Shown here piece after piece: positions 1 to 64,000 of a stretch of 64,000 nucleotides of DNA. Origin of the DNA: Takakia lepidozioides (lineage: Eukaryota; Plantae; Bryophyta); assembly GCA_030704615.1 (NCBI GenBank), contig CM060731.1, positions 29,140,001-29,204,000 of the forward strand, given 5' to 3'. The notes beneath the pieces were generated by a model that was not told where the DNA came from, did no database searches, and saw only the letters and a list, made by a program, of their open reading frames with translations. The translations under genes and the position numbers were made by a program. The number at the start of each line of letters is the position of its first letter. The first letter of the stretch is position 1.

Positions 1-1040
1 TACTGTGACTGGACATCTTCGTTTTCCGACCTCCTCGTATCGAACACTTGAGTTGTGCCCCGAACTTTGAATCTGCTCTTGTTGGGGCAGTTTAATGCTA
101 TGTGATCTTCTTCTCCACAATAGAGGCATAATGCATTCGAGCGCCGTCTTTGTTTTTCTTGTGGCGTCAATGGCTTGAATCGGACAACATCAATCGGCAT
201 AGGATCACTATTGGATGTCTGATGGATCGTTGTGTTTGGTGTCGTAGTAGCAGTGACATGATGTGTCGTAGACCATCCATATCGCTTCTTTTGACGTCTT
301 TCGAATAAACGATTATCGCATGCAATGACTTGGGTGATGAATTCACTCAGTGTGCTCACGTTTGGCATTGTCAGCAACAAATCTTTTACATCATCTTTTA
401 GCCCACATCAAAACTGACTAATGAGGCTTTTCTCATTCCAGTCGAGGTCGAACGTAAGTTGTCGAAATTCGGCAGCATAAGCGGAAACATGACGTGCTCA
501 TTGTCGAAGATTTCGCATCTTTGTTTCTGCAACTCTCTCTCTATCATTTTCTCCAAACGTTGCAGTGAACTCGGACATGAATGCTTCAAAATTGTATAGT
601 AAATGCGAATTTTTTTCTAATAGCGGTGCAAACCAAGATAGGGCAGTGCCTGACAGAAAGGTGCCCACGAATCCCACTTGAATACCTTCATCGGGATAGC
701 GTTGTGGATGTAGTCGTAGGAACAGTCGTACTTATTGAACAAAACTGCGAAATCTTGATCTCGTCCCATCAAATTTCTCGGGCATGCTAATCTTTGGTTC
801 TCTCGTAATCTGTTGAAAAGGAACCGTTGCAGTAGTAGCTGTTGCAGTAGGGACTCGTATGGTTGAAGATCCATTGTTCGACTCTTTTAACTCTGAAATT
901 TGTTGTTGCAAATTGTGGAGAGCGTTGCCAAGATCTTGAGACTGATCAGCTTGCAATTGGGCGGTAGATGTACGAAGTTCTTGCATCTGGAGCTGAAGAC
1001 TCTGCAATGTGGTGACCATTTCCACAAATGTACCTTCCAT
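1..1040 (-). mobile_element. Ty3/Gypsy (chromovirus-like) gag, degenerate; element continues past the left window edge
   Basis: ORF 732-1040 (REPKISMPEKFDGTRSRFRSFVQ) reads on through stops into LSGTALSWFAPLLEK, AYAAEFRQL, DPMPID and a CLYCGEEDHIALNC zinc knuckle. Confidence 0.9.
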
Positions 1041-1064
1041 CTTAACTAACTAAAGAACAAACTG

Positions 1065-1075
1065 CAGTCTCGCCA
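1065..1075 (-). promoter_or_regulatory. Primer-binding site, probably Tf1-type self-priming
   Basis: TGGCGAGACTG lies 2 nt after the LTR and is perfectly complementary to CAGTCTCGCCA at 1346-1336, 30 nt downstream of the TATA box. Confidence 0.7.
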
Positions 1076-1077
1076 TC

Positions 1078-1706
1078 TGTCAAGGACGTGAACATGACAG
1101 AACACAAACAAGAGATAAGACTAGAGGTACAAGACTAGACAAGAAGTCAAGATCGACGAGGCCGAATGCATGGTACGTGAACATGAATCAAGATGATCTT
1201 TATAACAATGGACAAGAGTACAAAATACTGGAACTCGACTCGGATATTGGAATGCTAGAAACTGGACTAGAATACCAGATACTGGAAGCTGGACTGGAGT
1301 ACTGGACTTGGAACAAGAGTAGCTTGAACTTGTGTTGGCGAGACTGAAGAGTGTCCAGTCTCGCCTCCTATATATACTGGCTATAAGAAGTTTCTCCAAG
1401 AAGCTTCCCCTATGGAGGTTTCTTGCTGGAGAAGTTTCCAAGATTAAACAAAAGTTTCTTGATGGAGAAGCTTCCTTAAACAAATGAGGTATCTTGATGG
1501 AGAAGTTTCATCCAAAAGAAGCTTCCTGAGTAGTTTCCCAAGTTACTCTTGGTAATTTGGTAAACTCCCGGTAACTTGGTAAGTAATGGTAAGTAATGGT
1601 AAATCATGGTAAGTTATGATAAGTCATGGTAACTTTTGGTAACATGGTAACTTGATAACTTCTGGTATTTACTCCTGGTAAGTTCCTCTGGGCTATGTCC
1701 GTGATA
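1078..1706 (-). mobile_element. 5' LTR of the Ty3 element
   Basis: On the minus strand it begins TATCACGG (TG mutated) and ends CCTTGACA. TATATATA at 1369-1376, GGTAA micro-repeats at ~1550-1685, PBS and gag directly downstream. Confidence 0.75.
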
Positions 1707-3606
1707 GCTGGTGGAAACTCATGGTTGGAGCTTCCATCTCGGAATCCTCCCCTATGCAAAACACTGCCTGGGCACCTTCTTCCCGTTGGATTTTGCAAGG
1801 CCTTAACCACAAAGCTCAGGGCTCCCCACTTTGGAACTCTATTTGGAAGGCTTGGAACTACTTTAGACCTTGCCTTAGGAAACAGAAGCCAGCTTCTTTT
1901 CACGAAGTATTGAGACAACACCTTTTCCTTAATTAACTCCAACAATCCCTCCCGGGAGGAAAAAATCCAAGCCAAAAGATGGGCAGGTTGGGATTCAAGA
2001 GGAGTCTCCACTGTCAAAAATCTCTGGGATAGTACACCCCAGTCTCTCCAACAAGCTCTGGGATCCCGGCGCCTTCAATCAGGCATAACAGATATCATTC
2101 GCTCCATTCCGGACTCGTGGAAGCTTATTCTTGCAGGCAGCCCTGGCCCTCCTTCTCCCCACCATTGGGTTCTCTCTAACTTCCAAAACCTTCATCCTCT
2201 ACCTCACTGCCTCCTCAGAGTTACAGGTTTATGGTTATCAATTCCAAGCCAACAATTTCTCTGGTCTGCTCTCTCTTTCCTCTCTGCAGATAGTTTCTCT
2301 ACCCTTTGCCTCTTGCTCACCAGCCCGGATCTGCCTTTGGTCTGACCCATCCAAACCATTCAACCCTCAAGCTCCTATGCGCTCTCCCATCATTCCATGG
2401 CTGCAACAAAGTTCTTTTGCTCTCATAGAAAGGTCTCAGTCCTCTCTGCAAATAGACCCTGTAGAATGGAAATGGCTCTTCAAAGATGAACTCCTACCCT
2501 TCTTTGCATACACTGCCAAGAGAGCGTACAGGGCCCTCTTGGGGGCAACACCATTGTATGCCAAATGGAATAAAAAATGGGGGCATGAAAATTTTGCTGA
2601 TGAGAACTGGAAGTGTATTTGGGCTCTAATATGGGAGAAATCAAAACGAGCCAAGATTAGCGCTTTCCTTTGGCAGGTTGCCAACTTCTTAACTTTGCAG
2701 AGGCCTTTCTATGCCAATGCTGTTCGATAAGTACCATCAAAACCTTGGAGCACTGCCTCATCTATTGCAAAGCTCCCACCGCCATCTGGCCGCTAGTAAG
2801 GGACTTCTATAGGAATTGGGACCTCTTGCCGTTGTGCATAGGCCCTCAACAATGAAAACTCATCTCCTACTGCCCTTCTCACTCTGGTCTTCTTTGACCT
2901 TACAATAGCGGCTAAGAAGGCTTGGGCTTCATTGTGTGCAGAGGCTGTCAGGAAGCCGCAACGTCAGCCTGCCCTCCTCCATGCCTTCCGAACAACATGG
3001 GGGAAGCATGGGGTCATTTGTAGCTGCGCTTATGATCTCACCTGTGTATGGGTAGACTCAGTACCACACTCTTGGCAAGGACTCAGATCCGAGCTCTTCA
3101 GCTTCCCCTGAGTTTGAAAGATCCGATGTCAATTGGAAGCACATCAAGCCCACATCCTCGGCCAAGCTTTGCTTTCATAGATAGAATGTCTTCAGTGCTA
3201 TGCTAGGGCCCATTGATACCTTCCACTTGTGCCCCTCTTTGGCTGTCTTTCCTCTCTCGCCATCTCCAATCGCCTGCCCTCTCATCTTCTCTCATCTGCT
3301 CTCTTTTTGGTCTTCATACCATAAGCATCTTCTTTCTGGTTCTCAACCATGTTAATTTTCATGATATGCCAGTTTATTGGTAGGAATCCTCTCGCTGTGA
3401 GAGAGAGGCTATTTTCAGGGGTATGTAACGTACCCAATAATGCGTTCACTGTTCGAGAGTTATCCAGCACGGCAAACCGTGAGATCAGGCTTATGGCAGC
3501 CTTCGGGCACTTAATTTTTTCCCTTCAATAATCCTATCAATAAAAGCACTATCCCACATGGCCTCGTCCCCTGTTCAGTAAAAAATAAAAAATAAAAAAA
3601 TAAAAA
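1707..3606 (+). mobile_element. L1-like LINE, 3' part of ORF2 and tail, degenerate; interrupted on the left by the LTR element
   Basis: GSPLWNSIWKAW; WKCIWALIWEKSKRAKISAFLWQ..CQCC..TLEHCLIYC (zf-RVT-like) across frameshifts; A-rich tail at 3579-3606. Confidence 0.7.
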
Positions 3607-3953
3607 TCTTGCTCTGGAAAAGATGAACGGTTTCAAGCTCCCTGCGTGATTAGTTTGGAATTCATCCCATCGACGTCTCTCTTCCCGATGTTCCTGTCGT
3701 TCTTGCTAGCTCTTCATGGCTGGATAGTAGTAAACTTTCATCCAACTTCGACTTCAGCCACTGGCGGGAACCAAGTGGAGACTCCACTCGCGGGTGGTGC
3801 GAGGTCGGATCTGTGGGGACCTCACAGAGAAGCTGAATCACTGCACGTTGAAAGCAAAATGTCACAGTTTTGGGCTCTTTGAAAATCAGCTGGTGAACTG
3901 CACTCGTGGGTAATCAGGGATTGCTGGGAGGATTGCCATTTGTCTCTGAGGGG

Positions 3954-6900
3954 ATGATGAGGAAGTTCGTAACGCAGGCTGCCTTCTTAAACCCAAAATG
4001 TAATGGTGACGGTATTGCCAAGTGGGCGAGAAATGGCAGCATCAGACGATCTAATTGGTTTGTGACTGTGGGAGATAGCAGCAGGCTAACTGGAGTACGA
4101 GATTCCAGATTGTGCTTTCGGGCAAGCGCTTGGATTCAGCAGCAGGTGGGCAGGGCTCTCTGTCGCTGTTACCATGTTTTGTCCCCTGAGTTTCGCCACA
4201 ACCTATACAGTTTACGAGATTTTTGCTCGAAGTTTTCTACCGTGTCGAACGAGCGGAAGGTTTCACCGAAGACCTTGCAATTGGCCGACATTGAGTACAT
4301 AAGATGGTGGGATAAGAAGATGCAAGCTTGCCAGAAACCGGCAACCAGACAGATGATCGATCGACTAACCCAGGAAAATTTGCTTGGTTTGCATGAGTCT
4401 CTGCCGGGCTAGTTCTACTCCCAACTGATGCCAATAGCCTCTGCATCTCCTACTTGCGGAATTTGTTGCTCCATCCGCCACCGTATAAGGTAGCTGCCTG
4501 CGTCCAGTCTGCTTGCCGACACTTGGCGGAGATCAAGTGCTCAATTCCTGATTTCACATGTGTTTCAGCTGCCAAGCTCATGAAGCTGATAGAAGCGAAG
4601 GAGGCCAACCACATTGAGTTCGCTCGCATGCGCAACATGGCAGAAGATGTTGTCCACATGGCTAGCTTCCCGGAGCTAAGCCCTGTCCTGAATCTGCTTC
4701 TGGAACCAACTGTGCTAGCCACAGGTACCAGTTTGACGCCACTATGATCTACAAAATCTGTTCCAATGACGAAATCAAAATATGCACTGTACTAAGCTGA
4801 ATGACTTCATTGAGTATTTGGTATATTACGACGATAGCTGGTACATTAGACACATGTATGTAGTTATTCTGCAAACACAATCAACAACTACACTGCTCTG
4901 CCAGACATTGAAACATGCAGAATATGTAGCTAGAATCGACATAATGAAGGTCATCAGGGCTCCTACTGTATTAAGCTCCAGAGAGTCAGACACACAAATG
5001 TGCTTGCCCAAGGGTACTATGTACGTGCAGGTTTGCGTATAGAGAGGAGTCAGTTGGTGGACGACTGCAAGCTGCTGGCAAGCACAATAGGGGATGTGCT
5101 TGCTTGTGAAGGGGACCCAGACCAAGCCATAAGCATGAGTCCATCCATCCCCTTTGATTTTTGTCAAGATTTAGAGGTCAGTTGGAGGGGCCGTGTTAAG
5201 AGGGAGCGTGCTGAAGAAGTATATAAAAATGTGGATGATGCCTCAGCTGAACTATCTGTTGCACTAGTTACCGATTTTCTTCCCATTGTGAACTACGTAA
5301 AAGGGAATCAAAACCCTGTGGAGGGCCAAAAAGGGGAAATTTGCCACAGCCGTGAGAATCAAGCAGTGTGGTTCAAAGGTAGGAACTACAGACCATCTCA
5401 GTTGGGGAATAGGCCTGGGGAGACAGAGATGAAGCGCTTGATTCCAGCTTTTGATGGAAAGGGCAAGAAAGTGCCCGGAGAGGAGTGGTGGACTACGGAG
5501 CGTGTGGAAAATGCTCTGAGCAACTATAGATCTGCAGTCAACAGAGCAAGTGAAGAAATTGTTGAAATTCTAAGAGCCCTAGCAGAGAAATTGAAGACCA
5601 AGATGAATGCTCTCATTTTCATTTCTGTTCTTTCTGTCGTTGTGAAGACTTTCAACATGCACGTGAGCGAGGGAAAGAGGCGCAGATGGGTGTTCCCTTT
5701 GCTCTCACCCTGTAGAGACATATTGCAGCTTGGGGAGGTACCTGATCCCCAGAGAGTGGATGATGTCCAAGCTCCTAGGACAATGGTGGAAAATGTGGGG
5801 ACTGACAGGCATATGGTGCTGGTGGATTTGGTACCTTACTGGGAAGAGCCAACGTCTACAAGACCTCAACCAAATACAGTAGAAATGGAGTCCATATTCT
5901 TGCTTACAGGGCCCAATGGTGGAGGGAAGTCGACCATCTTACGCTCAATATGTGCAGCTGCAGTCATGGGGGTGTGTGGGCTAATGGTCCCTGCCCGTGA
6001 AGCCTTCATCCCAAAGTTGGATGCTGTCATGCTGCGTGTAATGTCCACAGACAGTCCTGCCGACAGCAAGAGCTCTTTCCAGATGGTATGCCTCGGACAG
6101 TCCATACTCTGTTGAATACACATTGATTGCACCTGCAACTCCAATGAAGTTTGTAGAATCATTGCCCAGTACAATCTGTTTGATCATGAATTAATCCGTG
6201 AAGCTTCATCTGGTATACATGGATGTTTACTGCAGGAGATGTCTCAACTCCGGACTATATTGGCAGAAGCCACTGACAGAAGCCTCGTGCTGGTGGATGA
6301 GTTGTGCCGGGGAACTGATGGGCAGAAGGGCACCTGCCTTGCAGCTAGTGTGTTAGAAACGCTAGACCACATTGGTTGCCTAGGAGTCCTCTCGACGCAT
6401 CTGCATGACCTTTTGGATATGGAGCTACAAACCACTAAGGTCGTCCACAAAGCTATGGGGACAAAGGACGTTGATGGCCAGGTGGTACCTACCTGGAAAC
6501 TGGTCGATAGCGCTTGTAGAGAGAGTTTAGCTTTTGAGGTGGCTAGGAAAGAAGGTGTCCCAGAAAGTGTTGTGCAGAGGGCGGAGGAGCACTATAGAGT
6601 ATTACTGAAGCGTAGTTGGAACACCAGGACGTTTGACTTAGTTGGTAATTCAGATAGTGCAGAGGAGAAATGTAAATTCAACCAAGCAGAACAGGACAGA
6701 ACTCAAGGAAGGGCTGCTGAGTGGAGGGATTCCCTGGAAAAAACTAATTCTTACAGAGAGATAAGAGACGTGATGGAGATCTTCAACAATATATGCAAAG
6801 AGAAGCTCCTCCAGATACAAGAGGCTGAAAGCGACAAGGGTGCCTTCTACCCTCACACTGTGGCTTGCGAGCTAGTTGGTCCTCGGCAATTGCCGCCGCC

Positions 6901-7183
6901 TGCAACCACCAAGCATTCATGTGTATATATGCTGCAACGACCTGATGGAAAGTTCTATATTGGGGAGTCCGATGCCTTGACGTGCAGGATTGAGAAGCAT
7001 CGACTAAAGTTGCCGGAGGCACCATTCCTGTATGTGATAGTGGCGAATAGAAGTGTGGCGCGTGAGCTGGAGACATTCCTTATCAACCAGCTCCCTCAAT
7101 TGGGTCTCAGCCTGGCGAACAAAGGTGTTCAGGGGCATCGCCATTTTGGAACTGCACCTCTCATGGAAGCCCCTCCCTTTTAG
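3954..7183 (+). pseudogene. MSH1: MSH1 (organellar MutS homolog 1) copy with internal deletion and frameshift at ~4409
   Basis: Transit-peptide-like start, then WWDKKMQACQKPATRQMIDRLTQENLLGL ending at TAG 4410-4412. Another frame resumes at 4409 with LVLLPTDANSLCISYLRNLLLHPP. The FYE-motif domain is absent. Introns 4725-5030 and 6086-6235 are GT-AG and phase-compatible. Confidence 0.85.
4409..7183 (+). CDS. MSH1: Uninterrupted 3' coding part of MSH1 (exons 4409-4724, 5031-6085, 6236-7183): MutS core, ATPase, GIY-YIG nuclease
   Basis: EANHIEF, GPNGGGKST (Walker A), DSPADSKSSFQMEMS, LVDELCRGT, STHLH, CRESLAFEVA, CVYMLQRPDGKFYIGESD; no stops after splicing. Confidence 0.85.
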
Positions 7184-7838
7184 GACTTTCGCCCAGGGAG
7201 AAGGATTTGCAGCTTAAAGATTCTGTGTTACATGAACTAATTTTATACTATTGCAGTCCAGTAGAGACCTCCCTATGCTAAATTTAGCCAATTCCTCCCT
7301 TCTTTTTTTGGACCCCCCTCATCTCAATATACTTGACCTTCTTACATAAGCGGCCCCACTCTAATTCCTGGTCCACAGTAATTCCTGGACCACTCTAGAA
7401 TCAGGGCCCAATGAAACTGCTCTACATATAGACAACAATTCAATCACATGTTTGTAAGAACATTGTTCATAGCGCGGGTGCACAGTGATTAGTTGCATGA
7501 ATGGCGGGTCGGTGAGAGAGTGGGCAGGAAAATAGATTGGTTGATGGTTGATAACCATCGGCAAATCCAAAATACTGTATCTATTGAGAACGGACGGATA
7601 TTAAAATTTTGTGAGTAATATGTGAGGCGGTGCCCACCGGTGGGCCTCATACTTAGGAACCAGCTGGTATTGAGAAGTAAAAATATTTCAATACCAGGAT
7701 CTCGTTGGTATTAAAAAAGGTAATACCGTACCTACCTATGCTCTCTGATGATAATTAAATTCAAAACCTTAAAAAAAATTAAAAATTAAAACAGACTGCT
7801 GGAAATATTTAACTGAAGTCCTTCCAATGCTATCACAA

Positions 7839-8250
7839 TGTTGTATTCATATTTATATAGTAGAATACAGCAGTACATCACGGTGCTGATAGCATCAATA
7901 GAGGAGAAGCATACAACAATGCAGGCAAGGAATGATGACTTCTTGTTACTTGTTACTGCCAGCTCCCAACTTAGCCTGTACCAAGGTCTTTAGTGGTTTC
8001 TTGTCTCTCCTAGTTTAGTTTGTGTGTGTCAATACATCGTCAGTGGTTGCTTCTTGGAGCTTAGAGTGCAGGGTTAGCTTGAGAGCATGTGAGCTGTGTA
8101 CCAAGCCTTTAGTACCAAAGAGTGTATGCGACTTTGTCTTATGTAATACAATATTGTTGACCTCCAAGCAATGTGTACTTGGAGCCTTTGTGTATGATTG
8201 TGTGCTTTGTTTAATCTATGCATTGTTGGTAGAGTACAATAGGTTATGGG
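7839..8250 (+). mobile_element. Ty1/Copia 5' LTR (7839-8241) and first part of its PBS (GGTTATGGG)
   Basis: Short inverted termini TGTTGTATTC / GAGTACAATA, immediately followed by GGTTATGGG, the start of the half-tRNAiMet PBS known from Drosophila copia. Confidence 0.7.
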
Positions 8251-8588
8251 TAGGGAATTCCAAATAGGCCTTGATGTGAAATGCAGCGCAATTCACTTGA
8301 TCAGATGCCAATTCAATTGAATTTCGATGCCAATTCAATTGAACTAACCCTAATTTGCAATTCAATTGAATTGTAATCTATAATTTTTAACGCAGTTTTG
8401 TATATAATATATATAATATATTATCATGTGTATGTATATGTATATGTATCATATACACATATACATACGAGAGTATAAGATGAATATACATGCTGGCCCG
8501 TCTATTCCTGCTGCCCGTCCATCCTTTGCTTGTGGTAAGGCCTAAGTCACGACATGAGTCGCGTACCCTAAAGGAGAGATATATACTA
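8251..8588 (+). repeat. Terminal repeat copy 1 of an unclassified DNA-transposon-like element
   Basis: Near-identical to 16845-17211; starts TAGGGAATTCC; contains CAATTCAATTGAATT palindromes; preceded by TATGGG. Confidence 0.9.
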
Positions 8589-8599
8589 CACATATATAC

Positions 8600-8850
8600 T
8601 AGTCGAGGTATCGTCATTAGGTTGTAGCCCTGTTTGATATATCTACAGAGGTATAGTATTTCATTTTACAAGAAAAGTTGGCCAAATTAATCTATATTTA
8701 TGCGGAGGTATCGTCATGAGACAGTAGCCCTGTTTAGTATACCACCAGAGGTATAGCGCATGACTTACAAAGAAACCTGGTCAAATCAGCCTATATGCAG
8801 GTTGAGGTATCGTTATGAGGTAGTTGCCCTGTTTAGTATACCTACAGAGG
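8600..8850 (+). repeat. Subterminal degenerate repeats (GAGGTATCGTCAT...GCCCTGTTT...CAGAGG), about 3 copies
   Basis: Units start near 8605, 8705 and 8805. Confidence 0.7.
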
Positions 8851-9254
8851 GATTGGCAACGTACGCATTCTTATCTCTGTTTTTATCCCAGTCCTCGCTT
8901 GTTAGATTCTACAGCTGTTCATCGCGTAGCACTTGGCTACATGATGTCTATTGTTTCTGGTTTACTCAATAAGAAGAGTGGGATAGAAATGTCAAGTGAG
9001 TTTTTCATGGTACGTGTCATGGTTGGGTGGACAGGAAGAGGCCAAGGAAGAGGCAGCAGCAGAGCTGACACATTTGGTAAGGCAACCGTGTCCATCCTGA
9101 GTATGAATGATGCTGCACCCTCGGAAATACAAGATGCTTCAAGTAAGTTCAAAGAGCTTTCTTCTCTTTCTGGTGTGCTGGATATGTATGCGGAGGACAA
9201 CTAATATCACCTTAGGTGCCAAGGCAGAAACAAACAACCAAACCCTATTTCATT

Positions 9255-9290
<36 letters not shown>

Positions 9291-9294
<4 letters not shown>

Positions 9295-12200
9295 TTTCTC
9301 CCTGTCCTCTAGGAAGCCTATTGACATTGGGTGGACTTGAAACGGGAGTACATTAATGTCTCTGTCACTAAATGCCGGCCTTCTGACCTCGTGTCCTTGT
9401 TTGTTTCGACCTTAAGCGTTTTGCTTCAGGTAAGGTAGTGCATTGGATTTAGTTGGAAAGCTTGGGGCCTTTCCCTCTTTAGAATATGCCTACACGGGCC
9501 ATTCCCTGCAACTCCCTGGAGTGTGATCTCTGAATGGTAACAAGCGGACTCCTACCGCTTGGGGGCAGCTCCTCCGCCCAAATTGGGCAGTCGTATGCTC
9601 TGTCTAGCATACTCGGCACTTGGGCTCGGGTTGGTTCCTGTGCTTAAACTTATGGCCTGCGAAAACAATCAAAAATTTAGCTCCTATCAACATCAACACT
9701 CCTCAGGGTGATCCCTCACAAGTGGTTACTTATGCCAAATCTAGGGCTTCATGTGTAGTTTTTGGGGTGAATCCCAGGATGGACGATGTGTCCTTTAAAA
9801 CTACATGCTCTACCTTAGGCTTGGATTTCATGGTTAATGGTACCATCTCGAGACTTGATAACAGGGGTACGTTGAAGGTTGCAATGACCAAAAGTGCTTC
9901 TAATAGAGTCCCGCATCAATTCAATCTCAAAGAAGTTCGTTCGTGATTTCTTGTTTGACAATTGTGAAATTATCAACAAGGGTTTGAGGTACGAGCATAG
10001 TATCTGGCTAAAACTGAATTTGAAGGGCGGCATGAGTACTCTGCTGGACCTCTTTGTCCGTTGTGTTTACATGCCCACAGAGGGGACCCTGTGTGCTGAC
10101 GCAGACAAGGCCTCACAAGTTTTGAAGCTGGACTGTGCTTCGTTCCTTGCCAAAGGTCAGGTGGTACTATTGGGGGACTTCAATGCCTGGGTGGGCAAAG
10201 GGATCCATCAGGACGATATCATTGGACCTTTTGGTGAGGACGAGCTGAATTCTAATGGCAGACGGTTAATTAACTGTCTAGAAGAGCTTCAGCTTTTGAC
10301 CTTGAATAACAGGACAAGAGGTGACCAAGTGCAGTGGACTCGTGAGAAACCCCAAACTGGGGAACGTTCCATTGTGGACTATATCATAATGGACAAATTT
10401 TTGTTCCCCCAGTGTGCCGATGTGTTGATCGACAGAACTGATATTGGTACCTCTGACCACTTGCTGGTTTGGACTGACATCAAAAGGTGTTTTCCCACCA
10501 CCAAGAGATCTGTGAAACGTTCGATTCGGAAGTGGCGCATAGAAAAATTCCACAATGAGGAGGTCAAGGCTGAGTACGTCCAGCCCTTGCAAGAGGCTCT
10601 CCCTCATTTTGTCCAATCGCTCCAAGAACTTCAGTCACGCTCTGTTAACGCAATAAATGAAGTCGAAAGAGCAGTGGACTCTTGGGAGAGTTTCGTTTCC
10701 TCCGTGGCTGACAAGATCATTGGGAGGAAACTAATTGTCTACGGTAGAGCTGTTAATTGGTGGACTAATGAGATTAAACTCAAGATAGCTGAGAGACGAG
10801 CCCTCTATAAACAGTGCTGCAATTTGGAAACCAACAGAGAATTGTGGGCGAGGTACTACCAGCTCCGTAAAGATATCAATCAGCTTGTTAGGTCTCAGAA
10901 AAAATTATACTGGGACAAGTTATACAGTGAAATAAACTCAAACCACCATGGTGGTAATGACAAGAAATTCTGCTTGGCCCTTCAACGTTTGTACAAACCG
11001 AAAAACGGTCAGCAAGTACAAGCGCTGAAGACTACTAAAGGTGCAGTGGTGACTTCATCGGTTGACATTGTCAAAACCTTTGAAACTCACTACAGTACCC
11101 TTGGCAGAACTTCTAGGTATAACAGTGAGGGGTCTTCTGCTGAATGGAGGGACACAGTTGGAAAAACTGTTCCTATGATTCAAAACAGCCCTGATGAACT
11201 GGAGTATATTTCAATGGCCTATAATGCTCCCATTACTTCTTCTGAGATTGTCGAAGCAATTGAACATATAAATGGAGGTAAAGCTCCTGGACCAGATGGT
11301 ATTGTCAACGAGCTTATCAAGCACGGTGGCGATCCCATGATAGAGGCCCTATTTCTCCTCTTTAACCTTCTCTGGAAGACTGAAATGATCCCCTTTCGCT
11401 GGCGACAGGGGGTCATTGTCAATCTATACAAGAAGGGTGACAGAGAATAACTGGGGAACTACCGTGGCATCACGCTCCTCAATGTTGTTGGCAAGACATT
11501 CTGCTTATTTATAAGTACTCGTCTCGAGGTTGATTTGGAGTCTAGAGGTTGTTTCCACGAAGGCCAAGCTGGCTTTCGGCGAAACAGGGGCTGTGTGGAT
11601 CATATCTTCACTCTAAGCAAGATTATCCAGGGAAGGAAAAAGGAGGGAAACCCACTTATGTCTTTTTCCTGGATGTCAAAAAGGCTTATGACACAGTGTG
11701 GAGAGATGGCCTATGGTTCCGCCTCTGGTCTTGTGGGATCAAGGGAAAGATGTGGAGACTTGTCCACAACTTGTATGCTCACACCAAAAGCTGTGTCACT
11801 GTTAACGGACAAAAGTCCAACTTCTTTGACTTAGACCAAGGTGTAGCTCAAGGATGTACTCTCTCCCCTCTGCCCTTCAATGTTTTCATCAATCAACTCC
11901 TCGAGGATGTGGAAAGTGACGGATTTGGGTTAAGGGTGGGTGATACCACCATACCAGCCCTTATGTTTGCGGATGACTTCGCAGGCATAGGGGAGACTCC
12001 AACCAATCTCCAGGAGTTGATTGATTGCGCGAAGACATACTTTGATCTTTGGGGGCTAGAGGCTAATGTCAGCAAATGTGCAGTGGTAGCATTCAACGAC
12101 AGAGGAGAGGGAGGAAGTGATCTTAAGTGGCAGTGGGGTAGCCAAGAGATCCCGGTCCTCCCTTCCTACACTTACCTGGGCGTTGAGTTCTCCTCCAATT

Positions 12201-12800
12201 GTAATTGGGATGCACATATTCGGAAAGTTGTTCAAACTGGCAAGGGCAAAGCACTGGGGCTCACTAAATTTTTCCACTGCAGAGGGGTCAACTCTGAGGT
12301 TAAGAAAACCATGCTTTGTCGCGTTATTAGACCTGCCTTGGAGTACGGATCTGCTATATGGGTTGATAACTCCAACCAGGCTAAGTCTCTAGAATCCATT
12401 CAAGTGGGGGTGGTTAAGGAGTGTATGTCAGCATGCTCCAAAACAGCCAATGTGGCTGTTCGGGGTGAGTTTGGCATTCCGTCCTTCAGCTCCCGACGAC
12501 ATGAATTCAAGGTCAGATGGTGGGGTCAGCTGCAACATATGCCCAACACCAGATATCCTAAATTAATCGACTCTATATCTTGGAAACAGGACCGCCCTGT
12601 CAAACAGGCTAAGTCCTGGCAGAAGAGAGTACAAGAGATCCTCAAGGACCTCGACCTGTATCCGCAAGGCTTGACCCTGCTGGATATGTCTGACTTAGAG
12701 GCTCTTGCCTCAGCCATGTCTGTTGCCATGAGATTGTCTGATGAAAATGAAGTTAGGCAGAAAACTTCCCTGAACTTGTTTCCAGTCTGTGACATGGGGG
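9291..12800 (+). mobile_element. APE-RT LINE (RTE/RTEX-like), one nonsense codon and one frameshift in RT, 3' truncated, nested in the TIR-like element
   Basis: LLGDFNA, SIVDYI, SDH (APE); KAPGPDGI, NYRGITLL after TAA 11448-11450, QAGFR, FLDVKKAYDTV after a shift at ~11640, GVAQGCTLSP, LMFADD, YTYLGV. The APE N-terminus is missing. Boundaries are approximate. Confidence 0.93.
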
Positions 12801-13489
12801 AGGACATCTTGGATGACCTCAAGGATAAGAGTAGGTGTGAAAGTTACTTGACAAGCTTTTGTGCAAATTGTAACAATAGTCAGGGTTTACTGTGGGTACA
12901 GGGAAGCTACATGCACCACTCGTGACAAGGTACATATCTAAATCAATCTGAGACATGCTTATTTCAGATGTGGTGTTCAGCATAGTTAACAATGTTAGGA
13001 AATGAGTTTAGGGAGTTGGTTGGCTTCATTTTGTTTCTGCTGTCATTTCCATTGGAAGGGTGTGACTTGAACCTTGCTAGCCAGCAACATGTGTTTGCAG
13101 TGCTTGTATTCTTTGAAAATGTGAGCAAGAAGGCCCTAACTGGTAAACTAGTCTGTGAGCAAAACACATGAAGAACAATTGGAGTGAAGGGGTTACTGTT
13201 TGTGTCATGGCTGGTCTGTAATGCTTGGAATTAAGTTTAGGTTGATGGTCAGTGTGACTGTTGAGTGTTTATTGTCTCCGCAATATTAGGTTGCTGGCCA
13301 ATCTGCTAAAAATAGAGCCACATCTGAAGAGCTTGCAGGCAGCAGTAGACAATTTCAGGGTGTGTTCTCTGCCCTATAACAACATTGTCTTTTTGTGAAG
13401 ATAGGAATAGGGGTCCAGTGCTACGAGCTCGGAGCACCGAGCTTTTCAAACAACATTGTTTTTTCCAGGAGATAGGAAGGTATCTAAAC

Positions 13490-15117
13490 ATGGGAAGATC
13501 CAACATAACAGGGAAGCGTATCAAAGTGAAGTCAAGACGTCATGAAGCCCCTTCATCTTGCGTTGTGTCTGTTGTAGCAAACAGTGACGTCGTACCAACT
13601 CCTGTTACCTCGACAGAGCCGGCGCGTACAGGAGGAGGGCAAGGAGTGCTAGGAGGGCAAGGAAGTAAGTTCGTGCTTATTTACAACTCTTGGGACTCCT
13701 AGGGGATTCCTAGTTTCAAGTACATTTTCATTCTTTTATTGCTTGGATTGTATGCAACGTCTTTACTTCCACAGAGGTATTAAAAGGTGTCTTTTCTGTA
13801 CAGAGGTATGTGCATTATGTGCAGGATAGGTGTAGTGCTAAACACAGAAGTATAATAGATGCCTAGAGACAAATATCTTTACAAAGGTATCATCATGTAG
13901 GTGAATCTCCATTTCTAAAACCCTGGTATGCCTAATTTCACACATCCACTATCTATGTTATTTAGGTGGTTCGTTTGCACAAGAGGGGGTGCACTACAAA
14001 CGGGAGAATGGACATTGGTTTTGTTTGATCTGCGGCGAAGGACCTTCTATGGGTTGGAAGGACAAACATAACTTCCAAAACCACCTTGTGGTAAAGTGTG
14101 GAGGTCCTCGCCTCCTTCCAGGTAAGCCTGGTCGCCCTACGGATGGGAAGAAGAGAAAACAAAATTACCATAGAACGAACATGAAGATCTATGGGGATGC
14201 AGATAAGAGAAAGAGGGTGTATGAGAACAAGGCGCGTTACAGAACCAAATTGAAAGCGGAGCGACTGTGGGAAATGGCACAAGGTGGTTCTATGGCCATG
14301 GAAAGCAAGAGCAAGCAAGCACCATTGTTGGCAACATTGTTCGATGAAGATGTGTACGACCACTTCGGGATTCCCAAATGGGGAAGGGGCGATTTATCAG
14401 CTAAGACCTTGGATGATATCGTGGGTGCGAATGCGACTGGTAAGTGGGTGAGGAACAAACTTGCTCAGTACAAACCGATTAGGGGTTACAAGCAAGACTT
14501 GGCACGGATGAAAAGAATCTATAGGGATGGCAAGGATTACTGGAAGATGCCTCGTCGCAAGTTGCGAAAAGAGGTGGCCAACAGCTTGCTAACCTACCAT
14601 GAGGAAGAAAGCTGCAAACAAAGGTATTATTCTGCCTTTGCATACTTCTTGTTTGTATCGTACATGTGTTCACCAATCAGTGCGATTTCAAACTAACCCT
14701 TGTGACTAAATATTTTGTAGATCGTTGGTGTTCACATTGACAAAGGCAGAGTTTGTCAAGACGTACGTCAATGCAGAGATAGAGAAGTGGAGATTCGTGG
14801 ATCCCCTTCATGCCAAAGCGTGTGCTTTAGCGACCAAGCGCTACAAGAAAAGTGAAAAGTGTGAGTGTTCACTTGTCAAATATTTCATGCTATGTTTCTA
14901 TTCAACATGCCAATTGGACTCTAAGATGTGTACTTTGTTTCCATGTTGTATAGACAAGCAACTAGACAATGACGACAATGCAAACACGGAGGATGAAGAA
15001 GGGACAAACAATGATGGAGGAGATGAGGGAGAGGAGGAAGAAACAGATGACGACGATGCAGATGAGGAGGAGGAGGAGGAGGAGGAGCATGATGATGATG
15101 AAGAGGAAGGAATGTAG
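13490..15117 (+). CDS. Hypothetical 378-aa protein with CCHC zinc finger, AT-hook-like motif, basic core and D/E-rich tail; exons 13490-13664, 13966-14623, 14721-14860, 14954-15117
   Basis: Three GT-AG introns with matching phases give a 1137-nt open frame. Motif WFCLICGEGPSMGWKDKHNFQNHLVVKC followed by PGKPGRP. Confidence 0.7.
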
Positions 15118-15556
15118 AACAAATCGAATCAGGGCCTCTTTTTTGGCTACCTTCACCTTGTAAGTATGGAGAAAATTCTGAGACTTGTTTGTGTGTTTCT
15201 TCTTACTCTCTTTTTGACATTCTAGTTGCCTAAGAAAAGTGCCCAAATAATGGTACAAAGATACGGACTACACTACTCCATTGTAGGGAGGCTATGTCGC
15301 TATTGTCCTACCAAGAGGAATGTGGTTTGCAGGCTGTGTAGGCGCCGGGTGGTTTTCCTAGCCTCAAGTATAGCTCCCAGGAACATTTGCTAAATGGGTG
15401 CATACAACATAAAAGTTGTAGGCCGAGGCTATGTACATATTTTGAGGCTGTGGATACAGTGACTGCTTTAGGATTAAGCATGTAAATGGGTACATTGGGA
15501 GTCCAATTCACTTACTCTTTGGCCATGTTGCTGATCTGGTGCTTGTGCATTTGTAG

Positions 15557-15676
15557 GATTTTAAGCAGAAGTATCCAGACGTGATTGTGCCAAACCCGCT
15601 AGAAGCCATTCAACAGCTGCGAAACAGGCAGTCGATGCTTCAGGATGTGGCCGATCTAGACCTTTGTGACTATGTG
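15557..15676 (+). pseudogene. Isolated exon of inositol-tetrakisphosphate 1-kinase (ITPK)
   Basis: After the ttgtag acceptor: DFKQKYPDVIVPNPLEAIQQLRNRQSMLQDVADLDLCDY, matching the plant ITPK AIQHLHNRQSMLQDVADL motif. No neighbouring exons seen. Confidence 0.8.
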
Positions 15677-15904
15677 GTTGGTTTTAGGCCAGTACACAGT
15701 GCCTTCAACCAGCTCTTATATCTATTTGACCTGGAGTTTCGGTTTAGGGGCATCAATTTAATCAATTTTACTCACACTGAGAACCAAATTTTGAGTAACC
15801 AGTCATATTGCAGACTTAAGTTAATTTAAATCTCAGTGATTGAGTGAGTGAGTCCACGGCAATGCCTGGATACATGAGAAGTTGACCTGCATTTTGTTGT
15901 TTTC

Positions 15905-16844
15905 CATTTCTTGCAACTTTTGGAATTTGAATATAGTCCTGGACGACCATCCGATCTGCTTCCTTCTTTTCATAGCCCCGTGTTTTCATTTTGCTCGTGT
16001 TGTTTGCAATCTGGGTATCCCGCAACAAAGAGGAAGATTTAAAGAACTTAGTTGATGAATTATGTTCTGCATGATTCCCACATCTGAGGAACAACGGAAT
16101 CACCAGTCATGAAGCAGGTTAGAGGTCTGCTACAAGTGGTCACTTGCGTATGGGCTAATATGGACTTGGTAGTGATCTTCCTGTGCAGACCGTTGTCCAT
16201 GTGCTTTTCAATCAATCTGCGGTTCCAGTACAAAAGAATGTAGAGGTATTGACCACAAGGGGAAGCAATATAACTTGGCATAGGGGCTGATATGGACTTG
16301 ACATTGATCTTCCATGTGCACACCTCTCTCCATGTGCTGCTCATCCACCACTCTGAGCTTAACCCAGATGGCATTGGAGGTTGTGCAGCTACTGACATTT
16401 TTCAAATACTTCTTGTCAATGGCGCTGACAAAGAAGACTGAACACCTGACTATCTATTTTGATCCATTCAGTGTAAGTAGGCAGGTTTTCCGGAGTGTTT
16501 GCGGGCTTAGTTGTTGTACCATCAACATAGCCCATCAGTTCTTTGCCCAGAAACACTGCTCGCATTTGGAACTTCCAGAGGTGGAAGACTTGCCCGTTAA
16601 ACCTATCGATATTCCCAAGATCCCGAGAGGCGTCCATGCTAGAGTACTACACAGTGTAAAAAGACGAATAAATAAACTATGTCCAAGGCTGGGCTGACGT
16701 AACTAGAACTTTGTGGACAAAAAGATCAACACAGCTGACGCTATGTGACGAGATAGCTACAAAGTAACATTGGCAGAGATGCTAAGGGTACTGAAAAAAA
16801 AAATTAATAGCGTAGCTTTACAAGTCACGTATAAAGGCCCCATA
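15905..16844 (-). mobile_element. Ty1/Copia second half of PBS, leader and degenerate gag/protease fragment
   Basis: IDRFNGQVFHLWKFQMRAVFLGKELMGYVDG (UBN2-type gag start) and SNAIWVKL. On the minus strand the segment begins TATGGGGCC. Confidence 0.85.
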
Positions 16845-17211
16845 TAGGGAATTCCAAATAGGCCTTGATGTGAAATGCAGCGCAATTCACTTGATCAGAT
16901 GCCAATTCAATTGAATTGCGATGCCAATTCAATTGAACTAACCCTAATTTGCAATTCAATTGAATTGCTGACTGCAATTCAATTGAATTGTAATCTATAA
17001 TTTTTAACGCAGTTTTGTATATAATATATATAATATATTATCATGTGTATGTATATGTATATGTATATGTATCGTATACACATATACATACGAGAGTATT
17101 AGATGAATATACATGCTGGCCCGTCTATTCCTGCTGCCCGTCCATCCTTTGCTTGTGGTAAGGCCTAAGTCACGACATGAGTCGCGTACCCTAAAGGAGA
17201 GATATATACTA
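16845..17211 (+). repeat. Terminal repeat copy 2 of the same element
   Basis: Same as 8251-8588 plus 23-bp and 6-bp unit duplications; preceded by CCCATA (reverse complement TATGGG). Confidence 0.9.
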
Positions 17212-17519
17212 GAGAGAGAGCGAGAGGGGAAAGGGAGAGAGAAATGAAGTGATGAAGGGTTTTTAGGGCAGAGGTGCCCTAAAAGTGAAAGGATCAAATC
17301 AGTTGGAGGACGAGAAGTAACGAGAGAAGAATGCAACAACAAGTTTAGGGTTGAGCGGTGGTGGAGCGGTGGTGGCGCTATGTATGATGGAAGCCTTCTT
17401 GGATCACCAAATGACAAGATCTGCCCATGAGTAAGCACATTCCCATATTGGCATGAGTTTCCCCAATCATTGATAAAGATATCATTTTAGCTAAAGCTGT
17501 AGTTCTTGTGTACGTGCAG

Positions 17520-17617
17520 GTGACTCATGAGTTTTGAGGAGAGAACTTTAGGGGTAGTAGAGTGGGTTACCAAACGCTCCTCAACACATACACTGAAAGA
17601 AAGAGCTTGATCACATG
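17520..17617 (+). pseudogene. Isolated degenerate exon of xylose isomerase
   Basis: Between the gtgcag acceptor and gtttgt donor: [21 protein letters not shown]...ELDHM, versus the family motif [26 protein letters not shown]..RELDH. Confidence 0.75.
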
Positions 17618-18410
17618 GTTTGTCTTCAACCTGCCCACACTGTGTACTGTGGTTTGCTAATACATTTTAGGATAGCCTGCGCACCAACGACCCTGAGAAA
17701 TTTTTGTGTATCAATCTCTTCTGAGGATGAGTTTGACTGGTGGGTGTTGCTTACAATCTAAATATGTTAGCATGTTTCATCTGCACCTTGAGACACTAAC
17801 CAATTTCATACTGCCAAGCCCTTATAGTGTCAATATATGGCTATGTACATATACCAAACATGATACCACTGTAAGAGTATCAACGTCTAAGAGTTGATAT
17901 ATTAAACTCTCTATCGAACACACAACCCAATTGCAACATGATACCTTTGCAAGGGTATCGAAACAAGATTATTGGAGATAATTCTCGAAATGAATATGTC
18001 TTTTGTTTTCTCTGGGGTTGTGTCATGGGGGCCAGATACTACTGCCAGGGGAGTACATGATGATGCAGGGGAAGCCATTCATCAATTGTGAGGTTTGAAA
18101 TTGTTTGTTTCTTTCAGAGGTAGCCATATATCTTTTGCCAGTGAATCAGAGGAAGCTGAAGCACTTCTGAGTAAGCCATCTGTCTCCCAAAGGGTCCCCC
18201 AAAAAATGAGATGGAGCTAGCCCTGGCATGCACATCAAACCCATTTAGCTCACAAGCAGTTTAAGGAGGTTTGCATAAACATTTGGCCAAGGTTTGAGGG
18301 CTTTGCCTCATTCCAACAACAATATTTACCAAAGCACATAACGTGCTTGTAATAACACTCGGGCTGCATGTGGGGTTCATGGGATGCTGAATGGAAGTTG
18401 AGGAATTTGA

Positions 18411-18539
18411 AAGGCTGGAGTGGGAATCGAGAGCATGAATGCTGAGTTCTACAATAGTGATGAGATTATGGTTGTAGTGCAACGTTGTAGTGGGTTTGTT
18501 ATTGGCAGCCCAACACTTGCAAGCCACATGCCCACTCCT
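18411..18539 (+). pseudogene. Flavodiiron protein (FLV) flavodoxin-domain fragment
   Basis: KAGVGIESMNAEFYNSDEIMVVVQRCSGFVIGSPTLASHMPTP matches the KAGV.VE...GF.IGSPTLGGH.PTP motif of cyanobacterial and plant Flv proteins. Confidence 0.8.
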
Positions 18540-20089
18540 ATGAAGGTGTGACTGGTGATCTAGTGACCAGTCACTTAGTCAAACCAGCGATACGCCGCCA
18601 CGTTGGTTCACGGGTGTAACGACACGTCAGCAATCCTCGTCAGCGTTGTTGACGCCACGTCACGTCATGCCATGTCATTCCTATAACTGCGGATAGAACA
18701 GACGGAAGGGGGGAATGCTAGATCGTGAGCCCAGAGGCGTGAGGTAGGTACCTATTTCCGCGGAATGATTTACCCTTTCTAGTCATTGCAAACTACATCT
18801 TTAACATCCATCCCACCGCCGGTCCTCATGTCATAAACTGCGATTTGATAAGTGTGCGATTGCCGAAGTGAGATCTTTATCATGGTAGAGGAGATATAAT
18901 GATTCTTGGAACGAGAAATTGGTGGAGATAGAGGGCATTTTGTGCCATAGATTAGCTGGATGAAGTATGGAGTATCTAAAGATTGAGAGAATGTTCTATA
19001 GTATGTGAGGTGATCATTACAAAGGGTGGAAAGAAGATGTCAACGTTTTAGATCTATGGACTAAGTCTCTCTCTTATTAGTGTTCTATGTAGTTCCAGTT
19101 GTCTAGCGGATTTGAGTCCTTGTGTATTTGTGTGTTGATGGCATCCTTATTGTCTGCTAGCTCTGGCAAGCTCATCTTAAAAGAAAGTATGAAAAAATAG
19201 GAGGAAATACCTGACTGATGCTCACTCAACGATAAACTTTGTATTTTTATGGATCTTCCTTAAGACAACCGAGCCAGGCCCAAGCTTGAGCTTAAAACCC
19301 CATAGGATTTTTGGATTTAGAAGTTTGAGGACACTGTTATAAGGCCACGAGGGTTGTTACCACCAAGACTTAGTAGAAAGAACTAACAGTACACAAGGTG
19401 CGAACATAGGCCTTGAAGGTTGCATAGATTGGGCAAATACTACAAAACTTGTATGCTATAGTTGAGATTGTGCGTAAGCTACCACTGCAAGAGTGAGCCA
19501 AGTAGTGTAACTCGGGTATTAGTATTCCAATCGGTGTAACTCTCTGTAACCCCTGTCTCTCATGTAACTCTGGTTCCATTTTGTGTAACCCCGAGTGGAG
19601 TTACACACCTCATCGTGTAACCCAATGTAATCCCAAGTAGAGTTACACACCTCGTCGTGTAACCCCGACTGGAGTTTACGCTCCTTCACTTCCATGTCAC
19701 TCTCAAGAGAGGGTGGGGGTAGATTTGACATGCCGGAAACCGGCGTATCATTGTGTCAAAGGTTGCATGTGTGCATTAAGTTCTTACGTTATCCCTATTA
19801 TCTTCCCTTTTATTATATTGACAAATTAACTTCTTAAGTGTCTAAGAGCCCCACTGGCTGCAGGACGATGCTAAATAAATATTCGTGAAGGCCTCAATAT
19901 ATTGAAAGACAGAAATTTCATCATTTTCTTTGCAACAACTGAGATGTGTTCAGCAAAAGCTCACATGACCTACGCAGAATCAACATGTTGCAGCATGAAA
20001 TTCTAAGCCTATAGAGAAACTGTGAGGTAACGTGCTGTCATTTGAGATGAAATGAAAAAAATGCTTGACGCCCACGTATTCACACCCTC

Positions 20090-20940
20090 CATACCCAAAG
20101 GCCAGGACTACTTTTCAACACTTAATGGATACTGGTCTTGTAGGTAACCTCTAGTGGGAATATCCAAGAGTGTACATTTGATGACATCAATGTCTACTTT
20201 GCTACTTTTAAAGCTCATTTGAAGGATTCCAAGGGTGATGTGCATGTTACTTATTGTGGCTAAAAGTCAAGGCTATAAAGTGCGACCCTTGTATGGAAGA
20301 GTTGCATTTTTTGGGCCAGAGCTACTTGTATCAATCTTGACCCTGACAAAATGTAGGCAGCATGGGAATATCCATCTTCCAAGGACAAGAATTGTGTTGA
20401 GAGTATTTTTTGGGTTAGCTTCTTATTACCACTGATTTATTTTACAAGTATTTTGCTAGGTTGGCTGCTCCCCTCACACGACTGCTTTGCAAGGATGTTT
20501 CGATTTGTCTGCGGGTCTGCTCATGAGATTTTTCATTTGAGGAAACTAGAGATAGCTCTCACTACAACACTAGTATTGTTGATCATAACCCTGACGTCAA
20601 TCCATCATTTCCGTTGCAAATAGATGCACTTGTGTTTGTTGTGCTAAGTTAGATGAAGGATGTAAAAGAGCATACGGTGGCTTACGCTTCCAGAAGCTTG
20701 GACGAACATGAAGGCAACTACTCTATCCCGGACATAGAAGGTTTTGCAGTGTCAAATGTTTCAGGCAATACTTACATGGGTGTGCATATATTGTGGAAAC
20801 ATATACATGCCTCTCGAAGCCTTAGTTATATCACGAGAGTTGACTGCCCATCGCGCAAGGTGGGTTTTGGTTTTACAGGTTTTTGACTTCTCCATGGCAT
20901 GCAAGCATGGGAAGACAACATCAACACGGATGCCTTGACC
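20090..20940 (+). mobile_element. Highly degenerate Ty3/Gypsy RT-RNase H (host element possibly ~18547-21700)
   Basis: GYW, DDINVY, LRVFFGLASYY, AAPLTRLLCKD, VAYASRSLDEHEGNYS, ARWVLVLQ in broken frames. Confidence 0.8.
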
Positions 20941-22238
20941 TGTGGGGAAACCAAAACTCGGGATCCCTGCTAGAACCCTACACAATACTCTAGATGATTT
21001 GTTGACTACCATTTGCCTCCAGTCTCTCCATGAACAACTAAGTTTATGGAAACATTGGCAAAGTTACGAAGCAGGGGGCAGCAGCTTAAAAAGAGGAACT
21101 AGGAGCTGGAGCCACGAAAGCAAGAAAATATAAAGGCAAACTTCATTTCTAAACAAGGTAAAAGAAGGGTGTAAGGAAATAGCGTAGTTTTTTAGTAGTT
21201 AGACTAGGCCCTTTCATGAAAGACTACCTAAAGGGAAGCTCCGAAAGCATAGCCAATTGAGTGGCTGGAAGCATCCATAAATCAATCGAACTTGGTCTAT
21301 AGGCAGGCTTGGCTTTTGTTTGTCTAGGCATCTATCTCAGAACTTGAGTCATCTGAGCTATCCTAGCTGTCTGCAATTTGAAAAGTAAGCCTCTTGCACC
21401 ATAAATGGCTGTCACATTTACATACGACAACTATTTGTGCCATGCAAAATGTGAACATACCCTAATTACGGTAGGAAAATACAAAGGAAGAGGTGTCCCA
21501 TGGGCCAGTGCAGTACTAGTGCAAAGTGGAGGTGGTAGAGGTGACTCATGGATCGGTGGAGTGATGCAAAGTGAAGGCGGAGGTAGCTATGCTGCTCTCC
21601 AATTTGCATGGTAATTAACCTCCTCTAAGTTACCTGCCACATCAGCCGAGAGGATAGTTTATCATGTCCAAGCTGAATGGGCCATGATAAGAACTGGCAC
21701 GACTGATAGCATGTTCACTGGAGAAACTGTTGGGCATGGTTGCCGCCTATTGCCAAAAGTCAGCTGTCAGCTTCTTCGAGTACTGTGGTGTACTAACGCT
21801 TGGTGCATCCCTTTGAGCCTGGGCATATAACACAATATTTGGCACAAACCCAGGGCCCACCTTCCCTACTCAGGTGAGGCCAAACTCTACTGTAAGTACA
21901 ACTGAGGGGTTACTACAACAGAGTTGGACAGATTCCACTACACTCTAGTTAATCAACTACTTTTACTCGCTCACTATTGAGTATCCTTTGCGACAAACAC
22001 CATCTTTCCGCAATAAAGTGGGACGTGGCTATTTACGTATCATCCAAAATTGTGCTTGAGTTGTACAGATCTTATTCTGAAAGAATCAGGTATGCAAGTT
22101 GCTCCAAAACTGTTCTATGCGACCTTGTCCGAAACATTCTAAACCTACCTTGAATACCGGTACATTGGCCAATAATATCTAGGCGCAGCTCTGAGCTCCA
22201 CCAGATTAGTCATGACCAGAGAAGGGAGAAGATCTTAT

Positions 22239-25200
22239 TCACGCTTGAGCTGCCAATTTCTTGCCTCCCTGTGTTAGCTTGATCCATTCTAGGACATGAG
22301 CACATGCCTCTGGATTTGAGAAGATCCTGAAAACCATCACTACACAATTACATGCTGCCTTAACCAAATAATACGATCTATCTCTGTGAACATGCCCTTC
22401 CCAGTCACAACCTCAGCCAACCAATCAAGTCCATGGAACCAAAATATATACAACCGGGAGTATAATTTCTAACCTGTTTGTAGCCTGATAGTACTTCAAG
22501 ACTTTTCCTTCCTTGTAGCTGGCCGCTTTGCGTGCCTCACTCCCCTTCAACTCGGTGGCTAAGCCAGGGGGCCTCCGGTACTCTTTCTCTATAGCTTGCA
22601 ATATGTCATCCTGTTAGTGCAAAGGATTTATAAGTGTTGGTATTGCAATTGCACGGTGTAAATTGGAAAACTCATGCAGGTAATAGTATTGGCCCTGAAG
22701 ATTTCATTGTACATGCCAGTCCCCATCACCTTCAGCAAACAATTGAACCCAAGATGAATGAAAGGGATGAGATGTGAGGCACTGACTAGGGGTTGGGAAG
22801 CATCGATCCAATGGAATAGGCGTACTTCGCTACGCGCATCACTGCGAAACCATGTTAACTGCTTCTTCACCAGGTTCCTGCCAAATGGGAACTCCTCAGA
22901 ACCAGATATAAGGTACCTATACTCTCTGAGTGGCTTGTTAAGGGAGTTAAAAGCCAAACTGGGGCTGCCATCACAATTTTGTCACGCAATACTATTTTTG
23001 GTTGTAGTACCACGCAATCCAGAACCATCTCTCAGAATAAATCCATACTTGACATGAAAAAAAAAAATACCACACAGTTACACTTCTACTCAAATTAGCA
23101 CACATTGGTACAACCAAATTTCTAGAATAAAATCTATCCTTGGCAGCGTGTGTGTGTCTCAGACCTAGATGCTTGTTGGTATTCTGACAAAAATGCTAAA
23201 AATCGCTCCTCTGTGGTCATACCCCCCGCTGCACGGCACTCCAATAGAGATTCCATTGCCTGCTCCAGTACATGTACCATCAAATTAGTTGAGTTTCCGG
23301 CAAAAAGATTTGACGAGTGAATCTTCCTAATTGTGGAGCCCCCTATAGACCAGACAAGATCATCAACAATTAAGCACAACAAACAAAACCAACGGATGTA
23401 GTACTTCTTCAGGCATTTAACCCGCCTTCTACACAAGGAGTGCCAACAGAGGTCACCTTATTTGGTGCTATCAGTAATACCCTGACAGCTGGTTGCTCGC
23501 CGTCAAGTCTTACACATGAAACCTCTCCCAAGCATCATGGCTTTATCAATTTTCTGTTTGCCCTGTGCATAACCGGCTAGCCCTCAACTGCATCCAGTTG
23601 AATGGACCTCTCAGACCTGAAATGAAGGGCAATCTGAAAGATAAAAAGAGAAAGCATACCTCTTGATAGCCAATGGCACGGGATGCAGAGTTTGTATCAG
23701 GTTGGACACCCAAGTCAAGTAGCCATGATGCCTCCTCCAGCAGGCCTCCCATCTCTGCATCCAGTTGTGAAACAGCCAGGTGTGAGAGACTCCAAATGAT
23801 GTTTTAGAGAAAGACAACCATTCCATTGAGAGTGTCTTTCCAGCTACATGCAGCATTGTATTGTGGTGTCATACCTCATATCACATACATTTCGGATAGA
23901 AGACTGTCATACTTTTAAGTAGGGCGGACCACTTCTTTTGGAAAGATACACAGAACTAAATCACTGAATGCAGTGATAGGCACTTCGACAGCATACAAGT
24001 GATTGAAAACATTATTGTGTGATTGAAACCCTCAAGAGAGTTTGTTTATGTGAGGTCAGATTTCTATGGTGCCATCAAACCTGCTCAACACATGACCTCA
24101 AAAGTGAGGTAACCCGATTTACTGAAAATCGTTTCTCCAAAGTGTATGGAGTGTGCAGCCAGCATACAACGTCCCCCACCAGCGAGAATTACTAGGTCCA
24201 AATTACTCCATTATCTCAGCACAGAATAGTAGTATTCAATGCCGAGTTTACACACATACCAGACAAGCTCACATCAGGATTATGCCAGACAGTACCTGCT
24301 ACCATTTGCTCACACCGAAGTTCAATCCAATGGTACAGCTCTGCACGGTGTTGATACAAAAAATAACACTGGAAGTCGTAATCCCACTCTGTATCCCCAT
24401 TTATTCTATCCTCGCATTTCACCAAAGTTCCGTTTGGCTTAAGACATGCGGCGCGTGGACAGCCTGATACCTGTATGATCATTCCATTGTTCAGCATCAG
24501 CCATATGCACATAAATAATCATCTGTTCCTTTCCAGAAATCTCCAGATGATTGTGGAAATCTTTGTGTACTGATAAGTCTCATTTGCGGCCTATTGTTGT
24601 TGTGCACACCTCTGCAGGTTCTGGAGGTACTCAGGTACTGATCATTCACGAGGAAATTATGACATGATTGGGATTAAATGAAGCTAGCCACATACTGCCA
24701 ATTAAGCCCTAGAGTGGGTGATGAAGAATGAAAAAATAGCAGAGAGAAGTTGGTGGTGCAGATATGCATGCACATTAAGTGATGACTTGTCCACTTCTCC
24801 ACAGACCTGCAGTAGTGTGTAAAGTGATCTAGCAACATGCGAGAGGCCACCACAGGGTACCTTAGCAACTTCCAGGGCGCGTTGCGGCCGGTACCAGTCA
24901 TTCCGTGACAGGCTGTCGGCGGTCATCGGGTCACCAGCTTGAGCAAGCATGTGCACCCCCGTCTCCCAGCCTCCTCCCACGCTCCACCAACTGGGCTACA
25001 TCTGCCTCCACTGCAGCACGAACCTCTGGTGTAGCCTTTGGGACGCCAGCCTTCCCATTCATGTACCTGAGCAACCCACACAATTACATGCTCAACCCCT
25101 GCTGTACTGCTATGGACTCTCATGTCATCTACATGCTCTCACCACTCCAAAAGCATTAGTACATGTGCTATGAACTGAATGTCGTGTACCTTTATCATAA

Positions 25201-27592
25201 TTTAGAAGATAAGAATGTCCTGAAACAATGCAAATCAGCAGATAAGTCAAGACGGAATAAAGATGTTCACAGCGTTCCTCTACATGCAAGAAACCAATTG
25301 AGATAATCACTTCTCCTTACTGGCCAGCTGAGGACTTTCAATTGAAGGCAGCCACAGGAGAACACACTAGTCAGTTGAGAAAAGAGGCACTTATGCACAC
25401 ACACCAGCGCAAGTACATGCCTGTGCCCCCGACAACAATGGGCACACGGCCCCTGGCCAGCACTTTCTGTGTGGCAGGCCTTGCATCACGAAAAAAATGT
25501 CCCGCTGTGTACTCTGCATCCACCTACAGCTATTAGTCCACATTCAAAACATAATCAAGGTCCAGTTGCAATTGCAGCTATTCTCACTTCTCTGGCAATG
25601 TTGTATTGTTCTAATCGAACCGAATTTTGCAAGGTTTAGAAACCTTCAGGTGTGCAATCCTGCATATAACTTGCATTTGGTTGCACAACATTCCCCTGCT
25701 GCAGAAGAAATCACCTCGAGCCTCTCCAGCAAAACTCTGAGGTGGCTGTCACTCCTTTTTCAATCTTTCCCTTTATAAAAAAATAGACAACAGTCTCAAC
25801 ATTTTTGGAGTCATGACTGGCCTTACTCCACTCACAAAACACAGTTTGGAATAGAGTAAAAACCTTCAGTGGGAAGGGCCATGTTCCTCAAGTGGGTGGA
25901 ATACCCTGGAGAAGAAACCACAGCCTTTTTTTGGTTTGACACTTGAATTCAAGGGAATAAGTTCACCTAAAGAGACAGCCATCAGTCTCATAGATATTCC
26001 CTCACATAGAACAAGACATCGCCGCAACCACAAAAGATCGGCATAATGTATGTGGAAGGTCAAAATTCAAGGATTCGCATCAGTAGAGGGTTATATAGTG
26101 GAGAGCTTCTCTACTGCCAACTGTTGACCCTCAAAAGATGACACAGTCCTTACTAATCTGCCCCACAAGTGCACTGCAATCATGTGTAGATAATTACTAG
26201 CGGCCTCTGTCCTAACAATTAGTACACCAGGATGCCAACACTTCCAGTGTAAGAGCAAGACTTCACAAATGTACCCACCCCCCGTTCATGCACAGGTGTT
26301 TTAGCACTTCCCACGTTGAGGCCCTTATATACCTGCATGTCCATCCGTGCACCCGTATTTTCTCAATCATGCACTTGTTCCCCAACAAAAGAACCCGGTG
26401 CAATCTATTCTGCACAAGATCGCACACTGATCTCGGCAGTTCACGTCATCTCCTCTAACTCTACAATTTCGAATAATTGGTCCAAAATCACCAATTTGGC
26501 CAAGTAACTGCGGATCGAGACAGGCTCGTCTCCAGAAAGGTCGCTCCACCCAAAGAACCAAGGCGGGGCTTAAGATCTTGTTTGTAGTCCCCATGCATTT
26601 CAAGATGCCCTTCAGCAAAAGAGAGAATACGTTAGAGCACGTGAGTTTCCCGTCATGGCAGATCCCAGTTACAAGCCTGGCATAATCCAGCCGCAAAAAC
26701 TGGGATCCGTGGCTATCGGTCGACATAATAATGGACCTGCCCATACGCTTTGCTTCCACGACAATGCAAGCAGCAAGAGCGCAGAACGAGATCAAGGAAA
26801 GCAGGAAAGCTGCGCCAGAGCGATACACTGACGTGAAAGAGTGTTAGTGCTGGATCAAGAAATCATGATCCCGTGAAGAACAAGAATGGTACAAAAGGAA
26901 CGTTCGGAAACTTCACGTTGGACAGTCGCAAAGCTGTATGCTACAGCGTCCTGCAATAGCACTACTTTCTGATGCTTGAAAATATGTTAGTTCACGTTGT
27001 CAAACACGTTGTCAAATGGCTAGTTGAACAGCATCACAGCCGCTCTGCTAGCAACCACAAACAACGCAGTAACAAACACGAATTCTGTGGACCTCAGCAA
27101 TGCCGCAGCATTCATCAGCCACAAGTGACAGTGCGAAATCTTGAATGACCAACAATGAATAATGCAACAATTCGATTCAAGTCCCAAGTCCTGGCAAGGA
27201 AATCAAGACCTCCATCACCGACATTGATCACAGCTGCTAACCTGCACAGAGTCAGCGCTAATGATCTCTCCTCCCACCAGCTTCGCCAGCGCCAGCGCTA
27301 CCCGCGTCTTCCCGACTGCGGTCGGCCCCGCGATCACCACCACCCGCGCCTTCTGCGTGCCTACTGCATTGTTCCCCTTGCTTATCCCTCTCTCTCTCTC
27401 CGCACTTTCAAGCCTTCCCGCAAATTCCAACTGCGACCGATGACCAAGCTCCGTCGTCCCCCCCTCTCCCTCCTTGAGCAGCCTCGGCCTTCCCCCCTCC
27501 CCGATTGCCACCTTGGCCCGCACCGCCACCCCCGCAGACGCACGCCACCGCAGCCCACCTCCCTCCCTCTCCCACCCTGCATCTCCCCCCAT
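22239..27592 (-). pseudogene. IPT9: tRNA isopentenyltransferase, IPT9/MiaA type; exons 27242-27592 (start uncertain), 26279-26332, 25864-25905, 25405-25513, 24861-25066, 24296-24470, 23660-23754, 23165-23259, 22787-22877, 22474-22610, 22239-22326; two frameshifts
   Basis: IAGPTAVGKT, EIISADSVQ/VYKGLNVGSAK, VPIVVGGTGMYLRW, NDWYR.QRALE, AIGYQE, KKQLTWFR; all introns GT-AG. Exon 3 is 1 nt short (gives TGA) and exon 5 is 1 nt long. Confidence 0.9.
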
Positions 27593-28264
27593 TGCACACA
27601 AATTCCCCACTGCGACTTGAGAGGCAGGGGCTGGCCCGCTGAGTCAACATGTATGCAGCGCCACTCCGTCCTCCACCCCTCCCTCCCTCCTCCCTCCCTC
27701 ACCAATTCTGCCCTCCCTCTCCTCTGCAGCGTCCCGGACCTCCATCGCTGCGAGCGCGACTCCAATATATACGCGCGCTCGCTGCCATAGCTCGCTCGCT
27801 GCCCCACTGCCCCTCCTCCTTCCTGTCCACGTGCCCGTCCGGTTCGGCCCGCCCGGCCCAGCCCGGCCTAGGCTACACAATCTGACTCCCGCAGCCGTCA
27901 TTCCTTGCACGTGCCACCCCCGTGCCTCGCCTTGGGGCACGCGTTCCTTCCCACCGCCCCAGATTCCATTCCTGTGTGCCCACCCCGCCCGCGATGTTAT
28001 TATTAGTCTCCTCCCCGGCTTCTCTGCTCTCTCTCTCTCTCCCTAACACACACTCTCTCCCTAAACACTTCTCCCTAACACACTCCCGAGTCCCGACTCC
28101 CTAGCATTGTGGGACACACTGGGATTAACGGTAATGGATCTCCAGTGTGTCATTTAAGACCACTTCTCCTGCCTTCATTCTTTGCCTGTTGTACCGTGCT
28201 TCGCGCTATGTATGTATGTAGTCGCAAATTGCAATGTGTAGGTTATCGGTTCGGAGAAAGAATA

Positions 28265-28975
28265 TATGGGGCCCAAGATCGGCGAGTATTTAATGATTTA
28301 AGGGTTTAATCATTGGAGATGATTGAAAAGAATTTCCTACACCTAGATACTATGTAACAGTTCAACAACCCTAGTGTAGGGATGCACCAGTGACCAAATG
28401 GTGGTCATCCATGCGTTGTTGTGTGGCCAGGATGTGCCACCGAAACCGCCAGGCAAGGTCGCACAATGAGTCCTAATGTGAGTCGTAGGAATGGGCCCAA
28501 TTTGTGAGCGGTGAGATGCGCCACCGAATGGGGTCACTACAAGTCTAAAGTTGCTTTAGGGCCCAAGATCAAGATGGGCAAGTATTTTAATGATTTAATG
28601 CTTTAATCATTGGAGATGATTGAAAGGAATTTCCAATACCCATGCAGGGATGCAACAATCATAAAATGGTAGCATACTAGTCATCCATCTATTGCTGTGT
28701 GGCCGGGATGCGCCACCCAATCGGCGGTGTTCGCATGGTCGCACAACGAGTCCTAAAGTGAGTATGCCCATTTTATAACAGGCGGTTTAGTTTCCGGGAT
28801 TCTTGAATTGCGACCAGAACTATCGTTGAAATGTGTATTTGTTGCCCATGATCCGCGACTATTTAATGATTTAAGGTTTGAACCTGATCGATCCTAGATA
28901 CTAAAGAGTCCCAACTGAGGGATGGGCAGAAGAGTCATCCATCCGTTGTTGTGTGGCAAGGATGTGCCACCCAAT
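28265..28975. repeat. Degenerate ~290-bp tandem repeat, about 2.5 copies
   Basis: GCCCAAGATC...TTTAATGATTTAA recurs at ~28270, 28560 and 28845; GTGTGGC..GGATG.GCCACC recurs at ~28420, 28697 and 28950. Confidence 0.7.
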
Positions 28976-31602
28976 GGGCGATCGTAAAGTGTACGAGGTA
29001 CACTGGTACACTTTACGATAAAATCTGGGAAAGCAAGCGGGTAGGAATTTTTTATCTGTCTAAAGATTCTGCCAAAGCTGGAATTCGATATTCCATCCGA
29101 ATCCGGGGGAATCTGTGGAATGGGGTAAGCTCCCGGACAGGAAGGTAGACAGCCCATTCGTGAGTTTCCGACTGCGATGTACAGTTTTGTCCAGAGAATA
29201 TTCCATGAAAGAAATCTAACATCGAAAGGGAAAATGTGCATGAGGCGTTTACGGGGGAGGGAGGGCAGTCTTTCGGTGGAGATTGGATGGCGGAATTGTT
29301 GTCGGAACATTCTAAAGTATCCTGCGTGCGATACAATCTTGGCGAAATCTTTGCGGCGCTCATCAAATCCTAATTGACTCCAGCAACGGTCTCTAACATT
29401 CTACATTTGGGAGATTTGGAGGTGGAATTGTGGCAACTGAATTTGGGTCGGAGCGTAAGGTGGTTGACTTGCTCACCCTCCAGCTGCCAGCGCAGGAGAG
29501 AAGGAAGAATGATAGGGATTTTTGGGAAAATCTCATGCCCAAAAAGGTTTCTGGAAGATCAGCAGCACGCTGGTCGAGATTCCCGAAGAAGTTGAGGATG
29601 AAATCAGCAATATTTGCTCTCTTTCCAGCCAGGAAGACGAGAGGTGGGGATGGTGTGTTCACTGGTGGGTCCCAGGAAAATGCTTTTGACGTCAGGCAGC
29701 AGTGGGTTGGCGGCAGGGAGGGATAGATAAGGCAAGCGCTGTTACTGCGCCGGCGCTGACTGGGCATACAGTGCACTTGTGTGGCGGGCACTTGTGTGCT
29801 CGGTGTTTTGGCAACTTGTTTACTTAACGAGTGTTGGCGCTGGATTGCATGAAGACGCCAAGCTGGGCACCGCCTCTGGCCTGTGAGAGTCTCCAGAGCT
29901 ATCTGCTCATTTTGCACCAGACTCCAGACTCCAGACTGACTGTCTCCGTTTCGTCTTTCTTTAGCTCTGGAGGAGCCATGATGTTGTGCTAATAGCAGGC
30001 CCAATGGGTGGGTTCAGGGCTGTGTTCAGTGCCTATTTTCATGTGAGAATTTAAGAGTGCTCATCATCCCTATGTGTGATTAAATCTGACCTTGGGGGAT
30101 GAGTGCCAGGCTTCAAGACAAAATTTAATGTGGCTGCAAAGTAATGGCTGCTTCAGTTACTCCAGAGTCTTTTCAAATGAAATCATTTGGGAATTTGAAT
30201 GCACGATGGTAGGTATGAGACACATTCTACGTTGGACAGTTGATGGCAGCCTAACGGTCTGAGGCCTCTTCGGAAACACGCGGCATCATGTGAATAGGCC
30301 ATACACCCTAGATTTGCATGGCATGTGGTATCATCTTTAATACAAGTCATGCGAACAGTGCCATGCAGATGTTGTGCACAACCACAGAGTAGCGAGGTCC
30401 ACGCTCCCATCTTGTTTCGCACGTGCTTCCTGATATTTTTGCAAAAGCCTCTCTGGTATCATACGCCGCCCCGCCCGATGGAGGGCCCAAGCCCCAGAGT
30501 AGGAAAGAAACTTCCACATCACAGTAAAGAGCCCGAGTAAAAGACGAGAGACAGTTTCTGCGAGTGTGTCAGGAAGGCCGGATTAACTTAGTAGGTACAC
30601 TGTGGCCTGGACTCTAAAATCCAGAATAGGCACTCGATGTTGCTAGTTTCTCTCGCACTGATCTCTTAGACTCTCAGTGCAAAACTAACCACCTCACTTC
30701 ACATTAAACAACGCCCTGTCCAGGTTGTTGCGCCACAGATCTCTCAGTGTGGGTCTCGCGGGCCGAGGCGCAAGACGACGTCCCTAGGCCATCGTTCTCT
30801 GCGCTCTCTTATGCTCTCTGTCGGCGTCTTCTGCGCCCTCGTGCCACCATCGCCCCCCCCCTCCTCCTCCCTCCGGAAACTGTGCCACTCTGGATGATTT
30901 CTCAACGACGAGTGGACAGACTCTCACAGAACGGATGATCGTCTCTGACACATTCTTCGGCCATCCCCGCGTCGCCATGGACGGAGGATGGATGTGGCAC
31001 GGATGGATGAGTGAGATCGACGACAGCGGCGCTGTGCCCATGGGGAATGAGTTAATGAGTAACAAAGTCAGCCAGTTACGAAGGCTAAAGTCAATACTCC
31101 GCGCGTTGTTAACTATCCTTTGCACGTGCCGTCTCGAGCCCCTCCCCTCTACTCAACGATTTCTTTTCACCACTTTCCTTCGGTGCAGTCGTTACACCTC
31201 GGGAGCAGTGATCATGTTACACCTCGCAGATATCGTCATCTCAGATTAACAACTTGAACTCCAGATTTATCATTTTGTTATTATTTATTTTTACTTAAAA
31301 AAGATGTGTCATTAAAGCGTGGGAATGACAAAATTATTCAGATTTCCCCCTCCTCAATGGCCTGAATTGTGGGCTGTCGCTCCCAGGTTTCCTTTCCTTA
31401 AAATAAAAATACAAATAAAAAACAGTATTCAGATTTAAAATCTTCAGAAATATGAAAGTTTGTTATTTGATTATTTTTCTTTTGTACTATTATTTGTAAA
31501 GTAGAATATGTACATATGCACCTCCGTATTCCCAAGACATGGGAGCGAACTTATTAGGCCCCTGAAATCCGTACAGTTTCTCATTTTCATCCAAAATCGA
31601 CC

Positions 31603-31750
31603 GAGGGCCACATGTGGATTCTACTTAGCGCCCATGTGGCGAGAATAAGGAGGTGGCAGGGTTAGAAAATTGGCTATATAACAGGTGGCACGTTTTAACA
31701 GGACCAGGATGGCAAGATCAGGCTCATGATATTCAACTACCAGCGCTTTT
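31603..31750 (+). repeat. Dispersed repeat, similar to 49061-49200 (probable transposon end)
   Basis: Shared AGGGCCAC...TTCTAC.TAG.GCC and AACAGGTGGCACGTTTTAACAGG. Confidence 0.65.
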
Positions 31751-33104
31751 TGCGAAATTTTCGTATTTTACCTCCCATAATTCTTTTGTACAAGTAGCTG
31801 ACCCATTTTCCTCGTTCACCGTGTACCGGGTTCTACCGAGCCTGCATTCTGAGGATAGATTTGAGGTACCTATCGGTTGCAACTGTGAAACCAGCAGGGA
31901 TGGTGACAAGGATGCTGTAATGCCCAGACTAGATACTACAGGCCGCCATCATATCGTGAGAATATTTAATGGTTAGAGTGCAAAGCGATACGGAAGCATG
32001 TTGCTGCAACGCGCTTCAATGGCCACCACACAAAATCAGGGGTGTCACCTTGAGGCTGTAGCAACGTCATGAGTACGAAACAACAATCATCGGCTATCAC
32101 GTTCGCAGCTTAGACAGAACTGCGACAACTAAGGTACTGGGGAAACAGTTTCGATTTCAACTTAGCCCCACTGGTCATGCTTGCAGGCCAAGAACCTAGC
32201 CCTTCAGATGGTTAGTGTCCCAGAAATAGCCAGATAGACTTTGCTTGAGTTCCTCATGAGTGCTCAGGCTACTTACTGTCGACGTGCCAATGTTAGAATG
32301 CGGGTCATCCCTCAATTGCTCCAGTCTCTATCTCGAGTAAACCGTCTCACTTCAGCTCTGTGAATCCTGGGCTACTTACAACTAGATCTCTCCCAATTGC
32401 CTTCAGTGTACAGGCTCGTTGTCCTTTTGGCAGACGACTGGAACCCACTACAGCAATAACGACGAGCAGGATGGCAAAAAGCTCCAAAATTCCAGCTCTG
32501 GCCACAACGCTGCGTTAACCTTTACGACGAGAAAGGCCTGCGGGATGTAAAGCAGTCGCCTGAAGAAAGTACTCTGCCAAGAGACAACATCTGACAGTCC
32601 TTGTAAAGAACATAAATAAATATTTATTCTGATGTCGTATAACTTTATGTATATTCAATGATTGATGATCTAATGCGGACATTGCACTGAATCATTGGTT
32701 ATAGAGTCAGTACTCTTTCAATCTGGTTCTCATAATTCAACCACAATAGGTACATCCAATTCAGCGATGGCGCAGTGAGAATCTAAAATCAATCTAACAA
32801 TTAGATTGAATCTTATTTTTTGAAATATAACAGGGAAAAAAACAAAAAACAGGGAAATAGCCCTTTAATTCATATTAGACGTCCATGGAAATGGAAAAAA
32901 AGAAGATGAGGAAGAAGAAGAAGAGGAACGTCGGGTAACTTACACTGTTATTATAAGTTACAACGATAAGAAATGAGATGAATATTTAATTCTATACAGA
33001 GTCAATGCAATGTGTCTCCGTGGATATTAACCCTGGTCCCTTAGTGATCCAAGGCATTTTTTGCAAAACTGCAAAATAAAACCTGAAACTCCAGCCACAG
33101 AAGA

Positions 33105-33806
33105 GAATTAGATCCATGAAAGGTGACCATAAGTTATAGAAAGGTCGATAACTCTCCTGAAATTTAGATCCATGAAAGGTGGCCGTACATAAAGGTTGAC
33201 AATCCATGAAAGGTGACGGCATAGACAGGTTGGTAACTCTCCTTAGAATTAGATCCGTGAAGACCCGCGTATAGAAAGGTCGAAAGGTTGACAGCTCTCC
33301 CAAGATCTAGATCCATAAACTGTGACCTATAAAAATGTAGAAAGGTTGATAATTCTCCTAAGACAGATCCATGAAAATTGACCGTATAGAAAGGTGGAGG
33401 TTGATAAATTTTCTAAGATTTAGAACCATGAAAGGTGACCGTACAAAAAGGTTGACAACTTTCCTAAGATTTAGATCCATGAAAGGTGACCACATAGAAA
33501 GGTTTATGACTCTCCTTAGATTTTATATCCATGAAAGGTGACCGCATAGAAAGGTTGATAACTCTCCTTAGATTTAGATCCATGAAGGGCCAAAGGTTGA
33601 CAACTCTCCTAAGATCTAGATCCATGAAAGGTGACCTATAAAAATGTAGGAAGGTTGATAATTCTCAAATTGACTTAGATCCATGAACATTGACAGCATA
33701 GAAAGGTTGATAATTCTCCTAAGACTTAGATCCATGAGTATTGAACTTATAGAAAAGGTGGAAAGGTTGATAATTTTTCTAAGATTTAGATCCATGAAAG
33801 GCGACC
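33105..33806. repeat. Minisatellite, ~51-bp unit, about 14 copies
   Basis: Consensus TTTAGATCCATGAAAGGTGACCGCATAGAAAGGTTGATAACTCTCCTAAGA. Confidence 0.92.
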
Positions 33807-34582
33807 AATTATAATACTTCTATCAGCTGCAAAACATTGCGTGCCAATGAGCAAACATGTTTAAAATATGTGCTTACATGAGCACAAGAGTTTTGCTGGC
33901 AAAACTATATTTTTAATTGTTTATTATTAGTATTATTATTATTGTTATTTAATGAAAGGGGAGGAAGCCCTTAGAACTTTATTGGAGATTAAGGGAAAAA
34001 AATTAAAACCCTTACATGCCCCAAGGCTTGCCATAAGGCCTAAACACACGGAGACCGTGATGGAGATACCAAGGGAACACCAAGGGAACAATGACCAGGG
34101 TAGTGCCCCCAAGCTAACCTCGAGAATGAGATGAGGGAGTTTAATGTGGATTTATGAGAGAGATGCTAACCGCAGACAACGAACAGCCCTTATAGAGAAT
34201 GGAGGTTGTGAGGAGGCGATTCAGATATAGGTAGTTAGAAAGGGGAGCAGACTTCGTCCGAGTCGACTTTAGTGTTGTGAGATCTATCTATGGAAGTGCA
34301 ATCTAGCCTTAGTGGCAACTTTGATATGCTTCCAATTTATGTCGGATTTGTCAAACTCCTTGGACGCTGCTCCTAAAGAGGAAGGCCATGTTGTTTTTGG
34401 TTTTTTCTAAATTTTAGTTTGCTTTGCCAAGGAAACTCTCCAAACTCAAGTATATCTCACATTTCCCTGTTTATAATATTATAATATAATTCATATTATT
34501 TCACTATTACATATCTGTGTTTTAGTGTTTAGCTAAAAGATACTCATAGATCATGTAACTGGCTCTATTAAGCAATATCCTA

Positions 34583-34900
34583 CTAGGGTAGCCTGTGCCG
34601 TTGTCCCAAGTGTCTAGTGTCATCTAAGTCCAAGTGCAATCGGCCCCATGTATCCAAGTGCGTCTCCTATGTCGAGGCCGAAGTGCAACCTCTAAGGGTA
34701 GCATGTGCTGTTGGCCCAAGTACGTAGTGTCATCTATGACTAAGCAATCCCCTATGTATCCAGAGACCCCATTGTTTGGGAGATCTAGGGTAGCATGTGC
34801 CATTGGCCCATGTTTGAAGAATTGAAACCTAAGCGCAAGTGCAATCTCCTATGTATCCATGTGCGTCTCCCATGTAGAGGCCCGAGTGCGACCTCCATTG
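34583..34900. repeat. Degenerate ~100-110-bp tandem repeat, 3 copies
   Basis: AGGGTAGC.TGTGC..TTG.CCCA at ~34585, 34694 and 34787. Confidence 0.7.
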
Positions 34901-35718
34901 TCCAATGTCAGCTACGTCCAAATGCAATCCCAAAGCCCACTTTGCTATTTTCACAATCTCCCCCGTCAAGGCTTCATATATTGATATATCCACAACCAGC
35001 ATGTAGCCCAATGGTAATGGGCACATACCACGTTGGATGTGGTTGTGGGTTCAAACCACGGTCTGGTGTGTCATGAAGGTGTCCACCTTTCAGCTAGAAG
35101 GCAGTAGCCCTTGTGGTGAAGTGACTCCATAAGTTACGCTCCCTTCAGGAGGCGTCATACTTTTTTACTTTTTTGATATATCCACCACCGTTTTTTTTTT
35201 TTTCATTTAAGAACTTGAGCCACGTTGGCTCCTTGCTAGCCTATGAGGAAGATCAATTGACGACTCTGTGGCATGTGATCTCGAACCGGTGGCTACTGTC
35301 AAGAATGTTTGATGAGTTTTATGCGAACTCAACTCATGTAGTGTTCCGTTTGTGGGAGCGACAAGGGAGGTAATTTTTTCTAAGTAACAACGACACTGCA
35401 TATTGCAAAGCCTAGCACAACCCTGTCACATGGATACAATCCATTGACAAATATGACTAATCTTGTCCAAGATCAGCAACTCTGCTCAAAGCCTCACGTG
35501 CCAGTGCAAGAGGCGGTGCAAGTATGGAGGTGCATGACACGGATACTAGGCGGGTAAGCGAAACCTAAATGAGAGTTCCCTCCATAGCTCGACCCCTTGG
35601 CGAAAGCGGGAAGAGTTTGAACCCAAGGCTTTGCTCCTTGCGCTGGCAGGTTTCTAGCAAGGTGAAGCAAGGTGAAGCGAGGTGAAGTGGCTCTTAGTTA
35701 CGCCGGCTTCGGCCGGAG

Positions 35719-35752
<34 letters not shown>

Positions 35753-36434
35753 AAGCAAGAGCATCTAGATCTAACGAACCCAAATGGCATGTGGTTCTTT
35801 TCATGTGCGACAGTTGTACAGGCGGCGTCCTCATCGCAGCGACATGATGACATTAAGGAAGGCAGTAATGCGAAACAGTGCCATATTTTAACCCATAATT
35901 CCTTTGTAAATTTCGTGAGGCCAATTTCTGGATCGAAAAGTAGCAAAATTTCGCGCAAAAAAAAAACCCTGATATCCACTTTGCTATTTTTCGCGAATTT
36001 CCAACGATCAAAAGTACTTGAAATTCCAAATCTCCCACATGAAGGGCCAATCATTGCTCCAAGAAAGCTCACTTTGCTATTTTTCTCGAATTTCCAACAA
36101 CCCAAAGCACTTGAAATTCCAGATCTCCCACACCGCTGGTCCAAAAATCATGAGACCAAGCCCATGCACCCCTCCTCGCCGAGGGCTTTCCAACGACACC
36201 AAGCACCCGCGCTGGGCCCCGCGGTTTGGGAGATCTCAACGACGCTACAAAACAAAACAAAACAAACGTCTCGCTTCATATGTTGATGTCCGCCTACAAC
36301 ATGCATTCCGTTTGCAAACATATTACCCCTATAACCGTAGAATGTGTTCACTTTGTGCTCATGCCTTTTCTACTCATGCTTTGCTCACGGAATACCAACC
36401 CCCCAAGAGAAACAGATAGAGAAGATGTCGAGCC

Positions 36435-37200
36435 GCTATTAGGTAGTGCTAGTGAGTGGGATGGTGGGATTCCAATTTACGCTTGTTAATAACGATAGCG
36501 GTGAGGGAGTGGATGGCCCTTAGGTGGATTTGTTTGAGGCAGATGTTAGATGCGCTCATGGGTAGATGGAGAATGTCATGGAGGGATTTCAAACTCTATA
36601 TGATGCCTCCACGTATCCCAACCCGTGATGATGATGGGAGATGCTATCTATCTTCCTTGCTGACGGATAGTTGATTGTTTGACGTTTTATCTAGAGGGTT
36701 TGGTCCGGTAGCGATCATGACAATATGTAAATTTTATGTAGCGGATAGTCCAGGCCCTAATAGGGATTGAAGGGGGTTGAGCCTGGGTGGTTAGGCCAGT
36801 GATTAGAAGAATATCAGGACATAGTCTAGAGGGACTTTGACATAGGGGAAAGATTGGCATATGCATGGAAGTAATCAGTAGGGGGTGGTATGATTCAGGG
36901 TGACCTTGACATGTACCGGCATTTATGAGTGAAAATTTTGCATGAGTAATTTTTGTAATGTATTAAAACTGGCTATGTTATTATACGTAGACCATGGATC
37001 AGAGGGTGTGCACATTGGCTTAGAAAATTGTAGCTGGGGAGCATAAAGAGGTGTGAGGACGTGAGACAAGAATAGGACTTTTGCGGTGTTGCCCAAGCAT
37101 TGGACGTATCGAAAGCAAAATGTTTGTCTTTGGGCGTCAGTAGTTATGTAGCATCCACAATAGTGAGGCGTCAACAAAATGGCTAAGTCCTCCACTACCC
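36435..37200 (-). mobile_element. Degenerate 3' end of an RLE-bearing non-LTR retrotransposon (Dualen/RandI-like)
   Basis: FRYVQCLGN, then RLCPDILLITG...IRYIKFTYCHDR (PD-(D/E)xK-like), PIIIT/VGIRGGI, CLKQIHLRAIHSLTAIVINKRKLE across frameshifts. Confidence 0.55.
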
Positions 37201-40200
37201 ATCATGAAATGTGGAGCAATAGGACCCCGCTACGTCTTAACTAGTATTTTTTCCCCCTTTTTTTCATTTCATTCCAAGTCCATTTATTTGAATTTGGGGA
37301 GAAAATAAAGAAAATTCCAATGGGGTGTGGGAGGTTGGGTAGTGCATGAGCATGCTCACGTGAGCACAAGGGCATATTCCCTGAATTTCCATGAAATTTC
37401 CACAGCGAAACGAAATTGGCGAAAGTAAGGGCGTAGACACATGAGAGGCAATCCAAGTGAATGGGAAAATGCCATTGGTAGAGGAGATTCTGGCCACGAA
37501 CACAGGGGATGAAGCATGTGCTAAGGGAAGCCGATGTGTCTAATGACGTGGAAGGTTTTGGAAGCCACAAGACTTCCGGTCACTTCCGGCTGGAAATGTG
37601 GCGCACCCCTCTAAGAGTTTTTGTCCTAGAGTGAATTGCAAGGGCCCACCATCGTCTTATTTCTTCTTGATCCTCTTTGGCTCCTCTTTAGCTTGTTGCA
37701 ATGAAGATCTAGACCTTTGATGGTTTCCATGGAATCAGGGAAATCCACCAACGAAATGTCTACCAACTTCCACTCGTGTGTTTTTTGCAACATCCACCCT
37801 TGCATATGTGTCACTTTTCATTGGAAAAGTGGGTAGAAGAAGGGGTGTCCGACTACCACTTCCACTGTCGCTCGTGAGAAAAGGGCCTAACAATTATGCG
37901 AAACTAACACATAAAAAACAAGTAGCCCCCATACCTGATGAACATGTTATCCTATAGGCGTGGCTTTTTCTCCGTAACAGGCGCGAGAGTGGGCAGTGAG
38001 GCTTCACCTCAAATTTAAGGTCCTTGCCTATGGATAATTTCACACGGCAAAACTCTGTACCAAACAACCCGAGAAGAAATCACACTGTAGTTGAAAGGAA
38101 GAATAAGTCACTAAATCCCCACCCACTCCTTTTAGATGTGGGATTGTTGAATGATGGGATTTCGTATAGGAAGTTTCAACTCAAGCTATACCACTAAGGG
38201 TTTCTCAATGCGAAACCCATCACTGCTTAGGTTTGTGCCTATATCACATATCATTTCTCAATGCGAAATTAGCCGCCGCCGCTATAGGTTTAGGATTTCT
38301 GGCTAACACTATTGAAGGTTTTTCCCCGCTAAATTGGAGCAAGATGTACCGTACAAATGCACCAGTCTTCTATACTTTGTACCCGCTTATGGTTTTGTTC
38401 CGTTTTGAAAACATATAACTCCTATGACCGAGGTTGAAAAACATAAAACTCCCGTGACCGTGGGTTGTGCTCACGCGAGCGCTGAGCGTGCTCATGCTCA
38501 TGTTGTGCTCACACTGGGCTCACATGATACCAACCCGGGCCGGGTGTGGTGAGTGGGTGCATTAGTGGACTGGAGTACTATTCGTAAGTATGGCCTCTGA
38601 ATTTTGTGTGGCCTCAATCCTGATGATAAACGGTAAGTTTTTAGGATAGAAGCACCCTTTATTACGCACAAAGTTAGATAAGTGTAATATTTTTTTGTGA
38701 TTTTAACCTATGAGGTCATGTAATACCTTAACATAAAGCTCTTAAGATAAGACAACTTTCTTTAGTTGAAAGTTAAGAGAGTCTGGCTTTATATGACATT
38801 AAAAGTGGTGAGAAGTAGGGGATGTCAATATTAGCCTATGGCGCACCTTGTTCCTATCATGACTCATTCATATCTCATTAATATCTTTTCTACTTGAGAT
38901 GGTAACAAAAAAAAAACCAAAAACACCATTGGAAAGTGCTTAATGTGCCCATCTTTTTGTAATTGGAGCAATTTGCATTAGAGGACAACTACCTATATCA
39001 ATTTAAGGGTAAAACAAGTGGGCCCATCATGGTGCACAAGCTATATTTCTCTTTAGGTACCTTGGACTTTAACCATTTTAACCATTGGAAAGCTCTTGAT
39101 GAGCCCCAACATTTTGTAGTTGGAACAATTTTCAGTAAAGTTCACTACCTAGGATAATTCGAGTGTAAAGTAAAGGATTAAATGGTGTATTGTAGTTCAT
39201 TCCTCTTTAGGTAAGCTTGCTGGCCTATCATGGCGCACCCCAGCCTAACACGTTCCAAACATGGGCATACTTTCTTGCACCATGGGCGTAACTTTTGAGC
39301 GCCACTATGGGGCACATGCACCATGAATGGTGCTTCTACCCTATTAAGGTTGAGGATAGCAGGATGCATGCTCAAGGTGGTAAGAAGGTGATGATGCTAC
39401 TAGGAGGTTGTGGGCTCCATTTCCTGTTGATGCTTGGTTTCTTGGTTGGCGAAGAATGAGAAGTCTATCTCCATGGAGGTGGTTCAGCCTATCTTTGCAA
39501 CTACCTTCATGAAGGAAATCTTGAGCTATAAATATTCCCAATCCTTGATGCATGCAAGTAGTTTGCTCCTATGTTAACCCTTCAATAACAAGTGACTTTT
39601 TTGGGTTATGCCAAAAACCAACCCAGGTTGCGAAATTCTGGCATATCTCCCTGGAAAGAAAACAAAAAAACAAACAATTGCAAATTTTGACTGGACTTTA
39701 TCTGCTCAATTACCAGTTGCACATACAGGTGGAATTTCAGACCAATCAAGCACAAATCCATGAAATTGTTGGGGGGAAAAATTTGAGAATTGGAGGTAAG
39801 TTATATTTTCAGTGCAGATTTCTAGATTTTTGCATGGTGGGATAATCTCTGAATGGAATGAAACTACTAATATTGCATCCCCATGAGATCTTGTATCCAA
39901 AGAGCTCAGTGCCACCTGATTTGACCCTATATGGAGGTCATGGTACTTGCTCAAAGCAGGGGGGTCTGTTTTGACAGTTTACATGAACCTCACAAGCATG
40001 CTTTCATACCATAATTCTGTAGCAAATACACCAGATGAAGGCACTTGCAAAGAACACCGGACACACACATGGTCAAGATTTTCAAGCTACCTATTGTGCA
40101 CGAGTGGGAATATTTGAACCCAGAGGCCTGTCCCCCCGCCCCTGTTGAATGCACCCCCACTTGGCAAGGGGACTACACTACGACATTTCTCTCCTACAAC

Positions 40201-41174
40201 ACGACAAATACACTCCCAATCTACATGTGTATCTGTCATACCCTCAGTGTGTCTAATGTACTCAAGTTCTCACAGCAAAACTGGCGGCCAGATCTAATAA
40301 AATTCCGCATTACAGGATTCTATCAAAATGACATAGTGTGCAGCAAAATTGGCTAGATCGCTCTCACAAAATTTGAGCACCTACTGAACTCTACAAAAAT
40401 GGCACTAAGAACATGTCCTTCTTGAGCACTCCAAGCTTATCTTGGCCACCAATCCTACATCACAATAACATCAGTCCAAACAATACTATTTTGTACTATA
40501 ACTAACCAAGACTCAATCTTTCTTTCTCTCTCTAGTCAAGGCTCAATTAGTACGTGCGTTTCAATGCCAAAGGGCAAGCATACTATGCTATTGAAAAATA
40601 GACTCAGCACCATGATAACTGCAAGGCAGGCACTTCCTCCATGTCAGTACAACCATTGACACAAACAACAATGGATGATAAATAAATAAAGTTACAAATG
40701 CACATGCAGGCATACCGGGTTCTGATGTTCGACAATTGACTTTCCGAAACACATTGACACATCTCCACAAGTGGTACAAAAGTACCTCTTGCATAGTGAC
40801 TTTATAAGTATAAACAAGAAGGGAACCAGCAACAACAACCTGCAACTGAAGCAAAGGGGGGGGGTGGTTTGGTAGAACGTGAGCACACCGGTGAGCACAG
40901 GAAAATGCAGGCGTGAGCACAAAAATACGGCAATAGGGTACCCATGTTTGAACCACGGAAATAGAATACACGCGAACAGGTTCCTACACGTGAAATAGGG
41001 ATTTTTGTGCCTATTTCTGTCCCTAAACAGACACCCCTAGTGTATATCTACAAGCTCAAAGTTCCAAATATTTACAGCTTCGGTATCCTACAAACAAAGT
41101 CACAATAACCTACACCATCCAAAACACACAAATACCAAACAATAATTGAAGAATTTAATATAATGAGGTAAACA

Positions 41175-41330
41175 ACGGGTTTCGCCAACGAAATAAATCA
41201 AGGTATCGGATTTCACCAACGAAATAAATCAAAGATATCGGATATTGCTAGCGAAATAAATCAAGGTATTAGGTTTCACAAACGAAATAAATCAAGATGT
41301 TGAGTTTTGCCAGCAAAATTTCAAGGTATC
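41175..41330. repeat. Minisatellite, ~31-bp unit, about 5 copies
   Basis: GGTATCGGATTTCACCAACGAAATAAATCAA variants. Confidence 0.85.
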
Positions 41331-44300
41331 GTTGCGTAGGTCATTATCCAATGGTTAAGTGGACGAAACAAAATGAGTTGTGTTTGGTTTTGCGTATAAG
41401 GGACGACGTGAGGTTATTTTATCGCTAACGAATTGTTACATGCTTATTTGCGGTAGGTCATTATCCATGCTTTCGTAGGCGAAACAAAATGAATTTGGTC
41501 TAGTTTTTTATTTATTTTTTAAATTTAGAGAACAGGGGTCAGAGGCCCTGATACCAATATTATTTATTTATTTTTTGTTTTGTTTTTTAAAAAAAAAAAA
41601 GGGGTCTGGCCCTGGAAGCTTTATTTGGAATTATTGAAGGGGAAAAAAAACCCATATTAGTGATTGCTACCAGCGTCAACTGCACTTGAATAAATATGCA
41701 ACCATTAATCAACGAACAATGTTGAGAATAGCGTGGAAAAGCCAACTTTCTAGCAGGAGAGGAAAGAAAAAAAAAGAAAAAAAACCCCCTGGCTGCCTCC
41801 TGAAAAACCTAACCCTAACATGAGTTCGGATCTGACCAGCCACCACATCTGGATCCTATACCAGGCAAGGAACAACATATTTGAATTCCAGGGAGATTTT
41901 GAGCAAAAACAGAAAATTTCAAGGAACTTTCCTATCTTTGAGGCCCAAAATAGACCACTTGTCGGTTAAGGGTTAAATGATGCGGTGGGTCCCACAAAAT
42001 TCAGAGGCGTAAGTATGCCTATTTTTTGGGATGACATCATATGGGTTGGATGGATGATATCTCCCCAGCTGTGTGATACCCTGTTCACCTGCAAGGAAAA
42101 AACTGTTTTCACGTTCACACTTCACACTCTTCACACTCTTCACACGTGTGCATCCGAGGGTTACCAATCCCACCTTTCATCCAAAAGTTTCATCCAAATG
42201 ATGACGTGAATATATGTCGGGTAATATATAGCTTTGTACTTTCGTACTTTGAACTTGTTTATTTATTTCACAGCCTGGATATGTCGGACTTAGGCTACTC
42301 AAAATCTCAAGTATTTGCATTATCAACAGCAGGCACCGCCCCCTTTACCCCACAAAAACCAATAAACCAAAAAGTCACTGCAGTTTGACCCCAGAATCAG
42401 TTTGACCCTGTCTCACTGCAGTAGCAGGATTTGACCCCAGAATCATCTCAGTGCACTTTACCAACTGAGCTACTGACTGTTGGTCAGTTTCTTGTTGTTT
42501 CTAACCCCCCAAAAAAAGTTTTGCAATTTCAAAATATTCTAGGGATTTTCTATTTTTTTTCTCTTTTTTTCCAAGTTGCTTGAAACTTTATATATTTAAA
42601 TTTAAAAAAAAACTGTCGGTAGTACCACAAGTCCGTCGTTCGCACCCAGGAAATTCTGGGTTCAAATCCTGGATCCGCACCTTTTTCTCCTAAAATTATT
42701 CTTAAGAAGAAATCCTGCTTCTTTGGTGTGGTACAATCTGTCCCTTCCATTTGGGCGGTGACCCATGAGCCTTGTGCGGGGCGCACTACTTTGAAAGCGG
42801 AGGGTTAATTTCTCCTGTCACTGTAATTAAGGGGCCTGATTTGTGAGCGGTAGCTCCCCGGGTGTTTCCTTTACTAAAAAAACCCCAACAAAACCGAAAA
42901 TTCAGCTGCTCTCTCATATGAGTTCTTGGCAGTCTTGTCTCCCTGCATGCCCCATAGCTCAATAGGAAAGCTTAATTCTTCTCCCCCTCCTCTGTAAAGC
43001 GCCTGAACTGTGAGCTGTCTCTATATATATACATATGTACAACAGCTTCGTCCCGGTATGTGCATGTGTGTATATATATATAGGCTGCTGTCACGCCCTC
43101 GTCCCTGCGGCCAAATGTTTTGACAAACAGGGCGGCTGCGGGCTTGGTACGTGCGGGGAACGCTGCGGCTGCGTAGAGCGCCGGCAGGCCTGTCGTTTAG
43201 CGCTTGGGAGCAGTGGAAGTGTGAACAGGGCCGGGAGGCGAGGCGGCAGGGCCCACCTCACATTCAATGTCGCTGGGGCCTCGCTGGATGCCAGAATATG
43301 CACGCTGCAGTCGGTAACTTGGCTCCCAGACCACTCAGTGTCTGTTTTCCCTTGGGTGGTACCGACTGAACCTTGTCAACTTGGCAGCAGGGTTTTGTTT
43401 TTGTTTTCAAGGCAAACATTAATTCACCCAAAGAGGGCTGTGGCCCGGTGGTAAGTCACTCGTGTGTTGGCCTTTGGGTTTGGGGTTCAAATCTGTCTCT
43501 CTGCCTTCTGGCTGGGGCTCTGCCCCTGAAATGCCTCCATGGCTCAGAAAGTGGGTTACTTCCAGTGAGATGGACTGGTATATATATTGGTATAATGCAC
43601 TAGTATTTGATACCAGACCAGTCTGATGTCATTTGGGAAAATACTTGGTCATATACCACCAGACCTCAGTTTTTTCCATACGAGCCACAATACCAGCACC
43701 CCCCCCCCCTCTCCCTCATTTACTCTGGTATGTGTACTATACTAATTTATACGTACATATGCCTACATACTTGTATGTATGTATATTTACTTCTTTATGT
43801 GTATTTTATTTGTTTTCACTTGATACTTCCGATTTGATAACTTGTAATTCAAGATGGCTTTGGAATGATACCAACTTTTGATATCGCATACCAGCTGGTA
43901 TTGTGGTCATGATACTCATACTCCTACCAATATCTGGAAAAACATACATCCACCATTATGTGCACCAGACTGGTATGAAAGTTCTGTGATACATCTAGTA
44001 CCAGGGCCAGACTGGTATGTAAAAGTCCAACATTGGTTATTTCCCCCTCCAAGGCCCAGTTGCTGAGGCTGGTGTTTCTTTGGAAACAAATAAATAAAAA
44101 ACTTCACATAACATTCGGGTAGTACATTTCCCATCCCCATGGGCCCCATTGGTACGTAAGGTGTGGGAAGAATCATACAGTATAAATATGACCACAAACC
44201 CTATCAATTAAAAAGACACTGCTTAGGAATTGGGGTACATGTGCAAACAGAAGAGGACTCAAGCCCCCACATCAAAAATCAAGTTTGTCAAGCATACTAG

Positions 44301-45939
44301 GTTTCACAATTCAAATAACTCAAATGTTATGATTGACTTTTAGAAGATTTTCTCCAAAAAAGAAAATAGAAAGAAAAGTAGGAACGTGGACAGACGGAAG
44401 ATTGTTTGCATGACATCTACTATTTATGCGAACTCGGGTTGGTGTCATCTCTTTCTCTTTCCATTACGTTGGTGACATTCAGATTGTAAATATTTAGGCA
44501 TATTCACAAGAAAGCATGGTCTTTGAGAACAATCTGATCATTGTTCATTGTTACGAAGTTTGCGTGAAAGAACATACATATTTGTCCATATTGTGTTCTC
44601 TCATCTTCCTATGCTGCTTCCATCTACACTACAACATTGCTAAACCATGCCTGACCATCAAAATTAGTGTTATGCATGGCCCAGTCAGCAAATCGTTCAG
44701 TCACTTCGATAGATACATCTTGAATACCTCTATTTTAACAAAATATACTCCCTCAACCCTCACTCTCCTTTCTTCTCTCCCAATGGTTAATGCACCAATA
44801 TCAACTCAAGCTGGCCAATACCCAAAATGAAGAATTAGGCCGCTAAACTACCTAAGGGGTGTACAAACTTGATAGTAGCTCCATCAGATCTCTGTCGATC
44901 TAAAACTAATTTAGTGGCAATTTCTATGAAAGTGTCTCTTTTTCTTCTTCTCGTACTGGTTCAATGCCTATGGCGTCTAGATTAATATTTTTTTCGAGTA
45001 TGTATTAGTTGTTTGCCTATGACAAATAAACTATCGTGAAATACATGTACTGGAGTGGACTCGAATCTTAGCTCTTGTTGGCTTAACAATGGAGGTGGGA
45101 GAGAAAATAACACTAGTGAGATAGTGCTACACTCAATTTGTTTTTGAAGAATTGAAGTAATGATGGGACAGACTAATATATGGGCACACATGGGGAGGTG
45201 ATGTACATTAACATGATAGTCTATTTGATCAAGATTTGGGCAAAATTAGGGGATTGTGTAGGACTCACTTCAATTTTTTAGTGCCGACTTGTAATTGGGT
45301 ACAATTTTAGTAGTTGCAGGACATTGTATTATGTGAGTAGTTACAAAGATGCATCTAATGGTTATTGGACATATTGGACAATTGGCTTTGTGGCGACCAC
45401 ATTTTAATTTACTAATGTACAATAATAATAATAATGCATATATATATATTATAAATATGATAATGTTAATAGCTAATGAAATGTCGAAATCCTTTAAATT
45501 GGATTTTGTCTCTTGTCTGTATTTTAAATAATAGAAAATATAAATCTATTACCATTTTTTTTTAATTTTAAAATTTTACTTGTTAAGATTTTGATGTGTA
45601 ACTACTTTCATAGAACCCACCCTTGACAGGGAGCAATGGCCATAAAATGAAATGGCTCTTAATTACGTCACTTCTAGCCAGAATTGTTTTTTTATAATAA
45701 AAATAATACCAATAATTGATTTAATAATACTAATTTATAAACATCCGTTTTTACTTCATTTAAATTTAAAATATATAGAAATATTGAGCCATATAAGAAC
45801 CAAAAAAAAACTCTTGCCAAAGCACACATAACTTCATATAGTTTCACATTTTTCTGAAAAGACTACTACCTTCCGTTTGGAAATTAAACACCTTCTTAAT
45901 GTGATAAGCGAGGCGACGTGGGAGAGTAAGCTACAACAG

Positions 45940-46310
45940 ATGAAAGTTTTTATGACTGCACATATGACTATTTTTTCAGTCCTATATGCGTTCGTGACTA
46001 CATCACTCTGTAGTGAAAAAAGCCCTGTCATAGCGACTAGTCTTTATGACTACGTTTTGCAAGTCATAGCCGTGACTGCGTGCGTGGCACCTGGAGTTAT
46101 GCATAAGAGAGTGATGTAGTCACAACTCTATGACTTACATATGACTAACTATATGACTACATTGTCTGCTGAGCGTTGCCTACATGGAGAGGCTCTAGAT
46201 AAACACGTACACCACTGCGCAAGCGACACGTCACAACACCTGTTGCACTCCAGATATGACATGTGGCACTTAGACAGAATATATGACTAGCATATATGAC
46301 TACTTATCTT
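45940..46310. repeat. Cluster of ATGACTA/TAGTCA motifs around TGTAGTG; CACTA-like subterminal region
   Basis: More than ten ATGACT-type motifs in both orientations; the same motif recurs at 58735-58760. Confidence 0.45.
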
Positions 46311-47259
46311 TACACGTGGTGAAAATATGGATAAAAGAATGTCGTGTCATATAATGCCACGTATTCTAGATCGAGCAGGGTTTATGCCACGTGTCATCAA
46401 GAATGTTCTTTGAAAATAACTTAATAGTTTATATTTATAATTTTAAATTATTAAATTTATATTTATTTAAAAACAGGGGATAGCAGCTTGGAGATTTTTA
46501 TTAAATGGTATTATTGTTTAATTTAATAATGTTATATAAAATAAAATAGATTAAATGATTTAAATTCTTCATTACATGGTGAAATTCCGATATAAAAACA
46601 GAATGGACCCCTCTTGCATACTAGCAACCACAATAATGACAGTCAAAATAGACAAGTACAGGGGAATACACACCCTGTAAATTAATTACAAAATCCAAAT
46701 GAGACCACTGTCCCAATGGTTACCTCAAAGGCCACAAGGTCCAAAAATCCATGCCTGAAAAGGCCCAGTAAGCAAAAAATAAGCAAGCCCACACACATGG
46801 GTTGTAGTACTAGTTTGTTCTGGTGCTACTAGAATCAAGGACCCTGTTAAACAGTGCAATACTTCTTGATACGGTCGATTCTGATAACAGAGAAAAACAG
46901 GGTGAAATGTGTTGAAGAAGGTGCCTTGATTAAGAGTGCCTGATTTGATCAATTGTGCCGCTGTTGCTGCGGCTTCCAGTTGACCATCGACCCATGCAAG
47001 TTTCTTGTACCTATCCTTCCACAGGGAATCATCGGTAATCTGGAGCTTGAAATCCGGCCCTCTTGGATGAATCTGGACCCACACTCTATCCCTGCTCCTT
47101 CAGTTATCCATGCCCCTGCACAAATCATGCATACATCCTCGCCTTGCTGCTAGCAGCTGAGAATGATAGCCTAGAATTGCTTGAGCAAACACCCCAACCC
47201 TACTTATCACACTAGTTCATATGCTGGCTTACGTCTGCTTCCAAAAAACATTCACCTTT

Positions 47260-48918
47260 TGCCTCGATTGATAGCCCAAAGGTGGTCAACCAAGTCATTA
47301 CGTAGTTTATAATGAGCCGATGTACTCTCTATCTCCATTGTCCCTTCCAAAAGTGTTTGAAAGGTGATACCACGTCTAATCTATATAGGAGGTCGGGAAG
47401 AGACAATTAGAGGCTCCAAGTTGAGACCAGCCTCATTGAACTCAATGACCATGTTATGCAATATCACACAAGCTAGCATGATGTCCGTCATTGTAGATAA
47501 GTCCCACTGCTTGCAGGGGTTGCAAACAATAGCCCGACACGATTGTAGAACCCCGAGTGCGTGCTCCACATCCTTGCGCAGTGCCTCTTGCAAATTTGCA
47601 CGGAGTGTTATTGCTTCCCTCAGTTGCACGAAACACGACCACTTGGGATATATCCCATAGGTCAGGAGATAATAACGATGATACCGCACTCCATTAACCA
47701 CAAACCTGATATCATTAGCATCGGCACTTAGCATATCATGTATAGAAGGAGACCTATCCAGAACGTTGATATCATTGTTCAATCTAGGCATACCGAAGTA
47801 AACATGTCATATCCACAATGAAGAGTCCGCAAACGCCTCTAGTATGATGCTCTTGTGGCTTTCTTGTGGCCCTGTGCCAGCCCACCGGACATTTAGCCAA
47901 CTCCTAATGCATACAACCCATGGATGCAAACATCCCTCGAAAGCCTCTCGCTGCATTGATCTACATATGTTTCACCAAATTCTCCCTTGTAGGTTGTTGA
48001 AGGTAAGTGGATTGGAAACAAGCACGAATGCGTAAAACCTCTTCATACTTTCTATGGTTGTGTTGACCCCTAGCTGAACGTATGTATCAGTTGCATCAGT
48101 AGCTATACCGTATGCGAGCATTCTTAATACAAACAGTGCATGAATGCTCGACAACCTCATCAAACTTGCTGCATTCGGCCTCTGTGTGAATTAAGCATCA
48201 ATATACGAAGTGACAACATCCATGATCTTGATAAACAATGGCTTACTCATCCAAATTTGCATCTAAACAAACGCTCATCATACACAGGGTTGACATCAAA
48301 GTAATATCGAACAATCCTCTCATGTCCGTCACTCTTATCTCTCTGTATACTACCTCCCAATGGTCGACCTCCCCTCTTTGGAACAGACTCACTCTCTTCA
48401 AGCTCTTGTTGCTGTTGATCTAAGGTGAGGTTCATGAACAATTCTTCAGCAGAGTCTGATCCGTAAAGGTTAGTCTCAATAGAGGCTGCCAAGTTTTGTC
48501 TCCAAGCATTTGCCATTGCACTAGAACAAGCTGCAGGTAGTGCAGGCGAAAATGATAATCTGGTAATAAATGACGGCAATGGATCGCAGCTACAGATGTT
48601 GGAATGGAGCAGCAGTGTTTCCAGGCTATGGTGGAAGTGAGAATGTCGTGCGTCCGTAGGTTGCTGCTTGGGCAAGTGGCAAGTTGGCCGCTTGCTGGCA
48701 TTGTTGCCTCAACAAAAGCTTACACAAAGTTGTAAGGGCATGACCAGCAGAGCCTCACCAAACAGGCGCAAAACCGTCAACCGGGTGGGTCATTGTGAAC
48801 TTAAGTGTGTTAGGTTGCCGTAGATGTGGGGCACCTTATAAATTTTACCCCAATATAAAACGATAAAAACTCACCGTTGGATTTTTCCCCGTTTGAAAGG
48901 TCATAGGCCAACATGCCC
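47260..48918 (-). mobile_element. PIF/Harbinger transposase (Plant_tran-like) pseudogene with one probable TIR at ~48900-48918
   Basis: YFDVNPVYDERLFR, LRMLAYG, NNDINVLDRSP, YLLTYGIYPKWSCFV, RKDVEHALGVLQ, IMLACVILHNMVIE; the end reads CAACATGCCC followed by TAA. Confidence 0.9.
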
Positions 48919-51900
48919 TAACTCCACTTGGCGTCATCTCCTTCTAAAGAACTGGATCACATAAAGAATACACAAAAGCACATGTACACCAAAGACATCG
49001 TTTGTACATCCGAATCGTACCATGGTTTGTTTTTTTCATGTTTCAAAAATCGCCCCAAGTTAGGGCCACCTATCAATTCTACCTAGTGCCTGTGTGGCAA
49101 AAATAACGATGTGATAGGTTTAGAAAGGTGGCTATAAAACAGGTGGCACGTTTTAACAGGTCCACAATGGCACCTGATATTGCACTACGGGCGTTTCATT
49201 CTATTTCCAACCGCTCTATCCTAGACACACGCCATTACCCCGTTGCCTGGTCAGATCTCTTAAGATCTGAGCCGCCCATGTATCTACAACCTAGATGAAG
49301 ACAACCCACTTGAGCTAACCTCTATCAAATGGGAGTTCAAACCACTGTTGTACGGGTCCAGGTTTTGACCCGGCGAGTTGCCCAATCCAAAACCCGCTAC
49401 CCCGGGGGCAGCGAAGCGGGTCGGGTATGGGTTTTTAAGTTTAATAAATATATACATATATAGGTGTAGGATTTTTGAGGCAGATTCTGCGGTTTTAGAG
49501 GAAATCTAAAAACCACTATGCATGCTGGCGAAATATGCTTTGGCATAATGGTAGGCTTGATTTTGTACAGCCCGTTACAATGTCCAGCCAATCAGAGGCT
49601 GCAGAGCTGTTCATTATGCTCTTAAAATTATCGCGAGTTTGACTTTGTAAAATACCATTAAGGTCTATGGCCTTTGATTGACAGAATTAATACATAAAAT
49701 AAAATGTGGCACTTACCTTATATTTACACCACCTCTCCTCCCTCACTTGAGCTTCTAGGAGGTAATGCTCTTCCTCCTCTCTATGGTGTTTTGTTGGCTC
49801 TGTCCCGCAAGGGATAGAGGCATTGTGGAGACTTCTTGCCTAGGCGGAGCTAGGCAGAGAACGGAGAACTAGGCTTATCCATTAAGCCCTATGGAGGGTT
49901 GATGGGACCCGCAAGGGATATAGGCATTGTCATGGTCCATGACTCTGGAGACATCTTGCCTCGGGCGAGAACTAGAACTAGGCTTATCCATTAAGCCTAG
50001 TCTATGGAGGGTTGATGGGCATCTAGAAAAAGTATAAAACAACAACCCCAAAATCACCGAAGGACAGAGCCTCTTGTGGCACAGCTGCGGTTTTCTTGCT
50101 ATAATGATCGATGAGACATATCATTTTACTTACCATGTTTAAGAATCGAAATTGATGGGTGGAACTTAAATTATATTTTAATTATTGTGTCGTCATATAT
50201 ATAATTTGTGAAGGAGCCATATATATGTGTGGTACAACTTGAAAGAGTATGTCCCAAGATAAAGTTTGCCACTAGGATATGGTTTTCTTCCAGCCAGTTT
50301 TTTTTAATTGTAATTTATTTAATCAATTAATATAGACCCGGACCCGAACCCGTGAAACCCGGGCCAAACATCTTCTAAAGATTGAAGATACTAGACATAC
50401 TAAGTAAGTATGTCTTCTAAGGCAGCCCTTAACAAGAAGGAGTGATTACAATGAGATGGCATTGACTGGGAGGACAATTGTAAAGTCATCGATAATGAAG
50501 CCTCCAGGCCATTGTAGAGGTCTTTGAAATGCTTCGAATTGACGTCACGCTCGAACTCGGGGAAGGCAGTGGATGGTGGTGCGGATGTCTCGCTAGGAGG
50601 CGGGAGTAAGCTCGGTCCAGACACAACTGTCTAGCGTAGCATTGTTGTTTCCAGTTCAATGTTGTCTAGTTTCTTTTTAAATAATAATGAACATGATAAC
50701 TTAACTAAAATATAATAATCATATATATGTAGTCTGTTGTTACCTTAGTGACTCGCATGTCCAATCTAGCCTTGCCTTGCTACAATATTCTCCAACGTAT
50801 CACAATCATCCATCCTTGTAGTATTTGAACTCTCCATATTGGGACTTTCGAGTCCTTGGGGAGGGTTGGAAACTGCGTCGTCCGGTTATGGCAGATAGAA
50901 AGTGTCCACCTTCCAGATGGAAGGCAATAGTCTTTTGGAGATACCATAAGTTTCGCTAAATTCCAAAAGTCTTTCTCTATAAAGCTCACCTCGGAAAGGG
51001 CCGGTATCCGCAAGGGGAAAAGGCTATTATTTACACTAACTTTGGTTTGCGTCATATATGTATGTCTATCTCAATAACAATAACATTCCCTTCTCCGATC
51101 CATGATTTAAGGTCCAAGGATTCCAATCCATGCATATGCCCTGCTTTGGGCCAATAGAATTATAATCCGCACTAATCATACCACACTTAATTATAATTGA
51201 ACAGTGTTGGACAAGTGAATTTTGAGTTGTTGGTTTCTTTCTCCCAAATCTTCAACATTTCAATTTTAGAATTAATGATCTTCAACAGTAAGTAGCTCAA
51301 ATGGATAGTGCAATGTGTGCCACCCATGTGAATGGGGTTCAAATCCCTTTTTGAGTTTTAGTTATGTGGCCTTTGGGTCTCCTAAACCTAAACCCTCGTA
51401 TTCATATCCACTCAAATTCTCTCAAAACTTGGTGTACAACCATATGGCATCAAAATGAAGCAAAAGGAAGTGCAACCTAGATGTAATTTCAAACAGAAAA
51501 ATCAGAGTCGCATCGTACAAAAAGTGCGTTGTACAATGTGTGTGTTATATATAAAATACAATAGCATGTCGTGTCCACGTACAAAATATGTATATAGTCA
51601 CCTCTCTTGACAATAATGTTGGCCCATTGCAGCCGTTTGTCTTCATTGCAACACTCATCCACTCTCTCCCCCTCCCATCTCTCTTTGCTATGGTCCGAGC
51701 TTATCCTACCACCTAGGCAACTAATGGTTGGGCCGCAAACACCTCCCCTTCCTTACAATCTAGAAGGAATGCTTTTCTGTTTCTGATGCATGAAATCGTC
51801 ATTTGGCCCAATATGCATTTGTCATGTAAAGGACTTTCAATAAATTCTCTATGTATTCTGAGTAGGCTTACAATCCAAAATCGTAATGGTACATCTAGAC

Positions 51901-52535
51901 ACAATGGTTACGTATAGGAGAAGGCCAGCTGATGAGTCCCTTCCACTGTTTAAAAATGTGTGAATGAGTGTGGTAGCCTAAGCTAATGACGCTCAAAAAT
52001 GGTGGAAGCGCCTCATCAGCTGCTCTTCACCGACGTAAAAAAGTAACGTGTCCTTTCATAGCTCCCCCAAAATCGTCACCTTACAAATTTCTTAAGGCCC
52101 TAGGGGTCTTACACCTAGTGTAAGGTACTTCCTCCTATCAGGATGAAACTTCCCGTCTGAGAAAGTAACGATGTTAACAAAAGGAATTATTTTTGGAAAT
52201 TTTTTTACGCATGAATGCATGTTACAATGTGTAGCTTATACAATGGAGATAGTATGGACCATCAACCCCCACCAACCCACCCTCCAACTCCTCCTCATTT
52301 CTTTTCATCATCTTTCCAATAACATATTTTTGTTTAAAAATAAATAAATAAGATTGTAAGCTCTCTCAAACTGAATGAGCTCATGTACAAACTATGTACA
52401 AAAACTATACTAAGATGCTCATCAATTTGAGCTTTATTAAGTAAAATATTGTATACGATGTCAACAATTTGTTACATCGATTTTTTTTCTAAATGATTAA
52501 TCAACATAGCTAAAATGTGTAACTAAGCAGCCTAA

Positions 52536-53811
52536 GGCCCCGGCCGCACCAGCAGTTAAAGGGCATGTTATGTTATACTTAGCAGTGATTATCTTTAAGT
52601 TACGGCCGCACCATACTGTTAGCGATTGTGCTACATTTAACACAAGCTAGATTTAGCTAACAGTCCCCTTTCGTTTTAGCAGTCCCCCTCCCGTGCAGCT
52701 AAATTTAACTGTCCTACGCGGTGCGTCCATTAGTTTCAGGCAGCTGCCCGCGGGGAAAACCGTCCCGTGGAGCTCTCCGTTCTTTCGTGGAGCTTTGGGT
52801 GTGTGCAGGAGGCTGGAGCTTGGGTGTGCGCAAGAGGCTACTGTAAGCAACGTCTCATAAATACATGCGGAAGTTCATCCATGGTATGTCTGAATTGGAG
52901 CTGCGGAACTGTAATATAGGACTAATGGACTCATGGGGTTACTGTCCTTACCAGTAACCCCACCCTCAAGCATTCAATTTTAGAAGTAAGATTTCAATAT
53001 CAGTTTTGTGTGAATATGAAAATGCATTACTTTCCTTATTTGCAAAAAGTTTGGAGGTTAGATTGCAAATGGTTTCACCATTTGGGTGTCCCCAGGTGTA
53101 AATATGTGCCAAACAATTTGTATTATGCTTGCATTGTTGCATATGTTGGGAAGGGAAAGACAGAGTTGTAAGTGGCGAGATTTGCAGTTGAGTCCTTGGG
53201 CAGGGCATAATGAGGCTTGCATTCCAAATATGCCCTAGTCTTGCATCTAACTCCTCAGAAGAAACCCCTCTCGGTTGGGTAACATTCTCAGTATGAAACT
53301 GTCCTAGCTCTTTCACAGCCCATAAAGTCCATTTCTCATGATTGAGTTTTTACTGTAATTGGAAGAAAATGAATGGCATAGTTGCAAGTATTGAAGGAAA
53401 ACAACATTGCAGTTTCATATTGGAGCAGCCATCTACTATCGGACCACAGAGGTTTTGTACTTTTAGTATCCAACTGCAAGGCGCACTTTCAAGCAAACCT
53501 TCAAGCTGTGACACTGACACATTGACAAGACATGCCTCAGACGACGTTGTAGACGTCATGACAGCCGAAAGAGGAATGAGAGAGGAAGACTTGGAGGACT
53601 TCCATGCCCGTGCCCGTGCCCGTGCAGATGCTCGAACTGCCTGTGCCCGTGAGGACTTGTTGGGCAAAACATATCACCTTTAACATTAGCTATACGTAAC
53701 GCTAACTGTCAGTGCGGCTTCTCGTTAGCTAAATACCTAACATGCCCTAGCAGACCTAATTTTAGCGGACCTTAGCAGGGATGCTAGGTAAGAGCTGGTG
53801 CGGCCGGGGCC
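52536..53811. mobile_element. Non-autonomous Harbinger-like element with 18-bp perfect TIRs
   Basis: GGCCCCGGCCGCACCAGC at 52536 and its reverse complement ending at 53811; TAA on the left, imperfect on the right. Confidence 0.75.
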
Positions 53812-54574
53812 TTGGCTGCGAAAGAATCATAAGCTACTGTACTATGACGAAGTCGGACAATCTGCCATGCATCAATCAGTATGAGGTTGATTCTCTTTTG
53901 AATCAAACTGAAACCACGTTTTACCTTACTCAACTTCAATAATAACAAAAGATGAGAGTCACCACAAGCTTGAACATTTTAAATTTTTAACTGCTTTAAT
54001 GTTATAGACTCTTCGTCCAATGCTTCCTCAAACTAGAGCGGCCTCCCATCTCGGCGCAATCCTTATGTAATAACTCGTTGCATTGCAACATCTCGAATTA
54101 TACCTACAAAGACAAACATTATCAGAAATAGATCTATCATAGAAACTGAACAATATCAAGTGACGAATTACACGTACTTTGAATAAGATTTGGGGTCTTG
54201 ATTGTTGGATAGGTCCTTCCCATACTCAATCTGGACGAACGCATCTTCTATCCTACTATATTTTCTTGCAACAAAATCTCACTAATTGTAAAACATTCAA
54301 TCTTTAACAAGCAACTAGTTGCATAATGGCTCCACTCTTAAGATGTCATTTTCTATATCTGTATAGGAAGAGTTATAAAATATCAGAATAAAATAAATAA
54401 AATTACTGAACAAAAAGAAATGTAACACTTGAAAAATAAATGTGAAACTTACAAACAAAATACATCCGTAGTAAAAACAAATTGAAATGTAAGTAACACA
54501 TATAAAAGAATAATTAAGAAATGAACTCAATATAATGGAATTGGATGTTATAGAATTGAAAGGAAACCCAAGAA

Positions 54575-54608
<34 letters not shown>

Positions 54609-57600
54609 AGAAAAAAACATTGGTTCCATTATGCCCCCATTGTGTCTCACTTTTGGCAGATGGTGACGTCCATGAAAGTTTTTATTTTTATTTTTATTTT
54701 TATTTTTATTTATTTATAAAATTGGTTTGAGCATATATTTTAAAGATAGACAATAGTATACTTAACATATTTAGTAAAGGGTCTAACCCCAAATATTATA
54801 GATATTATTTATTAAAAATTTCATCTTTAATGAGAAAAAAATTTAGGAGTCAAATCTTAGAGTGTATGACCATTTGTCCATATACCACCTGGCCATCCTA
54901 GATTATATGTTTGTATATTTATTAGTGAAAGATGATATCCCAAAAATTCAAAAGACAATATGCTATGGACTAATGAAAAACACATGTTTTTTGGTGTATT
55001 AAAAAGTCCATAGCTTAGTAAAAATGAGATAGATTTCCAAACTACTTTCACCTATTGAAACATTGCACATTGCACAATGTATACATATGACTTTTTGTCC
55101 TTATCACAATTGGTTACATTTAGATATGTTTTTTAGAGTCCATAGCACAAAAAACTATGCCGATGACAACATGTGTTTTGAGATTCAAAAGTCCATAGCA
55201 TTCTTATAGTTCATCCAATTTGCGAAAAAATTGTTACATTATATAGGTCTCGTAGGTGATATACAAGAACCAATGTCCTTTAAATAACAAGCGGCTAGTC
55301 GCGTAATGGCTCCACCCTAAGACTCTAAGTAGAAAATTTCCTTGAAATGTTACATTGAAATAAGATAATCACATATTCAAAGTATATTTTAAACATGTTC
55401 TGTATAAGAGGAAAATATTTTTATTTATAAAATAGAGAGACCCTGACAGAACTTTATTGATGTATGAATTATATATTAATGTACAATATTACACTGATCT
55501 TCAGACTTACAAATTATTAAAATATTGAAATGCTTGTTGAAATATTAACTGGAATACTGAAATACTTGCTAAAGAACTAGCTGAAATATTAAAATACTTG
55601 CTTGAAATACTTGCTAAGAAACTTGCTGGGATACTGAAATACTTGCTGAGAATCTTTTTTGAAATACTGAAATACTGAAATTTTATTGTACTAAAATATT
55701 GTAGCCATTTGAATCTGCTGAAATGCCTCCTTGGTTTGAAGTCTGTACCCTATATCTGACCAATTACATAGTTTCCTCACATCCCTAGAGGTGCCAGAAC
55801 ATTTCTTGTGGACTACCTCTCTTGGTCCTCTGTCAAATGGATTCATCACAGTGGACGTTCCTGATTCAAACAATTGTGTGACCCCTTCCTCCAGTTGAGG
55901 ATCTACTCTTGGAGGTTTCTTGTAACTACCCATCCACAATGACTCGGTGGTTCTCTTGTGCTTGAAATCTGGTCCTTCAAAATGGATCTGTATCCAGGCT
56001 CTTTCAGCTGTCTATGCCTCCACAACACAAATGCCTAGAATCTGCCCCTCGTTGCAAGTAGCTAAGGACGATTACTCATTATCCACACAGCTAACACCAT
56101 CACCACCTACCAAAAAATAGCTCCCATACTGAATTGCTGGTAACACTAGAAAAATGCGGGTGATGGAGAGGGAGATAACAATTTGAGACAAATTTTTTCA
56201 ATGCCTGTTGTTTGCTTCCGCTGTAATAGAACAGAGGCATTCACCTTTTTGCCTGATTGTCCCACCATTGACTGGGGTCTGACAAATATTCCTTTCAAAG
56301 ATTCTCCTCGTCCCTAATTGTGCTATTCAGAAATTTGCCTGCAACTACAGAAGTTGTAACATGTCAAAACATCAGACCACAAGAGATCCACCCAAATTTA
56401 CATTATAAAGCCCATTATGAAAAAGATATGTTCGTGTGGTTTAAGAAACCCCTTCGGAACTGGAGAAGAAAATAAGGCCCAAAAAAGAGGTGAACCCACA
56501 GTTCTCACTTCGGTCGATGTGATGGACAAGGAAACAAGCCTAAGATATTGAAGAAGGAAGGCACTCTCACCAAATCCTGAAACTTTCACAATACTTACCT
56601 TCAGCTGCATCCAACATTTCCAATTCACCCTCTACCCATGCAGGTTTCTTGTAACTATCCATCCAGGTGCCTCGTTGGTACTGTTGTGCTTGAAATCTGG
56701 TCCTCTAGGATGGATCTGCACCCACACTCCATCCTTGCCTTCTTTAGTTATTTTGTCTATAATGAAAATGCCTAGATTCCCCTCAGTGCAAGTAGCTACA
56801 ATAATAAAACCTATACAGGGGACACCGCTCCTTAACTTACCAAATACAGTTCCCATACTGAATTGGTGCCAAGATAAACAAAGGTGTGTGAGAGGGAGAG
56901 AGAGAGAAGGTCCTTGCCAGCAATGGCTCCAGTGTATTCTTCCAGCACAAATCCCCACTGAATACTAAATCTGTTGTGGGGTTTTAACGACCGTGGCATG
57001 GAAAAATAGCTGCTACATCAGACGGCCTCCACCTTAGATAATTGTTTTGGCTGTGGTTGCCATGTCATTTTCCTTCACTAACAAGCTTTGCCCCAGGTGA
57101 GCAATACAGATTTGCCACATGCCACCTAAAAGGCCTAGTCCCAGCATGATTATCTTCCTTTCAGACTGACTAGGGTCTTGAACTATTTTCCAAGTTTCTA
57201 TACATGTTAAGTTTTCATACAATCTTATTCTGTGGAACTGGAAGGTGGGATCAGAAGGGAAGTAAATGGCTTCACAAAAAGCTTTCGTGCTGATGAGATA
57301 CGAGACAGCCTGGAAGTTCCATACCAAGGCCACCTTCAACGGAAATGAGTTTTGATCACTACATTGGCAATTCCCTCATCCAAAAAACTTGAGGTTGATC
57401 CTGTAGAGATTCTGGTGTAAAATAGCAGGCATTCACCTTATTACCTCGATTGTAGTACCATTGCCTTGGGTCTGCAAAATATTCATTCTAGAGTTTCTCC
57501 ACATCTGTATTCTGGCCGTGAAGTGTACCTCCCACCTGCCGAGACAACGGAGGATGACCAGCTGAGAGGTCACTTCAAACGTCGGGTGGTTTCCTTAAAG

Positions 57601-58819
57601 CAAGCGGTAACTCAGTGTAAGAGAATAACAGCCCAACAGATATCAAAATCCCTCCACAACACCAGCAAAAATATCAAATCATCATGGGACATAAAGAGTC
57701 GACATTTACAAGACAAACACGCTGCCATCCTCCCATCCCTGCACGGCTTCTGTGCCATAAACAAAACCTAAAGCTTTTCAGCGAAGACCCTGCCATTCTG
57801 CATCCCGACGCAACACACGTCTTCCCTGCAAAAAAAACAACCCTATAGCTTTCTTTTAGTTCTTTCTTTGAGCTCTAAAAGATCAGCAAACAAAAAAAAT
57901 AAAATCAGAATGCAGGGTTTATATATATATATATATACGAAAGAAATTAAACCTTGCTCTTATCTTTATCATAGTTTTGTATAATTCCAAATTTTAATAT
58001 GAAATTACTTTCAAATATCTGCACTTCTGGCAGAATTATTATAAATAAATTTTAGACTCAGTTTTTTTTATAGTATTAATGTGATAGTGCTGTAATAAAT
58101 CTCATGAATTTTTAAGAGCTAAAAATATTTCACTTTTATTTTGTTTTTATCTAAAAATGCTTTTGTTTAAAAATGTAAGTATTTTCTGATCTCTAAGTTT
58201 CTGCTTTCTATTTTAATGTGTATAAATAAATAAATAAGCCTATATAAGCATATGAATATTTACATATGTAAGATTCATTTATGGGTCTTATCCAATCAAG
58301 GTACATTCAAGCTAACATTTAACTGGGGGAGGATTATGTGCTTCATGTAGGTACTATCTAGTGGAGGTATACCAGGATCTTACTCATTTTTGGCACCAAT
58401 GCGTGGTCTCTCCCTTATAGGGAGGAGCCAATAAAGATGAACTATTAAGAACAAAGAAAAAGATAACATGAAACACAGTCACTGAAAAACTGCCCAATGT
58501 CGTCCAACTGAGACATCCTATCCTGCAATTTGCCCCATTGCATTAAATTCCTAGAACTACAACTACAATATGGTAAATTTTCACAAATTTTCATACAAAA
58601 CGTGTTGATTGACAACAGTACCAGCAATAGGCACAAGCAGCTTATGCACAACCCCAACATGGGTCCCTCTATGCCCAACAGCTTGCTTCCACCATAACTG
58701 CCCATCAGCGGCAGCCAGCCAGGCTCTAACTTCCATGACTATAGCTGCTTATGACTATAGCAAACGACCTCGCTATTGAACTGGTCTGCACCTGATGGTG
58801 CTAGGGTAACCTATATTTG

Positions 58820-59468
58820 TTGGCGATGTGATGTCTAGTGAAATCATGAGTTCCATGTTTGTCGGGAACCATTTTCAGTTTCAGTGAAGCGCATACCATC
58901 AAAATCCAACGCAGTATGTAGCAGATTCGTAGGGGACTGTCACCAAGCTCGATCCATGGCCAGTGTGATCAATGGCTCCAAACTAAAAGGCATCTGTGTC
59001 ATAAGACAAAGCTACATCAATCCAAAACCGAATGGACTGCCAATCATCTCGTGTATAGAGGTCTCGCCTCTTGAGTACATTTGCAACAAGCACATTAATG
59101 GTTTTCCATCCTTTGGCCCTTCCTTTGGAATCTATTTGACGCTCTTGCTTCCTCCAGTGCCTCAAAATAGCCCTGCCGTTGAAGCAACTTCCTGTTTTAC
59201 CACAGGCTGGAGCTGGTGCAATTTCGAAGAAGAGTGATGTGGTCCCAATGTTGAGCATCAGCTCGGGGGCTCGTCCGCCATAGCTGCATATATACACAGG
59301 GAAGAAAACAGGAGAGACAAGCATAAACTTTCTGGCAGCTGCCCGAAATTAGTTTTGCAAACTGTTGCGCGTCAGTTTGTTAGTGGCCAGGTGCGGCCTT
59401 GGACTGATTTATTGGTGAACCTGCTAGCTATCGGGCGCTTTAGCAGCGGCTTGGTGCGGCCGGGGCCT
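58820..59468. mobile_element. Right end of a related Harbinger-like element
   Basis: TGGTGCGGCCGGGGCC followed by TAA at ~59453-59471, with the same subterminal GTGCGGCC motif. The left boundary is uncertain. Confidence 0.55.
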
Positions 59469-59567
59469 AATAAGAGAGGTAAAGGGGGTGTTGAAGGTCG
59501 ACCTAAATCTGATACGCCTGGTGCAAGTTCCGTACCAGCGGATTGGAATTCTGAATTGTCTGCTATC

Positions 59568-59680
59568 TCTGTCCATCTATGAGGTCAGCAAATACGTTAT
59601 CTGTCCATCCATGAGGTCAGCAAATATGTTTTCTGTCCATCCATGAGGTCAACAATTACAGACCCTGTCCATCCACGAAG
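59568..59680. repeat. 32-bp tandem repeat, about 3.5 copies
   Basis: TCTGTCCATCCATGAGGTCAGCAAATA variants. Confidence 0.8.
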
Positions 59681-60411
59681 TCTTGAATATTGCACGCACT
59701 AGGTCGGAAACCAAAACGAGGGTAGTAGAATACAGGGGGTATTCGTTGAGCCCAGAGCCAACCATAACGTGACACGTGGGCGAGATCGGGACCTGTTGGC
59801 TATAGATATTTATTTTCAAATTGCAAGCGTACAGTAGGTAAACCTGATCCAGGATTTGAGCCCGCGATCAGGTGTGGACAAGTGAGGTATGATTTGCGGA
59901 TTAGAGAAAAAGCGGGAAAGCCGTTAGCAGATTGTTGCCGAGGAGGTCGAAGGATTGCTCTCTCTCGCTGGCCTGCTTGTTCGATTTGCAGATCTGCGTG
60001 TGAATTCTGAAGCGCTCTGCATGGATCAAATGCGCTGGAGTCCGTGAATTTTTCGGAGCTCTCAATTGACTTAGTTTGAATTCGAGTAGCTGGGAAGGTT
60101 GGGCGTAATTCCTACAGCAAGGGGTGGTATCTGCTTCTAGTTGCGATTCCTGGGGGAGAGAGGCTGTGAGCAGAGGACTGGCACGTCCTAATGGTAGGTA
60201 ATGGTAGGTCAGAGTGGAAACTGTTTTGAATTTAGTGGGAGATCTTGGCTTTGCCACAGCAAGAGGTGATCTAGGAGGGCTTCGTTTGGAGGATTAGAGG
60301 GGAGTGCGGATCTGCTTGTGAGACGGAAGAGGGGCGTGGCTAGCGTACTTCGAATGCAGGCGCTGTTGTATCTGCGTGCATATGTTGCATGTCGCTTGCT
60401 GAACTGCACTC

Positions 60412-63352
60412 ATGGTGCGACGGCATGGCTGGCAGCTTCCTGCGCACACTCTTCAGGTTTGTTCAAATTTCCTGGAAATTGGAAAAGAATCCTCAATTGC
60501 TTTTCTGTCGTAAATTGAAGGAACGATAATTCTCATGTGAAGCATGCATGATTTTCAGCTCCTGCGTCTCCTCGCTTTAGTCAATACTTGGTCAACACTT
60601 CTTTAGGTTGCTACCTTACCAGCGAAACAAATCGGTTCAACTGTTCGCCAGTTTTCCCCTCCTTCAAAACCTGCGCACATTATCACGTGCGGTTTTATGG
60701 ATGCTGGTGAACGTATACCTGCTAGTTCTGCCATGATGATTTGCCCACATTGTCCTTGCCGCGGCCAGCTTTATGCAATTGTTGGTGAACTATTGGCTTC
60801 ACTATGCTGACGGACGCTCACAGTCAAGCCTGTTCGCCACTTGGCTAGCTGTTCCTGTCCTCTTGCTCAATGCAACGCATTACTGATTCCGGACAGAGCA
60901 TGGTTGCCATCCAAGCACCACCTGCGACCATCTGGATGTAAGGTGGTTTTCTTTTTTGGTTTAAATATTCATGTTTGGGACTTATATAGGTATGTACAAC
61001 TGGATGGTACTTTTGAAAGAACTCTGAGGATCACCTGCGCTGTAACCAGATTGTGGCGATCACAGTCTTCTTCTTGTTGGCCGTTGCATATTACGTCTTC
61101 TTGGCTCCTTTCTTGTGGTTTCACGGCTTGGAGGTCGCTGCTCTTGCAGTCTACTCTCCTCTGGTAGGATGTTCACATAACCTCTTTCTCTGACATTTCT
61201 TTCTTTCTAATGTAGTTAATTTAGGATATGGATCACACGTACTTGAATACCTTGGCATGAACTCCTATTGGTGAAAAGTGTTGAACTAGTGTGCAAGTGA
61301 TGCTGCTGAACACTTGCAGATATGAGGCATAGGACTAGAAAATTAGAAAAGAAAAAAATCCTCAATGATTTGAGTACGCATTAATGGTTAAAGTATGGAC
61401 AAGGTATTTGTTATCACTGGGACTAGGCCTTTATCTCTGATGCATAGGACCAGTATGGATAATTGTGCAATAACTTACCTATTGGTATTATGTGTTCCGC
61501 CACATACATCTCTCAACCTGTTAGAAGCGTAGCACATGACATTGGTTGCCTGTTAAGAGTGGCCTCCATATCAATTCTGAGCAAGGGGTGCTCACCATTG
61601 CAGGCTATTTCAGTGTTCTTTCTTTACATACGGTGCTCAGCAATTGATCCAGCAGACCGGGGTCTGTCTTCCAACCAGTCCCAATCCAAGCATGATGAAA
61701 ACTCCGCTTTCTGTGAGATATCGACAGCCATGAAACCCACAGTGCCTGCTCCCTTGCCTCCAGCCCTCTCCAGGCATTTGTCTGTGCTACCAGCCAACAA
61801 GCAGTATGATCGCAAGGCACCATATGTCGAACTGGGCTTGGTGGGGAATGACACTCCCATGTGCTCCTTATTGGGGCTCTGCAGTTTGTGTTGTGGCTGG
61901 GTGGCCACTGGTGACAATTGTTGGGATGACTCAAAGCTGCAGCAGACAGAGGAGGATCTCCTGATTTGCACTCTGTGTAACACTGAGGTAAGCTAGCTTG
62001 AAATTACACATTGTCAATAGAAAAGGCATGTGCTGTGAAATGGAACACGGGGATTGAAGCTACCACAGTCTATCGCTTGGGGTTCACAAGACCCAAAGGT
62101 CAATAGGTAAGCACTGTTTAGAACACTTGAGATACTACTGGTTACTACAGTAGCCTTTGGTGGTTAGCCTACTCATTATGGTATTGGGAGATACTTGTTG
62201 TAGGTACAACCAATATGCTGGAGCCAAGCCTCCTCAGTTAGGACCTGGGTGTCTGTGGCATTCTGCAGACTTAAGTTACAGGGTATAATAGAGTCTTAGC
62301 ACAATTTTATGGTGTTGCCAGTCTGCCGAAATCTTTTGAAAGGATGGAACGGGGTTTGAGTTGGGGGTGCCAGGTGGGCATTTTCAGCAAGCATTGTCAA
62401 AGTTGTGACAAGTGTGTTGATGGTTTTGATCATCATTGCCGGGTATGCTTGAACCTCTATTGCACTCTGGTTAAATTTGCTCGAGTGTTGAAGTCAGCAT
62501 AGGTGGTCCTTGTTTGATGATTATTGACCCACTGTTAAGTCAACATTTTCCTCCTGTCCCTGGAGGTAATAAGTCATGAAAAGTGGATAGCCAACATGAC
62601 TACTTGTGTTTTAATCCACAGCCATAACCCGTTGACAGGTGAAAAAGTTCCACTTAATCCTGCCAAATGATGCTTTTTGCGGCTCTTGCATACTATACTG
62701 ACATTTTAACATAACCTTGAATATTGGCTTTTGCAGTGGCTCAATAACTGTGTTGGCAGAAAGAATTACGCAACTTTTGTAGCACTGCTGGCCGCAAGCT
62801 TAATGCTAGTAAGCAGTTGTGTACTTTCCTGAACCATGGTTCTTTGGTGTACGTGCATTCTAAATATTCAAATGTGCTTTTCTAGTTTTACTTACCATGG
62901 CAATAGTCTCTGAGTACTCTTTGTTGTCTCTACCCACCAGGGGAGAGACTATGCATCATTGTAAAAACCATTTTAGTCCAATGTTCACGAGAAGTTCCCA
63001 ATATGTTATAATAGATCCCATACGATTCCATGTCCCTCGTGCCTGAAAGTGTTGGGTTGAAGATCCAGAGCATTGGAGAAAAACTTACTGTGATAGAAAA
63101 TTTAGTCACTTGAAAGACGAGCAGGACATAAGATTGACTTATCTATTCCTCCAGTTCCAAGAGTTTAATCTGTTGACTTTTTCTCCTATGAAACTTGGAT
63201 GTCTGTTTTGTGTGAAATTTCAGCTTGTTGTGGAGTGGGGAGTAGGAGTGGCGGTATTTGCACGCTGTTTTGTGGACAAGCGAGGAACAGAGGACCAGAT
63301 CATTGCTAAGCTTGGGAATGGTTTCTCAATAGTCCCATTTGCAACTGTTGTG
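60412..63352 (+). CDS. DHHC protein S-acyltransferase (PAT19/PAT20-like), 5' part; exons 60412-60456, 61050-61163, 61604-61987, 62374-62442, 62737-62808, 63224-63352; continues beyond the window
   Basis: [74 protein letters not shown]; all phase-0 GT-AG introns with no stops. Confidence 0.95.
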
Positions 63353-64000
63353 GTAATCTTGTGTTTCTTTTGTACTAAATTCTGTGCTGGATTAGTTTGA
63401 AGCTTGATCCCAGCAGAAACCTGTCCTCTGCAATTGCTGTGGTGCTTGCGATTTCATATCACCGCAATCCAGAAAATGGCTGTGGACACCATGAATTCAT
63501 GGGATGGGAAAACATTGAAAGCCTCCGAGGAAATGAAAGATGTAAGAATCAGGTTGCATTAGATAGGTCGGGAGCTTGTTCCAAGCCAAAATCTAGGAGG
63601 TCATGCATTCTTGCACTACAAATTGTGATGATTCCACCCCTGCTTACATCCCTGCAGAAGTTTGATAGCAGTGCATGTTTCCCAATTGACTTCGAGAGCA
63701 TTACATGATGTCAAGCACTTCGAATCTTGTATGTCCGTTGCCAGGTTTAGTTGAAAATACAGTCTGGAGATCTGATGAAATCTAGCTTAATTATCTTCAT
63801 GGGGTTTTTCAATTGTGCAGTACGTATTTTCGGTAGCCTTGAGACTCATTTTCGGCCTCATTGCAGAAATAGTGACGGGAATTGAGATGCACATTGTCTA
63901 CATTGATGTGGAATCTGGTAAGTTGAGTTTCACTGCCGTTGTTGCGTGGATACTGGTGCTTATTTTCCGTCTGTAGTTAATTTGGACTGTCAGTTGTGTG

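Follow-up and report, generated by a model that had tools for sequence, protein, structure and literature searches.

The closest described systems are the GingerRoot and IS3EU DNA transposons. GingerRoot elements (Cerbin et al. 2019, PMC6839031) make a 6-bp target site duplication (TSD), have TA..TA termini in 72 of 77 cases and measure 3.9-12.9 kb; gene fragments are found in 22 of the 77, only 6 of which retain the DDE motif. They occur in 18 moss and 3 lycophyte species; the detailed description comes from one lycophyte and the moss members are known by DDE read matches (PMC6839031). In Selaginella their terminal inverted repeats (TIRs) span 100-150 bp, and their cargo consists of fragments only, barely expressed (PMC6839031). 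IS3EU elements, which form one lineage with GingerRoot, also have TA..TA termini and a TSD that is usually 6 bp (PMC10045372, PMC12730594). They have been described as encoding two proteins, with TIRs of over 30 bp in rusts and a TAYGG terminus in fungi. Pack-type GingerRoot/IS3EU elements have been reported in mosses and lycophytes (PMC6839031, PMC10045372).

The locus considered here lies in a window of 64,000 nucleotides, the whole stretch of DNA that was analysed. The element there is a multi-copy TIR DNA transposon that lacks a transposase and likely belongs to the IS3EU/GingerRoot superfamily. Its cargo comprises host exons and an intact finger gene; it has landed where a Copia element begins, and the rightmost 2.2 kb of this copy are inverted.

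Ends, target site and a local inversion

The features of the locus, with strand and basis, are these:

8245..8250, +, left TSD copy TATGGG (flank comparison, random trials)
8251..8588, +, left TIR with TA terminus and three exact CAATTCAATTGAA units (end alignment, motif count)
8605..8874, +, three subterminal tandem units of about 100 bp (repeat family D7)
8824..9204, +, 126-aa frame, possibly a captured gene piece (X7 contig on 8880-9112)
9410..12824, +, nested high-copy LINE, broken, 3' end cut; 5' edge approximate
13490..15117, +, intact 378-codon gene in four exons (13490-13664, 13966-14623, 14721-14860, 14954-15117), GT-AG introns
15557..15670, +, captured ITPK-like exon (weak match, E 0.032; ITPK in 4/4 matches)
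16354..16355, no strand, inversion breakpoint 1, element interior against reversed Copia gag (joint, loose ends, unitig)
16355..16838, -, 5' portion of the target Copia, with leader and beginning of gag (ATG at 16637), single copy; moved by the inversion
16839..16844, -, right TSD copy, inverted (flank comparison)
16845..17211, +, right TIR with four exact palindrome units; direct here, whereas other copies have it inverted against the left TIR
17212..18595, -, right interior, reversed in this copy (read assemblies)
18411..18548, +, captured flavodiiron (diflavin flavoprotein A)-like exon (E 7.9e-09)
18595..18596, no strand, inversion breakpoint 2; 11 bases of other copies missing, a different multicopy repeat beyond

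The preliminary description of this DNA had reported two near-identical ends of roughly 340-370 bp, packed with palindromes and each abutting TATGGG, and these observations hold. The ends measure 338 and 367 bp and agree at 335 of 338 aligned bases, with indels of 23 and 6 bp. Both open with TAGGGAATTCC, which has no other exact match in the window, and all 12 matches to CAATTCAATTGAA at up to one mismatch fall inside them, against 0.32 expected. Among flank lengths of 2-12 bp the two sides match only at 6, and flank matches of at least 6 bp arose in 75 of 200,000 random trials. Both ends begin with TA, giving the TA..TA termini described for IS3EU/GingerRoot, and the TSD has the 6 bp typical of that group at this n=1 insertion. 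Reading TA as the TSD and GGG as the ends is rejected, as it would require a prior inverted-site duplication of TATGGG.

What misleads is the label “long terminal repeat” under which the element had been introduced, since the ends are TIRs in the family. Read assembly X2 connects 16354 with 18595 on opposite strands, at a depth of 1070 where a single-copy unitig has 41 (side 30); the same opposite-strand joint is present in X5, from another study (side 179), and X1 has matching loose ends at the two positions. Through this joint the TIRs of other copies are inverted with termini outward, so that the description's own refuting case, copies that always carry direct repeats, does not occur. What makes the ends direct in the window is solely the inversion of 16355-18595 in this copy. 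A single unitig, 16325-16872, spans breakpoint 1 and the right TIR junction with 0 differences at single-copy depth in both same-sample runs (2/2), reaching 30 and 28 letters past the two junctions, below the 31-letter bridging bar; X1 and X2 may derive from the same sample as the window. The assembled pieces listed include neither breakpoint 2 nor the left TIR junction. The element is real; its right limit is 18595 and not the 18540 first given for a span starting at 8245. Uninverted, it is 9,866 bp long (~9.9 kb). An inversion of 2.2 kb can thus disguise a TIR element as a direct-repeat element.

The family is a multi-copy TIR DNA transposon with inverted ends that carries host exons. Contigs with dissimilar flanks at the TIR start number 13 and 14 (agreement 0.44 and 0.43), and rough depth ratios put the finger gene at 9-11x, the surroundings of breakpoint 1 at 15-21x and the right interior at 30-32x. 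The outer part of the TIR lies far above the inner part in depth and some contigs depart at 16897, retaining the palindrome, so the family-wide TIR core may be shorter. The terminal motif has 0 matches in metagenome and viral contigs.

The target is a Copia whose gag lies on the minus strand and runs away from the second TATGGG (PF14244, E 2.2e-05). TATGGG is probably part of the Copia primer binding site, going by its motif and by where it stands, with an LTR-like low-copy stretch on one side and gag on the other. The remaining Copia and its second LTR were not found right of 18595 or elsewhere in the window. The nested LINE that had been noted is present by its endonuclease frame (9888-11447) and its RT frame, which begins at 11546; it stops at 12824, though its family extends further, and a search for a LINE TSD found none.

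Superfamily assignment

A Pfam search of the non-LINE interior and the right flank, over 18 frames in which stops were read as X, found no transposase, and scanning the whole window for short DDE motifs gave two loose matches, both beyond the element; very decayed remnants could escape these two methods. No transposase being seen in this copy, the evidence for the superfamily comes from ends, TSD, cargo and host. A non-autonomous Pack-type DNA transposon, as first proposed, is supported. The accompanying label of an unclassified, poorly described or new family is not, since TA..TA termini, a 6-bp TSD, a length of 4-13 kb and gene fragments are GingerRoot hallmarks: judged on ends, TSD, cargo and host, the element probably is not unclassified and is likely a GingerRoot-group family. 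This is not evidence for a new superfamily. The host is likely a moss, and so within the moss and lycophyte range of GingerRoot, going by the best match of one gene, the neighbouring MSH1: this is Ceratodon, a moss, at 56% with 100% query coverage and 373 bits, the runner-up having 300.

The likeness to the Pack-type GingerRoots of Selaginella lepidophylla covers the 6-bp TSD, TA..TA termini, size range, host gene fragments, host group and the missing transposase of most cargo-bearing copies. The differences lie in the TIRs (100-150 bp in Selaginella, against shared ends of 338-367 bp here), in the cargo (hardly expressed fragments there, an intact multi-exon gene and spliced contigs here) and in location, as most Selaginella copies are far from genes whereas this one adjoins a host gene at about 1 kb. 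The published description consulted names no second gene for GingerRoot (PMC6839031); an intact finger gene is present here. IS3EU (Repbase; Kojima), including Styx of Zymoseptoria (PMC10853768), shares TA..TA termini, the 6-bp TSD and additional genes; its fungal TAYGG is one base apart from the TAGGG here, and no transposase is seen in this copy for comparison. Among the papers that a literature search listed, none described an IS3EU or Ginger-type TIR element in mosses. It would be useful to add a moss GingerRoot family that is structurally defined and has long ends, captured exons and a spliced gene still intact.

Could another superfamily account for these features? A non-autonomous hAT is unlikely, whether of a hAT6-like lineage with 6-bp TSDs or with an 8-bp TSD trimmed by 2 bases at one end, its palindromes serving as subterminal binding repeats. 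The TAGGG start resembles Ac/Ds ends, and the finger pattern is loosely BED-finger-like. hAT had initially been set aside on its 8-bp TSD, and the flanks have no 8-bp match at this site; hAT families with 6-bp TSDs do exist, but 6 bp fits hAT6 only, and hAT5 and hAT6 group among animal hAT families. No hAT or BED Pfam match was found in six frames of the non-LINE interior or in four relatives of the finger protein.

A Pack-MULE or foldback origin, with long TIRs and a TSD that happens to be exceptionally short at this insertion, is likewise quite unlikely. Pack-MULEs resemble the element in their long TIRs, which can surpass 300 bp in MULEs, in captured exons and in a chimeric spliced product, and those of Selaginella average 8.8 kb; however, MULE TSDs are 7-12 bp against 6 bp here, no such length matches at this site, and the non-LINE interior holds no MULE domain, in line with the misfit to Mutator first noted. 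We give little credence to an undescribed transposon group, marked by the finger gene and convergent with GingerRoot in its TA ends and 6-bp TSD. In its favour, the finger protein lacks a Pfam or PDB-fold match and any named relative, the ends exceed published GingerRoot TIRs, and no transposase is seen in this copy, but GingerRoot in the same host group covers every structural feature except TIR length. A direct-repeat element (LTR, LARD or TRIM-like), two independent insertions or an assembly artefact, suggested by the direct ends in the window and a junction unitig just below the bridging bar, is very improbable, given interiors joined on opposite strands in other copies, oppositely oriented TSD copies with the target Copia split exactly there, and that unitig's lack of differences at single-copy depth in both runs.

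Other classes fall on their structure. Academ (TSD 9-10 bp in AcademH, 3-4 bp in AcademX) and KDZ (8 bp in Zisupton and Dileera, 7 bp in Kyakuja, with CA..TG ends and no TIRs), the two candidates initially put forward, both fail on TSD length. Polintons, already doubted, are ruled out by the TA termini where AG is expected and by a domain search that found neither polB nor integrase. LTR retroelements are ruled out because the family's ends are inverted and direct repeats are not its normal form, and Replitrons because their repeats span 5-11 bp and the direct form is not the norm of this family.

For a GingerRoot-group element, an integrase-like DDE transposase supplied by an autonomous partner would bind the TIRs, probably at the palindromic units, and move the element by cut-and-paste with a 6-base staggered cut; host exons would be taken up as DNA. 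The inversion of 16355-18595, with 11 bases lost, is placed later and attributed to break repair because neither breakpoint sits at a TIR; it would prevent this copy from moving as a single unit. Alternative transposition as its cause is rejected, as interiors are continuous in other copies and no breakpoint lies at a TIR.

The finger gene and captured exons

The intact zinc-finger gene of the preliminary description is confirmed as an open frame of 378 codons, present in about 10 copies. Its product has a C-x2-C-x16-H-x4-C finger (C2H2-like), a GRP motif, a predicted helical part and an acidic tail. Introns 2 and 3 are spliced out in X7, a probable RNA run; X7 and X9 are RNA runs by guess, no run being recorded as RNA, and X9, which does not cover the gene, carries no weight. 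At 14324 the X7 exon-2 contig carries one extra base. Among the differences listed (40 of 116 rows), 9 of 11 changed codons are non-synonymous, which gives no sign of purifying selection.

The protein has no Pfam match, PDB-fold match or named relative. Longer, fused relatives of the finger exon number 0 of 611 candidates, and no finger-family locus was confirmed in metagenome, viral or prokaryote contigs. The predicted structure of the finger exon is uninformative (pLDDT 46, pTM 0.23), and a fold search with it gave no match under E 0.001. In the Atlas the window exon has no match at 0.9; a relative, P0126, matches at 0.90 a cluster in which 16% of members carry zf-C2H2, which is no more than a lead.

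The finger gene may encode the second protein of the element; it would be either an accessory DNA-binding gene belonging to the element or a long-standing passenger. A fuller proposal is tentative and, in our judgement, doubtful: plant GingerRoot elements would encode an undescribed second protein, the 378-aa finger/GRP/helical/acidic one, which would bind DNA as an accessory factor (in end binding, in targeting or against silencing). Copies lacking a transposase would still keep its gene intact and express it, and its transcript would also splice into the captured ITPK exon. If so, its unnamed relatives would mark GingerRoot families across bryophytes. Whether plant GingerRoots have a second protein, as claimed for IS3EU, becomes a testable question.

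The host-gene fragments first reported are borne out by the flavodiiron-like and, weakly, the ITPK-like exon. The 126-aa frame at 8824-9204 has no Pfam or PDB match. In the finger-gene contig, splicing attaches the ITPK-like exon to the 3' untranslated part (15159 joined to 15557). An X7 contig of 1624 nt matches the element only over 18395-18541, and longer X7 contigs have exon-sized matches at 17674-17736 and 18173-18243, within the inverted right interior.

An inverted segment in a terminal-inverted-repeat element

The transposon at 8245-18595 has two near-identical ends, as claimed in the preliminary description: 335 of 338 aligned bases are identical, and there are indels of 23 and 6 bp.

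8251-8588: left end, direct relative to the right end in the window (repeat comparison)
16845-17211: right end, direct relative to the left end in the window (repeat comparison)

All 12 matches to their palindromic unit (at most one mismatch) found by scanning the window fall within these ends, against 0.32 expected. TATGGG directly precedes the left end on the forward strand (8245-8250) and the right end on the reverse strand (16839-16844). Among flank lengths of 2-12, left and right agree at 6 only, and matches of 6 or more arise in 75 of 200,000 random flank pairs, which bears out the claimed 6-bp TSD for this one insertion. The site had also been placed in a Copia primer-binding site. A Copia gag start adjoins the second TATGGG and reads away from it on the reverse strand (PF14244, E 2.2e-05); TATGGG would be part of a primer-binding site, judging by its motif and location. 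In Bryco elements of mosses, a half-tRNA-Met serves as primer (PMC6317226). Ahead of the TSD, 7899-8244 is a low-copy stretch, likely the Copia LTR, present in public sequencing run X1 in two versions (depths 66 and 53) that differ at 20 places. A search of the window for the remainder of the target Copia came up empty.

Orientation was examined over 13150-19050 with contigs of public runs. A contig of run X2 joins 16354 to 18595 on opposite strands (depth 1070 vs 41 for a single-copy unitig; short side 30 letters), as does one of X5, from another study (short side 179 letters), and loose ends in X1 agree with this joint at either position. Eleven bases that the window is missing lie between the two positions in other copies. 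The family interior thus runs into the reverse of 17212-18595, and the family is a TIR element that closes in an inverted copy of its left end, 9,866 bp when restored, LINE included. The prospect that other copies would always be direct, which the preliminary description said would refute it, is contradicted by this joint in X2 and X5. In the window copy, 16355-18595 (2,241 bp) is flipped, carrying the right interior, right TIR, TSD and 484 bp of Copia. A unitig over both window junctions (16325-16872) has single-copy depth and no differences in X1 and X2, runs that may derive from the window's own sample; it extends 30 and 28 letters past the junctions, where the bridging threshold is 31, and the pieces listed in support of the window junctions include neither 18595/18596 nor the left junction. 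Since both breakpoints lie away from the TIRs and other copies have uninterrupted interiors, the inversion is likely a product of break repair that followed insertion. An interior tandem duplication (16141-16360, ~130-bp spacing) stops at 16354/16355, and a different multicopy repeat (18596-18880) starts right at 18595/18596.

Probable affinity with GingerRoot elements

The evidence shows a TIR family with TA ends that occupies many sites and carries cargo, with a 6-bp TSD at the one insertion examined and an inversion in the window copy; Pfam searches of reading frames in the non-LINE interior and right flank and a DDE motif scan of the whole window gave no transposase in the element, in agreement with the preliminary description. 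That description proposed a non-autonomous, Pack-type member of a poorly described or new family. The first part stands, but the features fit published GingerRoots, and the element is real and likely belongs with this already described group. As described in PMC6839031, GingerRoots have a 6-bp TSD, TA..TA ends in 72 of 77, TIRs of 100-150 bp and lengths of 3.9-12.9 kb; 22 of 77 carry gene fragments, with a DDE motif in only 6 of those 22, and their plant range is mosses and lycophytes. Other sources give them as absent from angiosperms and Ginger-type clusters as rare in plants (PMC9804982, PMC12973397, 10.1101/2021.09.26.461848). IS3EU elements, of one lineage with GingerRoot, have TA..TA ends and usually a 6-bp TSD (PMC10045372), and rust families end in TAYGG (PMC12730594). 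The element resembles GingerRoot in its TA ends, 6-bp TSD, 9,866-bp length, gene-fragment cargo and lack of a transposase, whereas its ends (338 and 367 bp) are longer than the published TIRs, whose sequences could bear on the match. It works like a Pack-type GingerRoot, and membership is likely rather than established.

Could another group account for the 6-bp TSD? The hAT6 elements share it but are placed among animal hATs in PMC12730594. KDZ and Academ, the candidates originally suggested, fail on TSD or ends, as do MULE and Polinton (PMC10741241).

For a GingerRoot-type element of this kind, an integrase-like DDE transposase supplied in trans would bind the palindromic ends and cut the target 6 bases apart; host exons were likely captured as DNA. 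For Styx, an IS3EU relative, a non-replicative mode has been suggested (PMC10853768).

Cargo and the finger gene

The reported nested LINE is present, but its 3' end is cut and a TSD was looked for and not found.

About 9410-12824: broken, 3'-cut LINE (domain matches and run coverage)

The claimed host-gene fragments are confirmed by a flavodiiron-like exon (E 7.9e-09) and an ITPK-like exon whose match is weak (E 0.032), but for which 4 of 4 matches are ITPK. Exon-sized matches to longer contigs of X7, an RNA run by guess only, lie at 17674-17736 and 18173-18243.

The C2H2-like finger gene (13490-15117, forward strand) is intact, as claimed, with an open frame of 378 codons in four exons. X7 contigs lack introns 2 and 3, with GT..AG boundaries, whereas 0 of 3 DNA runs do so; intron 1 is placed by GT-AG and reading frame. 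An X7 joint (15159 to 15557) splices the gene's 3' end onto the ITPK-like exon. The X7 contigs differ from the window, so their source is another copy or accession; that of exon 2 has a 1-base insertion. In the 40 listed difference rows out of 116, 11 codons are changed, 9 of them non-synonymously and none to a stop, a pattern with no sign of selection.

Pfam gave no match to the finger protein. Two relatives were found among 1.84 billion representatives (E 1.8e-06 and 8.2e-05), and a profile search yielded 15 proteins from 1197 candidates, all in Logan or ENA contigs; the only annotation seen is 'hypothetical protein'. The finger, GRP motif and helical part recur in the relatives, with 20-27% identity. 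Several of these proteins are cut short or have lost a finger cysteine, losses that are probably frequent in transposon-borne genes. One relative, P0126, and its cluster (26 members) with their own relatives form an unnamed ~220-aa finger/GRP/helical family seen in contigs from Logan, ENA and JGI alone. It seems rather unlikely that the finger gene of the window codes for the second GingerRoot protein of plants.

Copies and neighbourhood

The TIR start occurs with unlike flanks in 13 contigs of X1 and 14 of X2 (agreement 0.44 and 0.43). Rough ratios of single-unitig to single-copy-unitig depth, which do not equal copy number, come to some 9-11 over the finger gene, 15-21 around 16354/16355 and 30-32 in the right interior; outer TIR depth is far above that of the right interior. 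Other copies have at least 110 additional bases at 17674-17675, implying an internal deletion in the window copy. Depth at 17681-18074 is much above the rest of the right interior, which suggests another repeat, nested in or common to the element.

3660-7183 (+): MSH1 gene (MutS_V and GIY-YIG domain matches), two very long 3' exons
19000-21000 (+): remnant of a decayed Gypsy-like RT/RNase H region (20653-20883 matches PF17917, E 6.6e-05)
22400-27650 (-): candidate tRNA isopentenyltransferase-like gene, by eye
33100-33820: minisatellite of ~51-bp units (repeat comparison)
60000-64000 (+): candidate DHHC acyltransferase-like gene, by eye

The neighbouring MSH1 exon is matched best by a protein of the moss Ceratodon (56% across the full query; 373 bits vs 300), so a moss is the likely host, a kinship read from one best match, not a tree. 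The element's target site lies ~1 kb downstream of MSH1.
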